Shown here: positions 1-64,000 of the stretch, in pieces | How positions within the stretch are numbered: position 1 is the first letter of the stretch | How the letters are laid out: each line of letters begins with the position of its first letter | Source of the DNA: a virus | Reading direction: 5' to 3' (one strand) | DNA: 64,000 nt | Virus record (IMG/VR): IMGVR_UViG_3300048694_001134 | Coordinates: 1-64,000 of that record | Translations under genes and position numbers: made by a program | The notes under the pieces: generated by a model | Told to the model about the DNA's origin: nothing | The model's input: only the letters and a program-made list of their open reading frames with translations | Database searches by the model: none

Positions 1-1179
1 ACCGCCGCCGGCCGTTGCTGCTGCGGGAGCAGAAGGCGATTCTTTCAGGTTTTTGATTTCAAGATCAATTGCTGTTTTTCTCTTTGTAGCCTCACCCTCC
101 ATCCAATCCATATTGGATTTTGTTTTTTCTATTTGTGCTCTGCCTTCTTCTGTATCAGCTTGACCTCTTTTGTGTATACCTTGAATAGCGCTTTCTGATA
201 TTTGCCGTTTGTAAGCAATACGTTTGTCAAGGCTTTCTTTTTCTTTTTTAAGCGCGGCTATTTTTTCTTCTTTTGTTGGCCCAACTGTTGTTACGGTTTC
301 TGCTGGTGCAGATGCGGCCGCCGGCGGCGGTTGCATTGGTGTTGCAGCTGGTGGTGGCGCTTGTGGGGTGACAGGAGTGGCAGCTGGTTCTGTCGCTGCA
401 GGTGTTTGTGGAAGAGCGGATGCAAGCGACGTCATTGACGTCATCATTGATCCTAAAGTTTGAGCGGGTGATGCTTCTTCTGCTGCAGGTGACGCTGACG
501 CGGCGGCAGGCGGCGGTGGTATAGCGTCCGTTTTGACTTCAGGCAGTTGAGGTATCGCTCCTTGTGGTACACCTTCTGCTGATGTTGCTATCTGTTCTTC
601 TTCTTGGTCGGCCGAGGACAAAGCATAAGCGGCCGCCGCGGTAGCAGCCGTGCCCACAGCAACAACGCCAGCAACGACAGCGAATCTTTTCAATAGACCG
701 GTTACAGCGGACCGTTGTTTTATAAATGCGCCGGATATCTGACCGAGCACGCCTTCTTTTTTGTCGCCACCTGCACCGCCTGTTGTAGCGGCAGCTGTTG
801 GTTGAAGAACGGCCTTTGTTTCGTTTGCAGCTTCTTCTGCTGCTGCCTTATCACGTGAAAGCTGCTCTTGTTGGAATCGACGAGCCTCTTCCATAGAGGT
901 CACTTGATGGCCCAACATGCCAGCAATATTATAAATGTTGTCAGCAATATTCATTACAACACGTTCAATACGCTCGAGCGTTGCTTGATTACGTTGTATT
1001 ACTGTTTGCTGTTCAGTTAGTGCTTCTACTTGGGGATCCTCGCCTCCATCACCACCAAATTTTGCATCGAGTTTCTTTTCGACAAGACGGCCGACTAACC
1101 CTTTACCAAGAAAGGCTTTGCTAACTTTCCGTAAGGCAAGTTCTTTAGCTGCTTTTTTGTAGTCGGCGTCGAATGCCAT
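1..1179 (-). CDS. Partial (runs off the left end) putative tape-measure / baseplate hub protein, Ala/Pro-rich
   Basis: Not in the ORF track because there is no stop in the window. ATG at 1179 reads MAFDADYKKAAKELALRKVSKAFLGKGLVGRL... open to position 1. Has coiled-coil-like segments, a hydrophobic stretch FAVVAGVVAVGTAATAAAAYAL and a Pro/Ala linker. Lies directly after gp26/gp51. Confidence 0.55.
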   Translation of the reverse strand, partial: MAFDADYKKAAKELALRKVSKAFLGKGLVGRLVEKKLDAKFGGDGGEDPQVEALTEQQTVIQRNQATLERIERVVMNIADNIYNIAGMLGHQVTSMEEARRFQQEQLSRDKAAAEEAANETKAVLQPTAAATTGGAGGDKKEGVLGQISGAFIKQRSAVTGLLKRFAVVAGVVAVGTAATAAAAYALSSADQEEEQIATSAEGVPQGAIPQLPEVKTDAIPPPPAAASASPAAEEASPAQTLGSMMTSMTSLASALPQTPAATEPAATPVTPQAPPPAATPMQPPPAAASAPAETVTTVGPTKEEKIAALKKEKESLDKRIAYKRQISESAIQGIHKRGQADTEEGRAQIEKTKSNMDWMEGEATKRKTAIDLEIKNLKESPSAPAAATAGGG

Positions 1180-1183
1180 TGTG

Positions 1184-1309
1184 TTACTTAGTGCTTAATC
1201 GTTGTTGTTCTTGTTCCAAGTATTCTTTCAGCATATCGACATAGAGATCACGTTCGTAAGGATACAGGTTTTCGAGTTCTGTTAATGAATATTTATGGTG
1301 CTGAACCAT
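1184..1309 (-). CDS. gp51: Short gp51-like baseplate hub assembly protein; the open frame extends upstream to about 1369
   Basis: Manual translation gives (LSHNTVANYYTLLFS)MVQHHKYSLTELENLYPYERDLYVDMLKEYLEQEQQRLSTK*. The QHHKYSLxExEN-PxERxxYV motif is typical of short gp51 proteins of T4-like phages. Confidence 0.8.
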   Translation of the reverse strand: MVQHHKYSLTELENLYPYERDLYVDMLKEYLEQEQQRLSTK

Positions 1310-1350
1310 TGAAAATAACAACGTGTAGTAGTTAGCTACCGTATTGTGGC

Positions 1351-2061
1351 TCAGCCCAACGTAAAAAAATCAGTTAGTGACTTCAGTGTTATATTAACCT
1401 TCTTACCGTTTGAGTTTGTATAACTAATCACGTGCTCTATACGAGGCATTGCCTCAATAAACTGTTGAATTGCTTGATACGTTTTAATATCCAAGTCGTT
1501 AATAAATTGCTCGATCTCCGCTTGTGTATGATCAGCAAATTTATAAACGTTGTTTTCATCATACGCTGCCTCTAGACATGCTTGAAGGATAGCAAAACTG
1601 AAATCAGCCGCTGAGCTTGTTTTTTCGACAGCCTCAAGAATATTCATCGTTGGGTATTTTAGTAAAAGACCACACCCCGGTGCTGTTTCAAGTCTATTCG
1701 AAACATTACTGTCCTGAGTCACTTCCACTTGATCCAAGTCAACCTCGACGTTGTATATCTGACCATCTTCGTTGTCTTTGTAGGCAAGTGTAACAAGGTT
1801 TTGAACAGATCTAGCCCTTAGCTTGATAAAGAAATACTCCAGATCAAACGTAGTAAACGTTTCTACGTTTACGTTTGGGTCCATAATACAATTTTGTACG
1901 ACCTGTTTTATTGCACGGACCATGTCAGCTTGATCTTCACCAGCCTGAGCAATGAGAAGGATCTTTTCTTCCCTAACTAGGAAAGGACGGAAGGTGATTG
2001 TTTGCTTCGTTGAAGGAAGAACAAGACTAAACGTTGGATGGCTTGCGATAGGTAACGCCAT
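1351..2061 (-). CDS. gp26: Baseplate hub assembly protein gp26
   Basis: MALPI...LVLPST...FRPFLVREEKILL, FDLEYFFIKLRARSV and C-terminal DFF are gp26 motifs. Confidence 0.9.
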   Translation of the reverse strand: MALPIASHPTFSLVLPSTKQTITFRPFLVREEKILLIAQAGEDQADMVRAIKQVVQNCIMDPNVNVETFTTFDLEYFFIKLRARSVQNLVTLAYKDNEDGQIYNVEVDLDQVEVTQDSNVSNRLETAPGCGLLLKYPTMNILEAVEKTSSAADFSFAILQACLEAAYDENNVYKFADHTQAEIEQFINDLDIKTYQAIQQFIEAMPRIEHVISYTNSNGKKVNITLKSLTDFFTLG

Positions 2062-2080
2062 AATAAACTCCTCAAATCAG

Positions 2081-2893
2081 TTAAAATATATTTTTGATAG
2101 TTGTAGCAGAGGCGAGAGCATCTTGGACGCCACGTGGTCTCTTCAGTGACGCAATCGTCTGGACAGCAGTACCAATCTTCACTAGCTTTTGGAAAGGTGT
2201 TAGTTGATTGAGACCGTTCTTTGTAAGCGCAAGGGGCTGGTCAACGTTTGCTAGCTCTGCCTGTAGGTAACAAAACGTGACAGAAAACTTCATCATGTTG
2301 CCATCTTCCCAGCTAAGCGAAACATCTGGCAATGTTTTTGGAAACGCGTTGAGAAGTTTGTAATCGAAAATTACATCACCCTGCTCGTTGTATGTCTTTA
2401 TATTGATTGTCGTTTCATAGTCACGTTTGAATTCGACTTCGTATGGAGCAAGACCGTTGTAACCAGTACGAGCGCCTGATACGTTATAATCCGAGCGTAC
2501 AATTCCCTGCATCCACCGGTAGAAGAACTTATACACATCCCCTTTCCCGTCTCCGATAAAGGAAAGTGTTATATCATTTACTCCGGAGGCGTAGGGGGAA
2601 TTGTCTTGTGGGCCAACACCGAAACGTTTGATACTATCGTCTGTCTGAATATTCAAACCAGGAAGCTGGGCACCCTCCGCATAGAGGGAAATCTTTTCAG
2701 CAACGGGGGAACCGGAAAGGATCCTTGGTGCCGACATTGTAACATCGAACAGGTTCGTACGCGCAACGGAAGTTTCACGGATTTCGGCCATGAACTTAGA
2801 AAGTTTACCGCCCGGTGAGGAGCTACCTCCACCGAGTAGTGACTTCAATGCAACGGCCGTGCCGATTGCATTCATTGCTGTGTTTAAGGACAT
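2081..2893 (-). CDS. Tail-tube-fold protein (gp54-like tube initiator / gp19 paralogue)
   Basis: ARTNLFDV, AQLPG, FFYRWM and NAFPKTLPDVSLSW...FSVTF match the gp19/gp54 fold pattern; position next to gp2 and gp26. Confidence 0.65.
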   Translation of the reverse strand: MSLNTAMNAIGTAVALKSLLGGGSSSPGGKLSKFMAEIRETSVARTNLFDVTMSAPRILSGSPVAEKISLYAEGAQLPGLNIQTDDSIKRFGVGPQDNSPYASGVNDITLSFIGDGKGDVYKFFYRWMQGIVRSDYNVSGARTGYNGLAPYEVEFKRDYETTINIKTYNEQGDVIFDYKLLNAFPKTLPDVSLSWEDGNMMKFSVTFCYLQAELANVDQPLALTKNGLNQLTPFQKLVKIGTAVQTIASLKRPRGVQDALASATTIKNIF

Positions 2894-3502
2894 TTACACT
2901 CCGATTATCTGGCGACTGTCGCGCCACACTTTTTGTTTGTTAGCACCAACGAACCTTTCAAGTGGGAGAAACAGCGCCGTGTCCCATTGTTCATAAGGAA
3001 TCCAAAGGTATCTTGATTTTACATGGTTATTTAGGTAGTGCTTGACACATGGCTTGAAAAATCTAAAACGAGCAGACCTGTTCAATATGTCATATGTTAG
3101 CTTAAGGCGCGTTGTATCGTCTTTGTTTTTGTTATTTGCAGTTGCATACAGAGCATCCATTAGACGGGCTCGAAGCATATGTGGTAGGTAGTGCATATTG
3201 ATTCCGTAGAACCCACCTTGTGCTTGTTGGAACGGAAACACGAGCGGAAATCTATCGTAGTATGGGAGTGTATCTTTTGTTTTGGGATCATACATGAACA
3301 GGTACATTCGGCCAATACTCTGCGGGACCAGCCGAGTAACAAGTCTATCTGATTGTTGCGTAACAAGAGACTTAGGATTTTGAATTGACTTCACGGACAT
3401 GGCTTGTTCGCGGAGCCAATTTCTTGCATTGCTTTGAGAAGTTACAGGATCCCTTGCTGTCGTGAGTATCTCTGTGAAAAGTTGTGTGCGTTCTGTTGCC
3501 AT
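2894..3502 (-). CDS. gp2: DNA end protector protein gp2
   Basis: GRMYLFMYDPKTKDTLPYYDRFPLVF, GINMHYL and KPCVKHYL motifs. Start taken at MATERT (3502), which overlaps the gp4 stop (TGATG). Confidence 0.9.
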   Translation of the reverse strand: MATERTQLFTEILTTARDPVTSQSNARNWLREQAMSVKSIQNPKSLVTQQSDRLVTRLVPQSIGRMYLFMYDPKTKDTLPYYDRFPLVFPFQQAQGGFYGINMHYLPHMLRARLMDALYATANNKNKDDTTRLKLTYDILNRSARFRFFKPCVKHYLNNHVKSRYLWIPYEQWDTALFLPLERFVGANKQKVWRDSRQIIGV

Positions 3503-3942
3503 CAGTATTTGATTCCTAGTTCGTGTTCTGTCATTATCATAAACTTCCATTTACGGTCGGCACAGAACTTTCTGGCCGCCTCCCATTTAGCACTATTTAC
3601 ACCCCATTTGTAAACTTCTTCTAAATATTGTTTGGTCGGTCTTTTTTTAACTACGGGCGGTCCTGTTTCCTTTGCAGGCTTTATTTCAATAACCACCGTT
3701 TCCTCAATGCCGGTTGTATTGATCTTCTTGACGAGGAAATCAGGGAAATAGCGATGAACTCGCCCATCAATCGGTGAACGGTATGGTATTGAAAACTCTT
3801 CACTGGACCATTGTTCAATATCTTTATGCGTGTCTAAATAAGACATAAAGCGAAGCTCCCACGAACTTCTGTAAACAATTTTCGTAGGATCACCTTTGTA
3901 TTTTGCAGGATTTCTAGGTTTGAAGAAGCCTTTATAACTCAT
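3502..3942 (-). CDS. gp4: Head completion nuclease gp4 (TnsA-like fold)
   Basis: YKG.FKPRNPAKYKGDPTKIVYRSSWE, HRYFPDF, IEIKP and NSAKWEAA motifs. Confidence 0.92.
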   Translation of the reverse strand: MSYKGFFKPRNPAKYKGDPTKIVYRSSWELRFMSYLDTHKDIEQWSSEEFSIPYRSPIDGRVHRYFPDFLVKKINTTGIEETVVIEIKPAKETGPPVVKKRPTKQYLEEVYKWGVNSAKWEAARKFCADRKWKFMIMTEHELGIKY

Positions 3943-3948
3943 AGGAAA

Positions 3949-3956
3949 TATTTATA
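3949..3956 (-). promoter_or_regulatory. T4-type late promoter TATAAATA facing gp4
   Basis: Plus-strand TATTTATA at 3949-3956 reads TATAAATA on the minus strand; a gp55 late sigma factor is encoded in the window. Confidence 0.6.
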
Positions 3957-4999
3957 TGCCAGACGTAAATGTCGCATACAGTCAAAACGGCTCACTGAGT
4001 GCAAAAGCATTTGTCGATAACGTTGCAGATAAAATTAAGAGCGGCGTTGGAAGTCTATCGGAGGCGGCCCAAGGTGCCGCAGGTACAGCTTCGGCAAAAA
4101 TAAAGAGCTTCTTCAAACCAACCGACGTTCAGGGTAACCCAAGAGCAGGGGCTGGAACCTCGCCACAGAAGGCAATGGAAAATAACCAGCGTCCTCTTGG
4201 GCCGTTGGAATACCCAGCACAAATGAAGTACTACACATTATTTTCATTCAAGGAATATCAACGAGGGGTCGCTCTTTCAAAGCCAGCAGATAAAACAACG
4301 GCGCATATTATACTTCCTATTCCAAGTAACCTTACGGAAACATTCGGTGTCGATTACGATACACCCGCTCTTGGCCCTATCGTGGGTGCTGTCGCTTCGT
4401 CTGTACTTGCAGGTCAACGTCAAGCACAAGACTACTCAGGTCCCCCCGTCGACGGAAAGCAGGTTGCAACAGGTGCAGCTGCTGTTGTAGGAGCAGGAGC
4501 CTTGGGTGCAATAAAAGCAACATCAGAGCGCGCCGCTGGTGTTGCTGAAATAGCAGCCGGCGTTGCTCCAAACCCGCACATGGCTGTTGCTTTCAGAAAC
4601 ATAGGCCTGAGAGAGCATTCGTTTTCATACCGTTTAGCTCCAAACTCAGCCGCGGAGCTAGCAAAAGTTAAAGAAATTATTCGTCAGTTAAAAATAAGAA
4701 TGCTTCCAAACGTAACGGAGGGTGCAGATTCTCTTTTCACGTATCCGGATATATGTGATATATCGTTTGCTACAGGTACAATGGAATCTTTCAAAATAAA
4801 GCGCTGTGTTTTGAAAAGCCTTTCTGTCAACTATGCACCAAACGGACCAGCGTTCTTTAAAACAGGCGACCCTGTTATTGTTGAAATAAGTATGACGTTC
4901 ATGGAGTCGACAGTATTTACTCGTCGCGACTTGGGGGAAAAAGCAGCAAGCATTATTCCCTCACCAACAACACCACCATCATCAGCTCCAAAACCTTAA
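3956..4999 (+). CDS. gp48: Baseplate tail tube cap gp48
   Basis: IILPIPSNL, NPHMAVAFRNIGLREHSFSYRLAP.S..E, YPDIC and CVLKSLSVNYAPNG motifs; upstream of gp53. Confidence 0.85.
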   Translation: MPDVNVAYSQNGSLSAKAFVDNVADKIKSGVGSLSEAAQGAAGTASAKIKSFFKPTDVQGNPRAGAGTSPQKAMENNQRPLGPLEYPAQMKYYTLFSFKEYQRGVALSKPADKTTAHIILPIPSNLTETFGVDYDTPALGPIVGAVASSVLAGQRQAQDYSGPPVDGKQVATGAAAVVGAGALGAIKATSERAAGVAEIAAGVAPNPHMAVAFRNIGLREHSFSYRLAPNSAAELAKVKEIIRQLKIRMLPNVTEGADSLFTYPDICDISFATGTMESFKIKRCVLKSLSVNYAPNGPAFFKTGDPVIVEISMTFMESTVFTRRDLGEKAASIIPSPTTPPSSAPKP

Positions 5000-5005
5000 A
5001 AAGAT

Positions 5006-5875
5006 ATGTCTTCATTTTTCAGTCATTTTCCAACAGTTCTTTACGGCAATAATGCAGTAACAAACATTATTGCTAAAGTTAAATTTCAAGAAAGTGTCCA
5101 AAAGAACCTTGCCGTCTTTTATTCTTATACGGTGAAGGAAGGTGAGCGACCAGATCAAATAGCAGAAAACTATTATGAGGATTCGTCATATGATTGGTTG
5201 ATTTATTTCAGTAATGACATTGTTGATCCATATTATGAATGGCCACGCTCGCAAGAGGAAATGGAAAGACTAATTGTTACAAAGTACGGGACAGTCGCAA
5301 ACGCTTCTCTTCAAAAGGCGTTTTATAGAACAAATTATCAGACGGATGACCGCGTAATTTCAACAGCAGCCTTCAACGCTTTACCAGCTGGCGCAAAGCA
5401 ATACTGGCAGCCAATTATAGGTTACAATGAAGCCATTCTCAATTATCAGCGCAAAGAACAAGATTTAATGGTGGAAACAAACGCGCTTGTTACCTTGACA
5501 GGCACTTTCAATGAGGTGCCTACTACCTCGTCCGTAGTCAAATATAAATTACAACAAGATCCACCTTCCGGTGCTGTAGTGGGAACAGTAGCGTTTGCAA
5601 ATACAACCACAGTAATATTAAAACACATCAACGGTGTGTGGAGTACGGGTAACTTCATGGTATATGCTGGTAACAACGCAAGTATAAATGCCACCATAAC
5701 AACTGCTAACGTCACAACGTGGTGTATACCACAGGATGAGTTGACGTATTGGTCGCCTGTTACATACTTTGAATACGAATATGAAATGAACGAGGCAAAA
5801 CGAAACATACAGCTTGTATCGTCCGTTTATGTAAACAAAATTGAACGTGACATGAAAGAATTGTTACAGCAATGA
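5006..5875 (+). CDS. gp53: Baseplate wedge protein gp53 (LysM-like)
   Basis: FFSHFP...YTVKEGERPDQIAENYY...WLI...N.IVDPYYEWP and YEYEMNEAKRNIQL. Confidence 0.88.
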   Translation: MSSFFSHFPTVLYGNNAVTNIIAKVKFQESVQKNLAVFYSYTVKEGERPDQIAENYYEDSSYDWLIYFSNDIVDPYYEWPRSQEEMERLIVTKYGTVANASLQKAFYRTNYQTDDRVISTAAFNALPAGAKQYWQPIIGYNEAILNYQRKEQDLMVETNALVTLTGTFNEVPTTSSVVKYKLQQDPPSGAVVGTVAFANTTTVILKHINGVWSTGNFMVYAGNNASINATITTANVTTWCIPQDELTYWSPVTYFEYEYEMNEAKRNIQLVSSVYVNKIERDMKELLQQ

Positions 5876-7113
5876 AGAGAATTTTTGAACCAGGTGACGT
5901 AAACATTAAACGTCTCGAGCTCGTCAACAAAACGTTGAAAGCAAGTGTATCCCCTATGGATCAGGTCCAGGGGTTTGATATCTTTGAGGACATATCAAAG
6001 CCAACTCTTTACGCTGCAGTCTACTTCAATGACGCTATTGGTTTGCTTGATAACTTTCCAATTATTGGCGAGGAGCAAGTGTTCATTGAATTTGAAACAC
6101 CTGGTATGAGTACGACAACAACCTATAAGTTTCGCTCATTTGAAGTTTGCGACGTTAACAAGGGATTGAACGGTAAGGCAACTACGTTCACTCTTCGTTG
6201 TGTTAGTGAAGAACATCTGACAAACGGGTCGTCGCTCGTTACGCAGTCGTATCAGAACATTATATCGAATATTGTACCAGACGTATTGCAAAACTATCTT
6301 AAAAGCAAGAAACCAATAATTGTTGATGAAACAAAAGGCATTCAAACACTTGCCGTTCCTCGCCTGTCGCCATTACAATTCATTGATATGTGCCGTCAGC
6401 GTGCAGTAAGTAAAGACATGCCACTTTCGTTATACTTTTTCTTTGAAAACCAAAAGGGATTTAACTTCAAAACCCTTGAGGGGCTTGTGAAGGAGGGAAA
6501 GAAAAACATCGGCACTCGCATATTCAATGCACAGGATACAACAGCAGGCACAAAGGAAACAATCACAAACTCGTGGCGGACGATCCTCAATTTTCAAAAT
6601 ATTGTTAATATGGATTCTAACATGAAGGCGATGGATGGTGTTTTCAAGGGCGTGTCAAAAACGTTTGACGTGGCCACAAAGAAGTTTGAGGAAACGCCAT
6701 TTGACTTTCAAAAGGTTTTTAATAAACTTGAAAAGTTTAACAATACAGACCAGATACCTGGGACGGACGCATTCATTAAAGACTTTGGAAGCGGTGTCCC
6801 AAAAAACTTCGTATCTGCAAAAAACACACTAGTACCTGACACGTTGATCGATACTACGCTTGCTTTGAGGGGATCTGTTCTTGCTCTAATCAACTCAAAC
6901 GTAACAAGAGTAATGATTCATGGTGATTCGGGTCTGAAAGTAGGTGATATGGTTACTTTGGAGTTGCCAGCAGCATCGGGGCTTACGGGCAAAAGAAAAG
7001 AAGACAAAACGTTCAGCGGCAACTATCTGGTTACGCGTATAAGACACATGATAACGCCAAGCACAAAATCAAAACACCAAATAGTGTTTGATTGTGTTAC
7101 AATGGGAATGTAA
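5872..7113 (+). CDS. Probable baseplate hub protein (gp27-like)
   Basis: Between gp53 and gp5. IFEDI...PIIGEE, YFFFEN.KGFNFKTL and GDSGLKVGD...SGNYLVTRIRH resemble hub/late-control D proteins. Confidence 0.6.
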   Translation: MKRIFEPGDVNIKRLELVNKTLKASVSPMDQVQGFDIFEDISKPTLYAAVYFNDAIGLLDNFPIIGEEQVFIEFETPGMSTTTTYKFRSFEVCDVNKGLNGKATTFTLRCVSEEHLTNGSSLVTQSYQNIISNIVPDVLQNYLKSKKPIIVDETKGIQTLAVPRLSPLQFIDMCRQRAVSKDMPLSLYFFFENQKGFNFKTLEGLVKEGKKNIGTRIFNAQDTTAGTKETITNSWRTILNFQNIVNMDSNMKAMDGVFKGVSKTFDVATKKFEETPFDFQKVFNKLEKFNNTDQIPGTDAFIKDFGSGVPKNFVSAKNTLVPDTLIDTTLALRGSVLALINSNVTRVMIHGDSGLKVGDMVTLELPAASGLTGKRKEDKTFSGNYLVTRIRHMITPSTKSKHQIVFDCVTMGM

Positions 7114-7114
7114 T

Positions 7115-7894
7115 ATGACAACAGAAGCGTTAGGCCAGGAAGGCTTTAGATGGTTTATTGGTGTCGTTGAGGACAGGGAAGATCCTAAAAAGATTGGCAG
7201 ATTAAAAGTTCGCGCACATGGTATACATGGGGACAAGGTTGAGGCACCAACAGATCAATTACCATGGGCAACAGTAATGATGCCAATGGTTAGCGCAAGC
7301 CTTAAGCGCGTTGGGATCTCTCCAACGGGAATCCAAGTCGGGTCAACAGTTGTAGGATTTTTTATGGACGGACAGGAAGGCATGGTACCAATCATACTTG
7401 GTGTTCTGCCTGGTGTTGATGACATACCGCTTGCAGCGACCGGTCAACAATCAATAAATAAAAATCAAGTAGGGATTGAGCCGACATCAGCATTCAATGC
7501 AAAATATCCATACAATAAAGTCACGCAGACCGAATCAGGGCACTTGATCGAGATTGACGATACTCCGAACAACGAACGACTTCATACATTTCACAGATCA
7601 GGAACGTACGAAGAGATTGATAAAGACGGTCGCCGCGTAAACAAGATTGTTGGTGATGATTTTGAGATCGTCCAGAAAAATCAAACAATTTATATACAAG
7701 GTAACGTTAATATAAAAGTGAATGGAAGCTACACACTCGACGTTGACGGGCCTGTTGTAATCAACGGCTCAACAGTTAACATCAACAAGGGCTCTAACGG
7801 CGCAGCAAGACTCGGCGATCTTGTTACTAACGATGACAACGCTGGCAACCAGCCAATCGCACAAGGTTCTTCGACCGTGCTTATAGGGGGATAA
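7115..7894 (+). CDS. gp5: Short gp5 central spike (OB-fold + beta-helix, no lysozyme domain) with a PAAR-like C-terminus
   Basis: WFIGVVEDREDP..IGRLKVR...LPWA, VVGFFMDG, YPYNKV..TESGH..EIDDTP; ends AARLGD...IAQGSSTVLIGG. Start at MTTEAL (7115). Confidence 0.85.
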   Translation: MTTEALGQEGFRWFIGVVEDREDPKKIGRLKVRAHGIHGDKVEAPTDQLPWATVMMPMVSASLKRVGISPTGIQVGSTVVGFFMDGQEGMVPIILGVLPGVDDIPLAATGQQSINKNQVGIEPTSAFNAKYPYNKVTQTESGHLIEIDDTPNNERLHTFHRSGTYEEIDKDGRRVNKIVGDDFEIVQKNQTIYIQGNVNIKVNGSYTLDVDGPVVINGSTVNINKGSNGAARLGDLVTNDDNAGNQPIAQGSSTVLIGG

Positions 7895-8323
7895 ATGGCA
7901 ATTGTTTTACAAAAGATAAATTCTTCACCACTAAAAACAACAACGGAAGTTTTTTCAGATTTCCTGATTGATTTTGACACTCATCCTGTTAAGCATGACC
8001 TTGTCCGTCACGTAAATGAAGAAGCTGTCAAACGTTCGATTAAAAATCTATTACTCACAAATAGAGGAGATCGATTGTTTAACAGCACGCTCGGTAGCGA
8101 TATACGTGCTTTGTTGTTTGAACAGATGTCTCCCGCAACGGAACAAATCCTCGAAGATCTTATTAAAACAACCGTAGAGAATTATGAGCCAAGAGCAAAG
8201 ATTGAACAAGTTCAAGTTGTTTCGGACATGGACACACAAACTATACAAGCAACGATTGCTTTCACGGTAATAAATAAGCAAGAACCTGTAATTCTCGAAC
8301 TTATTCTCAATAGGATCCGCTAA
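7895..8323 (+). CDS. gp25: Baseplate wedge subunit gp25
   Basis: AVKRSIKNLLLTNRGDRLFNSTLGSDIRALLFE...YEPRA. Confidence 0.92.
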   Translation: MAIVLQKINSSPLKTTTEVFSDFLIDFDTHPVKHDLVRHVNEEAVKRSIKNLLLTNRGDRLFNSTLGSDIRALLFEQMSPATEQILEDLIKTTVENYEPRAKIEQVQVVSDMDTQTIQATIAFTVINKQEPVILELILNRIR

Positions 8324-10110
8324 TGGCCAACACAAGTATTGATCTAGTTGGTTTAGATTTTGCTGCAATCAAAAGCAATCTAAAAAACTTTCTAAAGACA
8401 AACACACAATTCAAAGACGTAGACTTTGATGGAGCAAACATCAACGTTTTGCTCGATTTACTTTCGTATAACACGTACCTAAATGGCTACTATACAAATA
8501 TGGTTGCCAGTGAAATGTTTTTGGATTCCGCACAGTTACGGGATAGCATTGTCTCTCATGCAAAGGAATTGAACTATCTCCCTCGCTCTTTTGTCTCTTC
8601 AAAAGCAAAAATAACTGTTGACATAACACCAGGAACCACCGTATCGTCCGTTGCCGTTCCAAAATTTACTTCCTTTACTACTCGGGTTGGATCATCCACA
8701 TACACATTCTCAACAGATGAAGCGGTAGTATTGACAACATCTAACAATGGTGTGTTCTCTCTTGATGTTGATGTGTATGAGGGTAGTGTTATAACAGACA
8801 CATTTGTTGTTGATGGTGCAAACACCAATCAGCGATTTGTATTATCTAATCAAACTGTTGACACATCAAAGATTGATTTGGTCGTATATGAGGATAGCGG
8901 ATCGACGCAACTTACATACACGCAATCGTATGGTTTGATTGGAGTCAAAAATTCCTCGCAAGTGTTTTTTGTACAAGCAGCAGAGAATTCACAATACGAA
9001 GTGTTGTTTGGTGATAACGTTTTTGGTAGAAGACCAAAAAATGGCTCCTACGTTGTTGCTCGATATAGAGCTACATCAGGAGAACTGCCAAACGGGGCGA
9101 CACGGTTTGTTGTCGATGGACCTATCGATGGACATGCAAACGTTAGTGTTAGTGTAATAACGGCGGCTACTGGTGGTTCAGTTGCGGAGACAGTCGACTC
9201 AATTAGATTCAACGCGCCAAGAAGTTTCCAAGCACAAGATCGTGCAGTTACGTCATCGGATTACGAAACATTACTGAAGTCACGATTTGCTGATATTCAA
9301 ACAATAAGTGTGTTTGGAGGTGAAGAAGCAGATCCGCCGCAGTTTGGTAAAGTGTTCATATCTGTTGACGTTGCTGACGCTGACGGGGCGCCGGAGACGC
9401 GTAAGCAGGCGTATCTCGACTACATTCGAACAAAGACGCCACTTACAATTAACGTTGGGTTTGTTGATCCAGACTTCATGTACGTACGTGTAAATTCTAC
9501 AGTACTGTACAACGTCAACAATACAATGAAGACGTACTTGGATATTAAGTCACTGATACAGGCAGGGATCAGTGGATACAATCTCACTTCACTTTCTGAC
9601 TTTAAATCAACACTGTTTATCAGCGAACTTAGTGATGCAATAAACAACGCCGATACAAGTATCGTGTCCAATGATACAAAAATTAAACTTGTTCGTCGTG
9701 TAGTAATACCAACAAACAAAGCAACAAACATTGTAACGACGTTTGATAACCAGTTACAGACGGAAACAGGTGTAAAGCTAAAGGCGGATGAAATACACTA
9801 CGGTCATACACTGACAAGTTCAATTTTTAACGTAAACGGTATACCGTGCTTATTGGTTGATGATTCTCTCGGTAACATTTATGTTGGAACGCAGGCGGCG
9901 CAAGCAGTTAGCGTTGTGAGACCGGTGGGAACAATTGACTACGAGACAGGCAAAGTCGTCATCAGTGCTTTAACAGTTGATAGCTATGCTGGCAACTATA
10001 TTGAATTGCGCGCGACACCAAGAACACAAAACGTATCAAGCAAAAAGAGTACAATTTTACTTATAGATGATTACGATGTCGACGTTAACGTTGTAGGTAT
10101 CAAGAGATGA
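8323..10110 (+). CDS. gp6: Baseplate wedge subunit gp6
   Basis: LDF..IK.NL, EMFLDSAQLRDSIVSHAKELNYLPRS, QDRAVT..DY and PPQFGKVFI. Confidence 0.92.
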   Translation: MANTSIDLVGLDFAAIKSNLKNFLKTNTQFKDVDFDGANINVLLDLLSYNTYLNGYYTNMVASEMFLDSAQLRDSIVSHAKELNYLPRSFVSSKAKITVDITPGTTVSSVAVPKFTSFTTRVGSSTYTFSTDEAVVLTTSNNGVFSLDVDVYEGSVITDTFVVDGANTNQRFVLSNQTVDTSKIDLVVYEDSGSTQLTYTQSYGLIGVKNSSQVFFVQAAENSQYEVLFGDNVFGRRPKNGSYVVARYRATSGELPNGATRFVVDGPIDGHANVSVSVITAATGGSVAETVDSIRFNAPRSFQAQDRAVTSSDYETLLKSRFADIQTISVFGGEEADPPQFGKVFISVDVADADGAPETRKQAYLDYIRTKTPLTINVGFVDPDFMYVRVNSTVLYNVNNTMKTYLDIKSLIQAGISGYNLTSLSDFKSTLFISELSDAINNADTSIVSNDTKIKLVRRVVIPTNKATNIVTTFDNQLQTETGVKLKADEIHYGHTLTSSIFNVNGIPCLLVDDSLGNIYVGTQAAQAVSVVRPVGTIDYETGKVVISALTVDSYAGNYIELRATPRTQNVSSKKSTILLIDDYDVDVNVVGIKR

Positions 10111-13058
10111 GAGAAGTCGAGAAGTTCATATCGCCATTCGTAGAGTCTCAGTTTCCGGAATTTTACCGCTCTGAGGGTCCGCGCTTTATAGATTTTGTAA
10201 AGCAGTATTATGTTTGGATGGAACAAACAAACAACGCGTTGGGCGCTTCTCGCAGCTTGTTTAATATACGTGATATTGATAAGACATCCGACGAATTTAT
10301 CAATCACTTTAAAGAGAAATACATTAAGGGTCTTCCTCTCGATACGGAAATAGATTCGCGAAAGTTTGTTCGTAATGCTGTTGGATTGTATCACGTTAAG
10401 GGAACGGAGCTTGGCGTACAGTTTGTTATCCAAGGTCTTTTTAATCAAGAAGCAAAAGTAAAATACCCAGGTCAGGATGTTTTCAAGCTATCGGACGGTC
10501 AGTGGGTTGTACCTCGTTACCTTGAACTTACAACTACGGAACGCACAAAGCAGTACGTTGGTAAAGAGATCATTGGCAACACGACCGGCGCAAAAGCATT
10601 CTGTGAAAGCGTAATTAGACGCCGTATAGGGACAAAGTACGTCGATGTTATCTACTTGAGTAACATAAGAGGTGACTTTGCGACGGGGGAAATAATTACA
10701 ACAACGGTTGACCGTGTGCTTGCCAATGCTCCTGTTGTAATTGGTTCTCTGACAAATCTAGTGGTCCGAACTGGCGGAGCCTTGTTCAAGGTTGGTGATT
10801 TGTTTAACATTACATCATCTAACGGTAAGCAAGGAGTAGCCCGAGTAACAAGTGTTTCCGATCAGACAGGTAAAGTCACATTTATTTTTAAAGATGCTTA
10901 CGAGAGTGGCGGATGGGGGTACTCAAACACTGCTAACGTCGTTATTTCATCAAAAGTACTCGAAGTTGCAAATGGTCAAAACGCAAACTCATTGATAACA
11001 ACTTTCCAACGGTTTGAGGTTATCAACCAGTCCTTGGCAAACATAGCTTATACAACAGCATCCCCAAACAATAACAATTTCACCGTTGGTACGGTGATAG
11101 AAAACTATGACGGCAACGGTGTTGTGATTGCTAACGCTGTGATTGTTGGTATTGGAACGACAAACACAACGGCTGGTTATTTGGTCGTAGCTCCTCGTAC
11201 AGGCAACGTTGCTTCTTACGACACTACATTTGCAACGAGTGGTAATGGGACAACAGCTGTTATTACAGCATATTATGATCGCTCAGTCACGGCAAATGTT
11301 GTTGGTTATAACACCACTCATGTAGGTGTCAATCAAATAGTTGGCGGTGCGTTTGTTCCAACGCCATACGCAAGAATAACAGGAAGAGAAAGTAACACCT
11401 CATTTGCTGTATCAAACGTTAGTACCGGCTATGGTGCAACATTCTCAATAGGCGAGTTGACAGACGTAGAGACGGTGTTTTTAACGCCAGACTTCATATC
11501 AAGTAACAATACACAAAAGGTACGTTACGCTGGATACCAGTCAAAATATATTACTGTAAACGCAAACACGGACATTTCCAATACAACAGGAAGAATAACA
11601 CAAAACAACCACGGCTTTGCAAACGGCGAGTACGTCCTTTATCAAGTTGCTACTGGTAACTCTGCCATTGGCGGTCTCACGAGTGGCGGCGGATATTACA
11701 TTGCGCAGGCGAATGGATCGACGTTTAGATTGTCTACGACGCAGGCTGGCACAACTACAATTAACCTCACCTCAGGAAACACTGAGACAGGTCATACGTT
11801 TAATAGTATATACAACACGTCAAATAATTCTGGTATCAATCTCAACGGCAACAACTCAGGCGCCGCGCTACAATATGGTGTGCCACAAGCTCTGAGTACA
11901 GGCGACACAGCATATGGAGGTTTTGGATTTCCAAAATACCCAAGCTCAAACTTAGATAGTATTCTATTTGATGTGCTACGTTTTGAATCAAAAACTATTG
12001 GCTCTATTGCATCGTTGATTGGTATTGACCCAGGCGCCGAATACAATATGGACCCGTTTGTTGCAATTATTGAGCCACAGGTATCTGCGTACAATCATCA
12101 TGATATTGTTTTGACAGTAGATTCCGCAACAGCAACGGGCCGCTTTATTGCAAAAGAGCAAATACAGCAAGCACTTGATAGTGTCGGCCGTCAGATAACC
12201 GTTGTTTCGTTTAGCGGCGTGACGGCAAACGGTACTGTTACGGACACGCCTTTTATTGGTGAGCGTGTTTATCAGAAGTATCCAAACAATGCAATTCGTG
12301 CTGACGGTATCGTCAGTGAAGGTTTGTTATCGGGCGGCGCAGGTTCGTTTAAATTAAAGACTTTCTCTGGTGTTTTTGTAAATACGTCAAATAACTCAAC
12401 GAAACTATACTCACAAACCTCCAATGCTACGGCAAACGTTACTGCGGTGAGCAATGTAACAATAACTTCCAACGCGCGCGGTATTGTACAGGATACATCA
12501 AATACAACCGTGCTTCACATTAAAAGAATAACGCTCGAAAACACTTTTGTCGAGGGAAAGACAATTGTTGGCCGCACGTCAGGTGCGACAGCAAACGTTA
12601 CAGTAGTTGATGAAAATAGAACAACCGAGGTTATCGGTTTGAATGCAAACGTATCCGCAAACGTTCAGACTGCACTTGGTGTCGTGACGGATTTGAGCGT
12701 GCAGGATTCAGGTTTTGGTTACGTTGACCAAGAACTTGTCACGCTGACAAGCGAGGACAGCATTTATCAAGTGACAGCTGTTGCATTGTTGGAGAAGCAA
12801 GGCGTAGGATCTGGTTACTATGCTTCGACTGGTAGTTTTCTCGATGCAGATAAAAAGTTGCACGACAATGATTACTATCAAGAATACAGTTACGAAGTTG
12901 AAACAAAGGTGCCTTTTGATATGTACGTTGACGTGTTGAAAACAATAACACACGTCGCCGGTACAAAGATATTTGGTGCTGTAGAAAGCATATCACAAGC
13001 CACAATGCCGATGAGTGTCATTGTTGGTGATACGATAAATAAGATAGAAATAAGCTAA
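10107..13058 (+). CDS. gp7: Baseplate wedge initiator gp7-like, with large insertions
   Basis: N-terminal SQFPEFY...FIDFVKQYY, Y..KGT; C-terminal DNDYYQEYSYEV...THVAGTKIFG; between gp6 and gp8. Confidence 0.7.
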   Translation: MREVEKFISPFVESQFPEFYRSEGPRFIDFVKQYYVWMEQTNNALGASRSLFNIRDIDKTSDEFINHFKEKYIKGLPLDTEIDSRKFVRNAVGLYHVKGTELGVQFVIQGLFNQEAKVKYPGQDVFKLSDGQWVVPRYLELTTTERTKQYVGKEIIGNTTGAKAFCESVIRRRIGTKYVDVIYLSNIRGDFATGEIITTTVDRVLANAPVVIGSLTNLVVRTGGALFKVGDLFNITSSNGKQGVARVTSVSDQTGKVTFIFKDAYESGGWGYSNTANVVISSKVLEVANGQNANSLITTFQRFEVINQSLANIAYTTASPNNNNFTVGTVIENYDGNGVVIANAVIVGIGTTNTTAGYLVVAPRTGNVASYDTTFATSGNGTTAVITAYYDRSVTANVVGYNTTHVGVNQIVGGAFVPTPYARITGRESNTSFAVSNVSTGYGATFSIGELTDVETVFLTPDFISSNNTQKVRYAGYQSKYITVNANTDISNTTGRITQNNHGFANGEYVLYQVATGNSAIGGLTSGGGYYIAQANGSTFRLSTTQAGTTTINLTSGNTETGHTFNSIYNTSNNSGINLNGNNSGAALQYGVPQALSTGDTAYGGFGFPKYPSSNLDSILFDVLRFESKTIGSIASLIGIDPGAEYNMDPFVAIIEPQVSAYNHHDIVLTVDSATATGRFIAKEQIQQALDSVGRQITVVSFSGVTANGTVTDTPFIGERVYQKYPNNAIRADGIVSEGLLSGGAGSFKLKTFSGVFVNTSNNSTKLYSQTSNATANVTAVSNVTITSNARGIVQDTSNTTVLHIKRITLENTFVEGKTIVGRTSGATANVTVVDENRTTEVIGLNANVSANVQTALGVVTDLSVQDSGFGYVDQELVTLTSEDSIYQVTAVALLEKQGVGSGYYASTGSFLDADKKLHDNDYYQEYSYEVETKVPFDMYVDVLKTITHVAGTKIFGAVESISQATMPMSVIVGDTINKIEIS

Positions 13059-13067
13059 TTTAAAAAT

Positions 13068-14825
13068 ATGACCCAGTTAATTACAAACTATTTCAGACTC
13101 CACAACGTAAAACAGTTCCGCGAGTCAATTAACGAAACAGCCAATAGCACGTACTATGTGTTTGCGGGTCAGCACGTGCCTTTTACCGGTGACGTTGTTC
13201 CGTCTATCACTAACAGCGTTGATAGTACTTTGTACCATGCTTATGATGAAATGATTTTTGGTAAGCGTGTAACCGTGAACGATGTTGCTGCTGTAGTGCC
13301 ACGTCACAACTGGACATCGGGCGAAGTGTATACACCATATAGAAGTGATTTGTCATTGGCGGATAAACCGTTTTACGTTTGTGTAAATGCAGCCTCAGAG
13401 TATCATATTTTTAAATGTCTTGATAATAACGGGGGAGCAAACTCGACAGCACAGCCTACCCGTTCTGAGACAAATCCCGACGATGAGTACTACAGTACCC
13501 AAGACGGATACGTGTGGAAGTATATGTACTCCGTAGACAGTACAACGTTTGCAAAGTTTGCAACACAAGATTTCATGCCTGTCGTGCCAAACGCAAACGT
13601 CGTAGGTAACGCGGTATCAGGTGCTATAGATGTGGTTACACTTAGCTACCGCGGATCTAACTACAATACCTATCTGACGGGAACATTTACATCGCCTGAT
13701 CTACGTGTTGGTGGTAACCCGCTGTACTATAACATAGCAAATACAGCTTCCGCTGCTGGTAACTTTTATAATGGAAGCTTTATGTATATTATATCCGGTA
13801 CGGGCCAAGGTCAAGGTCGCCGTATTGTAAACTATACAGTTTTGGGTAATTCGAAGACAGTAGAGATTGAGTCTGCGTTCAATATCAATCCTGATACAAC
13901 GTCGGTATATGAAATAACACCATATGTTATTGTAACAGGTGACGGAACAAACGCTGTTGCGCGCGCTCTTGTTAATACATCTGCAGCAAATAGCATCTCA
14001 CAGATAGAGATTATTAGTCGCGGCCGTGGTTACACTTATGCCTCTGCTATTGTTACTGGTAACACGGGTGGTGTGCAAAACGCAGCTGTGCTAAGTGTCG
14101 TGATGGGTCCAAAAGGCGGTCATGGATCTGATCCGGAATATGAGCTAGGAGCTTCATCACTTCTTCTAAGTGTAAAGTTTGAAAATAGTGAAGGTGCAAC
14201 AATACCTACGTACAATGGATACAGAACAATTGGTATTTTGAAAGACCCGTTATTTGCAAACGTCGAACTAACCTTTAACAGTCTGACAGGTGCCTTCAAT
14301 ATAGGAGAGACGGTCCAACAGGCAAACAGCTTGGCAACGGGCGTAGTCACTTCGTTTGATGGTCTGAATACGCTTGGGTTGACAAATGTGTATGGCACAT
14401 TCATAAGTAGCGCAGTGGTAACAGGCGCTAACTCATCTGCCACGTGTAATGTTGTATCTTACACAATAAACGGTCAGTCAAAATCGTTTACAACGTTTGA
14501 TCAGCGTCGACGTTATGCCTACACAATGCTGTCTGGTAGCCAGTTTACACAAAATGAGTATGTGTATCAGACAGATTCACAGCTAGCTAATGCAATTTTC
14601 CATGGCAGTACGTCAACAAATCTTTATTTGACGCACCTAAAAGGCACAATAAATACAGGGAATAGTATTATCGGCGTGACGAGTGGGGCTTCGGCAAACG
14701 TAACAACCTCATACCCACCCGATGTTGTTGTTGGTTCAGGTGAAGTGATTTATTTGGAGAACACAGACGCAATAACGCGCTCAAATACCCAATCAGAAAC
14801 AATCAAAATTATTTTGAGTTTTTAA
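13068..14825 (+). CDS. gp8: Baseplate wedge subunit gp8
   Basis: FYV.......IFKCLDNNGG, DGYVWKYMY, P.GGHGSDP..EL and SGEVIYLEN...I.R...QSETIKIIL.F. Confidence 0.85.
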   Translation: MTQLITNYFRLHNVKQFRESINETANSTYYVFAGQHVPFTGDVVPSITNSVDSTLYHAYDEMIFGKRVTVNDVAAVVPRHNWTSGEVYTPYRSDLSLADKPFYVCVNAASEYHIFKCLDNNGGANSTAQPTRSETNPDDEYYSTQDGYVWKYMYSVDSTTFAKFATQDFMPVVPNANVVGNAVSGAIDVVTLSYRGSNYNTYLTGTFTSPDLRVGGNPLYYNIANTASAAGNFYNGSFMYIISGTGQGQGRRIVNYTVLGNSKTVEIESAFNINPDTTSVYEITPYVIVTGDGTNAVARALVNTSAANSISQIEIISRGRGYTYASAIVTGNTGGVQNAAVLSVVMGPKGGHGSDPEYELGASSLLLSVKFENSEGATIPTYNGYRTIGILKDPLFANVELTFNSLTGAFNIGETVQQANSLATGVVTSFDGLNTLGLTNVYGTFISSAVVTGANSSATCNVVSYTINGQSKSFTTFDQRRRYAYTMLSGSQFTQNEYVYQTDSQLANAIFHGSTSTNLYLTHLKGTINTGNSIIGVTSGASANVTTSYPPDVVVGSGEVIYLENTDAITRSNTQSETIKIILSF

Positions 14826-14834
14826 GAGAAAAAG

Positions 14835-17800
14835 ATGCCATTAGAAAAATCTTATAACATAAGTCCGTACTTTGACGATTTCAACCAGGCAAAAGACTTT
14901 TATAAAGTACTTTTTAAGCCTGGTGTTGCTGTTCAGACACGCGAACTTAACCAGCTTCAAACGCTGCTTCAAAGCCAGATCGAGCGGTTTGGGGACCACG
15001 TTTTTAAGTCTGGCACGATTGTCAGCGGTGTCAACTTTTCTTATATTCCTGTTTATAACTATGTGAAGATTCTTGACGTACAGGGTGATGGCCAACCGTC
15101 TGTGCCTCAAGCATATGTCGACTATTTTATCAAGAGCGGTCTTAACCTAACAGCGCGTATTGTTAACTATGAAGATGGTCTTGAGTCGCGCACGCCCGAC
15201 TTGAAGACGCTGTATCTACAATACATAAACAGCTCTGATCCCGACACTTCAAACGGTAATATCTCCTACACGCAGTTTGCACCTGGCGAAACGCTAACAA
15301 TCTTTAGCAAAAATAACGAAATCTTTAAGTACAACGTTCAGAGTGGTGGTCTTGGGTTTGCAAATGCTGACTCCCTTGTCATCATGAGCGCTATTGGTAT
15401 TTCTGGCAACTCAGGCGCTTTTAATGCTGGTGATACGATTACACAAGCCGGCGGTGCACGTGCGCAGATTCTCTACGTTAATACAACAATTGTTTCAAAC
15501 ACAGTCGTCTTGGGCGTTAAGCCGCTGCTTGATGATTTGACAAATACCGCTGTTACATCTACAGCGTGGACATTACAGAAAGGCGTCAACGTTGTCGATG
15601 CAAACACCTCTGCAACAGCAAACGTCGTGGCAATATACGGATCTGGTGCGCAGGGTTATTTAACAACGGATGCGTTGGGTATTGTGCAATCGATTGCGGT
15701 TGCGGACGGTGGTAGTGATTATACAATCCTTCCTCACGTGACCATCAAAACAGCAAACGCAGTTGCATCCTACTCAAACCCCTCTTTAAATGTAGTACCA
15801 CAAAACTATAAAACAACAATTACCGTTGGTAACAACTCAATCAATTCAGTTGGCACGGGTTATGCTTTTGGTGTTTCAGAGGGTGTTATCTACCAAAAGG
15901 GACACTTCCTCCGCGTTGATCCACAAATCATAGTTGTGGATAAGTTTACAACATCACCAAACAACGTATCTGTTGGTTTCAATACTGTTGAAACAGTAAT
16001 AACGGCAAGCAGTGATGATACGTTATATGACAACGCCTCAAACACGACAAACTTTGCAGCACCAGGTGCTGATCGTTTGCAGTTGGTTCCTAAACTTATT
16101 AAGAAAACAATCGATGAGGCTTCAGCAAACGCAGAGTTCTTCGTTCTTGCTGAATGGAAAGAAGGATTCCCTTATAAAGAAAATCGTTCGACGGTGTATT
16201 CAGGGCTAGCAGAAGAATTTGCTAGACGTACGCGTGAATCGGCTGGTGATTATGTCGGTGATATGTTCAGCGTTACAACGCGCGATAAGAATGTAGCAAA
16301 CAATAACTATATCAACGTTTTAATTGATCCGGGGTTTGCTTACATTAGTGGATACCGTGTATCAACATCATACAACAACTATCTCGATATCAAGCGCTCG
16401 CAGACGACCTCGAATTCAAGCAACCACAGTGTTACGGTCAACTATGGTAACTTCCTTTATGTGAAGGAACTAGCAGGCTTCTTTAAGTTCATAGCCGGCG
16501 ACACGGTTGAGCTTTACAATACGGCAAAGGGATACGTCACTGCCGGTACAATGACAACAAGCGGAAGCATTACTCCTCAAGGTACAAAGATTGGTACAGC
16601 TCGTATACGAAGCATTATGTACGACAGTGGTGTAATGGGTACGGCTTCTTGTGTGTATCGTTTGTATCTGTTTGATATCAACATCAGTGCTGGTTACACG
16701 TTCCGTAATGTGCGTTCTGTGTTCTATAACGGTACACCGGAAGATGGTATTTGTGACGCCGTTCTTGTGCAAGATCCTACGACAAGTACAAGCATTGCGG
16801 TACTACAAGACACAGCAAAAGATCAAATGCTGTTCCCTGTGGGTATCACGGGCGTTACTTCTATTGACAACGTCACCTACACATATAGAACAGCATCTAA
16901 TACGTCCCTGACATCGTCAGGTAATATGAGTATTGGTCCTCTTGGTGGTACTGCTGAACATCCATATACACACGGCGCAACGCTCTCTTCCGTAGAAGAG
17001 CGTGATCTGTTCCTTATTCCTCAGTCAAACAACCAAGCGGCAGCAAACCAAACAGGAACATTTACTGTCACGGCAGGTTCAGCGAACGTAACAGGTACAA
17101 CCGCTGGATGGACAGCTAATTTTGAACCTGGCGATTTTATTCGTCTAGGTAACACATCAACAGCAAACGACACGGCATCTGCACGTGTTGTTGGCCAGGT
17201 CAATGCTATTATTAACAGCACGGCTGTTTCGCTTGTCACAGCACCATCCAACTCCGTCACGGGCAATGCTGTACTTTTCTTCCCCGCACTCTATCCAATC
17301 AATCTTGGTCGTACGGGAAGAACAGCAACAAATTCCTCCGATGGAAAAACGCTTACCATTAACGTCAACGCGAGCCTGGCCAGTACAGTAAATGCTATTG
17401 CTATTCACAACGTACGACAAGCAAACGCAACGCCTGTGTCAAAAACAGTTAAGCGTAATTTGTATGTAAAGATTGATACAGCAACAAACGTTAACGGTGT
17501 TGAGGGCCCATGGTCGCTTGGTATACCTGGCGTGTTCCGTTTAAAAAATGTTTACAAAGCATCGAACTCTTCTGTAACTACATCAAGCACGGATGTGACA
17601 AAATACTTCTCCGTTGATGTTGGTGAAGAAGAAAATGCATCTCGCAACGCTCAATTAGTTCTTAATATTGGCGCACCGCTGACCATTACATCTGGCGACT
17701 TTCTGCTTGCCGAGGTTGATGCGTTTACAACGAACGGTAATGAGGGATTCTTTACATTTAACTCTTACACAGTTAATGCTACAGCAAACCTGACGCAACT

Positions 17801-19625
17801 ATCTGCAAACTCATCTGCCATTAACCTCCTTGAGTTGCCAGAGGTGTGCACAACAAAGGGCGTGTACTTTGATACACGTGATGTGATTGATTTCCGTCCA
17901 TTTGCTTCAAACACTGCTGCGCTTGCCAACACCGTTGGGTCAGCAACGGTGAATCCGGCAAACACGTTTGCTCTAAGTGGAGATAATCAGTTCTTCCCTG
18001 TTCCTGACTCTGTTGTCTCTTTCAATGTTCAATTTTATAACGGTAGAGTTGATAGAGTGGTTGCGCGGAAAGATGGTACGTTTGAGGTATTAGAGGGAGC
18101 GCCAGCTCCTACAAATCCCGTTGCCCCGCCGGAACAACGCGATTCAATGACGCTTTCTATTTTGAAGGTTCCTCCATACCCTTCAATTCCTTCTGCGTTG
18201 AATTCGTTTACAACAGAGTTTGCAGCCAAGCGAACATACAGTCCTAACGGTAGCGTAAACAAGCGCCTTAGCAATTTCCGCGTAACACAAGTACGTGCAC
18301 GCGATTCGCGTACATCACAACCACGTCGTTACTCAATGAAGGACATTGGCGCTCTTGATCGTCGCTTACAAGCTGTTGAATATCAAACTTCCTTGAACCA
18401 AGTTGAAGCAGCCGTAAAAGAGTTGACAATTCCAAGCGCAATTGCTCCAACGACAAATAGATTCAAAAACGGTTTCTTTGTTGATACATTTGATAATTAT
18501 ACAAAGGTTGATACAACACACAAAGAATACGCTGCGACAATTGATCAAGGCCGCGGTTTCTTGAAACCGCCAACAAGACAAGTGAACTTTGAGTCGCAGT
18601 TTGATCGCTCTCATGCAAATACAGCGGCTGGTATTGTTAATGGTGACACGTTGATGCTACCGTTCACATCAGTTGTTCTTGTTGATCAAAGCATTAAGAG
18701 TAGTGTTATCGGAACGACAGGCCAAAAGTTGCAGTTTGTCGGTGATGGTACAATTACTCCTTCTGCCTTTTCCATCCTTGCACGTGGTGAGGTCACACTT
18801 GTTGCAGACCCTTCGCCAGCCTCATATGATGGTGGTGGGTACTCAGACAACGGCGGCGGTGGTATGTCAGGGGAAGGTACTGCTGCTGACGGATCAAGTA
18901 GTGACGGTGGTGGCGGTGGCGGCGGTGGCGGCTGTTTCACAGCAGACACCTTAGTAACGTTGTTTGATAGAACACAGAAACGCATTGCTGATATTGTCGT
19001 GGGTGATCTTGTTCTTGATGCGTTTAGCAATACACCAAACAAGGTTATTGGTATCAAGACAACAGAGTACAAAGCTGGTCGTCAGTTGTTCACAACAAAT
19101 GATAAGTATGCACCATATATTACAGAGGAACATCCGTTCTTCGATAATGAAGGAAGTCTGTGCGCTATTTCTGACGTGTGTGAATATCAAGCACCATGGC
19201 TTGGTCCCGTCAAGATCGTTGAGGTTGCAAAAGTAGTTGACGTGGAAGCGCCTATTACGGTTTATAACCTAATGCTCGAAAACGGGTTCACTCACTATGC
19301 AAATGGTCAAAAGGTTCACAACATCGTCGGTAACGGCAATATGTTTATCCTGAATATGCGCGGTTGGCTGTCTGAGGAAGACTACAAAGGATACATTACG
19401 CTCCTGGAGGATGCGGGTGAACTTGATGCATGGCCAGCCTCGGCTAAGGCACGTATGTACAATATTACCGCAGCAATAAATACTTTTGTCTTGCGTAATG
19501 ATAACATACTTGGAAGAGTTGTTGGTAAGAGCGTTGCCTGCGCGGTCAAACACAGAGAAAAGTTACTCCCTGTGTTTGGTCTGTGGTTCCGTTCCGGTGT
19601 TCGTAAAATGATATTTGGAAAGTGA
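14835..19625 (+). CDS. Large VrlC/DUF4815-like virion structural protein (N-terminal part) with a C-terminal Hint domain
   Basis: PYFDDF...FYKVLFKPG.AVQTRELNQLQ, APGADRL, IDFRP, RYSMKDIGALDRR and NRFKNGFFVDTF; then a poly-Gly linker and CFTADT...VHN. Confidence 0.8.
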   Translation: MPLEKSYNISPYFDDFNQAKDFYKVLFKPGVAVQTRELNQLQTLLQSQIERFGDHVFKSGTIVSGVNFSYIPVYNYVKILDVQGDGQPSVPQAYVDYFIKSGLNLTARIVNYEDGLESRTPDLKTLYLQYINSSDPDTSNGNISYTQFAPGETLTIFSKNNEIFKYNVQSGGLGFANADSLVIMSAIGISGNSGAFNAGDTITQAGGARAQILYVNTTIVSNTVVLGVKPLLDDLTNTAVTSTAWTLQKGVNVVDANTSATANVVAIYGSGAQGYLTTDALGIVQSIAVADGGSDYTILPHVTIKTANAVASYSNPSLNVVPQNYKTTITVGNNSINSVGTGYAFGVSEGVIYQKGHFLRVDPQIIVVDKFTTSPNNVSVGFNTVETVITASSDDTLYDNASNTTNFAAPGADRLQLVPKLIKKTIDEASANAEFFVLAEWKEGFPYKENRSTVYSGLAEEFARRTRESAGDYVGDMFSVTTRDKNVANNNYINVLIDPGFAYISGYRVSTSYNNYLDIKRSQTTSNSSNHSVTVNYGNFLYVKELAGFFKFIAGDTVELYNTAKGYVTAGTMTTSGSITPQGTKIGTARIRSIMYDSGVMGTASCVYRLYLFDINISAGYTFRNVRSVFYNGTPEDGICDAVLVQDPTTSTSIAVLQDTAKDQMLFPVGITGVTSIDNVTYTYRTASNTSLTSSGNMSIGPLGGTAEHPYTHGATLSSVEERDLFLIPQSNNQAAANQTGTFTVTAGSANVTGTTAGWTANFEPGDFIRLGNTSTANDTASARVVGQVNAIINSTAVSLVTAPSNSVTGNAVLFFPALYPINLGRTGRTATNSSDGKTLTINVNASLASTVNAIAIHNVRQANATPVSKTVKRNLYVKIDTATNVNGVEGPWSLGIPGVFRLKNVYKASNSSVTTSSTDVTKYFSVDVGEEENASRNAQLVLNIGAPLTITSGDFLLAEVDAFTTNGNEGFFTFNSYTVNATANLTQLSANSSAINLLELPEVCTTKGVYFDTRDVIDFRPFASNTAALANTVGSATVNPANTFALSGDNQFFPVPDSVVSFNVQFYNGRVDRVVARKDGTFEVLEGAPAPTNPVAPPEQRDSMTLSILKVPPYPSIPSALNSFTTEFAAKRTYSPNGSVNKRLSNFRVTQVRARDSRTSQPRRYSMKDIGALDRRLQAVEYQTSLNQVEAAVKELTIPSAIAPTTNRFKNGFFVDTFDNYTKVDTTHKEYAATIDQGRGFLKPPTRQVNFESQFDRSHANTAAGIVNGDTLMLPFTSVVLVDQSIKSSVIGTTGQKLQFVGDGTITPSAFSILARGEVTLVADPSPASYDGGGYSDNGGGGMSGEGTAADGSSSDGGGGGGGGGCFTADTLVTLFDRTQKRIADIVVGDLVLDAFSNTPNKVIGIKTTEYKAGRQLFTTNDKYAPYITEEHPFFDNEGSLCAISDVCEYQAPWLGPVKIVEVAKVVDVEAPITVYNLMLENGFTHYANGQKVHNIVGNGNMFILNMRGWLSEEDYKGYITLLEDAGELDAWPASAKARMYNITAAINTFVLRNDNILGRVVGKSVACAVKHREKLLPVFGLWFRSGVRKMIFGK
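18933..19322 (+). other. Hint (intein-like autoprocessing) domain, 130 aa, no homing endonuclease
   Basis: Block A CFTADTLV, block B ITEEHPF, block F/G VYNLML...HYANGQKVHN; the +1 residue is Ile. Confidence 0.88.
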
Positions 19626-19626
19626 A

Positions 19627-20118
19627 ATGGTAATCAAATTTAGTTCGAACCATTTTTATTTACCAGTATCACCACTGATACGGCTATTCACATGGTCTCG
19701 CTACTCTCATTGTGAATTCGTGTTTTCCAATGGAGTATCGGTATTTCCAGCAATGGAAGTGGGGGTCGTCGTATCAACAAGAAAAAAATACCCAATAGAA
19801 ACTTTTGTTGAGGTTGACATTACACCGGCGGAAGAACGTATACTTTATCACTGGGCAAAGATGCAACTTGGTGTACCGTATGATTATACGGCGTTAGCAC
19901 CATTTAACGTTCTGATCCCACGGAAGAAAAAAAGTTGGAAAGATTCAACAGCGTGGATGTGTTCAGAATTTTGTGCTTTTGGTTTGGAAAAAATTGGTAT
20001 ACATCTTTTCGACGCCACCAAAAAGAAAATAACACCTGGTGAGCTGTTTAAGAAAATAATCATGCACCCCAAGGCTCGTGTGATCGAAAACACTTCTTCA
20101 TCATTAGTATCAGCTTAA
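19627..20118 (+). CDS. Permuted papain-like (YiiX/YaeF, NlpC/P60 superfamily) peptidase/amidase
   Basis: His-first order YSHCEF ... LGVPYDY ... WMCSEFCA ... ITPGEL. Confidence 0.75.
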   Translation: MVIKFSSNHFYLPVSPLIRLFTWSRYSHCEFVFSNGVSVFPAMEVGVVVSTRKKYPIETFVEVDITPAEERILYHWAKMQLGVPYDYTALAPFNVLIPRKKKSWKDSTAWMCSEFCAFGLEKIGIHLFDATKKKITPGELFKKIIMHPKARVIENTSSSLVSA

Positions 20119-20129
20119 AGAGAAAACAA

Positions 20130-20552
20130 ATGCCACAAAGAACCAACCCTCGGGTACAATTTATATCACGTGAACAGGTTTTTAGATTTGCTGTAAATGC
20201 TTTGCAGCCACTAACTATCCATAATTTTTATTTTGAACGCCAATTAGTTGATGCGTCAAAGCTAAAACCTGTTGGTGGCAAAATTGGTGATATTCTTAAA
20301 ACGGATGAAAACGGATACGTTGAGTTTGATTACTATTATGATTCGGGTCTTGCTGGTGGAGAGACTCCTCTAGAACAAGCACAAGCAGCAGCAAACGCTT
20401 TGGCAGGCGTTAAGGAAGTCATTCTTACGACGCTTGGGACAGCAACGTTACCAGACGATTACGAAACCTTAGCGTTATCATATTTTAGAAGTCATATTCG
20501 TGTCTCGGTATACATACCACCTGTAAGCGAATTTGAAGAAGTCGCTGGTTAA
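20130..20552 (+). CDS. Virion structural protein resembling the middle segment of VrlC/DUF4815-like proteins
   Basis: FISREQVFRFAVNALQPLTIHNFYFE...LKTDENGYVEF resembles the 'RSR.i.F.a.gLkP.T..y.FF...L.TD..G' segment that I recall being internal in these proteins. Confidence 0.5.
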   Translation: MPQRTNPRVQFISREQVFRFAVNALQPLTIHNFYFERQLVDASKLKPVGGKIGDILKTDENGYVEFDYYYDSGLAGGETPLEQAQAAANALAGVKEVILTTLGTATLPDDYETLALSYFRSHIRVSVYIPPVSEFEEVAG

Positions 20553-20567
20553 ATAATAGGAAAACAA

Positions 20568-22598
20568 ATGGCAGGATTCGACTTAGCTCAAACATTTTTT
20601 CTTGATAAAGATGCTGTCCAGGGTGCTGATGTAGCTAGCATTACTGGTGTTGATCTTTACATATATGGTAAACCAGTCGCAGGAAAGACCAAGTCTGGTA
20701 TAGACAAACCTGGTATTTCTATCTTTCTTTGTGGATGCAACGAAGATGGCTCTCCTGATCTAACACTGTTCCATCACACATTCTCAGCACGAGTTGATTA
20801 CGATAACATTATTGCAGATACGGATGGCGGGGATGCAACGTCATTCATATTCAATCAGCCATTGCCAGCACCGACTGATCGCAAATACGCAATTATGATA
20901 AAGTTTGACGGTAGTGATCCAGATTTTAAAATTTGGTATAACAAAGCTGGTGAAAACATTCTTGGTACCACGCAGAAGACTTCTGTATCATCTGGTAAAG
21001 TAGACGGTTCATTGTTCACCATGACTAATGGCAAAAGTCTTACACCGGTCGTAGATGCCGATCTATCATTCCGCGTCAAAGTGGCAAAGCACACATCATT
21101 GTCAATGACTTTCCTAATAAAGAATCGTCCTTACGAGCTGATGGACGTGACGGATAAGGTTGGTATTTTCAAGGGTGGTGAAGACATTTACAAAGTATCA
21201 GCTAATGCAGCAGGTACTGTAAGCATCAACGCTGCTTCATTGTCTCTTATTGGTAACGGAACAAGCTTCTCCACTCTCAACGTCGGAGATGCGTTTGTTA
21301 TTACGGACGGTACAACGGATAACACGGAGGTGCGTGTTGTCACTTCAAGAGCAAATAACACACTACTAACAATCAACGAACAGCCATCGTTTACAAATGC
21401 TGTCGGTAAATATTACAAAACCGCCACAGCAAAAATGTTTTACAGTGATGGTGTCTCGGATAACATGGTTGTAAATGATTCAACATCAAACAGTACTGTG
21501 TACTTTGCAAGCAACGATGTAATCCGTGGTGTTGATTCTCTAGCAGAGGCAAAAATAACTTCTATTATTGATTATCAGCTAAACAGCGTTGTCCCTAACT
21601 TTACAATAAGAACACCTGGAGGCACAACAGCTGTCTCAACGTTAAATTTTGCAAACAATGGTGGTGTAATTGATGCAACGCGACAGGTTGACGCAACACT
21701 AGGTCAGCGTATGTTTGTTAATCAGTATGACGCTGTTATGCTTTCAGAAACAAATAGAGTGCTTGCGGGTAAATCAAATCCGTTTGCGGGAACACTGACA
21801 TTTACTACAAACAACCCCTTTGTTTCTCCTTATGTGAGAGAAGAAAACCTTGACTTGTTCGTCGAGCGTTATAGTATAAACAACATATCAACTAACGAAC
21901 ATAAGGGATCGGGTCTATCGCAGGCTCGTTATATAACCAAGCCCATCGACTTGGCTGATCAAGTATCAGAAGATATGAAGTTGTACATCCGTGGTTATAG
22001 ACCAGCAGGAACAACAATAGAAGCATATGCGCGCTTCCACAATAGCGAAGATCCGGAAAGTATTGATTTGAAAGACTGGACACAGCTTTCCTTTGCCGGC
22101 ACAGACGTTCCGTACAGTAGCCCTTCAAACATTTACGACTTTAAGGAGTTGCCGTTTGAGATGCCTCTTTATGGCTCAGGCACAGCAGCAACTGGTACAT
22201 TCACCGTATCTTCTGCATGTACCGTTATTACGGGAACGAGCGGTACAGTCAATACCGACATAGCCGTCGGATCGACGGTGCGTGTATACTCGTCAACATT
22301 TACAAACAACTATTTCGTTGATACGGTTGTTGCTTCAAACTCGACCACAATTACGGTTGCAACTGGCCCAGGATCAAACGCAAGCGTGTTGGGTAGTGGA
22401 TTTAAGATTGATGTTGTATCTCGTCCGCAAAGTGCCTTCCTCGATGTACAATCGGGTAATGTATTGACATACTTTAACAAAGCTGGAGCTATCTTTAGAG
22501 GCTATGACAAATTCACTGTCAAATTAGTTCTTCTATCAGAAGATGGTATTAGAATACCGTACGTCGATGATGTGCGTGCAATTGCGGTATCAGCATGA
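20568..22598 (+). CDS. Virion structural protein resembling the C-terminal segment of VrlC/DUF4815-like proteins
   Basis: LAQTFF...ITGVDLY, GSLF...NG, ARYITKPI.L, RPAGTTIEAY and F.VKLVLLS...P.V.DVRAIAVS. Confidence 0.6.
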   Translation: MAGFDLAQTFFLDKDAVQGADVASITGVDLYIYGKPVAGKTKSGIDKPGISIFLCGCNEDGSPDLTLFHHTFSARVDYDNIIADTDGGDATSFIFNQPLPAPTDRKYAIMIKFDGSDPDFKIWYNKAGENILGTTQKTSVSSGKVDGSLFTMTNGKSLTPVVDADLSFRVKVAKHTSLSMTFLIKNRPYELMDVTDKVGIFKGGEDIYKVSANAAGTVSINAASLSLIGNGTSFSTLNVGDAFVITDGTTDNTEVRVVTSRANNTLLTINEQPSFTNAVGKYYKTATAKMFYSDGVSDNMVVNDSTSNSTVYFASNDVIRGVDSLAEAKITSIIDYQLNSVVPNFTIRTPGGTTAVSTLNFANNGGVIDATRQVDATLGQRMFVNQYDAVMLSETNRVLAGKSNPFAGTLTFTTNNPFVSPYVREENLDLFVERYSINNISTNEHKGSGLSQARYITKPIDLADQVSEDMKLYIRGYRPAGTTIEAYARFHNSEDPESIDLKDWTQLSFAGTDVPYSSPSNIYDFKELPFEMPLYGSGTAATGTFTVSSACTVITGTSGTVNTDIAVGSTVRVYSSTFTNNYFVDTVVASNSTTITVATGPGSNASVLGSGFKIDVVSRPQSAFLDVQSGNVLTYFNKAGAIFRGYDKFTVKLVLLSEDGIRIPYVDDVRAIAVSA

Positions 22599-22819
22599 CA
22601 GATAAGTTTTTAAAAACACAAGATAGCAGGTTTGTACGAGATCGTAGGTCTACGGCCATTCTAAATATAGACAAACAAGGGTACGCACACTACCTCAAAG
22701 AACGAGAAAAGCATTTGCAACTTTACAAGGCAGTTGATCAGGTTCAGAGCCTGCAGCAGGAGATGAGTGATATAAAACAGATGCTACAACAATTATTGAA
22801 CGGGAAGACAAATGGCTAA
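22595..22819 (+). CDS. Small conserved protein with a C-terminal coiled coil
   Basis: FVRD..S.AILN.D...Y..Y followed by a heptad repeat; translationally coupled on both sides. Confidence 0.65.
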   Translation: MTDKFLKTQDSRFVRDRRSTAILNIDKQGYAHYLKEREKHLQLYKAVDQVQSLQQEMSDIKQMLQQLLNGKTNG

Positions 22820-24686
22820 AGCAATAGCAAACGTTGTTATCGCATCAGATTCCTTTGCGACGTGGATTGGTATAACCAATCAGATGGCTGATACGTTTAC
22901 TAATCAAGCATTGACAGCAAACAGCGCCGCAGCGGGCGCTACCGTCACTGGCAACTCACAGTTGGTTGGTATTTTTGCAGCTAATACAATTGGTATAGGA
23001 ACAGCTCTCCGTGGTGGTAACGTTGCAACGTCAGCGAACCTTACCATTACATCTAACGCAAGCTTCACTGGCGCTAATCTACACAGCTCCGCAAACGTGT
23101 TTTTGAACGCGGCTAATGTTGATGTCAACACAACAATAACCACGCTGCGCGGTGGTAGTGTTACTGTTACGTCTAATGCATATACAAACGCAGCTAACGT
23201 TTTTGTTAATGCGGCAGCGATGACTATTCAAGGCGGACAAGCGACTGTCTCCTCAAACGTTGATATTAATAACGCAAACACGACTATCCGTGGCGGTCAA
23301 GCGTCAATTACGTCAAACACCTATATTCAGGCTGCTAACGTTTATGTGAACGCAGCTTCTACTATTGCCCTAGGTAACACAACCTTAAAAGGCAACACGT
23401 CTGTTAACAACATAGTTCTGACAGGTAACGCAACGTCGACAAACGTTGACTTGAATGTGTCCCAATTGACTATTAATGCTGTGTCTATTGCCACCGGTAA
23501 CACAACGTTGAAAGGCAACACGTCATCAAGTTCAGTCGTATTGACAGGCAACGCAACGTCAACAAATCTTGATGTCGCTGTCTCTCAGTTAACCGTGGGT
23601 GCAGTTTCTGTATTCACAGGTAATACAACAATCAAAGCAAATAGTACCGTAACAGTTGCAACAATTGTTGGCAATTCAACGGCAACAAACGTTGCTGTTA
23701 CCGCAACAGGTTTCAACATCAACGCAGTCACAATTGCAACGGGTAACACGACAATTAAAGCAAACAGTTCTCTCTCAAGCGTAGTGTTAACCGCTAATGC
23801 AACGGTGAGTAACTTGAATATTAGTGTTGATACACTATCCGTGACGGGTATTGTCTCTCTAGCAAATACACTCGGCGTTGCTGGTGCCGGCACTGTTAAC
23901 GGAGCCTTCACTGTTAACAATACAGCAGCTGTTGGCAATACATCAATTACCGGTTTTGCGAATGTTAGCACAACACTTAACGTCGTTGGTAACGCAACGG
24001 TCAATGGTGCGCTGACAGTCAATAATACAGCATCAGTTGGTAATACGACAATTACAGGATTTGCAAACGTCAGCTCGACATTGAACGTTACCGCAAACGC
24101 AACAGTTAACGGTGCGTTTTTAGTCAACAACGTAGCTGCTGCTGGTAATACTTCTATTACGGGGTTCATCAACGTTTCTTCAACAGCAAATATTGGTGGT
24201 GTGCTATCAGCGCGCGCTAACGTTGTTGCTAATGGCCAGTTGATTGTATCTAATGCAGTGTCGGTTGGTAACACAACAATTACAGGTTTCCTCAATGTTT
24301 CAAGTACAACAGCGTTAGGCGGTGATGTAACAATTCAGACGGAAATTGTACAAACCGTTGTTACTAATACAAACATTGGTAACGCCAATGCTGCCGGTTC
24401 ATTTACACCTGTTGAGATCTTTAGCTTCCCTATTGGTACGTATCATGGTGCAAAGATTCTTTCACGTACAACAACAAGAACTGGTGCCAATACACAAGTT
24501 CAAGAGCTTGTAATTGCGCAGAATGAGACAGACGTTACTCTTACATCCTATGCCGTTGTTGCTGCTCCTGAAGGTGCTAACGTTGGTGTGTATTCAGCAA
24601 CAATAAATAGCTCAGCTGTTTCAGTTAAATTCCAACAAACAAGCGCTAACACTAGTGCCAAGTTGTTTGTGCAGTACATAAAATAA
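22812..24686 (+). CDS. Fibre-like beta-repeat virion protein (Asn/Thr/Val/Ala-rich)
   Basis: Repeats GNTT(L/I)K(G/A)N and VGNT(S/T)ITGFANVS; C-terminal Y.GAK......Q.QEL.I...T.Y domain of the kind seen at T4-like fibre ends. Confidence 0.7.
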   Translation: MAKAIANVVIASDSFATWIGITNQMADTFTNQALTANSAAAGATVTGNSQLVGIFAANTIGIGTALRGGNVATSANLTITSNASFTGANLHSSANVFLNAANVDVNTTITTLRGGSVTVTSNAYTNAANVFVNAAAMTIQGGQATVSSNVDINNANTTIRGGQASITSNTYIQAANVYVNAASTIALGNTTLKGNTSVNNIVLTGNATSTNVDLNVSQLTINAVSIATGNTTLKGNTSSSSVVLTGNATSTNLDVAVSQLTVGAVSVFTGNTTIKANSTVTVATIVGNSTATNVAVTATGFNINAVTIATGNTTIKANSSLSSVVLTANATVSNLNISVDTLSVTGIVSLANTLGVAGAGTVNGAFTVNNTAAVGNTSITGFANVSTTLNVVGNATVNGALTVNNTASVGNTTITGFANVSSTLNVTANATVNGAFLVNNVAAAGNTSITGFINVSSTANIGGVLSARANVVANGQLIVSNAVSVGNTTITGFLNVSSTTALGGDVTIQTEIVQTVVTNTNIGNANAAGSFTPVEIFSFPIGTYHGAKILSRTTTRTGANTQVQELVIAQNETDVTLTSYAVVAAPEGANVGVYSATINSSAVSVKFQQTSANTSAKLFVQYIK

Positions 24687-24697
24687 TAAGGTAAGTA

Positions 24698-25906
24698 ATG
24701 GCTGCTAGTAATACAAAATTCAAAGTCGATAACGGATTAGAGGTTGTTGGTACAGCCAACGTTAGCGGCAACTTCAGAGTTGAAGGTGACTTTGCGGTTG
24801 GGGGTAACCTCGCTTTTAGTGGTACGAGCTCGGCCGACTATAAACCTACGACTGACGATACGTATGCCCTAGGTAACACATCAACCCGCTGGATTGTATA
24901 TTCTTCAAAAGGGTTTTTTGGTAATGTAACGTCGACTGGTATTGCACAGCTTACAAACGCAACGGCAGATGTAATAATTCCAACGTCGAATGCTGCAGCA
25001 CAGTTTGGTTCTGCTACACGTCTATGGCAAGTGACAGCAAACACTGTTACAGCTGTAACAACAGCAGTATCTAATACGGAAAGTATTGTTGGAACATCGG
25101 CAACATTCAATGCCTTGTCTGGTGTTTCTTCAGCAATAGACTTTATTACAACTATTGCAGCACATGGATTTTCTAATGGCGAACTCGTTCAATACCTTGT
25201 AGCTGCTGGCAATACAGCTTTGAGTGGACTGACAAATGCGTCCTTCTATTATGTCATTTCTGCTAACACGACTGGCTTCCAGCTATCAACAACGTTCGGT
25301 GGGTCAAACGTAAACATAACAGCCGGCTCGACAAGCGAGACAGGCCACACGCTTGTCCCAGTGAGAATCGTACTTTCAAGCAACGGTTCCCTATTTGCAC
25401 CAGCCGGCGTTGCAAACGTGGGTACACTCCGTGTACTTAATAATGCTGTCGTTAATGGTACACTGACAATCGCTAATGCATCAAGTTTTTCTGGCAACGT
25501 CGCTGTGGCCGTAGATGCGTTGTTCGTTGATACGGTTAATAAAGTTGTTGGTATCAAGAACAATTCACCATCCTCAACGGATGCTGTCACGATAACAGGT
25601 AACGTCTTTTTCACTGCAGCAAACACTGGACTCAGACTGCGCAGTACAGCAAACACCTCACAAAACGCATCAATTGCGTTTATGACGAGTAATACATCCA
25701 ACAGTCGTCTAACGTTTACGACGTACGATAATTCAAACTCTTCTGTCAAGGATGGTGGCTTTGCATTCAACTTACAACAGAATGCTAGTTCGACTACGAC
25801 GGGATTGACGATTGACATGACAAACGTTCAATATAAGGGTGGTAATGTCGTGCACGCAGGAAACTTTGGCATTTATAATGTCAGCGGCACACGTGTAGGA
25901 CCATGA
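24698..25906 (+). CDS. Fibre / virion structural protein with an FCCH-like beta module
   Basis: FKVDNGL start, P..DDTY.LG....RW motif, AHGFSNGELVQY module. Confidence 0.65.
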   Translation: MAASNTKFKVDNGLEVVGTANVSGNFRVEGDFAVGGNLAFSGTSSADYKPTTDDTYALGNTSTRWIVYSSKGFFGNVTSTGIAQLTNATADVIIPTSNAAAQFGSATRLWQVTANTVTAVTTAVSNTESIVGTSATFNALSGVSSAIDFITTIAAHGFSNGELVQYLVAAGNTALSGLTNASFYYVISANTTGFQLSTTFGGSNVNITAGSTSETGHTLVPVRIVLSSNGSLFAPAGVANVGTLRVLNNAVVNGTLTIANASSFSGNVAVAVDALFVDTVNKVVGIKNNSPSSTDAVTITGNVFFTAANTGLRLRSTANTSQNASIAFMTSNTSNSRLTFTTYDNSNSSVKDGGFAFNLQQNASSTTTGLTIDMTNVQYKGGNVVHAGNFGIYNVSGTRVGP

Positions 25907-25907
25907 A

Positions 25908-27797
25908 ATGGGAAGACCTCTTAGAGCGAAATATAGCGGTGCAGTCGCTATTGGGGTTCAGGAGATGTCGGATGCAGAGATTGCAGACATCATTCTTCCT
26001 AAGCTAGTCAACTATGCAGTAGCTAATCCGGACTCTGTTTATGGGTCAAAATTAAGAATCAATGGTGCTGGCGCCTATGATGTTAATCGTGGCACGTTCA
26101 CTGACTATCGCACGTCAAGTTATGGCGGCGCTCATCCAATTACGGTTGATCTTATCAACACGTACAACTTTACTCAGAATGAACGTGCACTAACTCCTTC
26201 CCTCTCAGCACGTCCTGTTCATTATATCCAAAACGGTAATGAACAGCAAGTTGTTGAGATGTCTAATTCAGACATTTACGATTACCTTCTTCCTACCATT
26301 ATCGATACAATGGCGTATCGTTACTGGCTCCTTGACAACATCTATACGCCATCAGGATTGTCATTTCCAGGTACATGGGTTAGTGTTGGAACTTTTGCAG
26401 ATACGTATTGGTCCTCAACGTCATTGATAACAGTCAACTACACGCTATGGCAACGAACAGATACGTTGTCAGTGGGCACGACATACAGACCTCTCAAACA
26501 AACAATTGTGAGTGGTGAATCTCGGCTCGTAGAAATGACGGATCTTGAGATAGAATCAATGTATGTGTGCATTGGCGAATCAATTCGTACAAAGGGGATA
26601 GGTCAATACTCATTTAGTACATCTGCGCCTGGTACTGGTACATGGACATCGGTAGGATCGGCTATTGACCGTTTGAATATAAATTACGATGTAAACTACA
26701 CAGGATCGTATGCAGGCACTTACGTTGGTAGTTACACGGGGATCTACGCTGGTACGTATCAAAGCACGTTTACCGGCCAATATGGTAACACCTTTACTGC
26801 GCTGTACACTGGTATCTACAACCTACTGACACCGTTCACTGGCGGATATGCAGGAACGTATCAGCAAGCATTTACAGGAGCATTCTCTGGATCGTACACC
26901 GGCGCGTTCAGTGGTTTGTACAATTCTTCATTCAGCGCTGCGTATCAAGGTACATACACGGGTGGATATGCAAACAGCTACACGGGCGCATACAGTGGTA
27001 ACTACATTATATACTTTACGGGAATATATGCAGGCACATACACTGGTCTGTTTAACCGTACAAGTTACACGGGCGCTTACACAAGCGTGTATAGACGCAC
27101 ATTTGGTGGTCGAGAAGAAAACTGGTATGCGTCAAGCTACGCTGGAGCGTATAACAGCTTTGCCCTGACATATATTGGTTATTTCACTGGTTCATTCAGA
27201 CGTACATATGGTAGTAATGAGCAGGGTTATTATTCACAAGCGTTTGTTGGAGCATACGGTCCAGGCGGCACTGTCAGCTATATCGGTTATTATGTTGGCT
27301 CGTTTAGACGCACATATGGTAGCAGTGAGCAAGGTTATTATTCGCAAGCGTTTGTTGGAACATACCGCGGTGTATCGAAATCTTGGACAGGTAATTATGC
27401 AGGTGGGTACACGACAGGATACTACACGGGCGTCTATAGTCAGGCTTGGACAGCTGTTTGGTCCGGAGCATATACACGAGTAGTTAATCAAACATTCACC
27501 TCTACGTACAGCGGCGCGTATAGTAAAGCATTCGTAGGATCTTACGCTCAATCATTTACCGGTGCTTTCACCGGGATATATACAGGAGCATATTCTTCAT
27601 TAGTACCATACACGGGAGCTTATAACAGAGTCTACAGTGGCGGGTTCACAGGCGCTTATACAAGTGCATACTCGGGAGCATACACGGGCGTATATACGCG
27701 GGCGTGGACCGGAACGTATACAGGAGTTTACACAGGCCTCACTGCACAAAACACGCTGCAGACAATGACAAAGAGCTTGTACGTTCGTACAGCTTAA
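25908..27797 (+). CDS. Tyr/Gly tetrapeptide-repeat virion protein, short paralogue
   Basis: 629 aa ORF; N-terminal repeated RP..../EMSD/GTW/LWQR modules, then about 350 aa of [YFW]-x-G-x repeats. Confidence 0.8.
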   Translation: MGRPLRAKYSGAVAIGVQEMSDAEIADIILPKLVNYAVANPDSVYGSKLRINGAGAYDVNRGTFTDYRTSSYGGAHPITVDLINTYNFTQNERALTPSLSARPVHYIQNGNEQQVVEMSNSDIYDYLLPTIIDTMAYRYWLLDNIYTPSGLSFPGTWVSVGTFADTYWSSTSLITVNYTLWQRTDTLSVGTTYRPLKQTIVSGESRLVEMTDLEIESMYVCIGESIRTKGIGQYSFSTSAPGTGTWTSVGSAIDRLNINYDVNYTGSYAGTYVGSYTGIYAGTYQSTFTGQYGNTFTALYTGIYNLLTPFTGGYAGTYQQAFTGAFSGSYTGAFSGLYNSSFSAAYQGTYTGGYANSYTGAYSGNYIIYFTGIYAGTYTGLFNRTSYTGAYTSVYRRTFGGREENWYASSYAGAYNSFALTYIGYFTGSFRRTYGSNEQGYYSQAFVGAYGPGGTVSYIGYYVGSFRRTYGSSEQGYYSQAFVGTYRGVSKSWTGNYAGGYTTGYYTGVYSQAWTAVWSGAYTRVVNQTFTSTYSGAYSKAFVGSYAQSFTGAFTGIYTGAYSSLVPYTGAYNRVYSGGFTGAYTSAYSGAYTGVYTRAWTGTYTGVYTGLTAQNTLQTMTKSLYVRTA

Positions 27798-27812
27798 CTA
27801 TTTTTTGTTTCT

Positions 27813-30800
27813 ATGGCCATAACATCACTTAAGTACAATACAGCGTTAAAGGGATTACAGGCAATGTCCAATACGGACGTTGCTAGTTACCTTTCGCCTG
27901 TTATTGGAGCATACTTTGCTTCAAACACAAGTGTTGGTTCTCTTGCTGTTGGTTCAATGGCTAATGGTACATCGATCGGTACATGGGTCGATACTTACCG
28001 GACAGACTCGCTCGGTACGCACCCCGTCAATGCTGGTGCTATTACCACAAACAGCACAACGCTCTATCAAGATCTTTCCAACTCCTCTTTAAATGAAACG
28101 ACAGTACGACCTCTTGGGTGGAGTACGAGTAATAACTATTTCAAAGAGTTTACTGATACGGATATAAAAGACAATCTTTGTAATGCAGTTTTACAGGGCA
28201 TGCTTCTTTCCGGCGCAGGCGCATACGTGCTTCAGCCAACGGCTCCTGCTACTGGTACATGGGCGTCTCGAGGAACGTTAACAAATACGTTAACTACAGG
28301 AACAACAAACACAACAACGCTTTGGCAGCGCACAGATAGTACCGCTTCAACGGTTACAAGACCTATCAAGTTTGCGGCTGGCGTGCGCGAGATGACTGAT
28401 GATGATATCAGAACATTAACGCATAAAGTTCGTAACTACATTGTCACAAACGGTATTGGACAATATCAGTTATCAGCAACAACGCCTGTAACACCAGGAA
28501 CATGGGTTCAAGCAGGTAGCGGTTTTGATGATACGCGTTATCAAACTCAAGACCAAGCATATGCTGGCACGTACCAACAAGCATTCACCGGCGCCTACAC
28601 AGCAGCGTACACGGGAGCCTATGGTGGGAACTTTACCGGCGTTTACAATCAAACTTTCTCCGGAACTTACCAACAGGCATTTAGCGCAGCATACACTGGC
28701 CTGTACACAGGTGTTTATAGCCAAGCGTTCACAGGAAGCTACACTAACACGTTCACGGGCGCTTTTACTGGTGCTTATGTAGGTACGTTCTCCGGAGCAT
28801 ACACAGGTGCTTATTCACGTGTGTTCACTGGCTCATATACAGGCGCATACACTGGTATATACAGCCAAACGTTTACAGGGTCATACACAGGCAGTTACAA
28901 TCAAACATTTACTGGCGCTTACACTGGTATCTACAACCAGACGTTTACTGGTACCTATGCTGGTAATTATCAGCAGACATTTACTGGCGCATACACAGGT
29001 AATTATAACCAAACGTTCACGGGCACGTACAGTGGCGGGTACATTGGATATTTTACTGGCTCTTACGCTGGCACATATTCAAGCGTGTTCAGTGGTTCAT
29101 ATACCGGTGCTTACACGGGCGTATACAATCAGACGTTCACCGGAGCGTATGCTGGCAGTTACATAGGATACTTTACTGGTTCTTACGCGGGTACATATTC
29201 GCGCGTGTTTAGTGGTTCATATACTGGTACCTATACCGGTGTCTACAATCAAACGTTCACAGGTGCGTACGCTGGTGGATACGTTGGCTACTTTACTGGC
29301 TCTTACGCCGGCACATACTCACGTGTGTTTAGCGGTTCATATACTGGATTGTATTCTGGCGGATATACTGGTTACTTCACGGGCAACTACACGGGGTATT
29401 ATACTGGTTACTTTACAGGTAATTACACGGGTGCTTATTCACGTGTGTTTACTGGAGCGTACGCTGGTGCATATACGGGATATTATACTGGGTACTTCAC
29501 CGGGTACTATGCAGGATCATATACCCGCGTGTGGACGGGATCGTATGCTGGTACGTACGGTCAAACATGGACGGGTGTGTATGCTGGCGCTTATGCGCGA
29601 TCGTGGACGGGCACATATACGGGCTACTTCACGGGCAATTACACTGGTTACTACGCAGGAGCGTACACGGGGTACTACACTGGTTATTTTACTGGATACT
29701 ATACAGGGTATTATGCACGTGTAAGCTACACAGGATATTATACTCGAGTATTCAGTCGCACGTATGGCGGCAACGTTGCGGGTGGTGGCTGGTTTGCAGG
29801 TAGTTTTGTTGGTACTTATAACGTCAACGCAGTCTCTTATGTTGGGTATTATACTCGAGTATTCAGTCGCACGTATGGCGGCAACGTTGCGGGTGGTGGC
29901 TGGTTTGCAGGTAGTTTTGTTGGTGCCTATAATGCAACCGGGGCAGTCTACATGGGCTACTATGTTGGCTCGTTCAGTCGCACGTATGGCGGCAACACTG
30001 CGGGCTGGTATTCATCTAGCTACCTTGGTGGTTATCAAAACGTGGCTAAAGCGTTTGCAGGTAGTTACGCAAGTTCATTTGCCGGTGCGTATACAGGCGC
30101 GTACGCAGGAACGTATGCGGGCGCCTATGCACAAAGCTTTGCAGGAACGTATACTTCATACTTTACAGGTAACTATACTGGTTCGTATTCTCAATACTGG
30201 ACGGGAACTTATGCTGGAAATTACTCAGCGACTTGGACAGGAACATACGCCGGCGTATATGCAAATACATTTGTAGGGTATTACACTGGCGTGTACGCAG
30301 GTAATTACACGGGAACGTTCTCAGGTATATACGCTGGTGCTTATGCGCAAGCGTTCGCTGGTTTGTATGCTGGCACATATGCACAGGTGTTCACAGGAAC
30401 ATATGCTGGCGCATATGTTGGTAACTACACTGGTAGCTTCACTGGCGCGTACGCTGGTGCGTACGCTCAAACGTTTACAGGTATCTATAGCGGTGGTTAT
30501 GTGGGTGCATTCACAGGCCAATACAGCGGCGCCTATATTGGTAACTATACAGGTAGCTTCACCGGCGCATATGCAGGAGCTTATGCACAATCATTCACTG
30601 GGTCATACAGCGGCGGTTATGTTGGCTCGTTTACCGGACAGTACAGCGGCGCCTATATTGGCAACTATACCGGTAGCTTTACTGGCGCGTATGCCGGCGC
30701 GTATGCGCAGACATTCACCGGACTGTATAGTGGTGGCTACGTTGGTACGTTTACTGGTCAGTATAGTGGTGGTTATGTCGGCACATTCTCCGGACTCTAT

Positions 30801-31265
30801 AGCGGCGGCTACGTTGGCTCCTTCACTGGTCAGTATAGTGGTGGTTATGTTGGCACGTTTAGTGGCGCCTATGTGGGAAATTACTCACAATCCTACACCG
30901 GTATATACGCTGGTGCGTATGTTGGTAATTACACAGGAACGTTTACAGGAAGCTTTGTTGGCAACTACCAAAGTACATTTACCGGTATTTACTCCAACAC
31001 ATTTTCCGCAGCATATGTTGGGTCTTATGTTGGCTCGTTCACCGGACAGTACTCAGGCTCATATGGTAATGCATGGACAGGAGCGTTTACAGGCTTGTAC
31101 ACGGGTCAGTTCACAGGAATTTACACGGGACTATATACCGGGGTATATTCAACAGCATATTCAGGCGCTTATGTTGGGTCGTTCACCGGTTCGTATACAG
31201 GGTTGACTATCATTTCAAGTCCTGAGACAATATCAACGATAAAACTTTGGGTAAGGATAGCATGA
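27813..31265 (+). CDS. Tyr/Gly tetrapeptide-repeat virion protein, long paralogue
   Basis: 1150 aa ORF with the same N-terminal modules as the previous gene and about 880 aa of [YFW]-x-G-x repeats. Confidence 0.8.
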   Translation: MAITSLKYNTALKGLQAMSNTDVASYLSPVIGAYFASNTSVGSLAVGSMANGTSIGTWVDTYRTDSLGTHPVNAGAITTNSTTLYQDLSNSSLNETTVRPLGWSTSNNYFKEFTDTDIKDNLCNAVLQGMLLSGAGAYVLQPTAPATGTWASRGTLTNTLTTGTTNTTTLWQRTDSTASTVTRPIKFAAGVREMTDDDIRTLTHKVRNYIVTNGIGQYQLSATTPVTPGTWVQAGSGFDDTRYQTQDQAYAGTYQQAFTGAYTAAYTGAYGGNFTGVYNQTFSGTYQQAFSAAYTGLYTGVYSQAFTGSYTNTFTGAFTGAYVGTFSGAYTGAYSRVFTGSYTGAYTGIYSQTFTGSYTGSYNQTFTGAYTGIYNQTFTGTYAGNYQQTFTGAYTGNYNQTFTGTYSGGYIGYFTGSYAGTYSSVFSGSYTGAYTGVYNQTFTGAYAGSYIGYFTGSYAGTYSRVFSGSYTGTYTGVYNQTFTGAYAGGYVGYFTGSYAGTYSRVFSGSYTGLYSGGYTGYFTGNYTGYYTGYFTGNYTGAYSRVFTGAYAGAYTGYYTGYFTGYYAGSYTRVWTGSYAGTYGQTWTGVYAGAYARSWTGTYTGYFTGNYTGYYAGAYTGYYTGYFTGYYTGYYARVSYTGYYTRVFSRTYGGNVAGGGWFAGSFVGTYNVNAVSYVGYYTRVFSRTYGGNVAGGGWFAGSFVGAYNATGAVYMGYYVGSFSRTYGGNTAGWYSSSYLGGYQNVAKAFAGSYASSFAGAYTGAYAGTYAGAYAQSFAGTYTSYFTGNYTGSYSQYWTGTYAGNYSATWTGTYAGVYANTFVGYYTGVYAGNYTGTFSGIYAGAYAQAFAGLYAGTYAQVFTGTYAGAYVGNYTGSFTGAYAGAYAQTFTGIYSGGYVGAFTGQYSGAYIGNYTGSFTGAYAGAYAQSFTGSYSGGYVGSFTGQYSGAYIGNYTGSFTGAYAGAYAQTFTGLYSGGYVGTFTGQYSGGYVGTFSGLYSGGYVGSFTGQYSGGYVGTFSGAYVGNYSQSYTGIYAGAYVGNYTGTFTGSFVGNYQSTFTGIYSNTFSAAYVGSYVGSFTGQYSGSYGNAWTGAFTGLYTGQFTGIYTGLYTGVYSTAYSGAYVGSFTGSYTGLTIISSPETISTIKLWVRIA
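29736..29924 (+). repeat. Two identical 78-bp direct repeats with a 111-bp (37-codon) period, plus a partial third copy near 29970-29996
   Basis: TATTATACTCGAGTATTCAGTCGCACG...GTAGTTTTGTTGGT at 29736-29813 and 29847-29924. Confidence 0.9.
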
Positions 31266-31714
31266 AGAGAACCATAAAAAACCCGCATTGGGTCAATAAT
31301 GCAAGAACAGTAATGTCGGCTGAGTTTCACTACGATGATGGAAGAGTGATTACGGCGGTTATCAATTCTAACGAAACAAACAATCCCGACTATCAAGAGA
31401 TACGTGCAACGTTCTCTGAAGCAGAGCTGGAACAGAATACACAAAACAATATTCGTAAAATCCAGGGCGACAGGGATCGTCAAAAGGCGCAGGAAGAAGC
31501 TCAAAAGGAACGTGAGCGTCAGGAGCGGTTGTTCCAGGTTAAACTTGCTGCCTTTGAAGTTGATGCTATTAAGAATACCACAAATAAAGCTTTGAAGTCA
31601 GCACTCCGCCGTTCGAAAAGCGATTTTGAAGTATATGCAATGGCAGCAGCAATTATCCTTGACTCGGTACAAAATCCTCCCGCTCAAACTGACGAGCCGT
31701 CAGAGGAACAATAA
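31262..31714 (+). CDS. Hypothetical protein, possible fibre assembly chaperone
   Basis: ATGA overlap with the long repeat gene; P.W.N....(x)EF N-terminus and a charged helical C-half. Confidence 0.55.
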   Translation: MKRTIKNPHWVNNARTVMSAEFHYDDGRVITAVINSNETNNPDYQEIRATFSEAELEQNTQNNIRKIQGDRDRQKAQEEAQKERERQERLFQVKLAAFEVDAIKNTTNKALKSALRRSKSDFEVYAMAAAIILDSVQNPPAQTDEPSEEQ

Positions 31715-32433
31715 TGACTGATCTTCGTAATGGTTTTTTGATCGTAGCCTCAAAGGATCCCGGCTACGTGATTGGTGCAAATTTTCTCGCTGCAAGTATA
31801 AAGGATTTCTATCCTGAAGCACATATTACCATGTTTGTCACTCCCGATTTACGAACCCGGGTTGATGATAGCGTGTTTGATTTAGTCGTTAGTGAGGATG
31901 TCCCTTCACACATAAGAACGAAGCTGTACGCTCTATCACAAACGCCTTACACGGAACTAACTTGTTACGTTGATGCTGACATGGAATGCATGCATGAAGA
32001 TGTACGCAACATTTGGAATGAAATGCCAAACGATTGCGATATTTTGATTACAAAAATTAGACCATATAATGGAAAAGAAGATAAGTGGCCTGGTGGCACC
32101 ACAATCCCCAAGGGTCGCATGACTTACCACGGCGGCTTCTTTCTCTACCGTTCAAACGAACAAACAAAATACTTCATGGAAAGGTGGTGGCAAGATTACG
32201 TCAAGCAGCGCGCCGAGCCATGGCCATACAATGAGGATGAAATACCAAAATCATTTGCTCAATGGGATCAATTTACTTTTTGGAAGTTGATGAACGAGGA
32301 CAATCTCCCAATCAACGTTCAGGTATTCAATGACGACGCTAGGTGGAATTTTGTCAATGGGTACTATCTGACCGAGACGCAACAGCCGATCGTTTTTTAT
32401 CATCACACACTACCGCATAGAGTTGGCCAATGA
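31714..32433 (+). CDS. GT-A fold glycosyltransferase (GT8-like)
   Basis: TKLYALSQTPY..TCYVDAD (DxD), HGGFFLY, WDQFTFW, RWN and late FYHH. Confidence 0.8.
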   Translation: MTDLRNGFLIVASKDPGYVIGANFLAASIKDFYPEAHITMFVTPDLRTRVDDSVFDLVVSEDVPSHIRTKLYALSQTPYTELTCYVDADMECMHEDVRNIWNEMPNDCDILITKIRPYNGKEDKWPGGTTIPKGRMTYHGGFFLYRSNEQTKYFMERWWQDYVKQRAEPWPYNEDEIPKSFAQWDQFTFWKLMNEDNLPINVQVFNDDARWNFVNGYYLTETQQPIVFYHHTLPHRVGQ

Positions 32434-33038
32434 AAACTATTGAAATAAACAACAAAGACCTAAAAGTAATCCTTGACAAGTTTCTACAACAGCTATTATT
32501 GCAAGATCGATCAAACTATCCCTACGGCCGTTCAGATATAACTCCGGAGTATGCATGTGGTAATGAATACTTGCATCACATGCAAAATAAACCGGTTGAT
32601 GGCTTTCCGGAAAAAACGTATGGTGTTGATCTCTCACGTCATATCCCACCCAACTTGAAAGAAGCATTGAAGACGCTAGATCAAGAGTTGCTTGCTTGGT
32701 CGGGATCGAGGAACAACGCTGTCAAGATGTTGTATCCTAAAGGTGGGTACATGGGATGGCATCACAACGCCAATGCGGCTGGCTACAACATCCTTCTTTC
32801 ATGGTCAAAGGATGGAAAGGGATATTTTAGATACCAAGATCCGCTGACGAAAGAAATCGTAACAATGCAAGATACGCCGGGATGGACTTGTAAAGTTGGA
32901 TACTACGGTCCTTGGAATGAACCTGATAGAATTTATTGGCATTGTGCAAACGCAGAAAACGAAGAAAGATTGACGCTGGGTTATATTATTCCTCATGAGG
33001 GAATGTGGGAAGACATGATAGACGATATTCAGAGCTGA
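32430..33038 (+). CDS. 2OG-Fe(II) oxygenase / cupin-like protein
   Basis: YPKGGYMGWHHN ... YWHCA ... RLTLG gives a double-stranded beta-helix pattern (HxN...H...R). Confidence 0.6.
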   Translation: MKTIEINNKDLKVILDKFLQQLLLQDRSNYPYGRSDITPEYACGNEYLHHMQNKPVDGFPEKTYGVDLSRHIPPNLKEALKTLDQELLAWSGSRNNAVKMLYPKGGYMGWHHNANAAGYNILLSWSKDGKGYFRYQDPLTKEIVTMQDTPGWTCKVGYYGPWNEPDRIYWHCANAENEERLTLGYIIPHEGMWEDMIDDIQS

Positions 33039-33844
33039 CGTAGGAGCATGTCGCGGCCAATCTCTTTGCGAATATCTTCCCGCTGCTCTGTAGTGCCGTT
33101 GAACGCCTCTTCAAATCTTGAATAATAGCTTTTGTAACCGTTAGATACAAAATCGTCTATATCTTCCTGTGTTGTTGGCCCATTGAAAAGAACAATTGGT
33201 ACTGAGTCTTTGTATACCTCATATTCTTCTGGCGATGACATAATTCGTTTTACTTTCCTATCGATATCATACAGAAAAGAATAAAAGCAATCCTCAGGAA
33301 GGCCACCTCTGATTTTATGTTCATAAAAAAGAAAGCCATCCATTCCTCTCCAGTATTTTTTTAAGAAGGCTTGCTTGTTTTCTATGAATGATGACCATAA
33401 ATGATTTGTTGTTCCTGGTATCCAGAACATGCAGCTCGAGTTGATGGTGTGATCAAGGTATGGTGGTTCTATATCCTTACGTCTTAAAGATTTCCAAACA
33501 GCATTAATTGTTTTAAAGGTGCTTGTTTCTTTTGAACGGTTGATAAACCCGTCAATGTTTTTCTTAATTACAATGTCAAGATCAAAGAAAAACGTCGGAT
33601 TATTATTAATCTTTAACGCAAACTCGTCGCTGAGAAGAAACAGTTTGTTAAAAACAATTGGATGTAGATCAAAGTCAACGTATGGTATAACTTTGATTTC
33701 TGGGTGCAGACCGACAGGATCATCTGTATAACAGAAAAACTTAAATGGCTGCGACACAAAAGCGCTGCACATGCCGTGCAGCTTGTTTGCATAAATACTG
33801 CCATACTTCGATCCAATCTTCACACAAACGATGTTTATCATCAC
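33029..33844 (-). CDS. GT-A fold glycosyltransferase
   Basis: IVCVKIGSKYGSIYANKL, FFCYTDDP.GL, NKLFL, FFDLDIVI (DxD) and INSSCMFW. Confidence 0.8.
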   Translation of the reverse strand: MMINIVCVKIGSKYGSIYANKLHGMCSAFVSQPFKFFCYTDDPVGLHPEIKVIPYVDFDLHPIVFNKLFLLSDEFALKINNNPTFFFDLDIVIKKNIDGFINRSKETSTFKTINAVWKSLRRKDIEPPYLDHTINSSCMFWIPGTTNHLWSSFIENKQAFLKKYWRGMDGFLFYEHKIRGGLPEDCFYSFLYDIDRKVKRIMSSPEEYEVYKDSVPIVLFNGPTTQEDIDDFVSNGYKSYYSRFEEAFNGTTEQREDIRKEIGRDMLLRQL

Positions 33845-33869
33845 AATTTAACTTTTTAGAGGTGCAAAT

Positions 33870-34478
33870 ATGTACATTGTAGGAACAGGTCGCTCAGGTT
33901 CTACAGCTTTCACAATCCACAAGGCATTAGAAGCTGGCGTTCCTTTCAAGGGTGAAATAAATTATTTCCCAGCAATTGCTGGGCCTAACCCATCTCGTCC
34001 CGTTTGGAAGCGTGATTTCCACGAAACAGGTATTCAACCAACATATACCGTTGATGAATATCTCGATGCGTGGGACAACTTATCCGATCCCAATTCTATG
34101 TATCTCGTGTCTGCACAGAGTGGTGATGTTTCTGTTTGGGCTGGCGCGTCTGCATTCATTACGCGTAAGAACATCCGCAACGCAATGCTTTCTCACGCAA
34201 ACCTTCTAATAAAGAGCTACTATGGCAACACACCGGTTGTTCGTCCTTACCATTTCATTAGACAAGCCGTTGAAAGAAACTTTATCACGACATGCTTGAT
34301 GCTCAAGTTCTGCGCCAAACACAACAAGACCATTACATGGTACGAGGATGTGTTTGAAAAGACAACCACATACAGCGCTTTCAACGATTGGCCACATAGA
34401 CAAGAACTTCTTACGTTCCTTGACGAACTCATTGCAGAATTCCGGCCGGAACTACTGAACCAGAATATCGTTGTGTAA
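33870..34478 (+). CDS. Sulfotransferase-like P-loop protein
   Basis: N-terminal IVGTGRSGST resembles the PAPS-binding loop; ITRKN...AMLS and WYED resemble downstream sulfotransferase motifs. Confidence 0.55.
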   Translation: MYIVGTGRSGSTAFTIHKALEAGVPFKGEINYFPAIAGPNPSRPVWKRDFHETGIQPTYTVDEYLDAWDNLSDPNSMYLVSAQSGDVSVWAGASAFITRKNIRNAMLSHANLLIKSYYGNTPVVRPYHFIRQAVERNFITTCLMLKFCAKHNKTITWYEDVFEKTTTYSAFNDWPHRQELLTFLDELIAEFRPELLNQNIVV

Positions 34479-35095
34479 TGTTTAGTTATCTTTGTAATGT
34501 TTCTGATGTTCTACGCACACTACCAAAGCATCAGATAGATGATTTTGCTGATTCGTTTAGTAAGACACAATACAGATCGAAAAAGTGGTTAGTTGAAACA
34601 CTGGCCCAAACAAAACTCCCCTCATCACCGTCTATATTAATATTAGGCGGATGGTATGGGAGTTTTCTTGTTCCTATGTTGCAACAACAGTACCCCGAGT
34701 GCTCCATTCTTTTAACTGACAAACAAAGTGAGCCCCTCTCCGTTGCAGAATACCTACATGACGCGCGATACAGCGGCACGTCAAAAATAAGAATGGGTGT
34801 TGTTGATGTCGAGCAGAATTTGCAACGCGTGCAGAATCAAAGTTTTGATGTTGTTATAAACACGTCCTGTGAACACATGACCAACCTCCACAATATCAAA
34901 GTTGCAAACGAGGATGCTCTGTATGTGTTTCAAGCGTGCGATGAAAAAGATGATCCCGGCCATATCAACCCTATACAAACAACGGATGATCTGGTGAAGC
35001 AATGTAAACTGACCAACATCATTTTTCGGGGTAGGTTGGATCTTGGTCACAAGAACAGACTAATGATCATTGGCAAAAAGCAACAGATTTTGTAA
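34478..35095 (+). CDS. Class I SAM-dependent methyltransferase-like protein
   Basis: SK.WLV, ILILGGWYG, DVVINTSCEHM, HIN and RLMIIG motifs. Confidence 0.7.
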   Translation: MFSYLCNVSDVLRTLPKHQIDDFADSFSKTQYRSKKWLVETLAQTKLPSSPSILILGGWYGSFLVPMLQQQYPECSILLTDKQSEPLSVAEYLHDARYSGTSKIRMGVVDVEQNLQRVQNQSFDVVINTSCEHMTNLHNIKVANEDALYVFQACDEKDDPGHINPIQTTDDLVKQCKLTNIIFRGRLDLGHKNRLMIIGKKQQIL

Positions 35096-35096
35096 A

Positions 35097-35104
35097 TATA
35101 AATA
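35097..35104 (+). promoter_or_regulatory. T4-type late promoter TATAAATA
   Basis: Exact consensus in the intergenic gap where structural genes resume. Confidence 0.7.
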
Positions 35105-35137
35105 CCGCGATAATACTATTATAAGCGGAATTGGTAC

Positions 35138-35470
35138 ATGGCAATCAAAGCAAATCTTGTCATTGATCAGGGAACAGACTATTCAACATCTATAAACCTA
35201 ACGGATGATGATGGAAATCTTGTCGATTTGACAGGGTACTCAGCTAGTTCTCAGATTAGAAAGACACCATCATCATCAAATGCAGTTAGTTTCAGCGTTT
35301 CTGTCGCCGAGGCGCAGGGGCTGGTTCTTTTGTCTTTGACTGATCAACAAACATCAAATCTAGTGCCGGGTAGATATGTTTATGACGTTTTGCTTACAAA
35401 TAACAACAACAATCTAACTTCACGTATTTTAGAAGGAATTGTTACTGTGACGCCGGGAGTAACGAGATGA
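35138..35470 (+). CDS. Small Ig-like virion protein
   Basis: NLVIDQGTD...DLTGY....QIRK...GRYVYDV...RILEGIVTVTPGVT, a common T4-like structural family. Confidence 0.7.
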   Translation: MAIKANLVIDQGTDYSTSINLTDDDGNLVDLTGYSASSQIRKTPSSSNAVSFSVSVAEAQGLVLLSLTDQQTSNLVPGRYVYDVLLTNNNNNLTSRILEGIVTVTPGVTR

Positions 35471-35688
35471 CAGCTATTGTTGTGAAAGTTACAAATGGTC
35501 AGTTACAAGCCAGCTCACCAGTTACATTAAAGAACACAATTCAAGCGGATGCCAATAGACGATTAGATGGTCTTTTGGATGTGACAGCCGATACTGCGAA
35601 TACGCCAGTAAATAGCACCCTCGTTTATGATCCGTCAACAGACAAATACGTTGTAAAATTACTAGACCTAGACGGGGGAACATTTTAA
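35467..35688 (+). CDS. Small virion protein ending in LDGGTF
   Basis: Coupled ORF; L.GL.DV...STLVYD...KYV...LDGGTF. Confidence 0.65.
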   Translation: MTAIVVKVTNGQLQASSPVTLKNTIQADANRRLDGLLDVTADTANTPVNSTLVYDPSTDKYVVKLLDLDGGTF

Positions 35689-38574
35689 ATGGCAAACCAA
35701 ATTCAAATAAAGAGAAGTAACACCACGGCATTGCCTGCAAGCCTTGCCGTCGGTGAACTTGCGTACTCTGGAAACGGTGAGGTACTATTCATTGGTAGCG
35801 TGAACGGGGTTGCCAACTCAGCAAACGTCGTTGCCATTGGTGGTGTCCGTAACCCAGGTACATTGACAGCAAACCAAGCACTCGTTGCTAACTCAACGAG
35901 CTGGATAGATGCAATTCAAACAACAAAGCTGATTGTTGGACCCGTCGGCACAACAGTAAACGTTGCTTCGATATCAACTCAATCTAACAGCTCTCAACTT
36001 GGTGCAACGGCAGGTGGATCAAATACTGAGCTTGTTTCTTCATGGGCTGTTAAGAACTACGTTGACACACGTACGGGCGTTGTAACGGCGGGTCAGGTCG
36101 TATACGCAAACTCGACTGGCGGGCTTTCTGGTGATGCAGGGTTTACGTTTGTTGCTGCAACAGACGCGCTTACAGTTAACGGATCTATTCTTGTCGGTGC
36201 AAACGTTGTTACAAACACAACAGCTTTGTACGTTGGTAACTCTACATCCAACTCCGTTCTTTCTCAGGGCAGCTTGGTTCTTTCGAACGGCACCGGAACA
36301 GTAACAGTCAACCTTTCACAGATATCCGTTGGATCAAACGTCGTTGCAAACGCTACTGCCGTATATGTTGGCAACTCAACTGTTAATGCAGTTCAAAGTC
36401 AGACAGGCGTTGTTGTTACAAGCGCAACAACCACGACCACGGTTAATACGACACAAGTTTCCGTAGGTGCAAACGTTGTTGCAAATACAACTGGTATACT
36501 GGTTGGTAACAGCACCGTCAATGCTACCGTTGTTTCAACACTCATCCAGGCGGCGAACAGTACCGGAACAGCAAACATTACACCGACAGCATTTGTTGTT
36601 GGTATTGCGACCGTCAACTCAACGGCCGTTTCCGTTGGAGCGAACGTTACTCTTAACGCGACAACGCTGTTCATGGGTAACAGCACTGTTAACACAACAC
36701 TGACAGCAGGCAACCTACAACTCAAGGGTACAATGTTGACAGTAAGCAACGTCACCATTGACGGTGATGCTGTTCTTGTTGGCAACTCAACTGTCAATGC
36801 TTACACAAACAGTTCGTTCATTACTGTACGTAACGCATCAAGCTCGTCAAACGTCACACCGACATCCATTGACGTTGGAACAAGTAGAGTTAACACCACG
36901 GTCGTTGCTGCTGGCGCGAACGTTATTGCTAATACTACAGCGTTGTATATTGGTAACTCGACTGTCAATGCTGTTGCTACGCAGGTTGGGTTCACTGTTA
37001 CGAACGGTACAGTCACCTCCGTTGTCAACACTTCTCAAGCATCCGTGGGTGCAAACGTTGTTGCTAACACGACAGCGGTATATGTTGGTAACTCGACCGT
37101 CAACGCAGTTCAAAGTCAAACCGGTGTTGTTGTTGCAAGTGCTACTCAAACAACAACAGTCAACAACACAGTAGTTGCTGTTGGTGCAAACGTTGTTGCA
37201 AACTCAACACAGTTGCTCGTTGGTAACACGACAGTTAACGCGTCGATCACGTCAACACAAATAAGAGTAGCAAACAGTACAGCGTCTGCAAACGTTAACC
37301 CTAATGCCGTCTTGGTTGGTACGTCTGTTGTTAACACAATAGCTCTTGCAGCTGGTGCAAACGTTATTGCTAACACAACGGCGTTGTATGTTGGCAACTC
37401 GACTGTCAATGCGGTTACGACTCAGACTGGCACCTCATGGGCGTCAGCTACTCAAACAACTGTTGCTAACAACACAGTAGTTGCGGTCGGTGCGAACGTT
37501 ATTGCAAACGCGACGGCTTTGTTTGTCGGCAATTCAACCGTTAATGCCGTCACAACACAAGTTGGCACATCTTATCAAACAGCTACACAGACGGTTGTTG
37601 TTAACAACAGCGTAGTCTCCGTCGGTGCAAACGTTATTGCAAACGCAACGGCTGTGTTTGTTGGTAACAGCACAGTTAATACGGTAATTACTGGCATTGG
37701 TCTAACGTCAGGTAACTCCGTCGTTAACACTACAACAATCGCTGTAGGCGCAAACGTTGTTGTCAATACATCAGCAGCGTCGATTGGTAATTCGACGGTA
37801 AACGTCCAGATTACACAATCGTCTATTACCACTACCAATGCAACAGCAACGTTTGGTAACACGACGGTTAATGGTTTTGCAAACGTAGCAACAACACTTA
37901 ACGTCGTTGCTAACGCATCGTTCGGTGCAAACGTCTCTGTTACAAATAACATTACCGCTAACCAAATGGCGGTCGGTGACTTGAGCGTCTCTGGTAACTT
38001 GAACGTTACTGGTACGCTGACAACAATTAATGCTAACAACATTACCGTTACAGATCCGTTGATTCAGTTGGGTACGAATAATAACGTATCAGACTTGTTG
38101 GATATTGGTGTCTATGGTAATTATGGTCTCGACGCAAATACAAACAACCATAGACACGCTGGTATCTTCCGTGATGCGAGTGATAGCGGTGTTTGGAAGT
38201 TGTTCGATGGTTTGTTGGCTGCGCCAACGACAACCATTGATACAGCAAACAACACCTACAATCCTGCTACGCTTCAGGCGTTCCTCAAGACAGGTGGCAC
38301 AGGTCTAACTGGTTTCATTGCCAACTCAACATCGATTACGTTGACGGCAAACAGTACAATGAACGTCAACATAACGGCAAATACGTTGTCGTTGTCAACC
38401 CCGCTACCAGGTACATCCGGTGGTCTTGGTTTGAATACGTTCACAGCGGAAGACATTCTTGTTGCTAACAGCACAAACGGATTCCGTAAACTGAGCAAGG
38501 GTTCGGAAGGAACTGTTCTTCAGATTTCCGGCGGCGTGGTCGCTTACAGTACACTTGATGGTGGCACATATTAA
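35689..38574 (+). CDS. Long beta-repeat tail-fibre-like protein
   Basis: N-terminal IQIKRS...GELAYS, about 12 copies of VGANV(V/I)AN(T/A)TA(L/V)xVGNSTVN, a D.G.YG.Y...HAGIFRDASD domain, C-terminal LDGGTY. Confidence 0.75.
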   Translation: MANQIQIKRSNTTALPASLAVGELAYSGNGEVLFIGSVNGVANSANVVAIGGVRNPGTLTANQALVANSTSWIDAIQTTKLIVGPVGTTVNVASISTQSNSSQLGATAGGSNTELVSSWAVKNYVDTRTGVVTAGQVVYANSTGGLSGDAGFTFVAATDALTVNGSILVGANVVTNTTALYVGNSTSNSVLSQGSLVLSNGTGTVTVNLSQISVGSNVVANATAVYVGNSTVNAVQSQTGVVVTSATTTTTVNTTQVSVGANVVANTTGILVGNSTVNATVVSTLIQAANSTGTANITPTAFVVGIATVNSTAVSVGANVTLNATTLFMGNSTVNTTLTAGNLQLKGTMLTVSNVTIDGDAVLVGNSTVNAYTNSSFITVRNASSSSNVTPTSIDVGTSRVNTTVVAAGANVIANTTALYIGNSTVNAVATQVGFTVTNGTVTSVVNTSQASVGANVVANTTAVYVGNSTVNAVQSQTGVVVASATQTTTVNNTVVAVGANVVANSTQLLVGNTTVNASITSTQIRVANSTASANVNPNAVLVGTSVVNTIALAAGANVIANTTALYVGNSTVNAVTTQTGTSWASATQTTVANNTVVAVGANVIANATALFVGNSTVNAVTTQVGTSYQTATQTVVVNNSVVSVGANVIANATAVFVGNSTVNTVITGIGLTSGNSVVNTTTIAVGANVVVNTSAASIGNSTVNVQITQSSITTTNATATFGNTTVNGFANVATTLNVVANASFGANVSVTNNITANQMAVGDLSVSGNLNVTGTLTTINANNITVTDPLIQLGTNNNVSDLLDIGVYGNYGLDANTNNHRHAGIFRDASDSGVWKLFDGLLAAPTTTIDTANNTYNPATLQAFLKTGGTGLTGFIANSTSITLTANSTMNVNITANTLSLSTPLPGTSGGLGLNTFTAEDILVANSTNGFRKLSKGSEGTVLQISGGVVAYSTLDGGTY

Positions 38575-38591
38575 AAAGTGAAAGGTTTATA

Positions 38592-39104
38592 ATGGAAGCT
38601 GAATTTGTTAATGTCTTTGTGCAAAAGCAGAAAGACATGATGAATGATTTATTATCTCGACTAGTAATGTTGGATACCCGAGCAACGCTTGCAGAAGCTA
38701 AACTCAAAGACACCACTGAAACAAACATACAGCTTCAGGAGGAGATGGGTAGGTTGCATCAAGCGCTTGCGCAATCAAAAAATGACGTTAATGATTTGCA
38801 ACTGCAAAATCAACGACATGAACGGGTGCAAGCTGAGCTGCATGCGCGGCTTGACGTTCAGCTACCGTCGAGAAATGAACTTGATGTTGCTTTGGAGAAA
38901 GCACGTGTTGCTGAGGAAGAGAAGAACAAACTACAAAAGCTATACAAAGATTTAGAAGTGAAAAACAGTGTATTGCAAATGAAAGTAATTAGCTCAGCTT
39001 CGATGAAACCGGAATTCATTGCCTCGAGTCCTGCTCCCGTTCAACAAAAACAAACAGCGGTTAAGCCAAAAGTTCAAACAAAAAGAAGACAAGCTAAGTC
39101 TTAA
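38592..39104 (+). CDS. Coiled-coil hypothetical protein
   Basis: Long heptad-rich helix and a basic C-terminal tail. Confidence 0.6.
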   Translation: MEAEFVNVFVQKQKDMMNDLLSRLVMLDTRATLAEAKLKDTTETNIQLQEEMGRLHQALAQSKNDVNDLQLQNQRHERVQAELHARLDVQLPSRNELDVALEKARVAEEEKNKLQKLYKDLEVKNSVLQMKVISSASMKPEFIASSPAPVQQKQTAVKPKVQTKRRQAKS

Positions 39105-39134
39105 ATAAGACGACAATCCTAGATAGGAGCTATC

Positions 39135-39845
39135 ATGGCAAATAAATTACAAATTAAAAGAACATCGGTATCAGGTCGGGCACCAAACACAACAAACGCC
39201 GCAAACACAACATACATCGATGCAGGCGAGCTTGCGTTAAACTTAGCAGATGGTAAGTTGTTTAGCTCGAACGGAGCTGGGCTTATCGAGTTTGGTACAG
39301 GGACGCCCGTATACGATTCGACGGGTACGTTGCTAACAAACACGTATATGACATACGTTGCAATGGGTGCATTGCAAACAAACGTAACTCCAGCAACAGA
39401 TAACATTATATCCGTAGGTCAGATTCTCTATCGTTTTGCAGATGGTTACTTTGCTGGTACTCTTTCTGTCGGCAACACGTCCGTCAATACACAGATAACA
39501 AGCAGTAAAGTCACAACACCTTACCTGACACTAACGGGCGCCGGTAATGCAGCATTGATTGATACAACAAACAGCAATGCATCGTATGCAAACGGAGCAG
39601 CAGTGCACTTCCCCAACTTTTCAGGAATGATTATTGTCAATAACACCGGTACAACAGGACAGGTTGCACTACATCTTTGTGGTGGGGGCTCTGTCGGTGT
39701 TTTGGGATATAGCGGCACCGGTGTTCCACACAAGACGGGCACAATCACATCCAACGTAACAAACAACGGTTATACTTGGGTCAACGATAGTGGTGCAACG
39801 GACACCTTTAGCTTTGCCGTAATCAAGACACGTGCCGGCGCCTAA
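39135..39845 (+). CDS. Short fibre-like protein with an IKR...GELALN N-terminus
   Basis: MANKLQIKRTS...GELALNLADGKLF; AGGAG RBS upstream. Confidence 0.65.
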   Translation: MANKLQIKRTSVSGRAPNTTNAANTTYIDAGELALNLADGKLFSSNGAGLIEFGTGTPVYDSTGTLLTNTYMTYVAMGALQTNVTPATDNIISVGQILYRFADGYFAGTLSVGNTSVNTQITSSKVTTPYLTLTGAGNAALIDTTNSNASYANGAAVHFPNFSGMIIVNNTGTTGQVALHLCGGGSVGVLGYSGTGVPHKTGTITSNVTNNGYTWVNDSGATDTFSFAVIKTRAGA

Positions 39846-39870
39846 TCCTAAATAAGCAAAAGGAGTAGAT

Positions 39871-40614
39871 ATGGCCGTTCCAGCAACAAGATCACAATTC
39901 AAAGAATACTGCCTGCGTAAGTTGGGCAAACCCGTCATTGAAATTAACGTTGATGATGATCAGGTTGAGGACCGTATTGACGAGGCAATCCGTTATTACT
40001 GGGATTACCATTTCGATGGTACGGAGAAGGTGTACTACAAACACCAAGTATCTCAGCAAGATATAGACAATAGATATATCACTCTTCCCGAAAACATTAT
40101 TGGTGCTGTCCGGGTATTTCCTATTGGGGACCCGTCAATCCGTTCGGATGATATGTTTAATATCCGTTACCAGATTGCTCTCAACGACCTGTACACACTG
40201 ACTGCTTACTCGATGTTGCCATACTATATGGCCATGCAGCACCTCGCTTTAATTTCTGAATTCCTTGTTGGCCAACAACCGATTCGATATAGTCGCCACC
40301 GCGACCGCTTGTACATTGATACCAAGTGGACAAATTATAACGTTGGCGACTTCCTTTTAATCGAAGCGTATGAAGTTCTTGATCCTGATACGTTTAGTGA
40401 TATGTGGGCCGATCGTTGGCTGCAGAACTACGCAACAGCAAAGATCAAGTACCAGTGGGGGTCAAATCTGACAAAGTTTACCGGTATGCAGTTACCAGGT
40501 GGTGTACAGTTCAACGGTGAAAAGATATTTGACGATGCTAAAACAGAAATCGAAGTGATGGAAAAAGAAATGATTTCCAGTTACTCATTGCCAGTAATGG
40601 ACATGATAGGATAA
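39871..40614 (+). CDS. gp13: Neck protein gp13
   Basis: YCLRKLGKPVIEINVDDDQVEDRIDEA, KYQWGSNLTKF.G.QLPGGV.FNG. Confidence 0.93.
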   Translation: MAVPATRSQFKEYCLRKLGKPVIEINVDDDQVEDRIDEAIRYYWDYHFDGTEKVYYKHQVSQQDIDNRYITLPENIIGAVRVFPIGDPSIRSDDMFNIRYQIALNDLYTLTAYSMLPYYMAMQHLALISEFLVGQQPIRYSRHRDRLYIDTKWTNYNVGDFLLIEAYEVLDPDTFSDMWADRWLQNYATAKIKYQWGSNLTKFTGMQLPGGVQFNGEKIFDDAKTEIEVMEKEMISSYSLPVMDMIG

Positions 40615-40617
40615 GTT

Positions 40618-41388
40618 TTGGCAACCAACTTCTTTTTCAACAACTTCCAAAACAGCGGTGAGCAGCTGTTAATAGAAAATCTGATTATAGAATCTATCAA
40701 GATCTATGGTCACGATGTCTATTTCATACGTCGAAGAACTCGTAACGTGGATAAGATCTTCAATGAAGATCCACTACATGAGTACACAGACGCGGTACTG
40801 GTGGAGATGTACATAAAGAACGTTGATGGGTTTGGCGGGGATGGTGATTTCTTGTCTAAATTCAATTTACAAATTCGTGATCAAATAACCTTTTCAATTG
40901 CACGCCGCACGTTTGCGGATGAAGTCGGTTCTGTAGCAACCGCACCGCCGACCGCTGATTTGTCCGTGGAACAGCTCGCAACGATAGAACGCGACCGTCC
41001 GCTTGAAGGTGATTTAATATATTTTCCATTGAATAAGAAGCTTTTTGAAATAAAATTTGTCGAGCATGAAGCTATATTTTATCAGATGGGAGCTCTTCAA
41101 ACATACGATCTGCGCTGTGAGTTGTTCGAGTACAACAATGAATACTTTGATACAGGAATATTGGAAATCGATAGAATGTCCGATTCCTATTCTCTTTCTT
41201 CAGACCTCTTTGGTTTGATGACAGAGTCGGGACTGTTTATTACCGATGAAGAAGGACATCCGTTGCTTTTAGAATCGTATGATATTGTTGAGAATGATCC
41301 TACAGCGGATAACGAAATAATAGAAGTAGAGGCAGACGGTATTATTGATTTTACCGAACGTGATCCTTTCAGTGAAGGAACATACTAA
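40618..41388 (+). CDS. gp14: Neck protein gp14 (TTG start)
   Basis: EQ.LIENLIIESIKIYG, FLSKF, RP.EGDLIYFP, FEIKFVEHE..FYQ.G. Confidence 0.92.
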   Translation: MATNFFFNNFQNSGEQLLIENLIIESIKIYGHDVYFIRRRTRNVDKIFNEDPLHEYTDAVLVEMYIKNVDGFGGDGDFLSKFNLQIRDQITFSIARRTFADEVGSVATAPPTADLSVEQLATIERDRPLEGDLIYFPLNKKLFEIKFVEHEAIFYQMGALQTYDLRCELFEYNNEYFDTGILEIDRMSDSYSLSSDLFGLMTESGLFITDEEGHPLLLESYDIVENDPTADNEIIEVEADGIIDFTERDPFSEGTY

Positions 41389-42184
41389 TGCTAGGCCATA
41401 CATTCTATCACGGGCTTGTACGAAAGTATGTTGCGTTGTTTGGAACGCTTTTCAATGACATTCACATTAACCGTCCTGATCCAGACAAAAATATAACACA
41501 TTCGATCAAAGTACCAATCTCCTACGGACCAAGAGAAAAAACGCTTGCTCGTGTAACGGCAGATCCAGACTTGAATAAAATGCCAGCAATCCAGCTGCCC
41601 CGCATGTCGTTTGAGTTGCTTGATATGACATACGCTACCAGTCGTAAACTTAATACGCTCGGCAAACGATACAAAGTGGATCCTGGTTCTCCTAATGACT
41701 TGAAGTATCAATACAATCCAGTACCGTACGATCTTCGCTTTTCACTCTCCATCATGGTGAAGAATACAGACGATGGTACCCGTATAGTGGAGCAAATACT
41801 TCCCTACTTTACACCCGAGTGGACAACGACGGTACATTTAATTCCAGAGATGGACATTGTTATGGATATACCGATCGTGCTTACAGACGTTTCTGTGAGT
41901 GATGATTACGAAGGTAACTTTGAACAAAGAAGAGCTGTTATATGGACGTTGAACTTTACCTTAAAGGGGTATTTGTTTGGTCCTGTACGTCGAGGTGGTG
42001 TAATCAAGTTTACAGAAACAAATATATACAACAGCCTGGCAGCAAATGTTCAACTGCAGACCGTCGGTATACAGCCCGGCCTGACAGCTAATGGACAACC
42101 TACATCAAACGCAAATACAAGCGTTGGTATTGAGTCAATTGATGCACAGGATAATTTTGGATATGTTGTTACGATTACAGAACC

Positions 42185-42188
<4 letters not shown>
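41388..42188 (+). CDS. gp15: Tail sheath stabilizer / terminator gp15
   Basis: FGTLFNDI, KVPISYGPREK, LPRMSFE, VEQILPYFTP. Confidence 0.93.
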
Positions 42189-44246
<2,058 letters not shown>

Positions 44247-44259
44247 GAAAACCCAGAAT

Positions 44260-44267
44260 TATAAATA
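44260..44267 (+). promoter_or_regulatory. T4-type late promoter TATAAATA upstream of gp18
   Basis: Exact consensus in the intergenic gap. Confidence 0.8.
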
Positions 44268-44321
44268 CCAGGAACCAAACTTTCGTTTCTAAAATAATAA
44301 TACCTCAGAGGGGAGATAAAC

Positions 44322-46391
44322 ATGCCATTTCAAGTTAGTCCTGGCGTAAATGTATCTGAAATTGATCTGACCACAGTCGTCCCCGCTGTTTCTACTACAG
44401 AAGGTGCTCTCGCCGGTGTATTCCGTTGGGGCCCAGTAGAAAAGCGCACTCTCGTCGACTCAGAAGCAAATTTAGCTGCAAGATTTGGTAAGCCAACCAA
44501 TCATAATGCCGAAACATTCTTCACAGCAGCAAACTTTTTGTCTTACGGCAACAAGCTGTACATTGCTCGTGTAGCCAATACCACTTCTTCTAACACTTCC
44601 GTTGTTGTTCGTAACGCTGTTGCAAACATCGCGGCTATCAGTGATCTGAATGATTTTATTATTAAAAATGACGATCACTACGAAACAAAAACATTCTCTG
44701 CTGATTTGGATGCAAAGTATGTTGCAAAATATCCAGGGGCACTTGGTAACTCACTAAAGATTTCCGTCTGCGATTCCGCAGCCGGCTACACTTCGACAGC
44801 AAACCTCGATAACGGTGGCGGTAACCTAAGCTCCTCACTTGGTAACGTTAGCATCTCCGTCGGTCAGAGCAACGTTGTTGTTAACATTGCTGTTGGTAAC
44901 GGTGTTATTGCAAACGCAACAACCTACGCAAATACACTAGCAACTGGTATTACTGTTGGCGACTACATTCAAGTCGGCAACTCATCTATCGGTCTTCAAT
45001 ACATGAAGGTTGCTTCTGTTAGTAACGTCTCTAACACGTCTTCCGTAGCCACGTTCACAATTGTAACAGAAGATATCTACAGCCTTGCGCAAGATTATTC
45101 AACAACAAGCGGTCTTACACGTAAATGGGAGTACTTCAACGTTGTTGATAAGGCTCCTGGCACATCCGTATATCAATCAACTTTTGGTGCTAACACGTCA
45201 GCGATCGATGAGATCCACGTCGTCGTGGTTGATGAAAATGGTGCATTCACAGGCGTACCTGGAACAGTGTTGGAAGTGTTCTCTTCTATGTCTCGTGCAA
45301 CAGATGCAAAGACAGAAGACGGAGCAACAAACTTCTGGCAAACTGTTATCAACCAAACGTCAAATTATGTCTGGTGGACAAATGAGCGCTCTGGTGCAAC
45401 AAGCGCAGCAGCTGCTTCTCTAGCATCACCTTCTACAACAACGCCTCTGACTCTTACCTTCCAAGGCGGCTCAGACGGTCTTGATGAAAACAACGTTGCA
45501 GTAGGTACCGTGTTGGCGGGTTACGACCTGTTTGCATCTGCTGAGGATGTTGACGTGTCGCTCGTTCTTACAGGCGTTTCTCGTGGCGGTACAAACGGCG
45601 AGCAAATTGCTAACTACCTGATCGACAACGTTGCAGAGCGTCGTAAAGATTGCGTCGTGTTTGTGTCTCCACAAAAAGCTGACGTTGTTAACAACGCAGG
45701 AAACGAAGCAAGCGATACTGTTACTTTCCGTAACTCTCTACGCAGCACCTCTTATGCTGTACTGGATTCCGGTTACAAATATCAGTACGACAAATACAAC
45801 GATTTGTATCGTTGGATTCCTCTGAACGGCGACGTCGCAGGTCTCTGTGTACGTACTGATGAGCAGCGTGACGCATGGTGGTCTCCAGCTGGTTTCAACC
45901 GTGGTCAAGTTAAGAACATTGTTAAGCTCGCTTTCAACCCACGTCAAGCGGATCGCGATATTCTTTACAAAGCGGGCGTTAACCCTGTCGTTACGTTCCC
46001 TGGACAAGGTACTGTATTGTACGGCGACAAGACGTTGCTTGCAAAACCAAGCGCATTCGACCGTATCAACGTTCGTCGCTTGTTTATTGTCTTGGAAAAA
46101 GCGATTGCAACAGCTACTAAGTTTACACTGTTCGAATTCAACGATGATTTTACTCGTGCTCAGTTCCGTAATCTCGTTGAGCCGTTCCTACGTGATGTCC
46201 AAGGACGTCGCGGTATCTACGACTTCAAGGTGATTTGTGACACAACAAACAATACCGGTGAAGTAATTGATCGCAATGAGTTTATTGGTGACATCTATGT
46301 CAAGCCAGCAAAGAGTATCAACTTTATCCAGTTGAACTTTGTTGCTGTAAGAACAGGTGTTGAGTTCTCCGAAATTGTCGGTCAGTTTTAA
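44322..46391 (+). CDS. gp18: Tail sheath protein gp18
   Basis: SPGVNVSEIDLT, WWSPAGFNRG, FDRINVRRLF, KPAKSINFIQLNFVAVRTGV.F. Confidence 0.96.
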   Translation: MPFQVSPGVNVSEIDLTTVVPAVSTTEGALAGVFRWGPVEKRTLVDSEANLAARFGKPTNHNAETFFTAANFLSYGNKLYIARVANTTSSNTSVVVRNAVANIAAISDLNDFIIKNDDHYETKTFSADLDAKYVAKYPGALGNSLKISVCDSAAGYTSTANLDNGGGNLSSSLGNVSISVGQSNVVVNIAVGNGVIANATTYANTLATGITVGDYIQVGNSSIGLQYMKVASVSNVSNTSSVATFTIVTEDIYSLAQDYSTTSGLTRKWEYFNVVDKAPGTSVYQSTFGANTSAIDEIHVVVVDENGAFTGVPGTVLEVFSSMSRATDAKTEDGATNFWQTVINQTSNYVWWTNERSGATSAAAASLASPSTTTPLTLTFQGGSDGLDENNVAVGTVLAGYDLFASAEDVDVSLVLTGVSRGGTNGEQIANYLIDNVAERRKDCVVFVSPQKADVVNNAGNEASDTVTFRNSLRSTSYAVLDSGYKYQYDKYNDLYRWIPLNGDVAGLCVRTDEQRDAWWSPAGFNRGQVKNIVKLAFNPRQADRDILYKAGVNPVVTFPGQGTVLYGDKTLLAKPSAFDRINVRRLFIVLEKAIATATKFTLFEFNDDFTRAQFRNLVEPFLRDVQGRRGIYDFKVICDTTNNTGEVIDRNEFIGDIYVKPAKSINFIQLNFVAVRTGVEFSEIVGQF

Positions 46392-46419
46392 TAATAAATA
46401 AAACAAAGGAGAACAAAAC

Positions 46420-46971
46420 ATGGCGTTTAATGTAAACGAAATTAGAAGTCAACTTGCGCTTGGCGGCGCACGTGGCAATCTGTTCCAAGTTACATTCACC
46501 AATCCAGCGAACGGCATTGCAGATATTAAGGTGCCGTTCATGGTGAGATCTACATCTATTCCTGAGTCAACGCTCGGTACTATTGAAGTGCCGTACTTTG
46601 GTCGTAAGGTAAGATTAGCTGGTGATCGTACATTTGGCGATTGGTCCGTCACAGTCATCAACGATGAAGACTTCCTAATCCGCAATGCAATGGAAGAATG
46701 GTCAAGCAAGATTAACTCTAATCAAACGAACCTCCGTGGGTTTGGCGCTGCTTCCCCTCTTCTATATAAATCAACAGCGGAAGTAACACAATTCTCAAAG
46801 ACTGGTGTACCGATCCGTTCGTATAAATTCAATGGTATTTTCCCATCGAACATTTCATCAATTGACCTCAACTGGGGCGATACGGATTCGATTGAGGAAT
46901 TCAACGTAACCTTCCAGTACGACTGGTGGGAAGTGAGTGGTGGCGTTACCGGCGACGGTGGCGGAGCTTAA
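46420..46971 (+). CDS. gp19: Tail tube protein gp19
   Basis: GGARGNLFQV, GRKVRLAGDRTF.DW.VTVINDEDF, IEEF.VTFQYDWW. Confidence 0.95.
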   Translation: MAFNVNEIRSQLALGGARGNLFQVTFTNPANGIADIKVPFMVRSTSIPESTLGTIEVPYFGRKVRLAGDRTFGDWSVTVINDEDFLIRNAMEEWSSKINSNQTNLRGFGAASPLLYKSTAEVTQFSKTGVPIRSYKFNGIFPSNISSIDLNWGDTDSIEEFNVTFQYDWWEVSGGVTGDGGGA

Positions 46972-46972
46972 T

Positions 46973-47005
46973 AAGAGCGAGCGCTTTAACGGCGCTCATT
47001 CTTTT
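46973..47005 (+). terminator. Possible terminator / stem-loop between gp19 and gp20
   Basis: GAGCGC-(7 nt)-GCGCTC stem with outer AAGA/TCTT pairing and a short T run. Confidence 0.45.
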
Positions 47006-47016
47006 ATGGAGTAAAT

Positions 47017-48612
47017 ATGGCAAATTTCTTTGGCTTCGAGATCCGCCGCGCGGATCCGGAGAAAGAGCAGGACAAACAACCTTCCTTTGCACCAGAAGTT
47101 CATGACGATGGTGCTGTCGTTGTTGCTGCCGGTGGTGCCTATGGAACGTATATTGATTTACAAGGTGCAGCAAGAACGGAAGCGGAGCTTGTAACAAAGT
47201 ACCGTGAAATGTCCATGCACCCGGAAGTAGAACGTGCGGTAACGGACGTCCTCAATGAAGCAATTATTGTTGAAGATAAGCAAAAGATTGTTCAGATAAA
47301 TCTTGACGATGTGAAGTTGTCTTCTAATATTAAAAAGCTGATAACGACGGAATTTGAAAATATCCTCAATCTGCTGAACTTCAATAAATCTGCTTTCGAT
47401 ATTTTTAAGCGCTGGTACATCGACGGTCGTATCTACTACCATATTATTATTGATACGAGCAAACCATCTGATGGTATAAAAGAGCTTCGTTATATTGATC
47501 CTCGTAAGCTGCGTAAGATACGTGAGATTAAGCGCAAGCGTGACAAGCAAGCAAACGTGACAATGACACAAACTCACCAAGAGTATTTTGTGTACAACGA
47601 ACGTGGGTTTCAAAATAAGGCCGGCGAGATAGGCACAAACTCAGCTGTACAAGGTCTTAAGATTGCTACTGATAGTATTGTGCATGTTACTTCTGGTGTA
47701 CTTGATCCAAACAATACGGTTGTCCTTTCCTTCCTGCATCAAGCGATCAAACCTCTCAATCAATTAAGAGCGTTGGAAGATGCAACTATTGTATACCGTA
47801 TATCACGCGCGCCTGAGCGCCGTATATTCTACATTGACGTTGGCAACTTACCAAAAATGAAAGCTGAGCAGTATCTACGCGATATGATGCAACGTCATAA
47901 AAACAAGGTTGTGTATGACGCATCGACAGGCGAGGTGCGCGACGATCGTAAGTTCATGACGATGCTTGAAGATTACTGGCTACCGCGCCGTGAAGGTAGT
48001 CGTGGAACGGAGATAACAACTTTGCCAGCAGGCCAAAACCTAGGTGAGCTTGCAGACGTTGAGTATTTCCAAAAGAAACTGTACGAGTCATTGAATGTTC
48101 CTGCTACCCGTTTGCAATCGGAAGGCACATTTAATTTTGGTCAAGATTCGGAAGTATCTCGTGATGAAATGAAGTTTGTCAAATTTATTGATAGACTCCG
48201 TACTCGTTTCAACGAGTTGTTCCTTGTTGCATTAGAAAAGCAATTGATTTTGAAAAACGTCATGACAGAAGACGACTGGGAGTCAATTGCTAGTAACATT
48301 ACTTTCGACTATGCAAAAGACAACTATTTTGAACAACAAAAAATATCTATTGTATTGCGTGACAGATTGAACACGCTTATACAAATTCAACCATTTGTCG
48401 GCATGTATTATTCGAACGAATGGGTACGCAAGAATGTTCTTTATCAATCTGATGAAGAGATTGAAGAAATGGATGAGCAATCCGTGAGCGAGCAAGAAAA
48501 CCCTCTATACCAGCAACAAGCCGCTGGTGAAGGAAATGCACCGCAAGATCAAGCGCCAGGTGGACCTCAAGGTGGTGTTAGTTCTGTTGCACCGGGTGAA
48601 CAGAATAACTAA
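47017..48612 (+). CDS. gp20: Portal protein gp20
   Basis: WYIDGR, YRISRAPERRIFYIDVGNLPK.KAEQYL, EDYWLPRREG.RGTEITTLP. Confidence 0.96.
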   Translation: MANFFGFEIRRADPEKEQDKQPSFAPEVHDDGAVVVAAGGAYGTYIDLQGAARTEAELVTKYREMSMHPEVERAVTDVLNEAIIVEDKQKIVQINLDDVKLSSNIKKLITTEFENILNLLNFNKSAFDIFKRWYIDGRIYYHIIIDTSKPSDGIKELRYIDPRKLRKIREIKRKRDKQANVTMTQTHQEYFVYNERGFQNKAGEIGTNSAVQGLKIATDSIVHVTSGVLDPNNTVVLSFLHQAIKPLNQLRALEDATIVYRISRAPERRIFYIDVGNLPKMKAEQYLRDMMQRHKNKVVYDASTGEVRDDRKFMTMLEDYWLPRREGSRGTEITTLPAGQNLGELADVEYFQKKLYESLNVPATRLQSEGTFNFGQDSEVSRDEMKFVKFIDRLRTRFNELFLVALEKQLILKNVMTEDDWESIASNITFDYAKDNYFEQQKISIVLRDRLNTLIQIQPFVGMYYSNEWVRKNVLYQSDEEIEEMDEQSVSEQENPLYQQQAAGEGNAPQDQAPGGPQGGVSSVAPGEQNN

Positions 48613-48630
48613 ATAAAATGGAGAAAAAAG

Positions 48631-48876
48631 ATGAGTGAAAAACAATTTACTATTGCTGACATGATTAACGCTGCACGTGCGGAAAGTCCAAGCGAATTTG
48701 AAACAGCATTTAACTCAATGATTGTTGATCGAGTGGCAGACGTTGTTGATGTAGCAAAAGAAGTTATTGCTCGAGATTACTTTAATGCTGATGAGGAGCA
48801 ATCATCAGAAGAAGAAAAAGAGGAAACCCCTGATGAAAACATTGAAGCAGATATTGGAAGCGGCGAAGAAGCCTGA
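48631..48876 (+). CDS. Small acidic prohead core protein (gp67-like)
   Basis: Directly after the portal; Glu/Asp-rich C-terminus. Confidence 0.55.
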   Translation: MSEKQFTIADMINAARAESPSEFETAFNSMIVDRVADVVDVAKEVIARDYFNADEEQSSEEEKEETPDENIEADIGSGEEA

Positions 48877-49702
48877 AGTTCCACAACCATCAGCTCCTAT
48901 TGAGCCTGACTCTATTACTGCGTTTGTTCCTAAAACAAAAGATGAAAAGCGCTTTATGGACAAGCACGTAGTCCAAAAAAAGGATGACGCGAATGGTAAC
49001 GGTGATGATGTTTTTAGAGCATCAAATATTAATTACAGCGACCGTACACCAACACGTCATGGATACAATGCTGGTGAAGATCAAAAAGTGTATGAGGAAA
49101 AGAACGTGAAAACTTTAGCACAGGTTCTAGGTGAAAAGCATTTGACCCCAGCGGAAAAAAAGAAGCGTGAAGATATTGCTCAGGGAATTGAAAAGTCGAG
49201 CCCAGGTATGTCAATGGGCAAGAAAATGGCAATTGCTACTGCAAAAGCAAAACAAGTCGCTGAAGAAGTTGAAGATTTGGATGAAGCAGTACGTCACGAA
49301 CAATACGCAACATACCATGCAGGTGTTAAGGATATGTTGAAGAAGATTGGTGAGCATGTTGACGGCCACAAAGAAGCAGCAATGTCACCAACGGAATATA
49401 ATAAAGAAAAGGGTGCAAGCATGCACTCTGGCCACGTGTATGCAATGAAGAACCTTCATCGCACACTTCAAGACATGCATGATGACCTGCAGCAAGCAGT
49501 TGAATATGCTAAGCCACCGAAGCCTATCAAAATGAAAGAAGAGCTCGATCTTTTTGCTTGCTTCAGTGAAGAAACAAAAAAACAAGTCGAGCAAGTATTT
49601 GAGCAGCTTGATGATGATAACAAACAAATCATTATTGAAATGATTGAAGCAGAAGATTACGACACAGTTGTTGAAGTTGTTCAGGAGGTGCTAAATGCCT
49701 GA
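48833..49702 (+). CDS. Probable prohead core / internal head protein
   Basis: Start MKTLKQILE (48833) after GAGG; highly charged, with EEVEDLDEA-type motifs; between portal and protease. Confidence 0.55.
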   Translation: MKTLKQILEAAKKPEVPQPSAPIEPDSITAFVPKTKDEKRFMDKHVVQKKDDANGNGDDVFRASNINYSDRTPTRHGYNAGEDQKVYEEKNVKTLAQVLGEKHLTPAEKKKREDIAQGIEKSSPGMSMGKKMAIATAKAKQVAEEVEDLDEAVRHEQYATYHAGVKDMLKKIGEHVDGHKEAAMSPTEYNKEKGASMHSGHVYAMKNLHRTLQDMHDDLQQAVEYAKPPKPIKMKEELDLFACFSEETKKQVEQVFEQLDDDNKQIIIEMIEAEDYDTVVEVVQEVLNA

Positions 49703-49961
49703 TGTAATCAAACTTAAAGGACCTACTGTCACTCTTACAACAACAGCAAACGCTGTCGGTAATGCGACTATTGTTCGTATTGTTCATAGCAGTGCTGGTA
49801 ACGCGGATCGTATTCTAACTCAATCATATGCAAATGGTACGGCAATTGCAAATACATACCTTCTTGCCGGCGAGACGTTGTATCTTTTGAAAGGTACAAC
49901 AGATACGCTAAAGACTGATAACGGTACAGACGTTTTTGCAACACCGGTTGCTTACAGTTAA
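49695..49961 (+). CDS. Small hypothetical head-module protein
   Basis: 88 aa beta-rich ORF with an AGGAGG RBS, upstream of gp21. Confidence 0.6.
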   Translation: MPDVIKLKGPTVTLTTTANAVGNATIVRIVHSSAGNADRILTQSYANGTAIANTYLLAGETLYLLKGTTDTLKTDNGTDVFATPVAYS

Positions 49962-49969
49962 GGACTAAC

Positions 49970-50629
49970 ATGAAGCTGATCACGGAATTAAACGAAGAAG
50001 TTAAGTATTTGATCGAAGAGCGCGAAGGCAAGAAGCACGTATACGTGGAAGGTGTTATTATGCAAGGCAACATTGTTAACCGCAATGGTCGCATGTATGG
50101 AATTAATATCTTGGAAAAAGAAATGGGCCGCTACAACGAGCAGTACGTTTCGAAGAACCGCGCGTATGGTGAGCTTGGTCATCCATCTGGTCCGACTATC
50201 AACCTTGAGCGTGCATGTATCATGTTTAAGAAGTTGTATCGTGAAGATAATAACATTCTTGGCCGTGCAAAGGTTCTCGATACTCCAATGGGTAACATTG
50301 TCAAGGGATTAATTAGTGAAGGCGCTTCGCTGGGTATTTCATCTCGTGGCATGGGCAGTATAAAAGAAACAAAAGACGGTATCATGGAAGTACAAGATGA
50401 CTTCTTCCTTGCAACGGCAGGTGATATTGTTGCGGACCCTTCAGCTCCGGATGCTTTTGTGCGAGGAATTATGGAAGGTGTTGAGTGGGTTTGGGATAAC
50501 GGTCTTCTCAAAGCCCAGAGACTAGAACAATTCAAGGAACAAATTAATCGTGGCGCTCGTCAGAGAATATCTGAGGAGACAGCAATTAATGTATTTAAAC
50601 AGTTCCTCTCTGACCTTTCGAAAAGTTAA
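49970..50629 (+). CDS. gp21: Prohead protease gp21
   Basis: NRNGRMY, AYGELGHP, LGISSRGMGS, DIVADPSAPDAFV. Confidence 0.96.
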   Translation: MKLITELNEEVKYLIEEREGKKHVYVEGVIMQGNIVNRNGRMYGINILEKEMGRYNEQYVSKNRAYGELGHPSGPTINLERACIMFKKLYREDNNILGRAKVLDTPMGNIVKGLISEGASLGISSRGMGSIKETKDGIMEVQDDFFLATAGDIVADPSAPDAFVRGIMEGVEWVWDNGLLKAQRLEQFKEQINRGARQRISEETAINVFKQFLSDLSKS

Positions 50630-50632
50630 TTT

Positions 50633-50640
50633 TATAAATA
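50633..50640 (+). promoter_or_regulatory. T4-type late promoter TATAAATA upstream of gp22
   Basis: Exact consensus followed by an AAGGAG RBS. Confidence 0.8.
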
Positions 50641-50664
50641 AATAAAAATCATAAGGAGCTTTAA

Positions 50665-51690
50665 ATGACTGTTAACAAAAAACAATTGGAAGAAAAGGTC
50701 CAAACCGGCGGAGGCGCTACTGGTGTTTCACACACAGCTGATCCTGTCGACAAGAAGGCTACTCTTCCTGCTTCCAATCTTGGCAACGGCGAGTCAATGA
50801 ATACTATTGCTCACATCCAGCCAGGCGAAGGTGAGCAAGATACAGATACGGAAAACAACGTTAAGACAACAAAAGACGCAGCAGGTTCAAACAAGGCCTC
50901 TGTTGCTATGAAGGGCAGCGATGCAACTCCTGGCCAGTCTTACAGTTTTGTTCCTAACAGTGTTAAGGAAGACATCGACGCTATGTTCAATGGTAGCGAG
51001 CTGTCAGAAGACTTCAAAGAAAAAGCAACAACAATTTTTGAAGCAGCTGTTGTCGCTAAAGTAAATGAAGCTGTTACAGATTTGGAAGAGCAGTACAATA
51101 CCGCTCTTGCAGAGGAAGTTGCTCGTATTGAAGACGAGATTACAAACAAAATTGATCAGTACATGGATTATGTTGCTGAACAATGGCTTGAGCAAAACCA
51201 GGTTGCTGTCGAAGCATCTCTAAGAACAGAAATTACAGAGAGTTTTATTAACGATCTGAAGTCTCTATTTGAACAACACAACATTAACGTCCCAGAAGAC
51301 AAATTCGAAGTCGTTGAAGAGTTGAGAGATGAAGTAGCATCCGTTCAAGCACGCTTGGATCAAGTCATGGAAGAAAACATGGCTCTGAAGAACGACTTGA
51401 ACGAAGCAGCACGCACGCAAATTCTTGCAGATGTTGCTGAAGGTCTTGCCGCTACTCAAGCAGAAAAGCTGACTGCTCTTGCAGAAGGTGTCGAGTTTGA
51501 TACAGCTGAAAGCTATCGTAAGAAGTTGGAAATTGTCAAAGAGAACTATTTCCCTTCTGAGAAGCCTGTTGCTGGTGCTAAAGCTCTCATGGAACAAGTG
51601 GAAGAAAGCAGCGAACAACCAGCTTCGGCTCCTGCCAATAGCATTGTGTCACAATACGCAAAAGCTATTTCCAGAACGGTTAAAAAATAA
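50665..51690 (+). CDS. gp22: Prohead scaffold protein gp22
   Basis: LSEDFKEKATTIFEAAV, Y.DYVAEQWL..N, KL..LAEGVEF; between gp21 and gp23. Confidence 0.92.
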   Translation: MTVNKKQLEEKVQTGGGATGVSHTADPVDKKATLPASNLGNGESMNTIAHIQPGEGEQDTDTENNVKTTKDAAGSNKASVAMKGSDATPGQSYSFVPNSVKEDIDAMFNGSELSEDFKEKATTIFEAAVVAKVNEAVTDLEEQYNTALAEEVARIEDEITNKIDQYMDYVAEQWLEQNQVAVEASLRTEITESFINDLKSLFEQHNINVPEDKFEVVEELRDEVASVQARLDQVMEENMALKNDLNEAARTQILADVAEGLAATQAEKLTALAEGVEFDTAESYRKKLEIVKENYFPSEKPVAGAKALMEQVEESSEQPASAPANSIVSQYAKAISRTVKK

Positions 51691-51695
51691 TTCTT

Positions 51696-51703
51696 TATAA
51701 ATA
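51696..51703 (+). promoter_or_regulatory. T4-type late promoter TATAAATA upstream of gp23
   Basis: Exact consensus in the intergenic gap. Confidence 0.8.
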
Positions 51704-51744
51704 AAAATATCCAACTTAACTACAACAAGAAGGGGAAGAAGAAA

Positions 51745-53094
51745 ATGTACCTTAATGAAGAAATTCAACAAAAGTGGGCTCCTGTATTGAACCACGACGA
51801 TCTTCCAAAGATCGAAAGTGCTCACAAGCGTAGCGTCGTCGCTACTTTGCTTGAGAATACAGAAAAAGCTCTGATGGAAGCTTCCGGCCAAGCTCCTGGC
51901 AGCCAGATGCTTACCGAGTCGCCAATTCCTGTCAACAACGGTGTTGCAGGTGGTGCAGGTAACGTTGCAACTTTCGATCCTGTGCTTATCAGCCTGGTTC
52001 GTCGTGCAATGCCTAACCTGATCGCTTACGACATTTGCGGCGTTCAGCCAATGACTGGTCCTACCGGTCTGATTTTCGCAATGCGTTCACAATACGCTAA
52101 TACCACAGCAATGACTGGTGAGAACTTCTACAACGAAGTTAACACAGCATACAGCTCTGTTACCTCTGGTGCAAACACCCTTGGTCAGAAGCATGTTGGT
52201 GGTGTTCCTGGTTCAACAAGCCAAACTTCTAACCTCGCTTCTAGCGGCGTTTACAACTTTGGTTCTGGTATGTCTACAGCACAGGCAGAAGCTCTGGGTA
52301 CTACAAGCAATACTGCATTCCCACAAATGGGTTTCAGCATTGACAAAGTTACCGTCACTGCTAAGAGCCGTGCACTGAAGGCTGAGTACACAATGGAACT
52401 CGCACAAGATCTGAAGGCAATTCACGGTCTTGATGCTGAGACAGAACTCAGCAACATTCTGACCGGTGAAATCCTTGCTGAAATTAACCGCGAAGTTGTT
52501 CGCACAATTAACGTAACTGCAACCCAAGGTGCTTCTTCTGGTACCACAACCGCTGGTGTGTTTGACCTTGACGTCGACGCTAACGGCCGTTGGTCTGTTG
52601 AGAAGTTCAAGGGTCTGATGTTCCAAATCGAACGTGAAGCCAACGCTATTGCTAAGGCAACCCGTCGCGGTAAGGGTAACATCATCATCTGCTCAAGCGA
52701 TGTTGCATCCGCTCTGCAGATGGCTGGTGTCCTTGATTACACTCCTGCTCTGAACAGCAACAACCTCCAGATCGATGACACAGGCAACACGTTTGCTGGT
52801 GTTCTGAACGGTCGTATGAAGGTTTACATCGATCCATATGCAACTGGCAACTACATGACCATTGGTTATAAAGGTTCGTCTGCATTTGACGCTGGTCTGT
52901 TCTACTGCCCATACGTTCCTCTGCAAATGGTTCGTGCTGTTGATCAAGACAGCTTCGCACCTAAGATTGGTTTCAAGACCCGCTATGGCATGGTTGCAAA
53001 CCCATTCGCAGAAGGTCTGACACTAGGCGCTGGTGCTCTGACAAAAGACAGCAACGTCTACTATCGCCGTATCATCGTCGAAAACTTGCTGTAA
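51745..53094 (+). CDS. gp23: Major capsid protein gp23
   Basis: KWAPVL, LVRRAMPNLIAYDICGVQPMTGPTGLIFAMR, ELAQDLKAIHGLDAE, FYCPYVPL, IGFKTRYG. Confidence 0.98.
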   Translation: MYLNEEIQQKWAPVLNHDDLPKIESAHKRSVVATLLENTEKALMEASGQAPGSQMLTESPIPVNNGVAGGAGNVATFDPVLISLVRRAMPNLIAYDICGVQPMTGPTGLIFAMRSQYANTTAMTGENFYNEVNTAYSSVTSGANTLGQKHVGGVPGSTSQTSNLASSGVYNFGSGMSTAQAEALGTTSNTAFPQMGFSIDKVTVTAKSRALKAEYTMELAQDLKAIHGLDAETELSNILTGEILAEINREVVRTINVTATQGASSGTTTAGVFDLDVDANGRWSVEKFKGLMFQIEREANAIAKATRRGKGNIIICSSDVASALQMAGVLDYTPALNSNNLQIDDTGNTFAGVLNGRMKVYIDPYATGNYMTIGYKGSSAFDAGLFYCPYVPLQMVRAVDQDSFAPKIGFKTRYGMVANPFAEGLTLGAGALTKDSNVYYRRIIVENLL

Positions 53095-53130
53095 TATTAC
53101 AATTACAACAGACAGCATTACGATGCTTCA

Positions 53131-53156
53131 AAGGGGATCTTCGGATCCCCTTTTTT
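53131..53156 (+). terminator. Rho-independent terminator after gp23 with a C(UUCG)G tetraloop
   Basis: GGGGATC-TTCG-GATCCCC followed by TTTTTT. Confidence 0.92.
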
Positions 53157-53186
53157 ATTGGATAAATAGAACAGTGAGGACATAAC

Positions 53187-53711
53187 ATGAGCGCTATCGA
53201 CAATCAACCATCCAATCCATCGTTTCTTTCACCACTTGGATATTCTTTACAGATAAAGAAGTGTCCTGGTGTTAACTTCTTTGTTCAAGAGGTAGCAATC
53301 CCTAGCGTTGCGTTGGGAACGGCCGATGCGGAGACCCCGTTCACAAAGATTCCGTTTCCAGGTACACGGCTGACATTTGGTAACTTACAAGTTACGTTCA
53401 AGGTCGATGAGGACATGAAGAACTATCTTGAGATCTACTCGTGGCTCAGAGCAATTGGCTTTCCGGATAATTTTGCACAATATAGTAACATAGCAGGAGC
53501 AAACATTACTTCCGGTGATGGGGTGTTTTCTGATATCTCGTTACTTGTGACAACGAGTGCAAAGAACCCAAACATGCTCGTTACATTCTATGATTGCTTC
53601 CCTGTTGACCTTTCAGAATTAAAGTTTGATAGTACATCTGCTGATGTGGAATACTTAACAGCCACAGTGGCTTTTGCAAACCGTCGTTTTGATATACAGC
53701 AGATAATTTGA
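53187..53711 (+). CDS. gp3: Tail completion / tube terminator protein gp3
   Basis: FLSP.GY, FFVQ...IP, L.VTFKVDEDMKNYLEIYSW, F.DCFPVDLS. Confidence 0.88.
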   Translation: MSAIDNQPSNPSFLSPLGYSLQIKKCPGVNFFVQEVAIPSVALGTADAETPFTKIPFPGTRLTFGNLQVTFKVDEDMKNYLEIYSWLRAIGFPDNFAQYSNIAGANITSGDGVFSDISLLVTTSAKNPNMLVTFYDCFPVDLSELKFDSTSADVEYLTATVAFANRRFDIQQII

Positions 53712-53715
53712 TATA

Positions 53716-54150
53716 ATGAAATTTGATGATATTATGGATCTGTGGCAGCAAGATGCTAACATGGATAACAGTGAGCTTGGTGAAGAAAGTTTAAAGATTC
53801 CTCTCCTCCATCACAAGTATTATAAGATGCTTGTCAATGAAGGTCTAATGTTAAAAAAGTACGAGCAAGATTACAAAGCTCTGTACAGAATTAAGTTTGA
53901 ATACTATATGGGCGTTCTAGATGAAGATACGCTACGGGAACGTCAATGGGAGCCGTTTCAACTCAAGGTGTTGAAACAAGACCTAAGTACCTATATCGAT
54001 AGCGACATCGACATGCAAGCTATTCAAGCAAAGATGGATATCCAGAAACAAAAGATCTCGTTTTTGGAATCAGTGGTAAAGATAATATCTAACAGAGGCT
54101 TCCTAATTAAGAATGCAATTGATTGGGAGCGGTTCAAGGTAGGTGGATGA
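53716..54150 (+). CDS. uvsY: Recombination mediator UvsY
   Basis: ESLKIP.LH.KY, EYY.G, I.NRGF.IKNAIDW.RF..G. Confidence 0.9.
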   Translation: MKFDDIMDLWQQDANMDNSELGEESLKIPLLHHKYYKMLVNEGLMLKKYEQDYKALYRIKFEYYMGVLDEDTLRERQWEPFQLKVLKQDLSTYIDSDIDMQAIQAKMDIQKQKISFLESVVKIISNRGFLIKNAIDWERFKVGG

Positions 54151-55622
54151 GTGAAATAATACGTGTAACGAAGTTCAATGACGTTCACATAAAATTACAT
54201 TGTGATGCAAGTGTAGCATACGAACTAAACGAGTACTTTACATTTTCTGTTCCAGGTGCTCGCTTTTCTCCCGCGTTTAAAAATAAGATGTGGGATGGTA
54301 AGATTCGTTTGTTCCATTTGATGCGTCAAACGTTATACGTTGGCCTACTTGAAAAAGTTAAACAGTTTGCAAACGATAGAGGATATCAAATCACTTATGA
54401 TGATCTATCAGATTTTGGAGATAACGTATTCCCTTTAGCTGCAGCACAGCAGCATGTCGCAGAATCAGAGTTATCAATAACACCACGTGATTATCAATAT
54501 GAAGCATTTCTTCACGCAATACGAAAGAAGCGTGCTGTCCTTCTATCTCCAACTGCGTCGGGTAAATCGCTAATTATTTTTCTTATTACGTCTTACCTTA
54601 TTGCAAAGAAAGTATTGATCATTGTACCGACCACAGGTCTTGTACATCAAATGGCAAGCGACTTTGAAGATTATGGTTGCCCTCCGGATATTATACATAA
54701 GATTTTTTCCGGTCAAGAAAAAGCAACAAACGCCTTCATAACTATTACGACATGGCAAAGCATATACAAATTACCAGCTAAGTGGTTTGATCAATACGGC
54801 TGCGTGATTGGAGACGAGGCACACACGTTCAAAGCTAAATGTCTTGTCGACATTATGGAGAAATTAACAAAGTGTGAATACAAGTATGGGTTCACTGGTA
54901 CGCTTGATGGGACGCAAACAAACAAACTCGTGCTCGAGGGACTGTTCGGTCCGGTAAAAGTAGTCACTACCACAGCGGAGCTAATGGAGCAAAAAACAGT
55001 TGCACAAATGACAATAAAGGCAATTGTTCTCTCGTACCCGGATCAAACGAGACAGTCGTTTGCAAACCGTAAGCCAAAAATGACTTACAAAGAAGAGCTC
55101 TTATATTTGTTGCAAAAGAAAAGTCGCAGCAACTTTATTGCTGGCCTTGTTTCTTCGCTGCCAAATAACACTTTACTGTTGTTTAATAACATTGATCATG
55201 GTAAAATGCTAATGCAGTTAATTCAGTCGAAAGATCCTTCCCGCAAAGTGTTTTTTGTTTATGGTGGGGTCGAGGGGTTGGAGCGTGAGCAAATACGAAA
55301 GTATGTTGAAGAGAATAAAAACGTTATTGTCGTTGCTTCGTACAAAACATTTGCTACTGGTACGAATATAAAGAACCTACATAATGTTGTTTTTGGTAGT
55401 CCTAGTAAATCACGTATACGTGTACTGCAATCGATAGGTCGCGGTCTGCGGACAAGCAGCGAAAAGTCAGAAGCTATGTTATATGATGTTGCTGATGATT
55501 TGTCGTGGAAGTCATATCAGAACCATACGATCAAACATTTTTCTGAGCGTATTCAAATGTACAATCAGGAAAAATTTGATTATAAGATCTTTACTGTTCA
55601 ACTGAAAGAGAGCGGCACATGA
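54147..55622 (+). CDS. uvsW: DNA helicase UvsW
   Basis: WDGKIRLF, SPTASGKS, DEAH, GFTGT, QSIGRGLR. Start MSEIIR (54147). Confidence 0.94.
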   Translation: MSEIIRVTKFNDVHIKLHCDASVAYELNEYFTFSVPGARFSPAFKNKMWDGKIRLFHLMRQTLYVGLLEKVKQFANDRGYQITYDDLSDFGDNVFPLAAAQQHVAESELSITPRDYQYEAFLHAIRKKRAVLLSPTASGKSLIIFLITSYLIAKKVLIIVPTTGLVHQMASDFEDYGCPPDIIHKIFSGQEKATNAFITITTWQSIYKLPAKWFDQYGCVIGDEAHTFKAKCLVDIMEKLTKCEYKYGFTGTLDGTQTNKLVLEGLFGPVKVVTTTAELMEQKTVAQMTIKAIVLSYPDQTRQSFANRKPKMTYKEELLYLLQKKSRSNFIAGLVSSLPNNTLLLFNNIDHGKMLMQLIQSKDPSRKVFFVYGGVEGLEREQIRKYVEENKNVIVVASYKTFATGTNIKNLHNVVFGSPSKSRIRVLQSIGRGLRTSSEKSEAMLYDVADDLSWKSYQNHTIKHFSERIQMYNQEKFDYKIFTVQLKESGT

Positions 55623-56011
55623 TAGTAATACTCAAACTAACAAATACGCAAGAAGTCGTCGGAGAACTAATTGATAGTTCGCCAACGGTTGTTCATCTCA
55701 AACGTCCTCTTCTAATCAATTATAGATATTACATAGCAGGTACACCTTCCGTTTCGTTTGCTCGTTACGCAATGTTTTCCGCTAATGAACAGATGTCTTT
55801 TCAAAGACAACACATTCTTAACGAGATTGAAGCACGCTCGAGTTTCGTAAATGTATATGAGCGCCAAGCGGATTACTTTTTTACTGAACATGAAAAGGGT
55901 ATAGATGCGGAGCTGGATTCGTTTGCTGAACGGGGCAACGAGCAGCAGGATACAGATCAATTGAAAAAACTTTTGGAGATGATGCCAGTTGATGGCGCAC
56001 AAGTGAACTAA
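55619..56011 (+). CDS. Hypothetical protein (Sm-like N-terminus)
   Basis: ILKLTNTQEVVGE...LKRP pattern; coupled between uvsW and gp55. Confidence 0.6.
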   Translation: MIVILKLTNTQEVVGELIDSSPTVVHLKRPLLINYRYYIAGTPSVSFARYAMFSANEQMSFQRQHILNEIEARSSFVNVYERQADYFFTEHEKGIDAELDSFAERGNEQQDTDQLKKLLEMMPVDGAQVN

Positions 56012-56547
56012 TGGCTACACACTACGTTGATAACAAACAGCTCTACGCTGTCATAATTGATTATAAGACTCGAGTCGCACAAGCAGAAGCAACTAATACA
56101 GCACCACCGCAGATACCCAATTACGTGGGTGAATGTATTTTACAGATTGCAAAGCGTCTTTCTACAAAACCAAACTTTATTAACTACTCCTATCGAGAGG
56201 AAATGATCAGTGACGGGATTGAAAATTGTGTTTCTTATTTTGATAATTTTGATCCTAGTAAAAGTGATAACCCATTTGCGTACTTTACACAGATCATTTA
56301 CTACGCCTTCCTTAGACGTATCCAAAAGGAAAAGAAACAAGTATATGTGAAGCATAAACTATCTGAGCATAGTATGCTGTTCAATGAACTAGTTGAACTA
56401 AGTGATGATCCTGACTTCAACTTTAGCCCAACTGATTTCGATAGCGAGAATGTTTCTGATTTCATCAAAGCGTTTGAAGAAAACATTAACAAGAAAAAGA
56501 TTAAGCGAAAGAAGGGACTCGATGCATTTCTTGAGGAGGAACAATAA
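56011..56547 (+). CDS. gp55: Late-transcription sigma factor gp55
   Basis: HYVDNK, KPNFINYSYREEMISDGIENC, NPFAYFTQIIYYAFLRRIQKEKKQ. Confidence 0.95.
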   Translation: MATHYVDNKQLYAVIIDYKTRVAQAEATNTAPPQIPNYVGECILQIAKRLSTKPNFINYSYREEMISDGIENCVSYFDNFDPSKSDNPFAYFTQIIYYAFLRRIQKEKKQVYVKHKLSEHSMLFNELVELSDDPDFNFSPTDFDSENVSDFIKAFEENINKKKIKRKKGLDAFLEEEQ

Positions 56548-57605
56548 TGAAAGTTGCGCTTCTTGGCGATACGCATATTGGTGCTCGTAACGACAGCCCA
56601 TCGTTCCACAAACACTTTGCAAAGTTTTATAATGAAGTATTCTTTCCCTATCTTGAACAACACAACATCTTACACGTGGTTCAACTTGGTGATGTATTTG
56701 ACCGACGCAAATACATTAACTTTAACTCGTTGAAACAAAGTCGTGAATATCTGTTTGATCGGCTCAACAAGGACTATCAGACGTGGATGCTCGTTGGTAA
56801 TCACGACACGTATTTCAAAGACACAAATAATGTCAACTCGCTAGAGTTGCTACTTGATGGATACTATAACATAACACCGGTGCATCATTGCATGGATGTG
56901 ATGTTTGAGGATGTTCCCTTCTTGCTTGTTCCTTGGTGGTGTCAGGATAACAATCAACATATAACCGATACACTAACACAGACGAGCGCAACTCATGTGA
57001 TAGGACATTTTGAAATCGACGGATTCGAGATGTACAAAGGATCCGTACATCAAGGTGGTACAACAAAGAAGCTGTTTGAAAACTTTGAAGCGGTGTACTC
57101 AGGCCACTTCCATCACCGTTCATCTCATGGAAACATTCACTATCTTGGTACGCCATATGAAATGACGTGGTCAGATTATGATGACCAAAAAGGATTTCAT
57201 GTTTTTGATACAGACACAAGAGAGCTCACATTTATACCAAATCCTTCCTCGATCTTCCACAAGATACACTATGATGATACTGATCGTCAAATAAGTGATG
57301 TTGTCAACATTGATTTTAGTAAGTACAATGAGACTTTTGTAAAGTTGATTGTGCGGAACAAAACTAATCCATACTGCTTTGATATGTTTGTTGATAAGTT
57401 AGAGAAAGCGGGCGTGTACAATGTACAGGTTGTTGATGATCATTTTCATATGGATACTATTGATGATAGTGACATCACAAGCGATGCAGAGGACACTCTC
57501 ACAATCCTTACAAAATTTGTGAATCAGATTGATTCACCTGTCGATAAGAAGCAACTAGAGTCGCTAATGATTACTCTATACAATGAAGCATTATCCGTTG
57601 AATGA
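56547..57605 (+). CDS. gp47: Recombination nuclease gp47 (Mre11/SbcD-like)
   Basis: GDTHIG, LGDVFDRRK, GNHD, SGHFH metallophosphoesterase motifs. Confidence 0.94.
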   Translation: MKVALLGDTHIGARNDSPSFHKHFAKFYNEVFFPYLEQHNILHVVQLGDVFDRRKYINFNSLKQSREYLFDRLNKDYQTWMLVGNHDTYFKDTNNVNSLELLLDGYYNITPVHHCMDVMFEDVPFLLVPWWCQDNNQHITDTLTQTSATHVIGHFEIDGFEMYKGSVHQGGTTKKLFENFEAVYSGHFHHRSSHGNIHYLGTPYEMTWSDYDDQKGFHVFDTDTRELTFIPNPSSIFHKIHYDDTDRQISDVVNIDFSKYNETFVKLIVRNKTNPYCFDMFVDKLEKAGVYNVQVVDDHFHMDTIDDSDITSDAEDTLTILTKFVNQIDSPVDKKQLESLMITLYNEALSVE

Positions 57606-59317
57606 TTATATTTAAAACGATACGTTGGAAAAACCTTCTAAGCACGGGAAACGCATTTACAGAAATATCCCTCAACACTCATAATCAAACATTGATCGTG
57701 GGTGAGAACGGCGCAGGCAAGTCAACAATACTTGACGCACTTTCTTTTGCTTTATATGGCAAACCTTTCCGAAAAGTTAATAAAGGTCAGTTGATTAACT
57801 CTATTAACAACAAAGGGCTTGTTGTTGAGTGTGAATTTGGTATTGGTAGCAAAAACTATTTGGTTCGACGTGGTGCAAAACCAAACTTGTTTGAAATACA
57901 AGTAGACGGCACATCTCTGAATCAGGATGCATCAGCTAACGATTTCCAAGAGATGCTAGAGAAGCATATCCTCAAGCTAAGTCATAAAACGTTTTCACAA
58001 GTTGTTGTTTTGGGAAGTGCTTCGTTTGTTCCGTTTATGCAACTAGCTGCACAGCCACGGCGCGAAGTGATCGAGGACTTATTAGACATCCAAGTGTTCA
58101 CAACAATGAACGTTTTGTTGAAAGATAAAATTACATCCAATAGAAGTCAAATTACAGATGTCGATTATAAGACTCACAGTACAGAAGAAAAAATAGAGAT
58201 TGAGGCTTCACACCTTTCAACGCTTGAGCAAAACAATGACGCTCTTAAAAAGCAGAAGATGCTACAGATTAGTGAATACATAAAGCAGGTGAATGATGTT
58301 AGTGAACAAACAACTAAACTATTGCGCGAGATTGCCGAACTATCAAGTACTATTGCAGATCAAGACAAGGTACGGTCAAGGCTGGAGAAAGTCGGCACGT
58401 TGGCAAGACAAATTCGTAGCCGACGCGATTCGATTATCAAAGAGGCAGAATTCTTTGATGTCAATCACGACTGTCCAACTTGTCGTCAAGGCATTGCCGT
58501 GGAACACAGGACCCAGATCGTTGAAGAAGCAAATGCAAAACTTGCTGAAATTGAACAGGGTGAACAAAAGATTACAGAAGAACTGGACCGTCTTAATACA
58601 AGACTCACCGACATCTCAAATATACTCACTGCCATATCTTCTAAACAAACCGAAGCGCATACGCATCAAATTAGGTCCGCCCAGCTCGAGCAGTTTATTC
58701 AATCCATCAAGGGAGAGCTCGACCAGCTGAATGAGACAAAACAATTTGATACAACTAAGACATCTTTAAAGGAACTTAAACGTACTTTAGGAAACTTAAA
58801 AGAAGAAAAAGAACAGCTGGTCAATCAAAGAGCTGTTCTTGATGTTGCTGGTGTTCTCTTGAAAGATGCTGGTATAAAAACAAAAATTATTCGTCAGTAC
58901 ATCCCAGTTATTAACAAATTGATTAATAAGTACTTAGCGGCAATGGACTTCTTTGTCAACTTTGAGCTAAACGAAAACTTTGAGGAAACAATCAAATCTC
59001 GCTTTAGGGATGAGTTTAGTTATGCGTCGTTTAGTGAGGGTGAGAAATCAAGAATTGATCTCGCCTTGTTGTTTACATGGCGTGCTGTTTCTAGATTGCG
59101 TAACAGTGCAAGTACAAATTTGTTGATTCTTGATGAGGTGTTTGATGGCTCTTTGGACACGCAAGGTAACGAAGAGCTATTAAAGATACTTCAAACGGTG
59201 ACGGAAGGTAATAATGTGTTTGTCATATCTCATAAAACGGATGCTTACCTTGATAAGTTTGAGCGTGTATTGAAATTCCAAAAACAAAAGAACTTTAGTG
59301 TAATGGTAGAATCATGA
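57602..59317 (+). CDS. gp46: Recombination ATPase gp46 (Rad50/SbcC-like)
   Basis: GENGAGKST, CPTC zinc hook, FSEGEK signature, LILDEVFD. Confidence 0.95.
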   Translation: MIIFKTIRWKNLLSTGNAFTEISLNTHNQTLIVGENGAGKSTILDALSFALYGKPFRKVNKGQLINSINNKGLVVECEFGIGSKNYLVRRGAKPNLFEIQVDGTSLNQDASANDFQEMLEKHILKLSHKTFSQVVVLGSASFVPFMQLAAQPRREVIEDLLDIQVFTTMNVLLKDKITSNRSQITDVDYKTHSTEEKIEIEASHLSTLEQNNDALKKQKMLQISEYIKQVNDVSEQTTKLLREIAELSSTIADQDKVRSRLEKVGTLARQIRSRRDSIIKEAEFFDVNHDCPTCRQGIAVEHRTQIVEEANAKLAEIEQGEQKITEELDRLNTRLTDISNILTAISSKQTEAHTHQIRSAQLEQFIQSIKGELDQLNETKQFDTTKTSLKELKRTLGNLKEEKEQLVNQRAVLDVAGVLLKDAGIKTKIIRQYIPVINKLINKYLAAMDFFVNFELNENFEETIKSRFRDEFSYASFSEGEKSRIDLALLFTWRAVSRLRNSASTNLLILDEVFDGSLDTQGNEELLKILQTVTEGNNVFVISHKTDAYLDKFERVLKFQKQKNFSVMVES

Positions 59318-59835
59318 TAATGAATCTTGTGAAAAGTGATGATGTGATCCTTCGTACTCCAGCATCCGCGTTCGACTTCTCAAATCCACCACACGATCCG
59401 TCACAACTTGCACGGGACTTGTTTGAAACGATGCTTGAGCACAAAGAAAGCAGCTTATCAGCCCCTCAGTGTGGATTACCATACAAAGTATTAGTCATAA
59501 GCGCAAACCCTGGACTAGCTTGTTTTAACCCGCGTATAATCGATGTATCCCAGGAACAAATTCTCCTCGAAGAACGGTGCGTGTCTTTCCCACACCTTTT
59601 CTTGAATGTCAAGCGGCCTCGACGCATTAAGGTCCGCTACACGCAAGCTAATGGAGAAACAGTTACACAAACATACGATGGTCTCACTTCTCGCTTGTTT
59701 CAACATGAGGTTGACCATTTGAATGGTATTGTGTATACTAACCGCGCAAATAAAATTCACCTTGAACGCGCATTGCGAAAAAAGAAGGAGCTAGATCGTA
59801 TGGTAAAAAAAGCTGAGGCAAGAGGTCTTGCATGA
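59314..59835 (+). CDS. def: Peptide deformylase with degenerate motifs 1 and 2
   Basis: SLSAPQCG, NPRI, ERCVSFP, FQHEVDHLNG. Confidence 0.85.
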   Translation: MIMNLVKSDDVILRTPASAFDFSNPPHDPSQLARDLFETMLEHKESSLSAPQCGLPYKVLVISANPGLACFNPRIIDVSQEQILLEERCVSFPHLFLNVKRPRRIKVRYTQANGETVTQTYDGLTSRLFQHEVDHLNGIVYTNRANKIHLERALRKKKELDRMVKKAEARGLA

Positions 59836-60590
59836 ACGTAGTTATATTTGGTAATGGAAAGGTCGGCAAGGCTACCGATCTTACAATGAAGTTGAATGCC
59901 GACTTCCATGATCCATACAAAGGATTGGTAGTCAATGACTTTTCAAAGTATGATATTGCTATTATTTGTGTATCGTCTTTGAATGATGGTCCTTATGATC
60001 ATGATGCAATATATCAATGCCTCGACACACTTAATAAAGCTGCGTTCGCAGGAACTATTGCAATTCGCTGCACAGTTTCACCAGTATTCCTACGAGCGTG
60101 GGATATTCAATTCCCCAACTTGAAGATGATTCACTTTCCCGAGTTTATGAAACAAGGTGACGAGGAATATCTCGATAAGCCATGGATTCTTGTTCTTGGC
60201 GGTGATATGAAACTGACTGTACCGTTTGGAAAGTGGCTTGTCGATAATGGTTACGGTCATGAAGAGCAATGGCATTTTTGCACGAAGGTTGAGAGCGCGT
60301 TGATCAAGTTGCATCAAAACGCTGGACTGGCGTTGAAGGTTGTTTACGCAAATATTATGTACGAGGCGTGTGAAGCGTTTGGAGCTGATTATGAAGTTGT
60401 CAGAAAAGGTGTCGCTGCTGATGTTCGTGTTGGGCCAGGTCACCTACAGGTTCCTGGAGAACATGGCTTTGGTTTTGCTGGTCATTGCTTGCCTAAAGAT
60501 TTGAGATGTTTAGACAGGGTTGCTTTTAATAGAGGGTTCTGGGAAAATGTACTTCATGTTAATGAAGAGTTAGGGAAAAAGAATGTCTAA
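59832..60590 (+). CDS. Truncated UDP-glucose/GDP-mannose dehydrogenase family protein
   Basis: Rossmann GNGKVG, PEF, IKL..N..LA.KV..AN, D.RVG and GFAGHCLPKD; lacks the C-terminal UDP-binding domain. Confidence 0.8.
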   Translation: MNVVIFGNGKVGKATDLTMKLNADFHDPYKGLVVNDFSKYDIAIICVSSLNDGPYDHDAIYQCLDTLNKAAFAGTIAIRCTVSPVFLRAWDIQFPNLKMIHFPEFMKQGDEEYLDKPWILVLGGDMKLTVPFGKWLVDNGYGHEEQWHFCTKVESALIKLHQNAGLALKVVYANIMYEACEAFGADYEVVRKGVAADVRVGPGHLQVPGEHGFGFAGHCLPKDLRCLDRVAFNRGFWENVLHVNEELGKKNV

Positions 60591-61491
60591 ACAAATTGCG
60601 TATAGCGAGATCTTTCATTCGATTCAGGGCGAAGGACATTATTGTGGCCGGCCAACGGCCTGGCTAAGATTCTTTCTTTGCAACCTACAGTGCGATGGTT
60701 TTGGTCAGAAGGATCCTACAGACCCTTCAACGTATGTGTTACCTTACAAGATGATCAAGGTGGAGGACTATAAGAAGTTAGAAGATCTACCTGTGTGGAA
60801 GTATGGCTGTGATTCTTCTTATTCGTGGTCAGCAAAGTTTAAGCACTTACAACATAAGCATACAGCGGCTGAAATTTGCGATCGTATTCGCCAGTCAATG
60901 TATCATCCTAATAACCCTGAGGGACTATTCAATAAGTCTGACGGGACAGAACAACATCTTTGCTTCACGGGCGGTGAGCCTTTAATGAAGCATGCACAGA
61001 TGGCAGCAATTGATATTGTTGATCACTTTGTAAGTGAGGGTGATTATCCTCATTATATGACCTGGGAAACGAATGGTACACAGCCACTGACGTCAGAGTT
61101 TGCGAATTACTTTGGTGACTACGCTGGTGAGGTGTTCTTCTCTGTATCGCCGAAGCTGTGGAGAACATCCGGTGAGAAACCAGAAGATGCAATTAAACCA
61201 GAGATTGTTAGATCATACACAGAAATATCTTCGTGGGGACAACTAAAGTTTGTCGTCAACGGAACGGAAGAATCATGGAACGAGCTAGAGGAAACTGTAG
61301 CTAAGTTCCGCGAAGCAGGCGTGACATATCCTGTCTGGATTATGGGTGTTGGTGCAACACTTGAAGCTCAGAAGGGAACCGAAGCTGGTTATATCGGCGA
61401 AGCGAAGATTGCTACAGAAGCATTCAAGCGTGGTTACAACTATTCCTCACGTGTGCATGTGCATATATGGGGAAACACAATGGGAACTTAA
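60583..61491 (+). CDS. queE: 7-carboxy-7-deazaguanine synthase (radical SAM)
   Basis: EIFHSIQGEG, CNLQC...CDS, FTGGEPL, ETNGT, SVSPKL, LKFVV, RVHVHIWGN. Confidence 0.88.
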   Translation: MSKQIAYSEIFHSIQGEGHYCGRPTAWLRFFLCNLQCDGFGQKDPTDPSTYVLPYKMIKVEDYKKLEDLPVWKYGCDSSYSWSAKFKHLQHKHTAAEICDRIRQSMYHPNNPEGLFNKSDGTEQHLCFTGGEPLMKHAQMAAIDIVDHFVSEGDYPHYMTWETNGTQPLTSEFANYFGDYAGEVFFSVSPKLWRTSGEKPEDAIKPEIVRSYTEISSWGQLKFVVNGTEESWNELEETVAKFREAGVTYPVWIMGVGATLEAQKGTEAGYIGEAKIATEAFKRGYNYSSRVHVHIWGNTMGT

Positions 61492-61492
61492 T

Positions 61493-62020
61493 ATGTGGGA
61501 CTCAACACTAGGCAATAGACCAATTCAATACAAATACACATCGACGAAAGAATATGTCGATGCATTTCCGTGTGCATACCGTCAGTGGAGAGCTGATAGT
61601 CATTGCAATTTGATTCATGGCTATAGTTTTAGCATGAAGTTTTATTTTGGAACAAACGATCTCGATGTCCGTAATTGGGCTGCGGATTATGGTGGCCTGA
61701 AGGACTTGAAGAAGATTCTAGAGGATCAGTTTGATCACACCCTCTTGGTTGCGGAGGATGATCCTTACCTATCAGTGTATGAAGAGTTAGCAAACAAGAA
61801 CTTGGCCAAGCTAACTGTCCTTCCGAAACTAGGTTGTGAGGGATTGGCTGACCAACTTTACAAGTTTGTTAATGGTGTTTATATTCCAGACCATTGGGGT
61901 CCTGGTGAAGCAGAGCGTCTATGGTGCTATCGTGTCGAGGTTCGTGAGACACAGGCCAACATGGCGTTTAGAGAAGGACATCGCGAATGGAATGAAGACC
62001 TCTTTGAGGACGTGAGGTAA
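61493..62020 (+). CDS. queD: 6-carboxy-5,6,7,8-tetrahydropterin synthase
   Basis: HCNLIHGY, DYGGLK, FDHTLL, VEVRET. Start MWDS (61493). Confidence 0.82.
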   Translation: MWDSTLGNRPIQYKYTSTKEYVDAFPCAYRQWRADSHCNLIHGYSFSMKFYFGTNDLDVRNWAADYGGLKDLKKILEDQFDHTLLVAEDDPYLSVYEELANKNLAKLTVLPKLGCEGLADQLYKFVNGVYIPDHWGPGEAERLWCYRVEVRETQANMAFREGHREWNEDLFEDVR

Positions 62021-62025
62021 TCAAC

Positions 62026-62235
62026 ATGGCGTTCAAACAGTTTAGTTGGGTTCCTGATGGAACTTACGACCACCTCAACTTTTTTGTTCGTTATGTAATT
62101 GTTGACGGTAACGCGAAAACAGTTATTTCAAAGATATGGGTTGACAAAGGTGGTCCAGATCATGTATCATTGGAATTGAAACAACCATGGGGATCGTTTC
62201 CTGATTTTCCACCAAAGCCAGAAAAGAAAGGTTAA
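62026..62235 (+). CDS. Hypothetical protein
   Basis: 69 aa ORF filling the gap, GAGG RBS. Confidence 0.55.
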   Translation: MAFKQFSWVPDGTYDHLNFFVRYVIVDGNAKTVISKIWVDKGGPDHVSLELKQPWGSFPDFPPKPEKKG

Positions 62236-62236
62236 T

Positions 62237-62941
62237 ATGGCAGTAGATTGTAATGAGCACGGTGAATACTTTTCAGACGTTGTTCGTAGACGCTTGAAAG
62301 AATCAAACAAACGCTTTTGGGCAAGTGATAACATCTCCGATGTACTACAGGAGAGGGAACTGCCAATGCTTGTTGAAGAGCTTACGGATAAGTTTCAAGG
62401 GGTGCTCAAATCCCTCGTCATTGACACAGACAATGATCCCAACTCACATGATACTGCGCGTCGTCTTGCGAAGATGTATGTTTACGAACTGATGGCAGGT
62501 CGGTACGAGCCACGTCCATCTGCTACTGCATTTCCCAATGAGGGCCCAGATCGCTTTGAAGGAATGCTTGTTGTTCGTGCTGAGCTGGTATCGATGTGTT
62601 CACATCACCATCAGCCAGTGAAGGGAACAGCTATCATTGGTATTATTCCTACAGGCGAGGTAATTGGTCTTTCAAAGTATGCGCGTATTGCACAGTGGTG
62701 CGCCCGCCGCGGTACGCTCCAAGAAGATCTTGCTAATCAGATTGCTAGGGAAATTATGAGAGCCACAGATACTGAGAACTGTGCTGTGTATGTCCAAGCT
62801 ACTCATGGGTGTATGGAGAACCGTGGTGTTATGGCTCATTCAAGTTTGACTCAGACGTGTGTGGTACATGGTTTGTTCCATAATGACTCCGTCAAGTCAG
62901 AATTTATGTCGCACGTTAAGTTACAACTATTGAGCAAGTAA
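62237..62941 (+). CDS. folE: GTP cyclohydrolase I
   Basis: TARRLAKMY, SMCSHHHQP, IGLSKYARI, LQE, HGCMENRG. Confidence 0.93.
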   Translation: MAVDCNEHGEYFSDVVRRRLKESNKRFWASDNISDVLQERELPMLVEELTDKFQGVLKSLVIDTDNDPNSHDTARRLAKMYVYELMAGRYEPRPSATAFPNEGPDRFEGMLVVRAELVSMCSHHHQPVKGTAIIGIIPTGEVIGLSKYARIAQWCARRGTLQEDLANQIAREIMRATDTENCAVYVQATHGCMENRGVMAHSSLTQTCVVHGLFHNDSVKSEFMSHVKLQLLSK

Positions 62942-63303
62942 TGGCTAAGGTATACTTTTGTAAGTTTACAGACAAGACATCAAAGAAAGTATTCTACAAA
63001 TTCGGTCACACGAAATACAGCGATGTACTGAAACGTTTTAATACTCAGTTTGATGAGCGATACGGTCTTTTTGACATTAAATGTGTTGCAAGCATTGCGG
63101 GGGATTTACATTGGTGTATTGAGATAGAAGAACTACTGAAGACGTTGTTTCCGAAGAACATCTGGCTTGAGGAGTTTTTTAACGATGAAAGAACGTGGGA
63201 TGATTTCTCAGGCATTACAGAGATAGTTGAATTGGATGACACACAGTACACAAGAATTTGTAAGGCGTTTTATAGACTTAAGGCGTTACGATATGGACAA
63301 TGA
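62941..63303 (+). CDS. Small GIY-YIG / T5orf172-like nuclease-fold protein
   Basis: KVYFCKF...FYKFGHT.....KRF, a conserved Glu (IEE) and GITE. Confidence 0.45.
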   Translation: MAKVYFCKFTDKTSKKVFYKFGHTKYSDVLKRFNTQFDERYGLFDIKCVASIAGDLHWCIEIEELLKTLFPKNIWLEEFFNDERTWDDFSGITEIVELDDTQYTRICKAFYRLKALRYGQ

Positions 63304-63679
63304 TAATTTTAGTTTTATTTGGGTGACGTTCCAGAAGGAAGGCATCCACAAATATCCCGCGGCCGCTACAGACCCAAGACTGGCTACGGGTGATTGGTTG
63401 GATGTCAGCTTTCTTGGAACGCCACACAGACACATCTTTCACTTTCGCGTAGAGATGGAAGTGTTTCATGATGATCGCGATGTTGAATTTATTCAAGCAA
63501 AGCGTATAATGGAGCGTTGGTACTCTGACGGCACGTTGCAACTTGACTATAAGTCTTGTGAGATGATGGCGAAAGAGTTACACAAGAAGTGCGCTGCACA
63601 ATGGCCAGACCGCACATATGTGATCGAAGTCTCCGAGGACGGAGAGAACGGTTGTCGCATTTATTTCCCGAAAGGTTGA
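63293..63679 (+). CDS. T-fold (QueD-like) protein of phage deazaguanine clusters
   Basis: EGIHKYP, HRHIFHFRV, DRDVEFI, SCEM, VSEDGENG. Start MDND (63293). Confidence 0.55.
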   Translation: MDNDNFSFIWVTFQKEGIHKYPAAATDPRLATGDWLDVSFLGTPHRHIFHFRVEMEVFHDDRDVEFIQAKRIMERWYSDGTLQLDYKSCEMMAKELHKKCAAQWPDRTYVIEVSEDGENGCRIYFPKG

Positions 63680-63681
63680 TC

Positions 63682-64000
63682 TTGATTAACTTCTGCCACA
63701 TCTCACCCACAGCTTATCTCGATAAGTACACTAAGAGTAACGGAGCGCACTTGCTTCTTGCCCACTTGGTTGAAGAGGATTCACAATATCGCGATTACTA
63801 TGCGAACCTCAACGACAACAAGTACAAGATTATGGATAACAGTGCTTTCGAGATGTTTAAGCTCGGACGTCCGATGTATGAGTCGTCAAAGCTGATTGAA
63901 ATGGGCAAGGCATGCAATGCAAATTGCATCGTGCTTTCCGATTACCCCAAGCAACCTTCACGAGTGACAGTGGAAGCCGCTAAGCGGTTGATCCCCGAGT
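63682..64000 (+). CDS. Partial TGT/DpdA-like (guanine transglycosylase fold) protein
   Basis: Not in the ORF track (no stop in the window). TTG at 63682 reads MINFCHISPTAYL...HLLLAHLV...KIMDNSAFEMF...IVLSDYP. DNSAF resembles the catalytic DSG(G/A)F of TGT-fold enzymes; adjacent to folE/queD/queE. Confidence 0.5.
   Translation, partial: MINFCHISPTAYLDKYTKSNGAHLLLAHLVEEDSQYRDYYANLNDNKYKIMDNSAFEMFKLGRPMYESSKLIEMGKACNANCIVLSDYPKQPSRVTVEAAKRLIPE

What the first reader, a model, noticed from the sequence alone, without database searches (positions are those of the whole stretch)
27813..31265. Mirror-symmetric Tyr/Gly repeat protein: a candidate giant beta-hairpin fibre
Seen (manual counts): aromatic-x-Gly-x tetrapeptides run in register from aa 250 to 633 (384 aa, 96 units). 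A ~114-aa centre follows, then a second arm from aa 748 to 1131 (384 aa, 96 units). Both arms contain 40-aa higher-order duplications (YIGYFTGSYAGTYSRVFSGS...YNQTFTGA in the first; YTGSFTGAYAGAYAQTFTG...YSGAYIGN in the second), so the arms appear to have expanded together. The whole array is inserted in one loop of a repeated module: compare GTWASRGTLTNT-LTTG-TTNTTTLWQR with GTWVQAGSGFDDT-[~890 aa]-TISTIKLWVR. Inference: the chain runs out and back as one antiparallel hairpin, roughly 130 nm if fully extended at ~3.4 A per residue, with both ends in the base domain. This is unlike the triple-beta-helix, collagen or coiled-coil fibres I know.
Basis: partly seen in the sequence, partly recalled or inferred. 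Interest (0 to 1): 0.88.

Follow-up and report, generated by a model that had tools for sequence, protein, structure and literature searches.

The report
Fold-back Tyr/Gly hairpin phage fibre
A T4-like phage gene encodes a protein whose chain appears to run out about 385 residues and back again as two strictly matched aromatic-x-Gly-x repeat arms rooted in one small base domain, a fibre design with no described counterpart that recurs in hundreds of unannotated phage proteins.

Summary
ORF 27813-31265 (1150 aa) has an aromatic residue at every fourth position from aa 250-634 (97 units) and aa 748-1128 (96 units), around a 110-aa centre of three ~37-aa units.

The array sits inside the third hairpin of a three-module base. 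AlphaFold2 models that base, including the closing C-terminal strand, at pLDDT >90.

The out-and-back reading is strongly supported:
- **Mirrored aromatics:** F/Y/W identity mirrors at i+j=1382 in 89 of 96 units; the next-best shift gives 73%.
- **Matched expansions:** 120-nt and 36-nt tandem expansions lie at mirrored positions on both arms.
- **Paralogue:** the upstream paralogue has two Pro-containing 2-residue bulges exactly opposite each other.
- **Close relatives:** four have arms of 116/115, 123/123, 128/126 and 164/163 units, with the same mirror rule.
- **Wider family:** the rule holds in about 100 more distant members, and equal arms flank distal domains of 13 to about 1000 aa.

No Pfam, PHROG or literature match exists. 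The base resembles MABP-type beta-prisms (Z 5.8-7.3).

The backbone conformation, oligomeric state and virion location remain unproven. AlphaFold2 gives only the first ~25-30 residues of each arm as a beta-hairpin.

Other first-stage notes on this same genome reported the same symmetry.

The parts
27813..31265 (+). Whole gene, 1150-aa fold-back repeat protein (P0001)
   Evidence: ORF list and translation. 338 base-domain homologues in 1.8 billion representatives.
27846..28082 (+). Base module A (aa 12-90): helix, GTW58, hairpin, TLYQ86
   Evidence: Module alignment A4. AlphaFold2 pLDDT >90.
28131..28340 (+). Base module B (aa 107-176): helix, GTW150, short hairpin LTTG, TLWQR173
28377..28559 (+). 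Base module C, N-terminal part (aa 189-249): helix, GTW231, outgoing strand
   Evidence: Strand E238-247 pairs with E1131-1148 in the model.
28560..29723 (+). Arm 1 (aa 250-637): 97 aromatic-x-Gly-x units, outgoing
   Evidence: No D, E, K, H, P, C or M; 7 Arg.
29724..30053 (+). Centre or tip (aa 638-747): three ~37-aa Y/G/R-rich units
   Evidence: TRF period 111 nt, 2.4 copies, at 29739-30009.
30054..31205 (+). Arm 2 (aa 748-1131): 96 aromatic-x-Gly-x units, returning
   Evidence: Mirrors arm 1 at i+j=1382. No charged residue at all.
31203..31262 (+). Closing strand of module C (aa 1131-1150, ...TISTIKLWVRIA)
   Evidence: pLDDT 96-98. L1145, W1146 and R1148 are conserved in at least 90% of 113 aligned sequences.
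29010..29347 (+). Arm 1 tandem array, period 120 nt x 2.8 copies (aa 400-512)
   Evidence: Its mirror partner is aa 870-982.
30408..30763 (+). Arm 2 tandem array, period 120 nt x 3.0 copies (aa 866-984), exactly opposite the arm 1 array
25908..27797 (+). Upstream paralogue (629 aa): same base, ~120-aa arms, three-unit centre, mirrored Pro bulges
   Evidence: At i+j=872, NLLTP 305-309 lies opposite SSLVP 563-567.
31247..31714 (+). Conserved downstream 155-aa charged protein, a candidate assembly factor
   Evidence: 59% identical next to the L012 homologue. 30% identical (E 6e-18) next to the Phage C48C1 homologue.
31714..33038 (+). Two conserved downstream genes: a GT-like protein (239 aa) and a hydroxylase-like protein (202 aa)
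   Evidence: 33% and 31% identical to C48C1 CDS0203 and CDS0204. Weak Pfam glycosyltransferase hits. ESM Atlas lead to Asp/Asn beta-hydroxylase / 2OG oxygenase.

Best explanation
The protein is a structural fibre of a T4-like myovirus.

**Base.** The base is a single chain of three tandem ~80-aa modules. Each has a helix and a GTW...LWxR beta-hairpin, and together they pack into a pseudo-threefold, beta-prism-like knob. This knob is the conserved part of the family and is inferred to be the virion anchor.

**Stalk.** The hairpin of the third module is extended enormously. The chain leaves the base as ~96 aromatic-x-Gly-x units, forms a small three-unit tip, and returns as ~96 more units. The returning arm lies antiparallel to the outgoing arm and in register with it along the whole length, then closes the base with its last strand. 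This pairing is shown.

**Faces of the stalk.** The register is shown: residue i faces residue 1382-i. The rest is inferred:
- aromatic faces aromatic of the same kind, and Gly faces Gly or one larger residue, which gives one aromatic/glycine face;
- the other face is small and polar, made of Thr, Ser and Ala.

**Conformation.** The most likely conformation is a long twisted two-stranded beta-ribbon, possibly bundled with other copies. Fully extended, it would reach ~125-130 nm.

**Evolution.** The stalk lengthens by tandem duplication in one arm, matched by an equal duplication opposite it in the other arm.

**Function.** Other family members carry tips from a tight turn to ~1000 aa, so the stalk acts as a spacer that presents a variable distal element to the host surface.
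For: **Topology**
- AlphaFold2 gives aa 1-249 and 1131-1148 pLDDT >90, with the closing strand paired to 238-247.
- The 387-aa homologue P0021 has mean pLDDT 83 and long strands 240-264 and 353-385 projecting as a hairpin.
- The three modules align with each other.
- The C-terminal LWxR motif is nearly invariant.

**Arm pairing within this protein**
- Aromatic type is identical at i+j=1382 in 89 of 96 units. The next-best mirror shift gives 73%, and the best direct shift 82% on 71 units.
- Mutual information is 0.67 bit at that shift and at most 0.19 elsewhere.
- W574-W808 and W586-W796 are paired.
- Over the five long proteins, pairs with a non-Gly residue on both sides at the Gly sites number 11 against 32 expected. 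This is the lowest of 21 shifts.
- The 120-nt arrays at aa 400-512 and 866-984 are exact mirror partners. The 36-nt arrays at aa 342-408 and 968-1016 are approximate ones.

**Arm pairing in relatives**
- In the paralogue, two 2-residue Pro bulges lie exactly opposite each other.
- Four IMG/VR relatives have arms of 116/115, 123/123, 128/126 and 164/163 units. Their mirror identity is 83-96% at the same register.
- With an a priori register, that shift is the best of 21 in 19 of 45 homologues and in 27 of 53 further ones; about 2 would be expected by chance.
- Arm lengths correlate (r 0.78, median difference 8 aa) over 30-250 aa, around centres of 13 to about 1000 aa.

**Virion role**
- The gene lies between baseplate wedge, VrlC-like and fibre genes on one side and terminase, sheath, portal and capsid genes on the other.

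**Base fold**
- The only VIA matches with Z above 3.8 are MABP-type beta-prisms: 8b6v Z 7.3, 2qp2 Z 7.2, 3tow Z 6.2, 6sb1 Z 5.8.
Against: - AlphaFold2 gives the arms of P0001 pLDDT ~30 and draws part of arm 2 (aa 894-1116) like a solenoid. There is therefore no confident model of the stalk.
- No free two-stranded beta-ribbon of anything like this length has been described (my own knowledge).
- The amphipathic ribbon suggests oligomerisation, whose form is unknown.
- Z scores of 5.8-7.3 for the base are below the level at which a fold match is safe.
- No proteomic or EM evidence places the protein in virions.
- Mirror identity is weak in the paralogue (14 of 25) and in some long, complex homologues.
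- Some homologues show unequal arms by my crude segmentation. These cases look like segmentation artefacts.
Confidence: 0.62

Rival explanations
1. The two arms are paired as above, but the hairpin is wound into a compact higher-order structure. This could be a two-start antiparallel beta-solenoid or a tightly supercoiled ribbon. The object would then be a short thick rod of tens of nm or less, not a ~130 nm thread.
For: - The F/Y pattern has higher-order periods: 3,3,4 units (40 aa) here, and 12, 28 or 40 aa in relatives. This could reflect stacked ladders.
- AlphaFold2's low-confidence drawing of aa 894-1116 resembles beta-helices, with VIA Z ~6 to tailspikes and pectate lyase.
Against: - That model region has pLDDT 30-57.
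- The higher-order period differs between close relatives, and is absent in the basal ~50 units of L010 and ~25 units of P0001. The mirror rule still holds there.
- Mirror identity has a single sharp peak, with no strong second peak one coil away.
- A uniform 4-residue repeat offers no distinct corner positions.
Confidence: 0.17
2. The stalk is a homotrimeric six-stranded needle like the T4 gp37 tip. Three fold-back hairpins would pack their aromatic/glycine faces around a common axis.
For: - Phage fibres are usually trimers.
- T4 gp37's needle is likewise inserted in its collar domain (residues 811-881 and 1010-1026). It uses Gly packed against Phe of a neighbouring chain (PMC6957217).
- One face of the ribbon is entirely aromatic and Gly, and F-F pairs recur about every 13 residues.
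- BFVD gives weak hits to a T4 protein 37 fragment and to tail-collar proteins.
Against: - The base already holds three modules in one chain, that is, a single-chain pseudo-trimer. This argues against a need for trimerisation.
- There is no His and so no HxH metal sites in the arms.
- There is no sequence similarity to gp37.
- The BFVD hits have probability of at most 0.12.
Confidence: 0.15
3. The arms are not a defined structure. They would be a low-complexity, uncharged Tyr/Gly/Thr-rich region that is disordered or forms independent local-contact repeats, and the symmetry would be a by-product of repeat expansion.
For: - The composition resembles sticky low-complexity regions, with no D, E, K, H, P, C or M in 772 residues.
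- AlphaFold2 confidence is low.
- The only Pfam hit is a summed Gly-zipper match.
Against: - No DNA mechanism makes a mirror-image protein pattern.
- The register is unbroken for up to 164 units.
- Arm lengths are equal in every close relative.
- Bulges are matched, and aromatic type co-varies at one register family-wide.
Confidence: 0.04

Closest known systems
T4 gp37 distal tip (collar D10 + needle D11)
   Same: It is a fibre protein of a T4-type phage. The chain leaves a small basal domain, runs to a tip and returns, so the basal domain is made of two separated segments (811-881 and 1010-1026; PMC6957217). Gly packs against aromatic residues in the stem.
   Different: The gp37 needle is a homotrimer of about 130 residues per chain, held by seven iron ions on His motifs. 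Here each arm is ~385 residues (up to ~650 in L012) of a strict 4-residue aromatic-x-Gly-x repeat, with no His. The base is three modules in one chain. No sequence similarity was found.
MABP-type beta-prism domains (MVB12B MABP 3tow; Plu-MACPF 2qp2; Mpf2Ba1 8b6v; perforin-2/MPEG1 P2 domain 6sb1)
   Same: These are the only structural matches of the base that stand out (Z 5.8-7.3, 115-123 residues aligned). [quoted passage not shown] That is the same design principle at small scale.
   Different: There is no sequence relationship and no Pfam hit. Z is below 8. Each module here also has a helix. The MPEG1 hairpin is tens of residues long, not hundreds, and is not a periodic repeat. Those proteins are not viral fibres.
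Streptococcal antigen I/II fold-back stalk (own knowledge, not checked here)
   Same: Two equal-length arms flank a distal domain and pair antiparallel into a long thin stalk.
   Different: There the arms are an alpha-helix wound with a polyproline-II helix, of different sequence types. Here both arms are the same beta-type repeat.
4-residue (V/L)TGN/D repeats in cyanophage structural proteins (S-RIM2 W2130910_095)
   Same: A hydrophobic-T-G-x tetrapeptide repeat in a virion protein of a T4-like phage. It was the only other phage hit to the arms.
   Different: It is a single ~125-aa run, aliphatic rather than aromatic. It has no second arm, no mirror partner and no beta-prism base.

Membership tests
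T4 gp37-type fold-back needle | Chain leaves and re-enters one basal domain (out-and-back topology) | tested here: met
   The closing strand 1131-1148 pairs with 238-247 at pLDDT >90. The same is seen in P0021. The C-terminal LWxR motif is conserved.
T4 gp37-type fold-back needle | His-x-His metal sites along the stem | tested here: not met
   There is no His in aa 250-1131.
T4 gp37-type fold-back needle | Sequence homology to gp37, or to the collar of gp10, gp11 or gp12 | tested here: not met
   No Pfam hit in 59 members. No PDB sequence hit with the family or module profile. The only structural hint is VIA Z 2.4 over 45 residues to gp11.
T4 gp37-type fold-back needle | Homotrimer with six interwoven strands | not testable with these tools
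   No tool here measures the oligomeric state.
MABP-type beta-prism | Three-sheet pseudo-threefold prism fold | tested here: inconclusive
   Three homologous modules are present. VIA Z is 7.3, 7.2, 6.2 and 5.8 to four MABP-type prisms, with nothing unrelated above 2.4. However, Z is below 8 and Foldseek found nothing.
MABP-type beta-prism | Sequence membership in the Pfam family | tested here: not met
   No Pfam family was found at E up to 1 in 59 members, apart from compositional Gly-zipper hits.
Parallel beta-solenoid repeat proteins | Constant coil length with only local (i to i+coil) contacts | tested here: not met
   The higher-order period varies (12, 28, 40 aa) or is absent, while a long-range i+j = constant relation holds over the whole array.
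Gly-zipper_YMGG (PF13441) | A single ~45-aa glycine-zipper segment of small outer-membrane lipoproteins | tested here: inconclusive
   The whole-protein score is 59.7 bits (cut-off 28.9), but no single stretch passes on its own. The score is a sum over a GxxxG-like repeat, and only 4 of 59 family members hit it weakly.

The most novel reading that the evidence does not exclude
The stalk is a free-standing, single-chain, two-stranded antiparallel beta-ribbon more than 100 nm long (over 200 nm in the L012 relative). It would be held together only by an aromatic/glycine zipper. That would make it a new class of fibrous protein fold, whose length evolves by paired duplications in the two arms.
Probability: 0.4. 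Interest if true: 0.92.

Novelty: new variant of a known kind. Interest (0 to 1): 0.82.

Why it matters
**For structural biology.** If the arms are what the sequence says, this is a fibre built on a principle different from the coiled coils, collagen, triple beta-helices and beta-spirals known in viral fibres. It is one chain folded back on itself for hundreds of residues and zipped by like-with-like aromatic pairs over glycine.

**For protein evolution.** The family gives a natural series from 13 to 164 units per arm with the same base. That is an unusually clean system for studying how a protein changes length while keeping two distant segments in register.

**For protein design.** It suggests a simple, uncharged, programmable-length rod or ribbon motif.

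**For phage biology.** It defines a large family that is entirely unannotated: at least 338 clusters at 50% identity and at least 629 at 90%. The family sits in the host-recognition modules of environmental T4-like phages. It has a conserved trio of neighbouring genes that may fold or modify it.

Tried and rejected
- **Complex prediction**, three copies of the 316-aa member P0004 with alignment A2. Score 0.00, verdict 'no answer'. This says nothing either way about oligomerisation.
Genomic contexts of most homologues could not be read.
- **The search for homologous proteins**, aa 1-249 in the 632-2013 aa length band, found nothing. The exhaustive representative search and the profile search found the family.
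The single base domain worked.
- **Pfam and PHROGs** on P0001 gave only a summed Gly-zipper hit. Pfam found nothing in nine long homologues or in 59 short ones.
- **Foldseek against PDB** with both models gave nothing at E <= 0.001. BFVD gave only weak fibre-flavoured hits.
- **PDB sequence searches** with the family profile and the module profile gave nothing significant.
- **Literature searches** for such a repeat or ribbon in phages found nothing relevant.
- **'Largest gap' arm segmentation** was too crude for complex homologues. I replaced it with arms contiguous from the base.
- **Alpha-helical glycine-zipper hairpin:** rejected. The composition is Thr/Gly/Tyr-rich, the arms continue from a beta-hairpin, and short members have GG tight turns.
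- **Polyproline/polyglycine-II bundle:** rejected, because the period is 4, not 3.
- **DNA inverted duplication as the source of the mirror pattern:** rejected, because the reverse complement does not encode a reversed peptide.
Full report
**What is there**

The window is part of a 75.7-kb IMG/VR virus record. It is a T4-like myovirus. Baseplate wedge, VrlC-like, sheath, portal, terminase and major head genes are all present. The major head protein is 70% identical to that of Stenotrophomonas phage DLP6.

ORF 27813-31265 encodes 1150 aa.
- An aromatic residue occupies every fourth position from aa 250 to 634 (97 units) and from aa 748 to 1128 (96 units), without one break.
- Position 3 of the unit is Gly in 74 and 79 units. 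Position 2 is mostly Thr, Ser or Ala.
- The 772 arm residues contain no Asp, Glu, Lys, His, Pro, Cys or Met, and only seven Arg, all in arm 1.
- The 110-aa centre is three ~37-aa units.

**Topology**

The N-terminal 249 residues are three homologous ~80-aa modules. Each has a helix, GxGxYxL..P..GTW, a hairpin, and T.LW/YxR.

In module 3 the hairpin is replaced by the whole array, and the protein ends with ...TISTIKLWVRIA. AlphaFold2, run with a 113-sequence family alignment, gives pLDDT >90 for aa 1-249 and 96-98 for the closing strand 1131-1148. That strand pairs with strand 238-247.

In the 387-aa homologue P0021 (mean pLDDT 83), strands 240-264 and 353-385 project from the base as a long hairpin. 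Confidence falls below 50 further out. So the two ends of the array meet at the base. The stalk itself has no confident model.

**Are the arms coupled?**

Six independent lines say yes.

1. Aromatic type. The kind of aromatic residue (F, Y or W) in arm 1 unit k equals that in the arm 2 unit at i+j=1382 in 89 of 96 units.
   - The next-best of 81 mirror shifts gives 73%, and the best direct shift gives 82% on 71 units.
   - Composition alone predicts 55%, so P is about 2e-16.
   - Mutual information is 0.67 bit at this shift and at most 0.19 elsewhere.
   - The non-periodic features W574/W586 and W808/W796, and the strings around them, mirror each other.
2. Glycine sites. Summed over the five long proteins, both partners are non-Gly 11 times against 32 expected. 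This is the lowest of 21 shifts.
3. DNA repeats. Tandem Repeats Finder gives a period-120 array in arm 1 (aa 400-512) and one in arm 2 (aa 866-984, mirror image aa 398-516). It also gives period-36 arrays at aa 342-408 and 968-1016. Expansions of equal period and similar copy number therefore lie opposite each other.
4. The paralogue. The upstream gene 25908-27797 (629 aa, base 37% identical) has ~120-aa arms. Each arm has one 6-residue step containing Pro, and at i+j=872 NLLTP 305-309 lies exactly opposite SSLVP 563-567. Other first-stage notes on this genome had seen this too.
5. Close relatives. Four IMG/VR relatives, with base 55-81% identical, have arms of 116/115, 123/123, 128/126 and 164/163 units.
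   - Their mirror identity is 83, 92, 96 and 90% at the same register.
   - Their F/Y patterns differ from each other and are partly aperiodic, so this is covariation and not inheritance of one pattern.
6. The wider family. With the register fixed beforehand from the GTW and LWxR anchors, like-with-like pairing is best at that shift in 19 of 45 homologues and in 27 of 53 further ones. About 2 would be expected.
   - Arm lengths correlate (r 0.78, median difference 8 aa) over 30-250 aa.
   - The centre varies from 13 to about 1000 aa, for example 227/224 around 634 aa, 109/105 around 475 aa and 101/101 around 105 aa.

A mirror-image peptide pattern cannot arise from any DNA rearrangement, so it must be maintained by selection on contacts between the arms.

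**What the stalk probably is**

The array continues a beta-hairpin. Short members close it with a YYGG(R) tight turn. The composition is typical of beta structure, not of helix. The period of 4 puts the aromatic and Gly residues on one face and the small polar residues on the other.

The simplest structure is a twisted two-stranded antiparallel ribbon with aromatic pairs lying over Gly pairs. At 3.3-3.4 A per residue this is 127-131 nm here and ~215 nm in L012. This step is inference.

Both partners at one height are Phe, or both are Tyr. That suggests the environment changes with height, as it would where ribbons touch each other or something else about every 13 residues. The oligomeric state is open.

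AlphaFold2 drew part of arm 2 as a solenoid at pLDDT 30-57. A wound-up hairpin therefore remains a rival, but the variable or absent higher-order period argues against it.

**Base fold and relatives**

VIA-align against 48,161 PDB representatives gave only 11 chains with Z >= 2. The top four are all MABP-type beta-prisms: 8b6v Z 7.3, 2qp2 Z 7.2, 3tow Z 6.2 and 6sb1 Z 5.8. The fifth, MPEG-1 (6u23, Z 3.8), is the same protein as 6sb1, and the next, unrelated row is Z 2.4. Foldseek found nothing.

[quoted passage not shown] T4 gp37 has the same out-and-back topology through its collar domain (PMC6957217).

Neither is a sequence relative. There are hints of a link to gp11, gp10 and gp37 collar modules, but they are too weak to use.

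**Family and context**

- The base domain has 338 hits among 1.8 billion 50%-identity representatives, 250-1650 aa long.
- It has at least 629 90%-identity clusters of 152-727 aa, all 'hypothetical' and almost all viral or metagenomic.
- The only deposited phage genome with it is Phage C48C1 (Kyanoviridae), as a 3347-aa protein.
- In the window, in L012 and in C48C1 the gene is followed by a conserved ~155-aa charged protein. In the window and in C48C1, homologues of a GT-like and a hydroxylase-like protein follow that; L012 has ORFs of matching size and order there, which I did not compare.
- These are candidate assembly or modification factors.
- The position among fibre and baseplate genes, the conserved base and the hypervariable tip fit a virion fibre whose base anchors it and whose tip meets the host. 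This is inferred, not shown.

**Verdict**

The precise backbone structure, length, oligomeric state and virion location need experiments. I found no description of this family or design.

Noticed in passing
window 31247-33038; L007 (OQ984149) 12150-14030; L012 13094-14880: Three genes directly after the fibre gene are conserved beside the distant C48C1 homologue (30%, 33% and 31% identity). They encode a ~155-aa charged protein, a GT-like protein and a ~200-aa protein. In L012 only the first was compared (59% identity); ORFs of matching size follow it. The last looks like an Asp/Asn beta-hydroxylase / 2OG oxygenase, on an ESM Atlas lead only. They may fold or modify the fibre.
   Followed up: partly
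L007 (Phage C48C1, OQ984149.1) 2012-12055: A 3347-aa member of the family. It has the same base and a TLYVRVA end, but several separate arrays in different registers. One long run has an aromatic residue in two of every three units. It may contain nested or multiple hairpins.
   Followed up: partly
L014 (Synechococcus phage S-RIM2 KX349281) 1393-7131, aa ~1540-1665: A 1912-aa annotated structural protein carries a ~125-aa run of (V/L)TG(N/D) tetrapeptide repeats. This is an aliphatic, single-arm cousin of the aromatic-x-Gly-x unit.
   Followed up: no
window 22812-24686 and 24698-25906: Two further fibre-like ORFs (624 and 402 aa) lie just upstream. They are rich in Asn, Thr, Ala and Val, with ~30-aa repeats (…GNTTLKGNT…, …VGNTSITGF.NVS…). 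Neither has a Pfam family.
   Followed up: no
window 28560-31205: The two arms together (772 aa) contain no Asp, Glu, Lys, His, Pro, Cys or Met. Arm 2 has no charged residue at all, and arm 1 has seven Arg, all at the Gly position of the unit.
   Followed up: yes
window 29724-30053; L008, L009, L010, L012 centres: The tip differs between close relatives. P0001, the paralogue and L008 have three ~36-37-aa units. L009, L010 and L012 have different 90-125-aa Tyr/Gly-rich centres. The three-unit tips echo the three-module base and might form a small prism.
   Followed up: partly
window 28131-28340 (module B) and model m6421d6d22fb8 residues 129-173: There is a weak, recurring structural resemblance of one base module to T4 gp11 (1el6_A): VIA Z 2.4, 45 residues, 29% identity. 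Foldseek ranks it 3-4 with both models. BFVD hits include a T4 protein 37 fragment, Gp10_C and tail-collar proteins. This could hint that the base is a single-chain version of the trimeric collar.
   Followed up: partly
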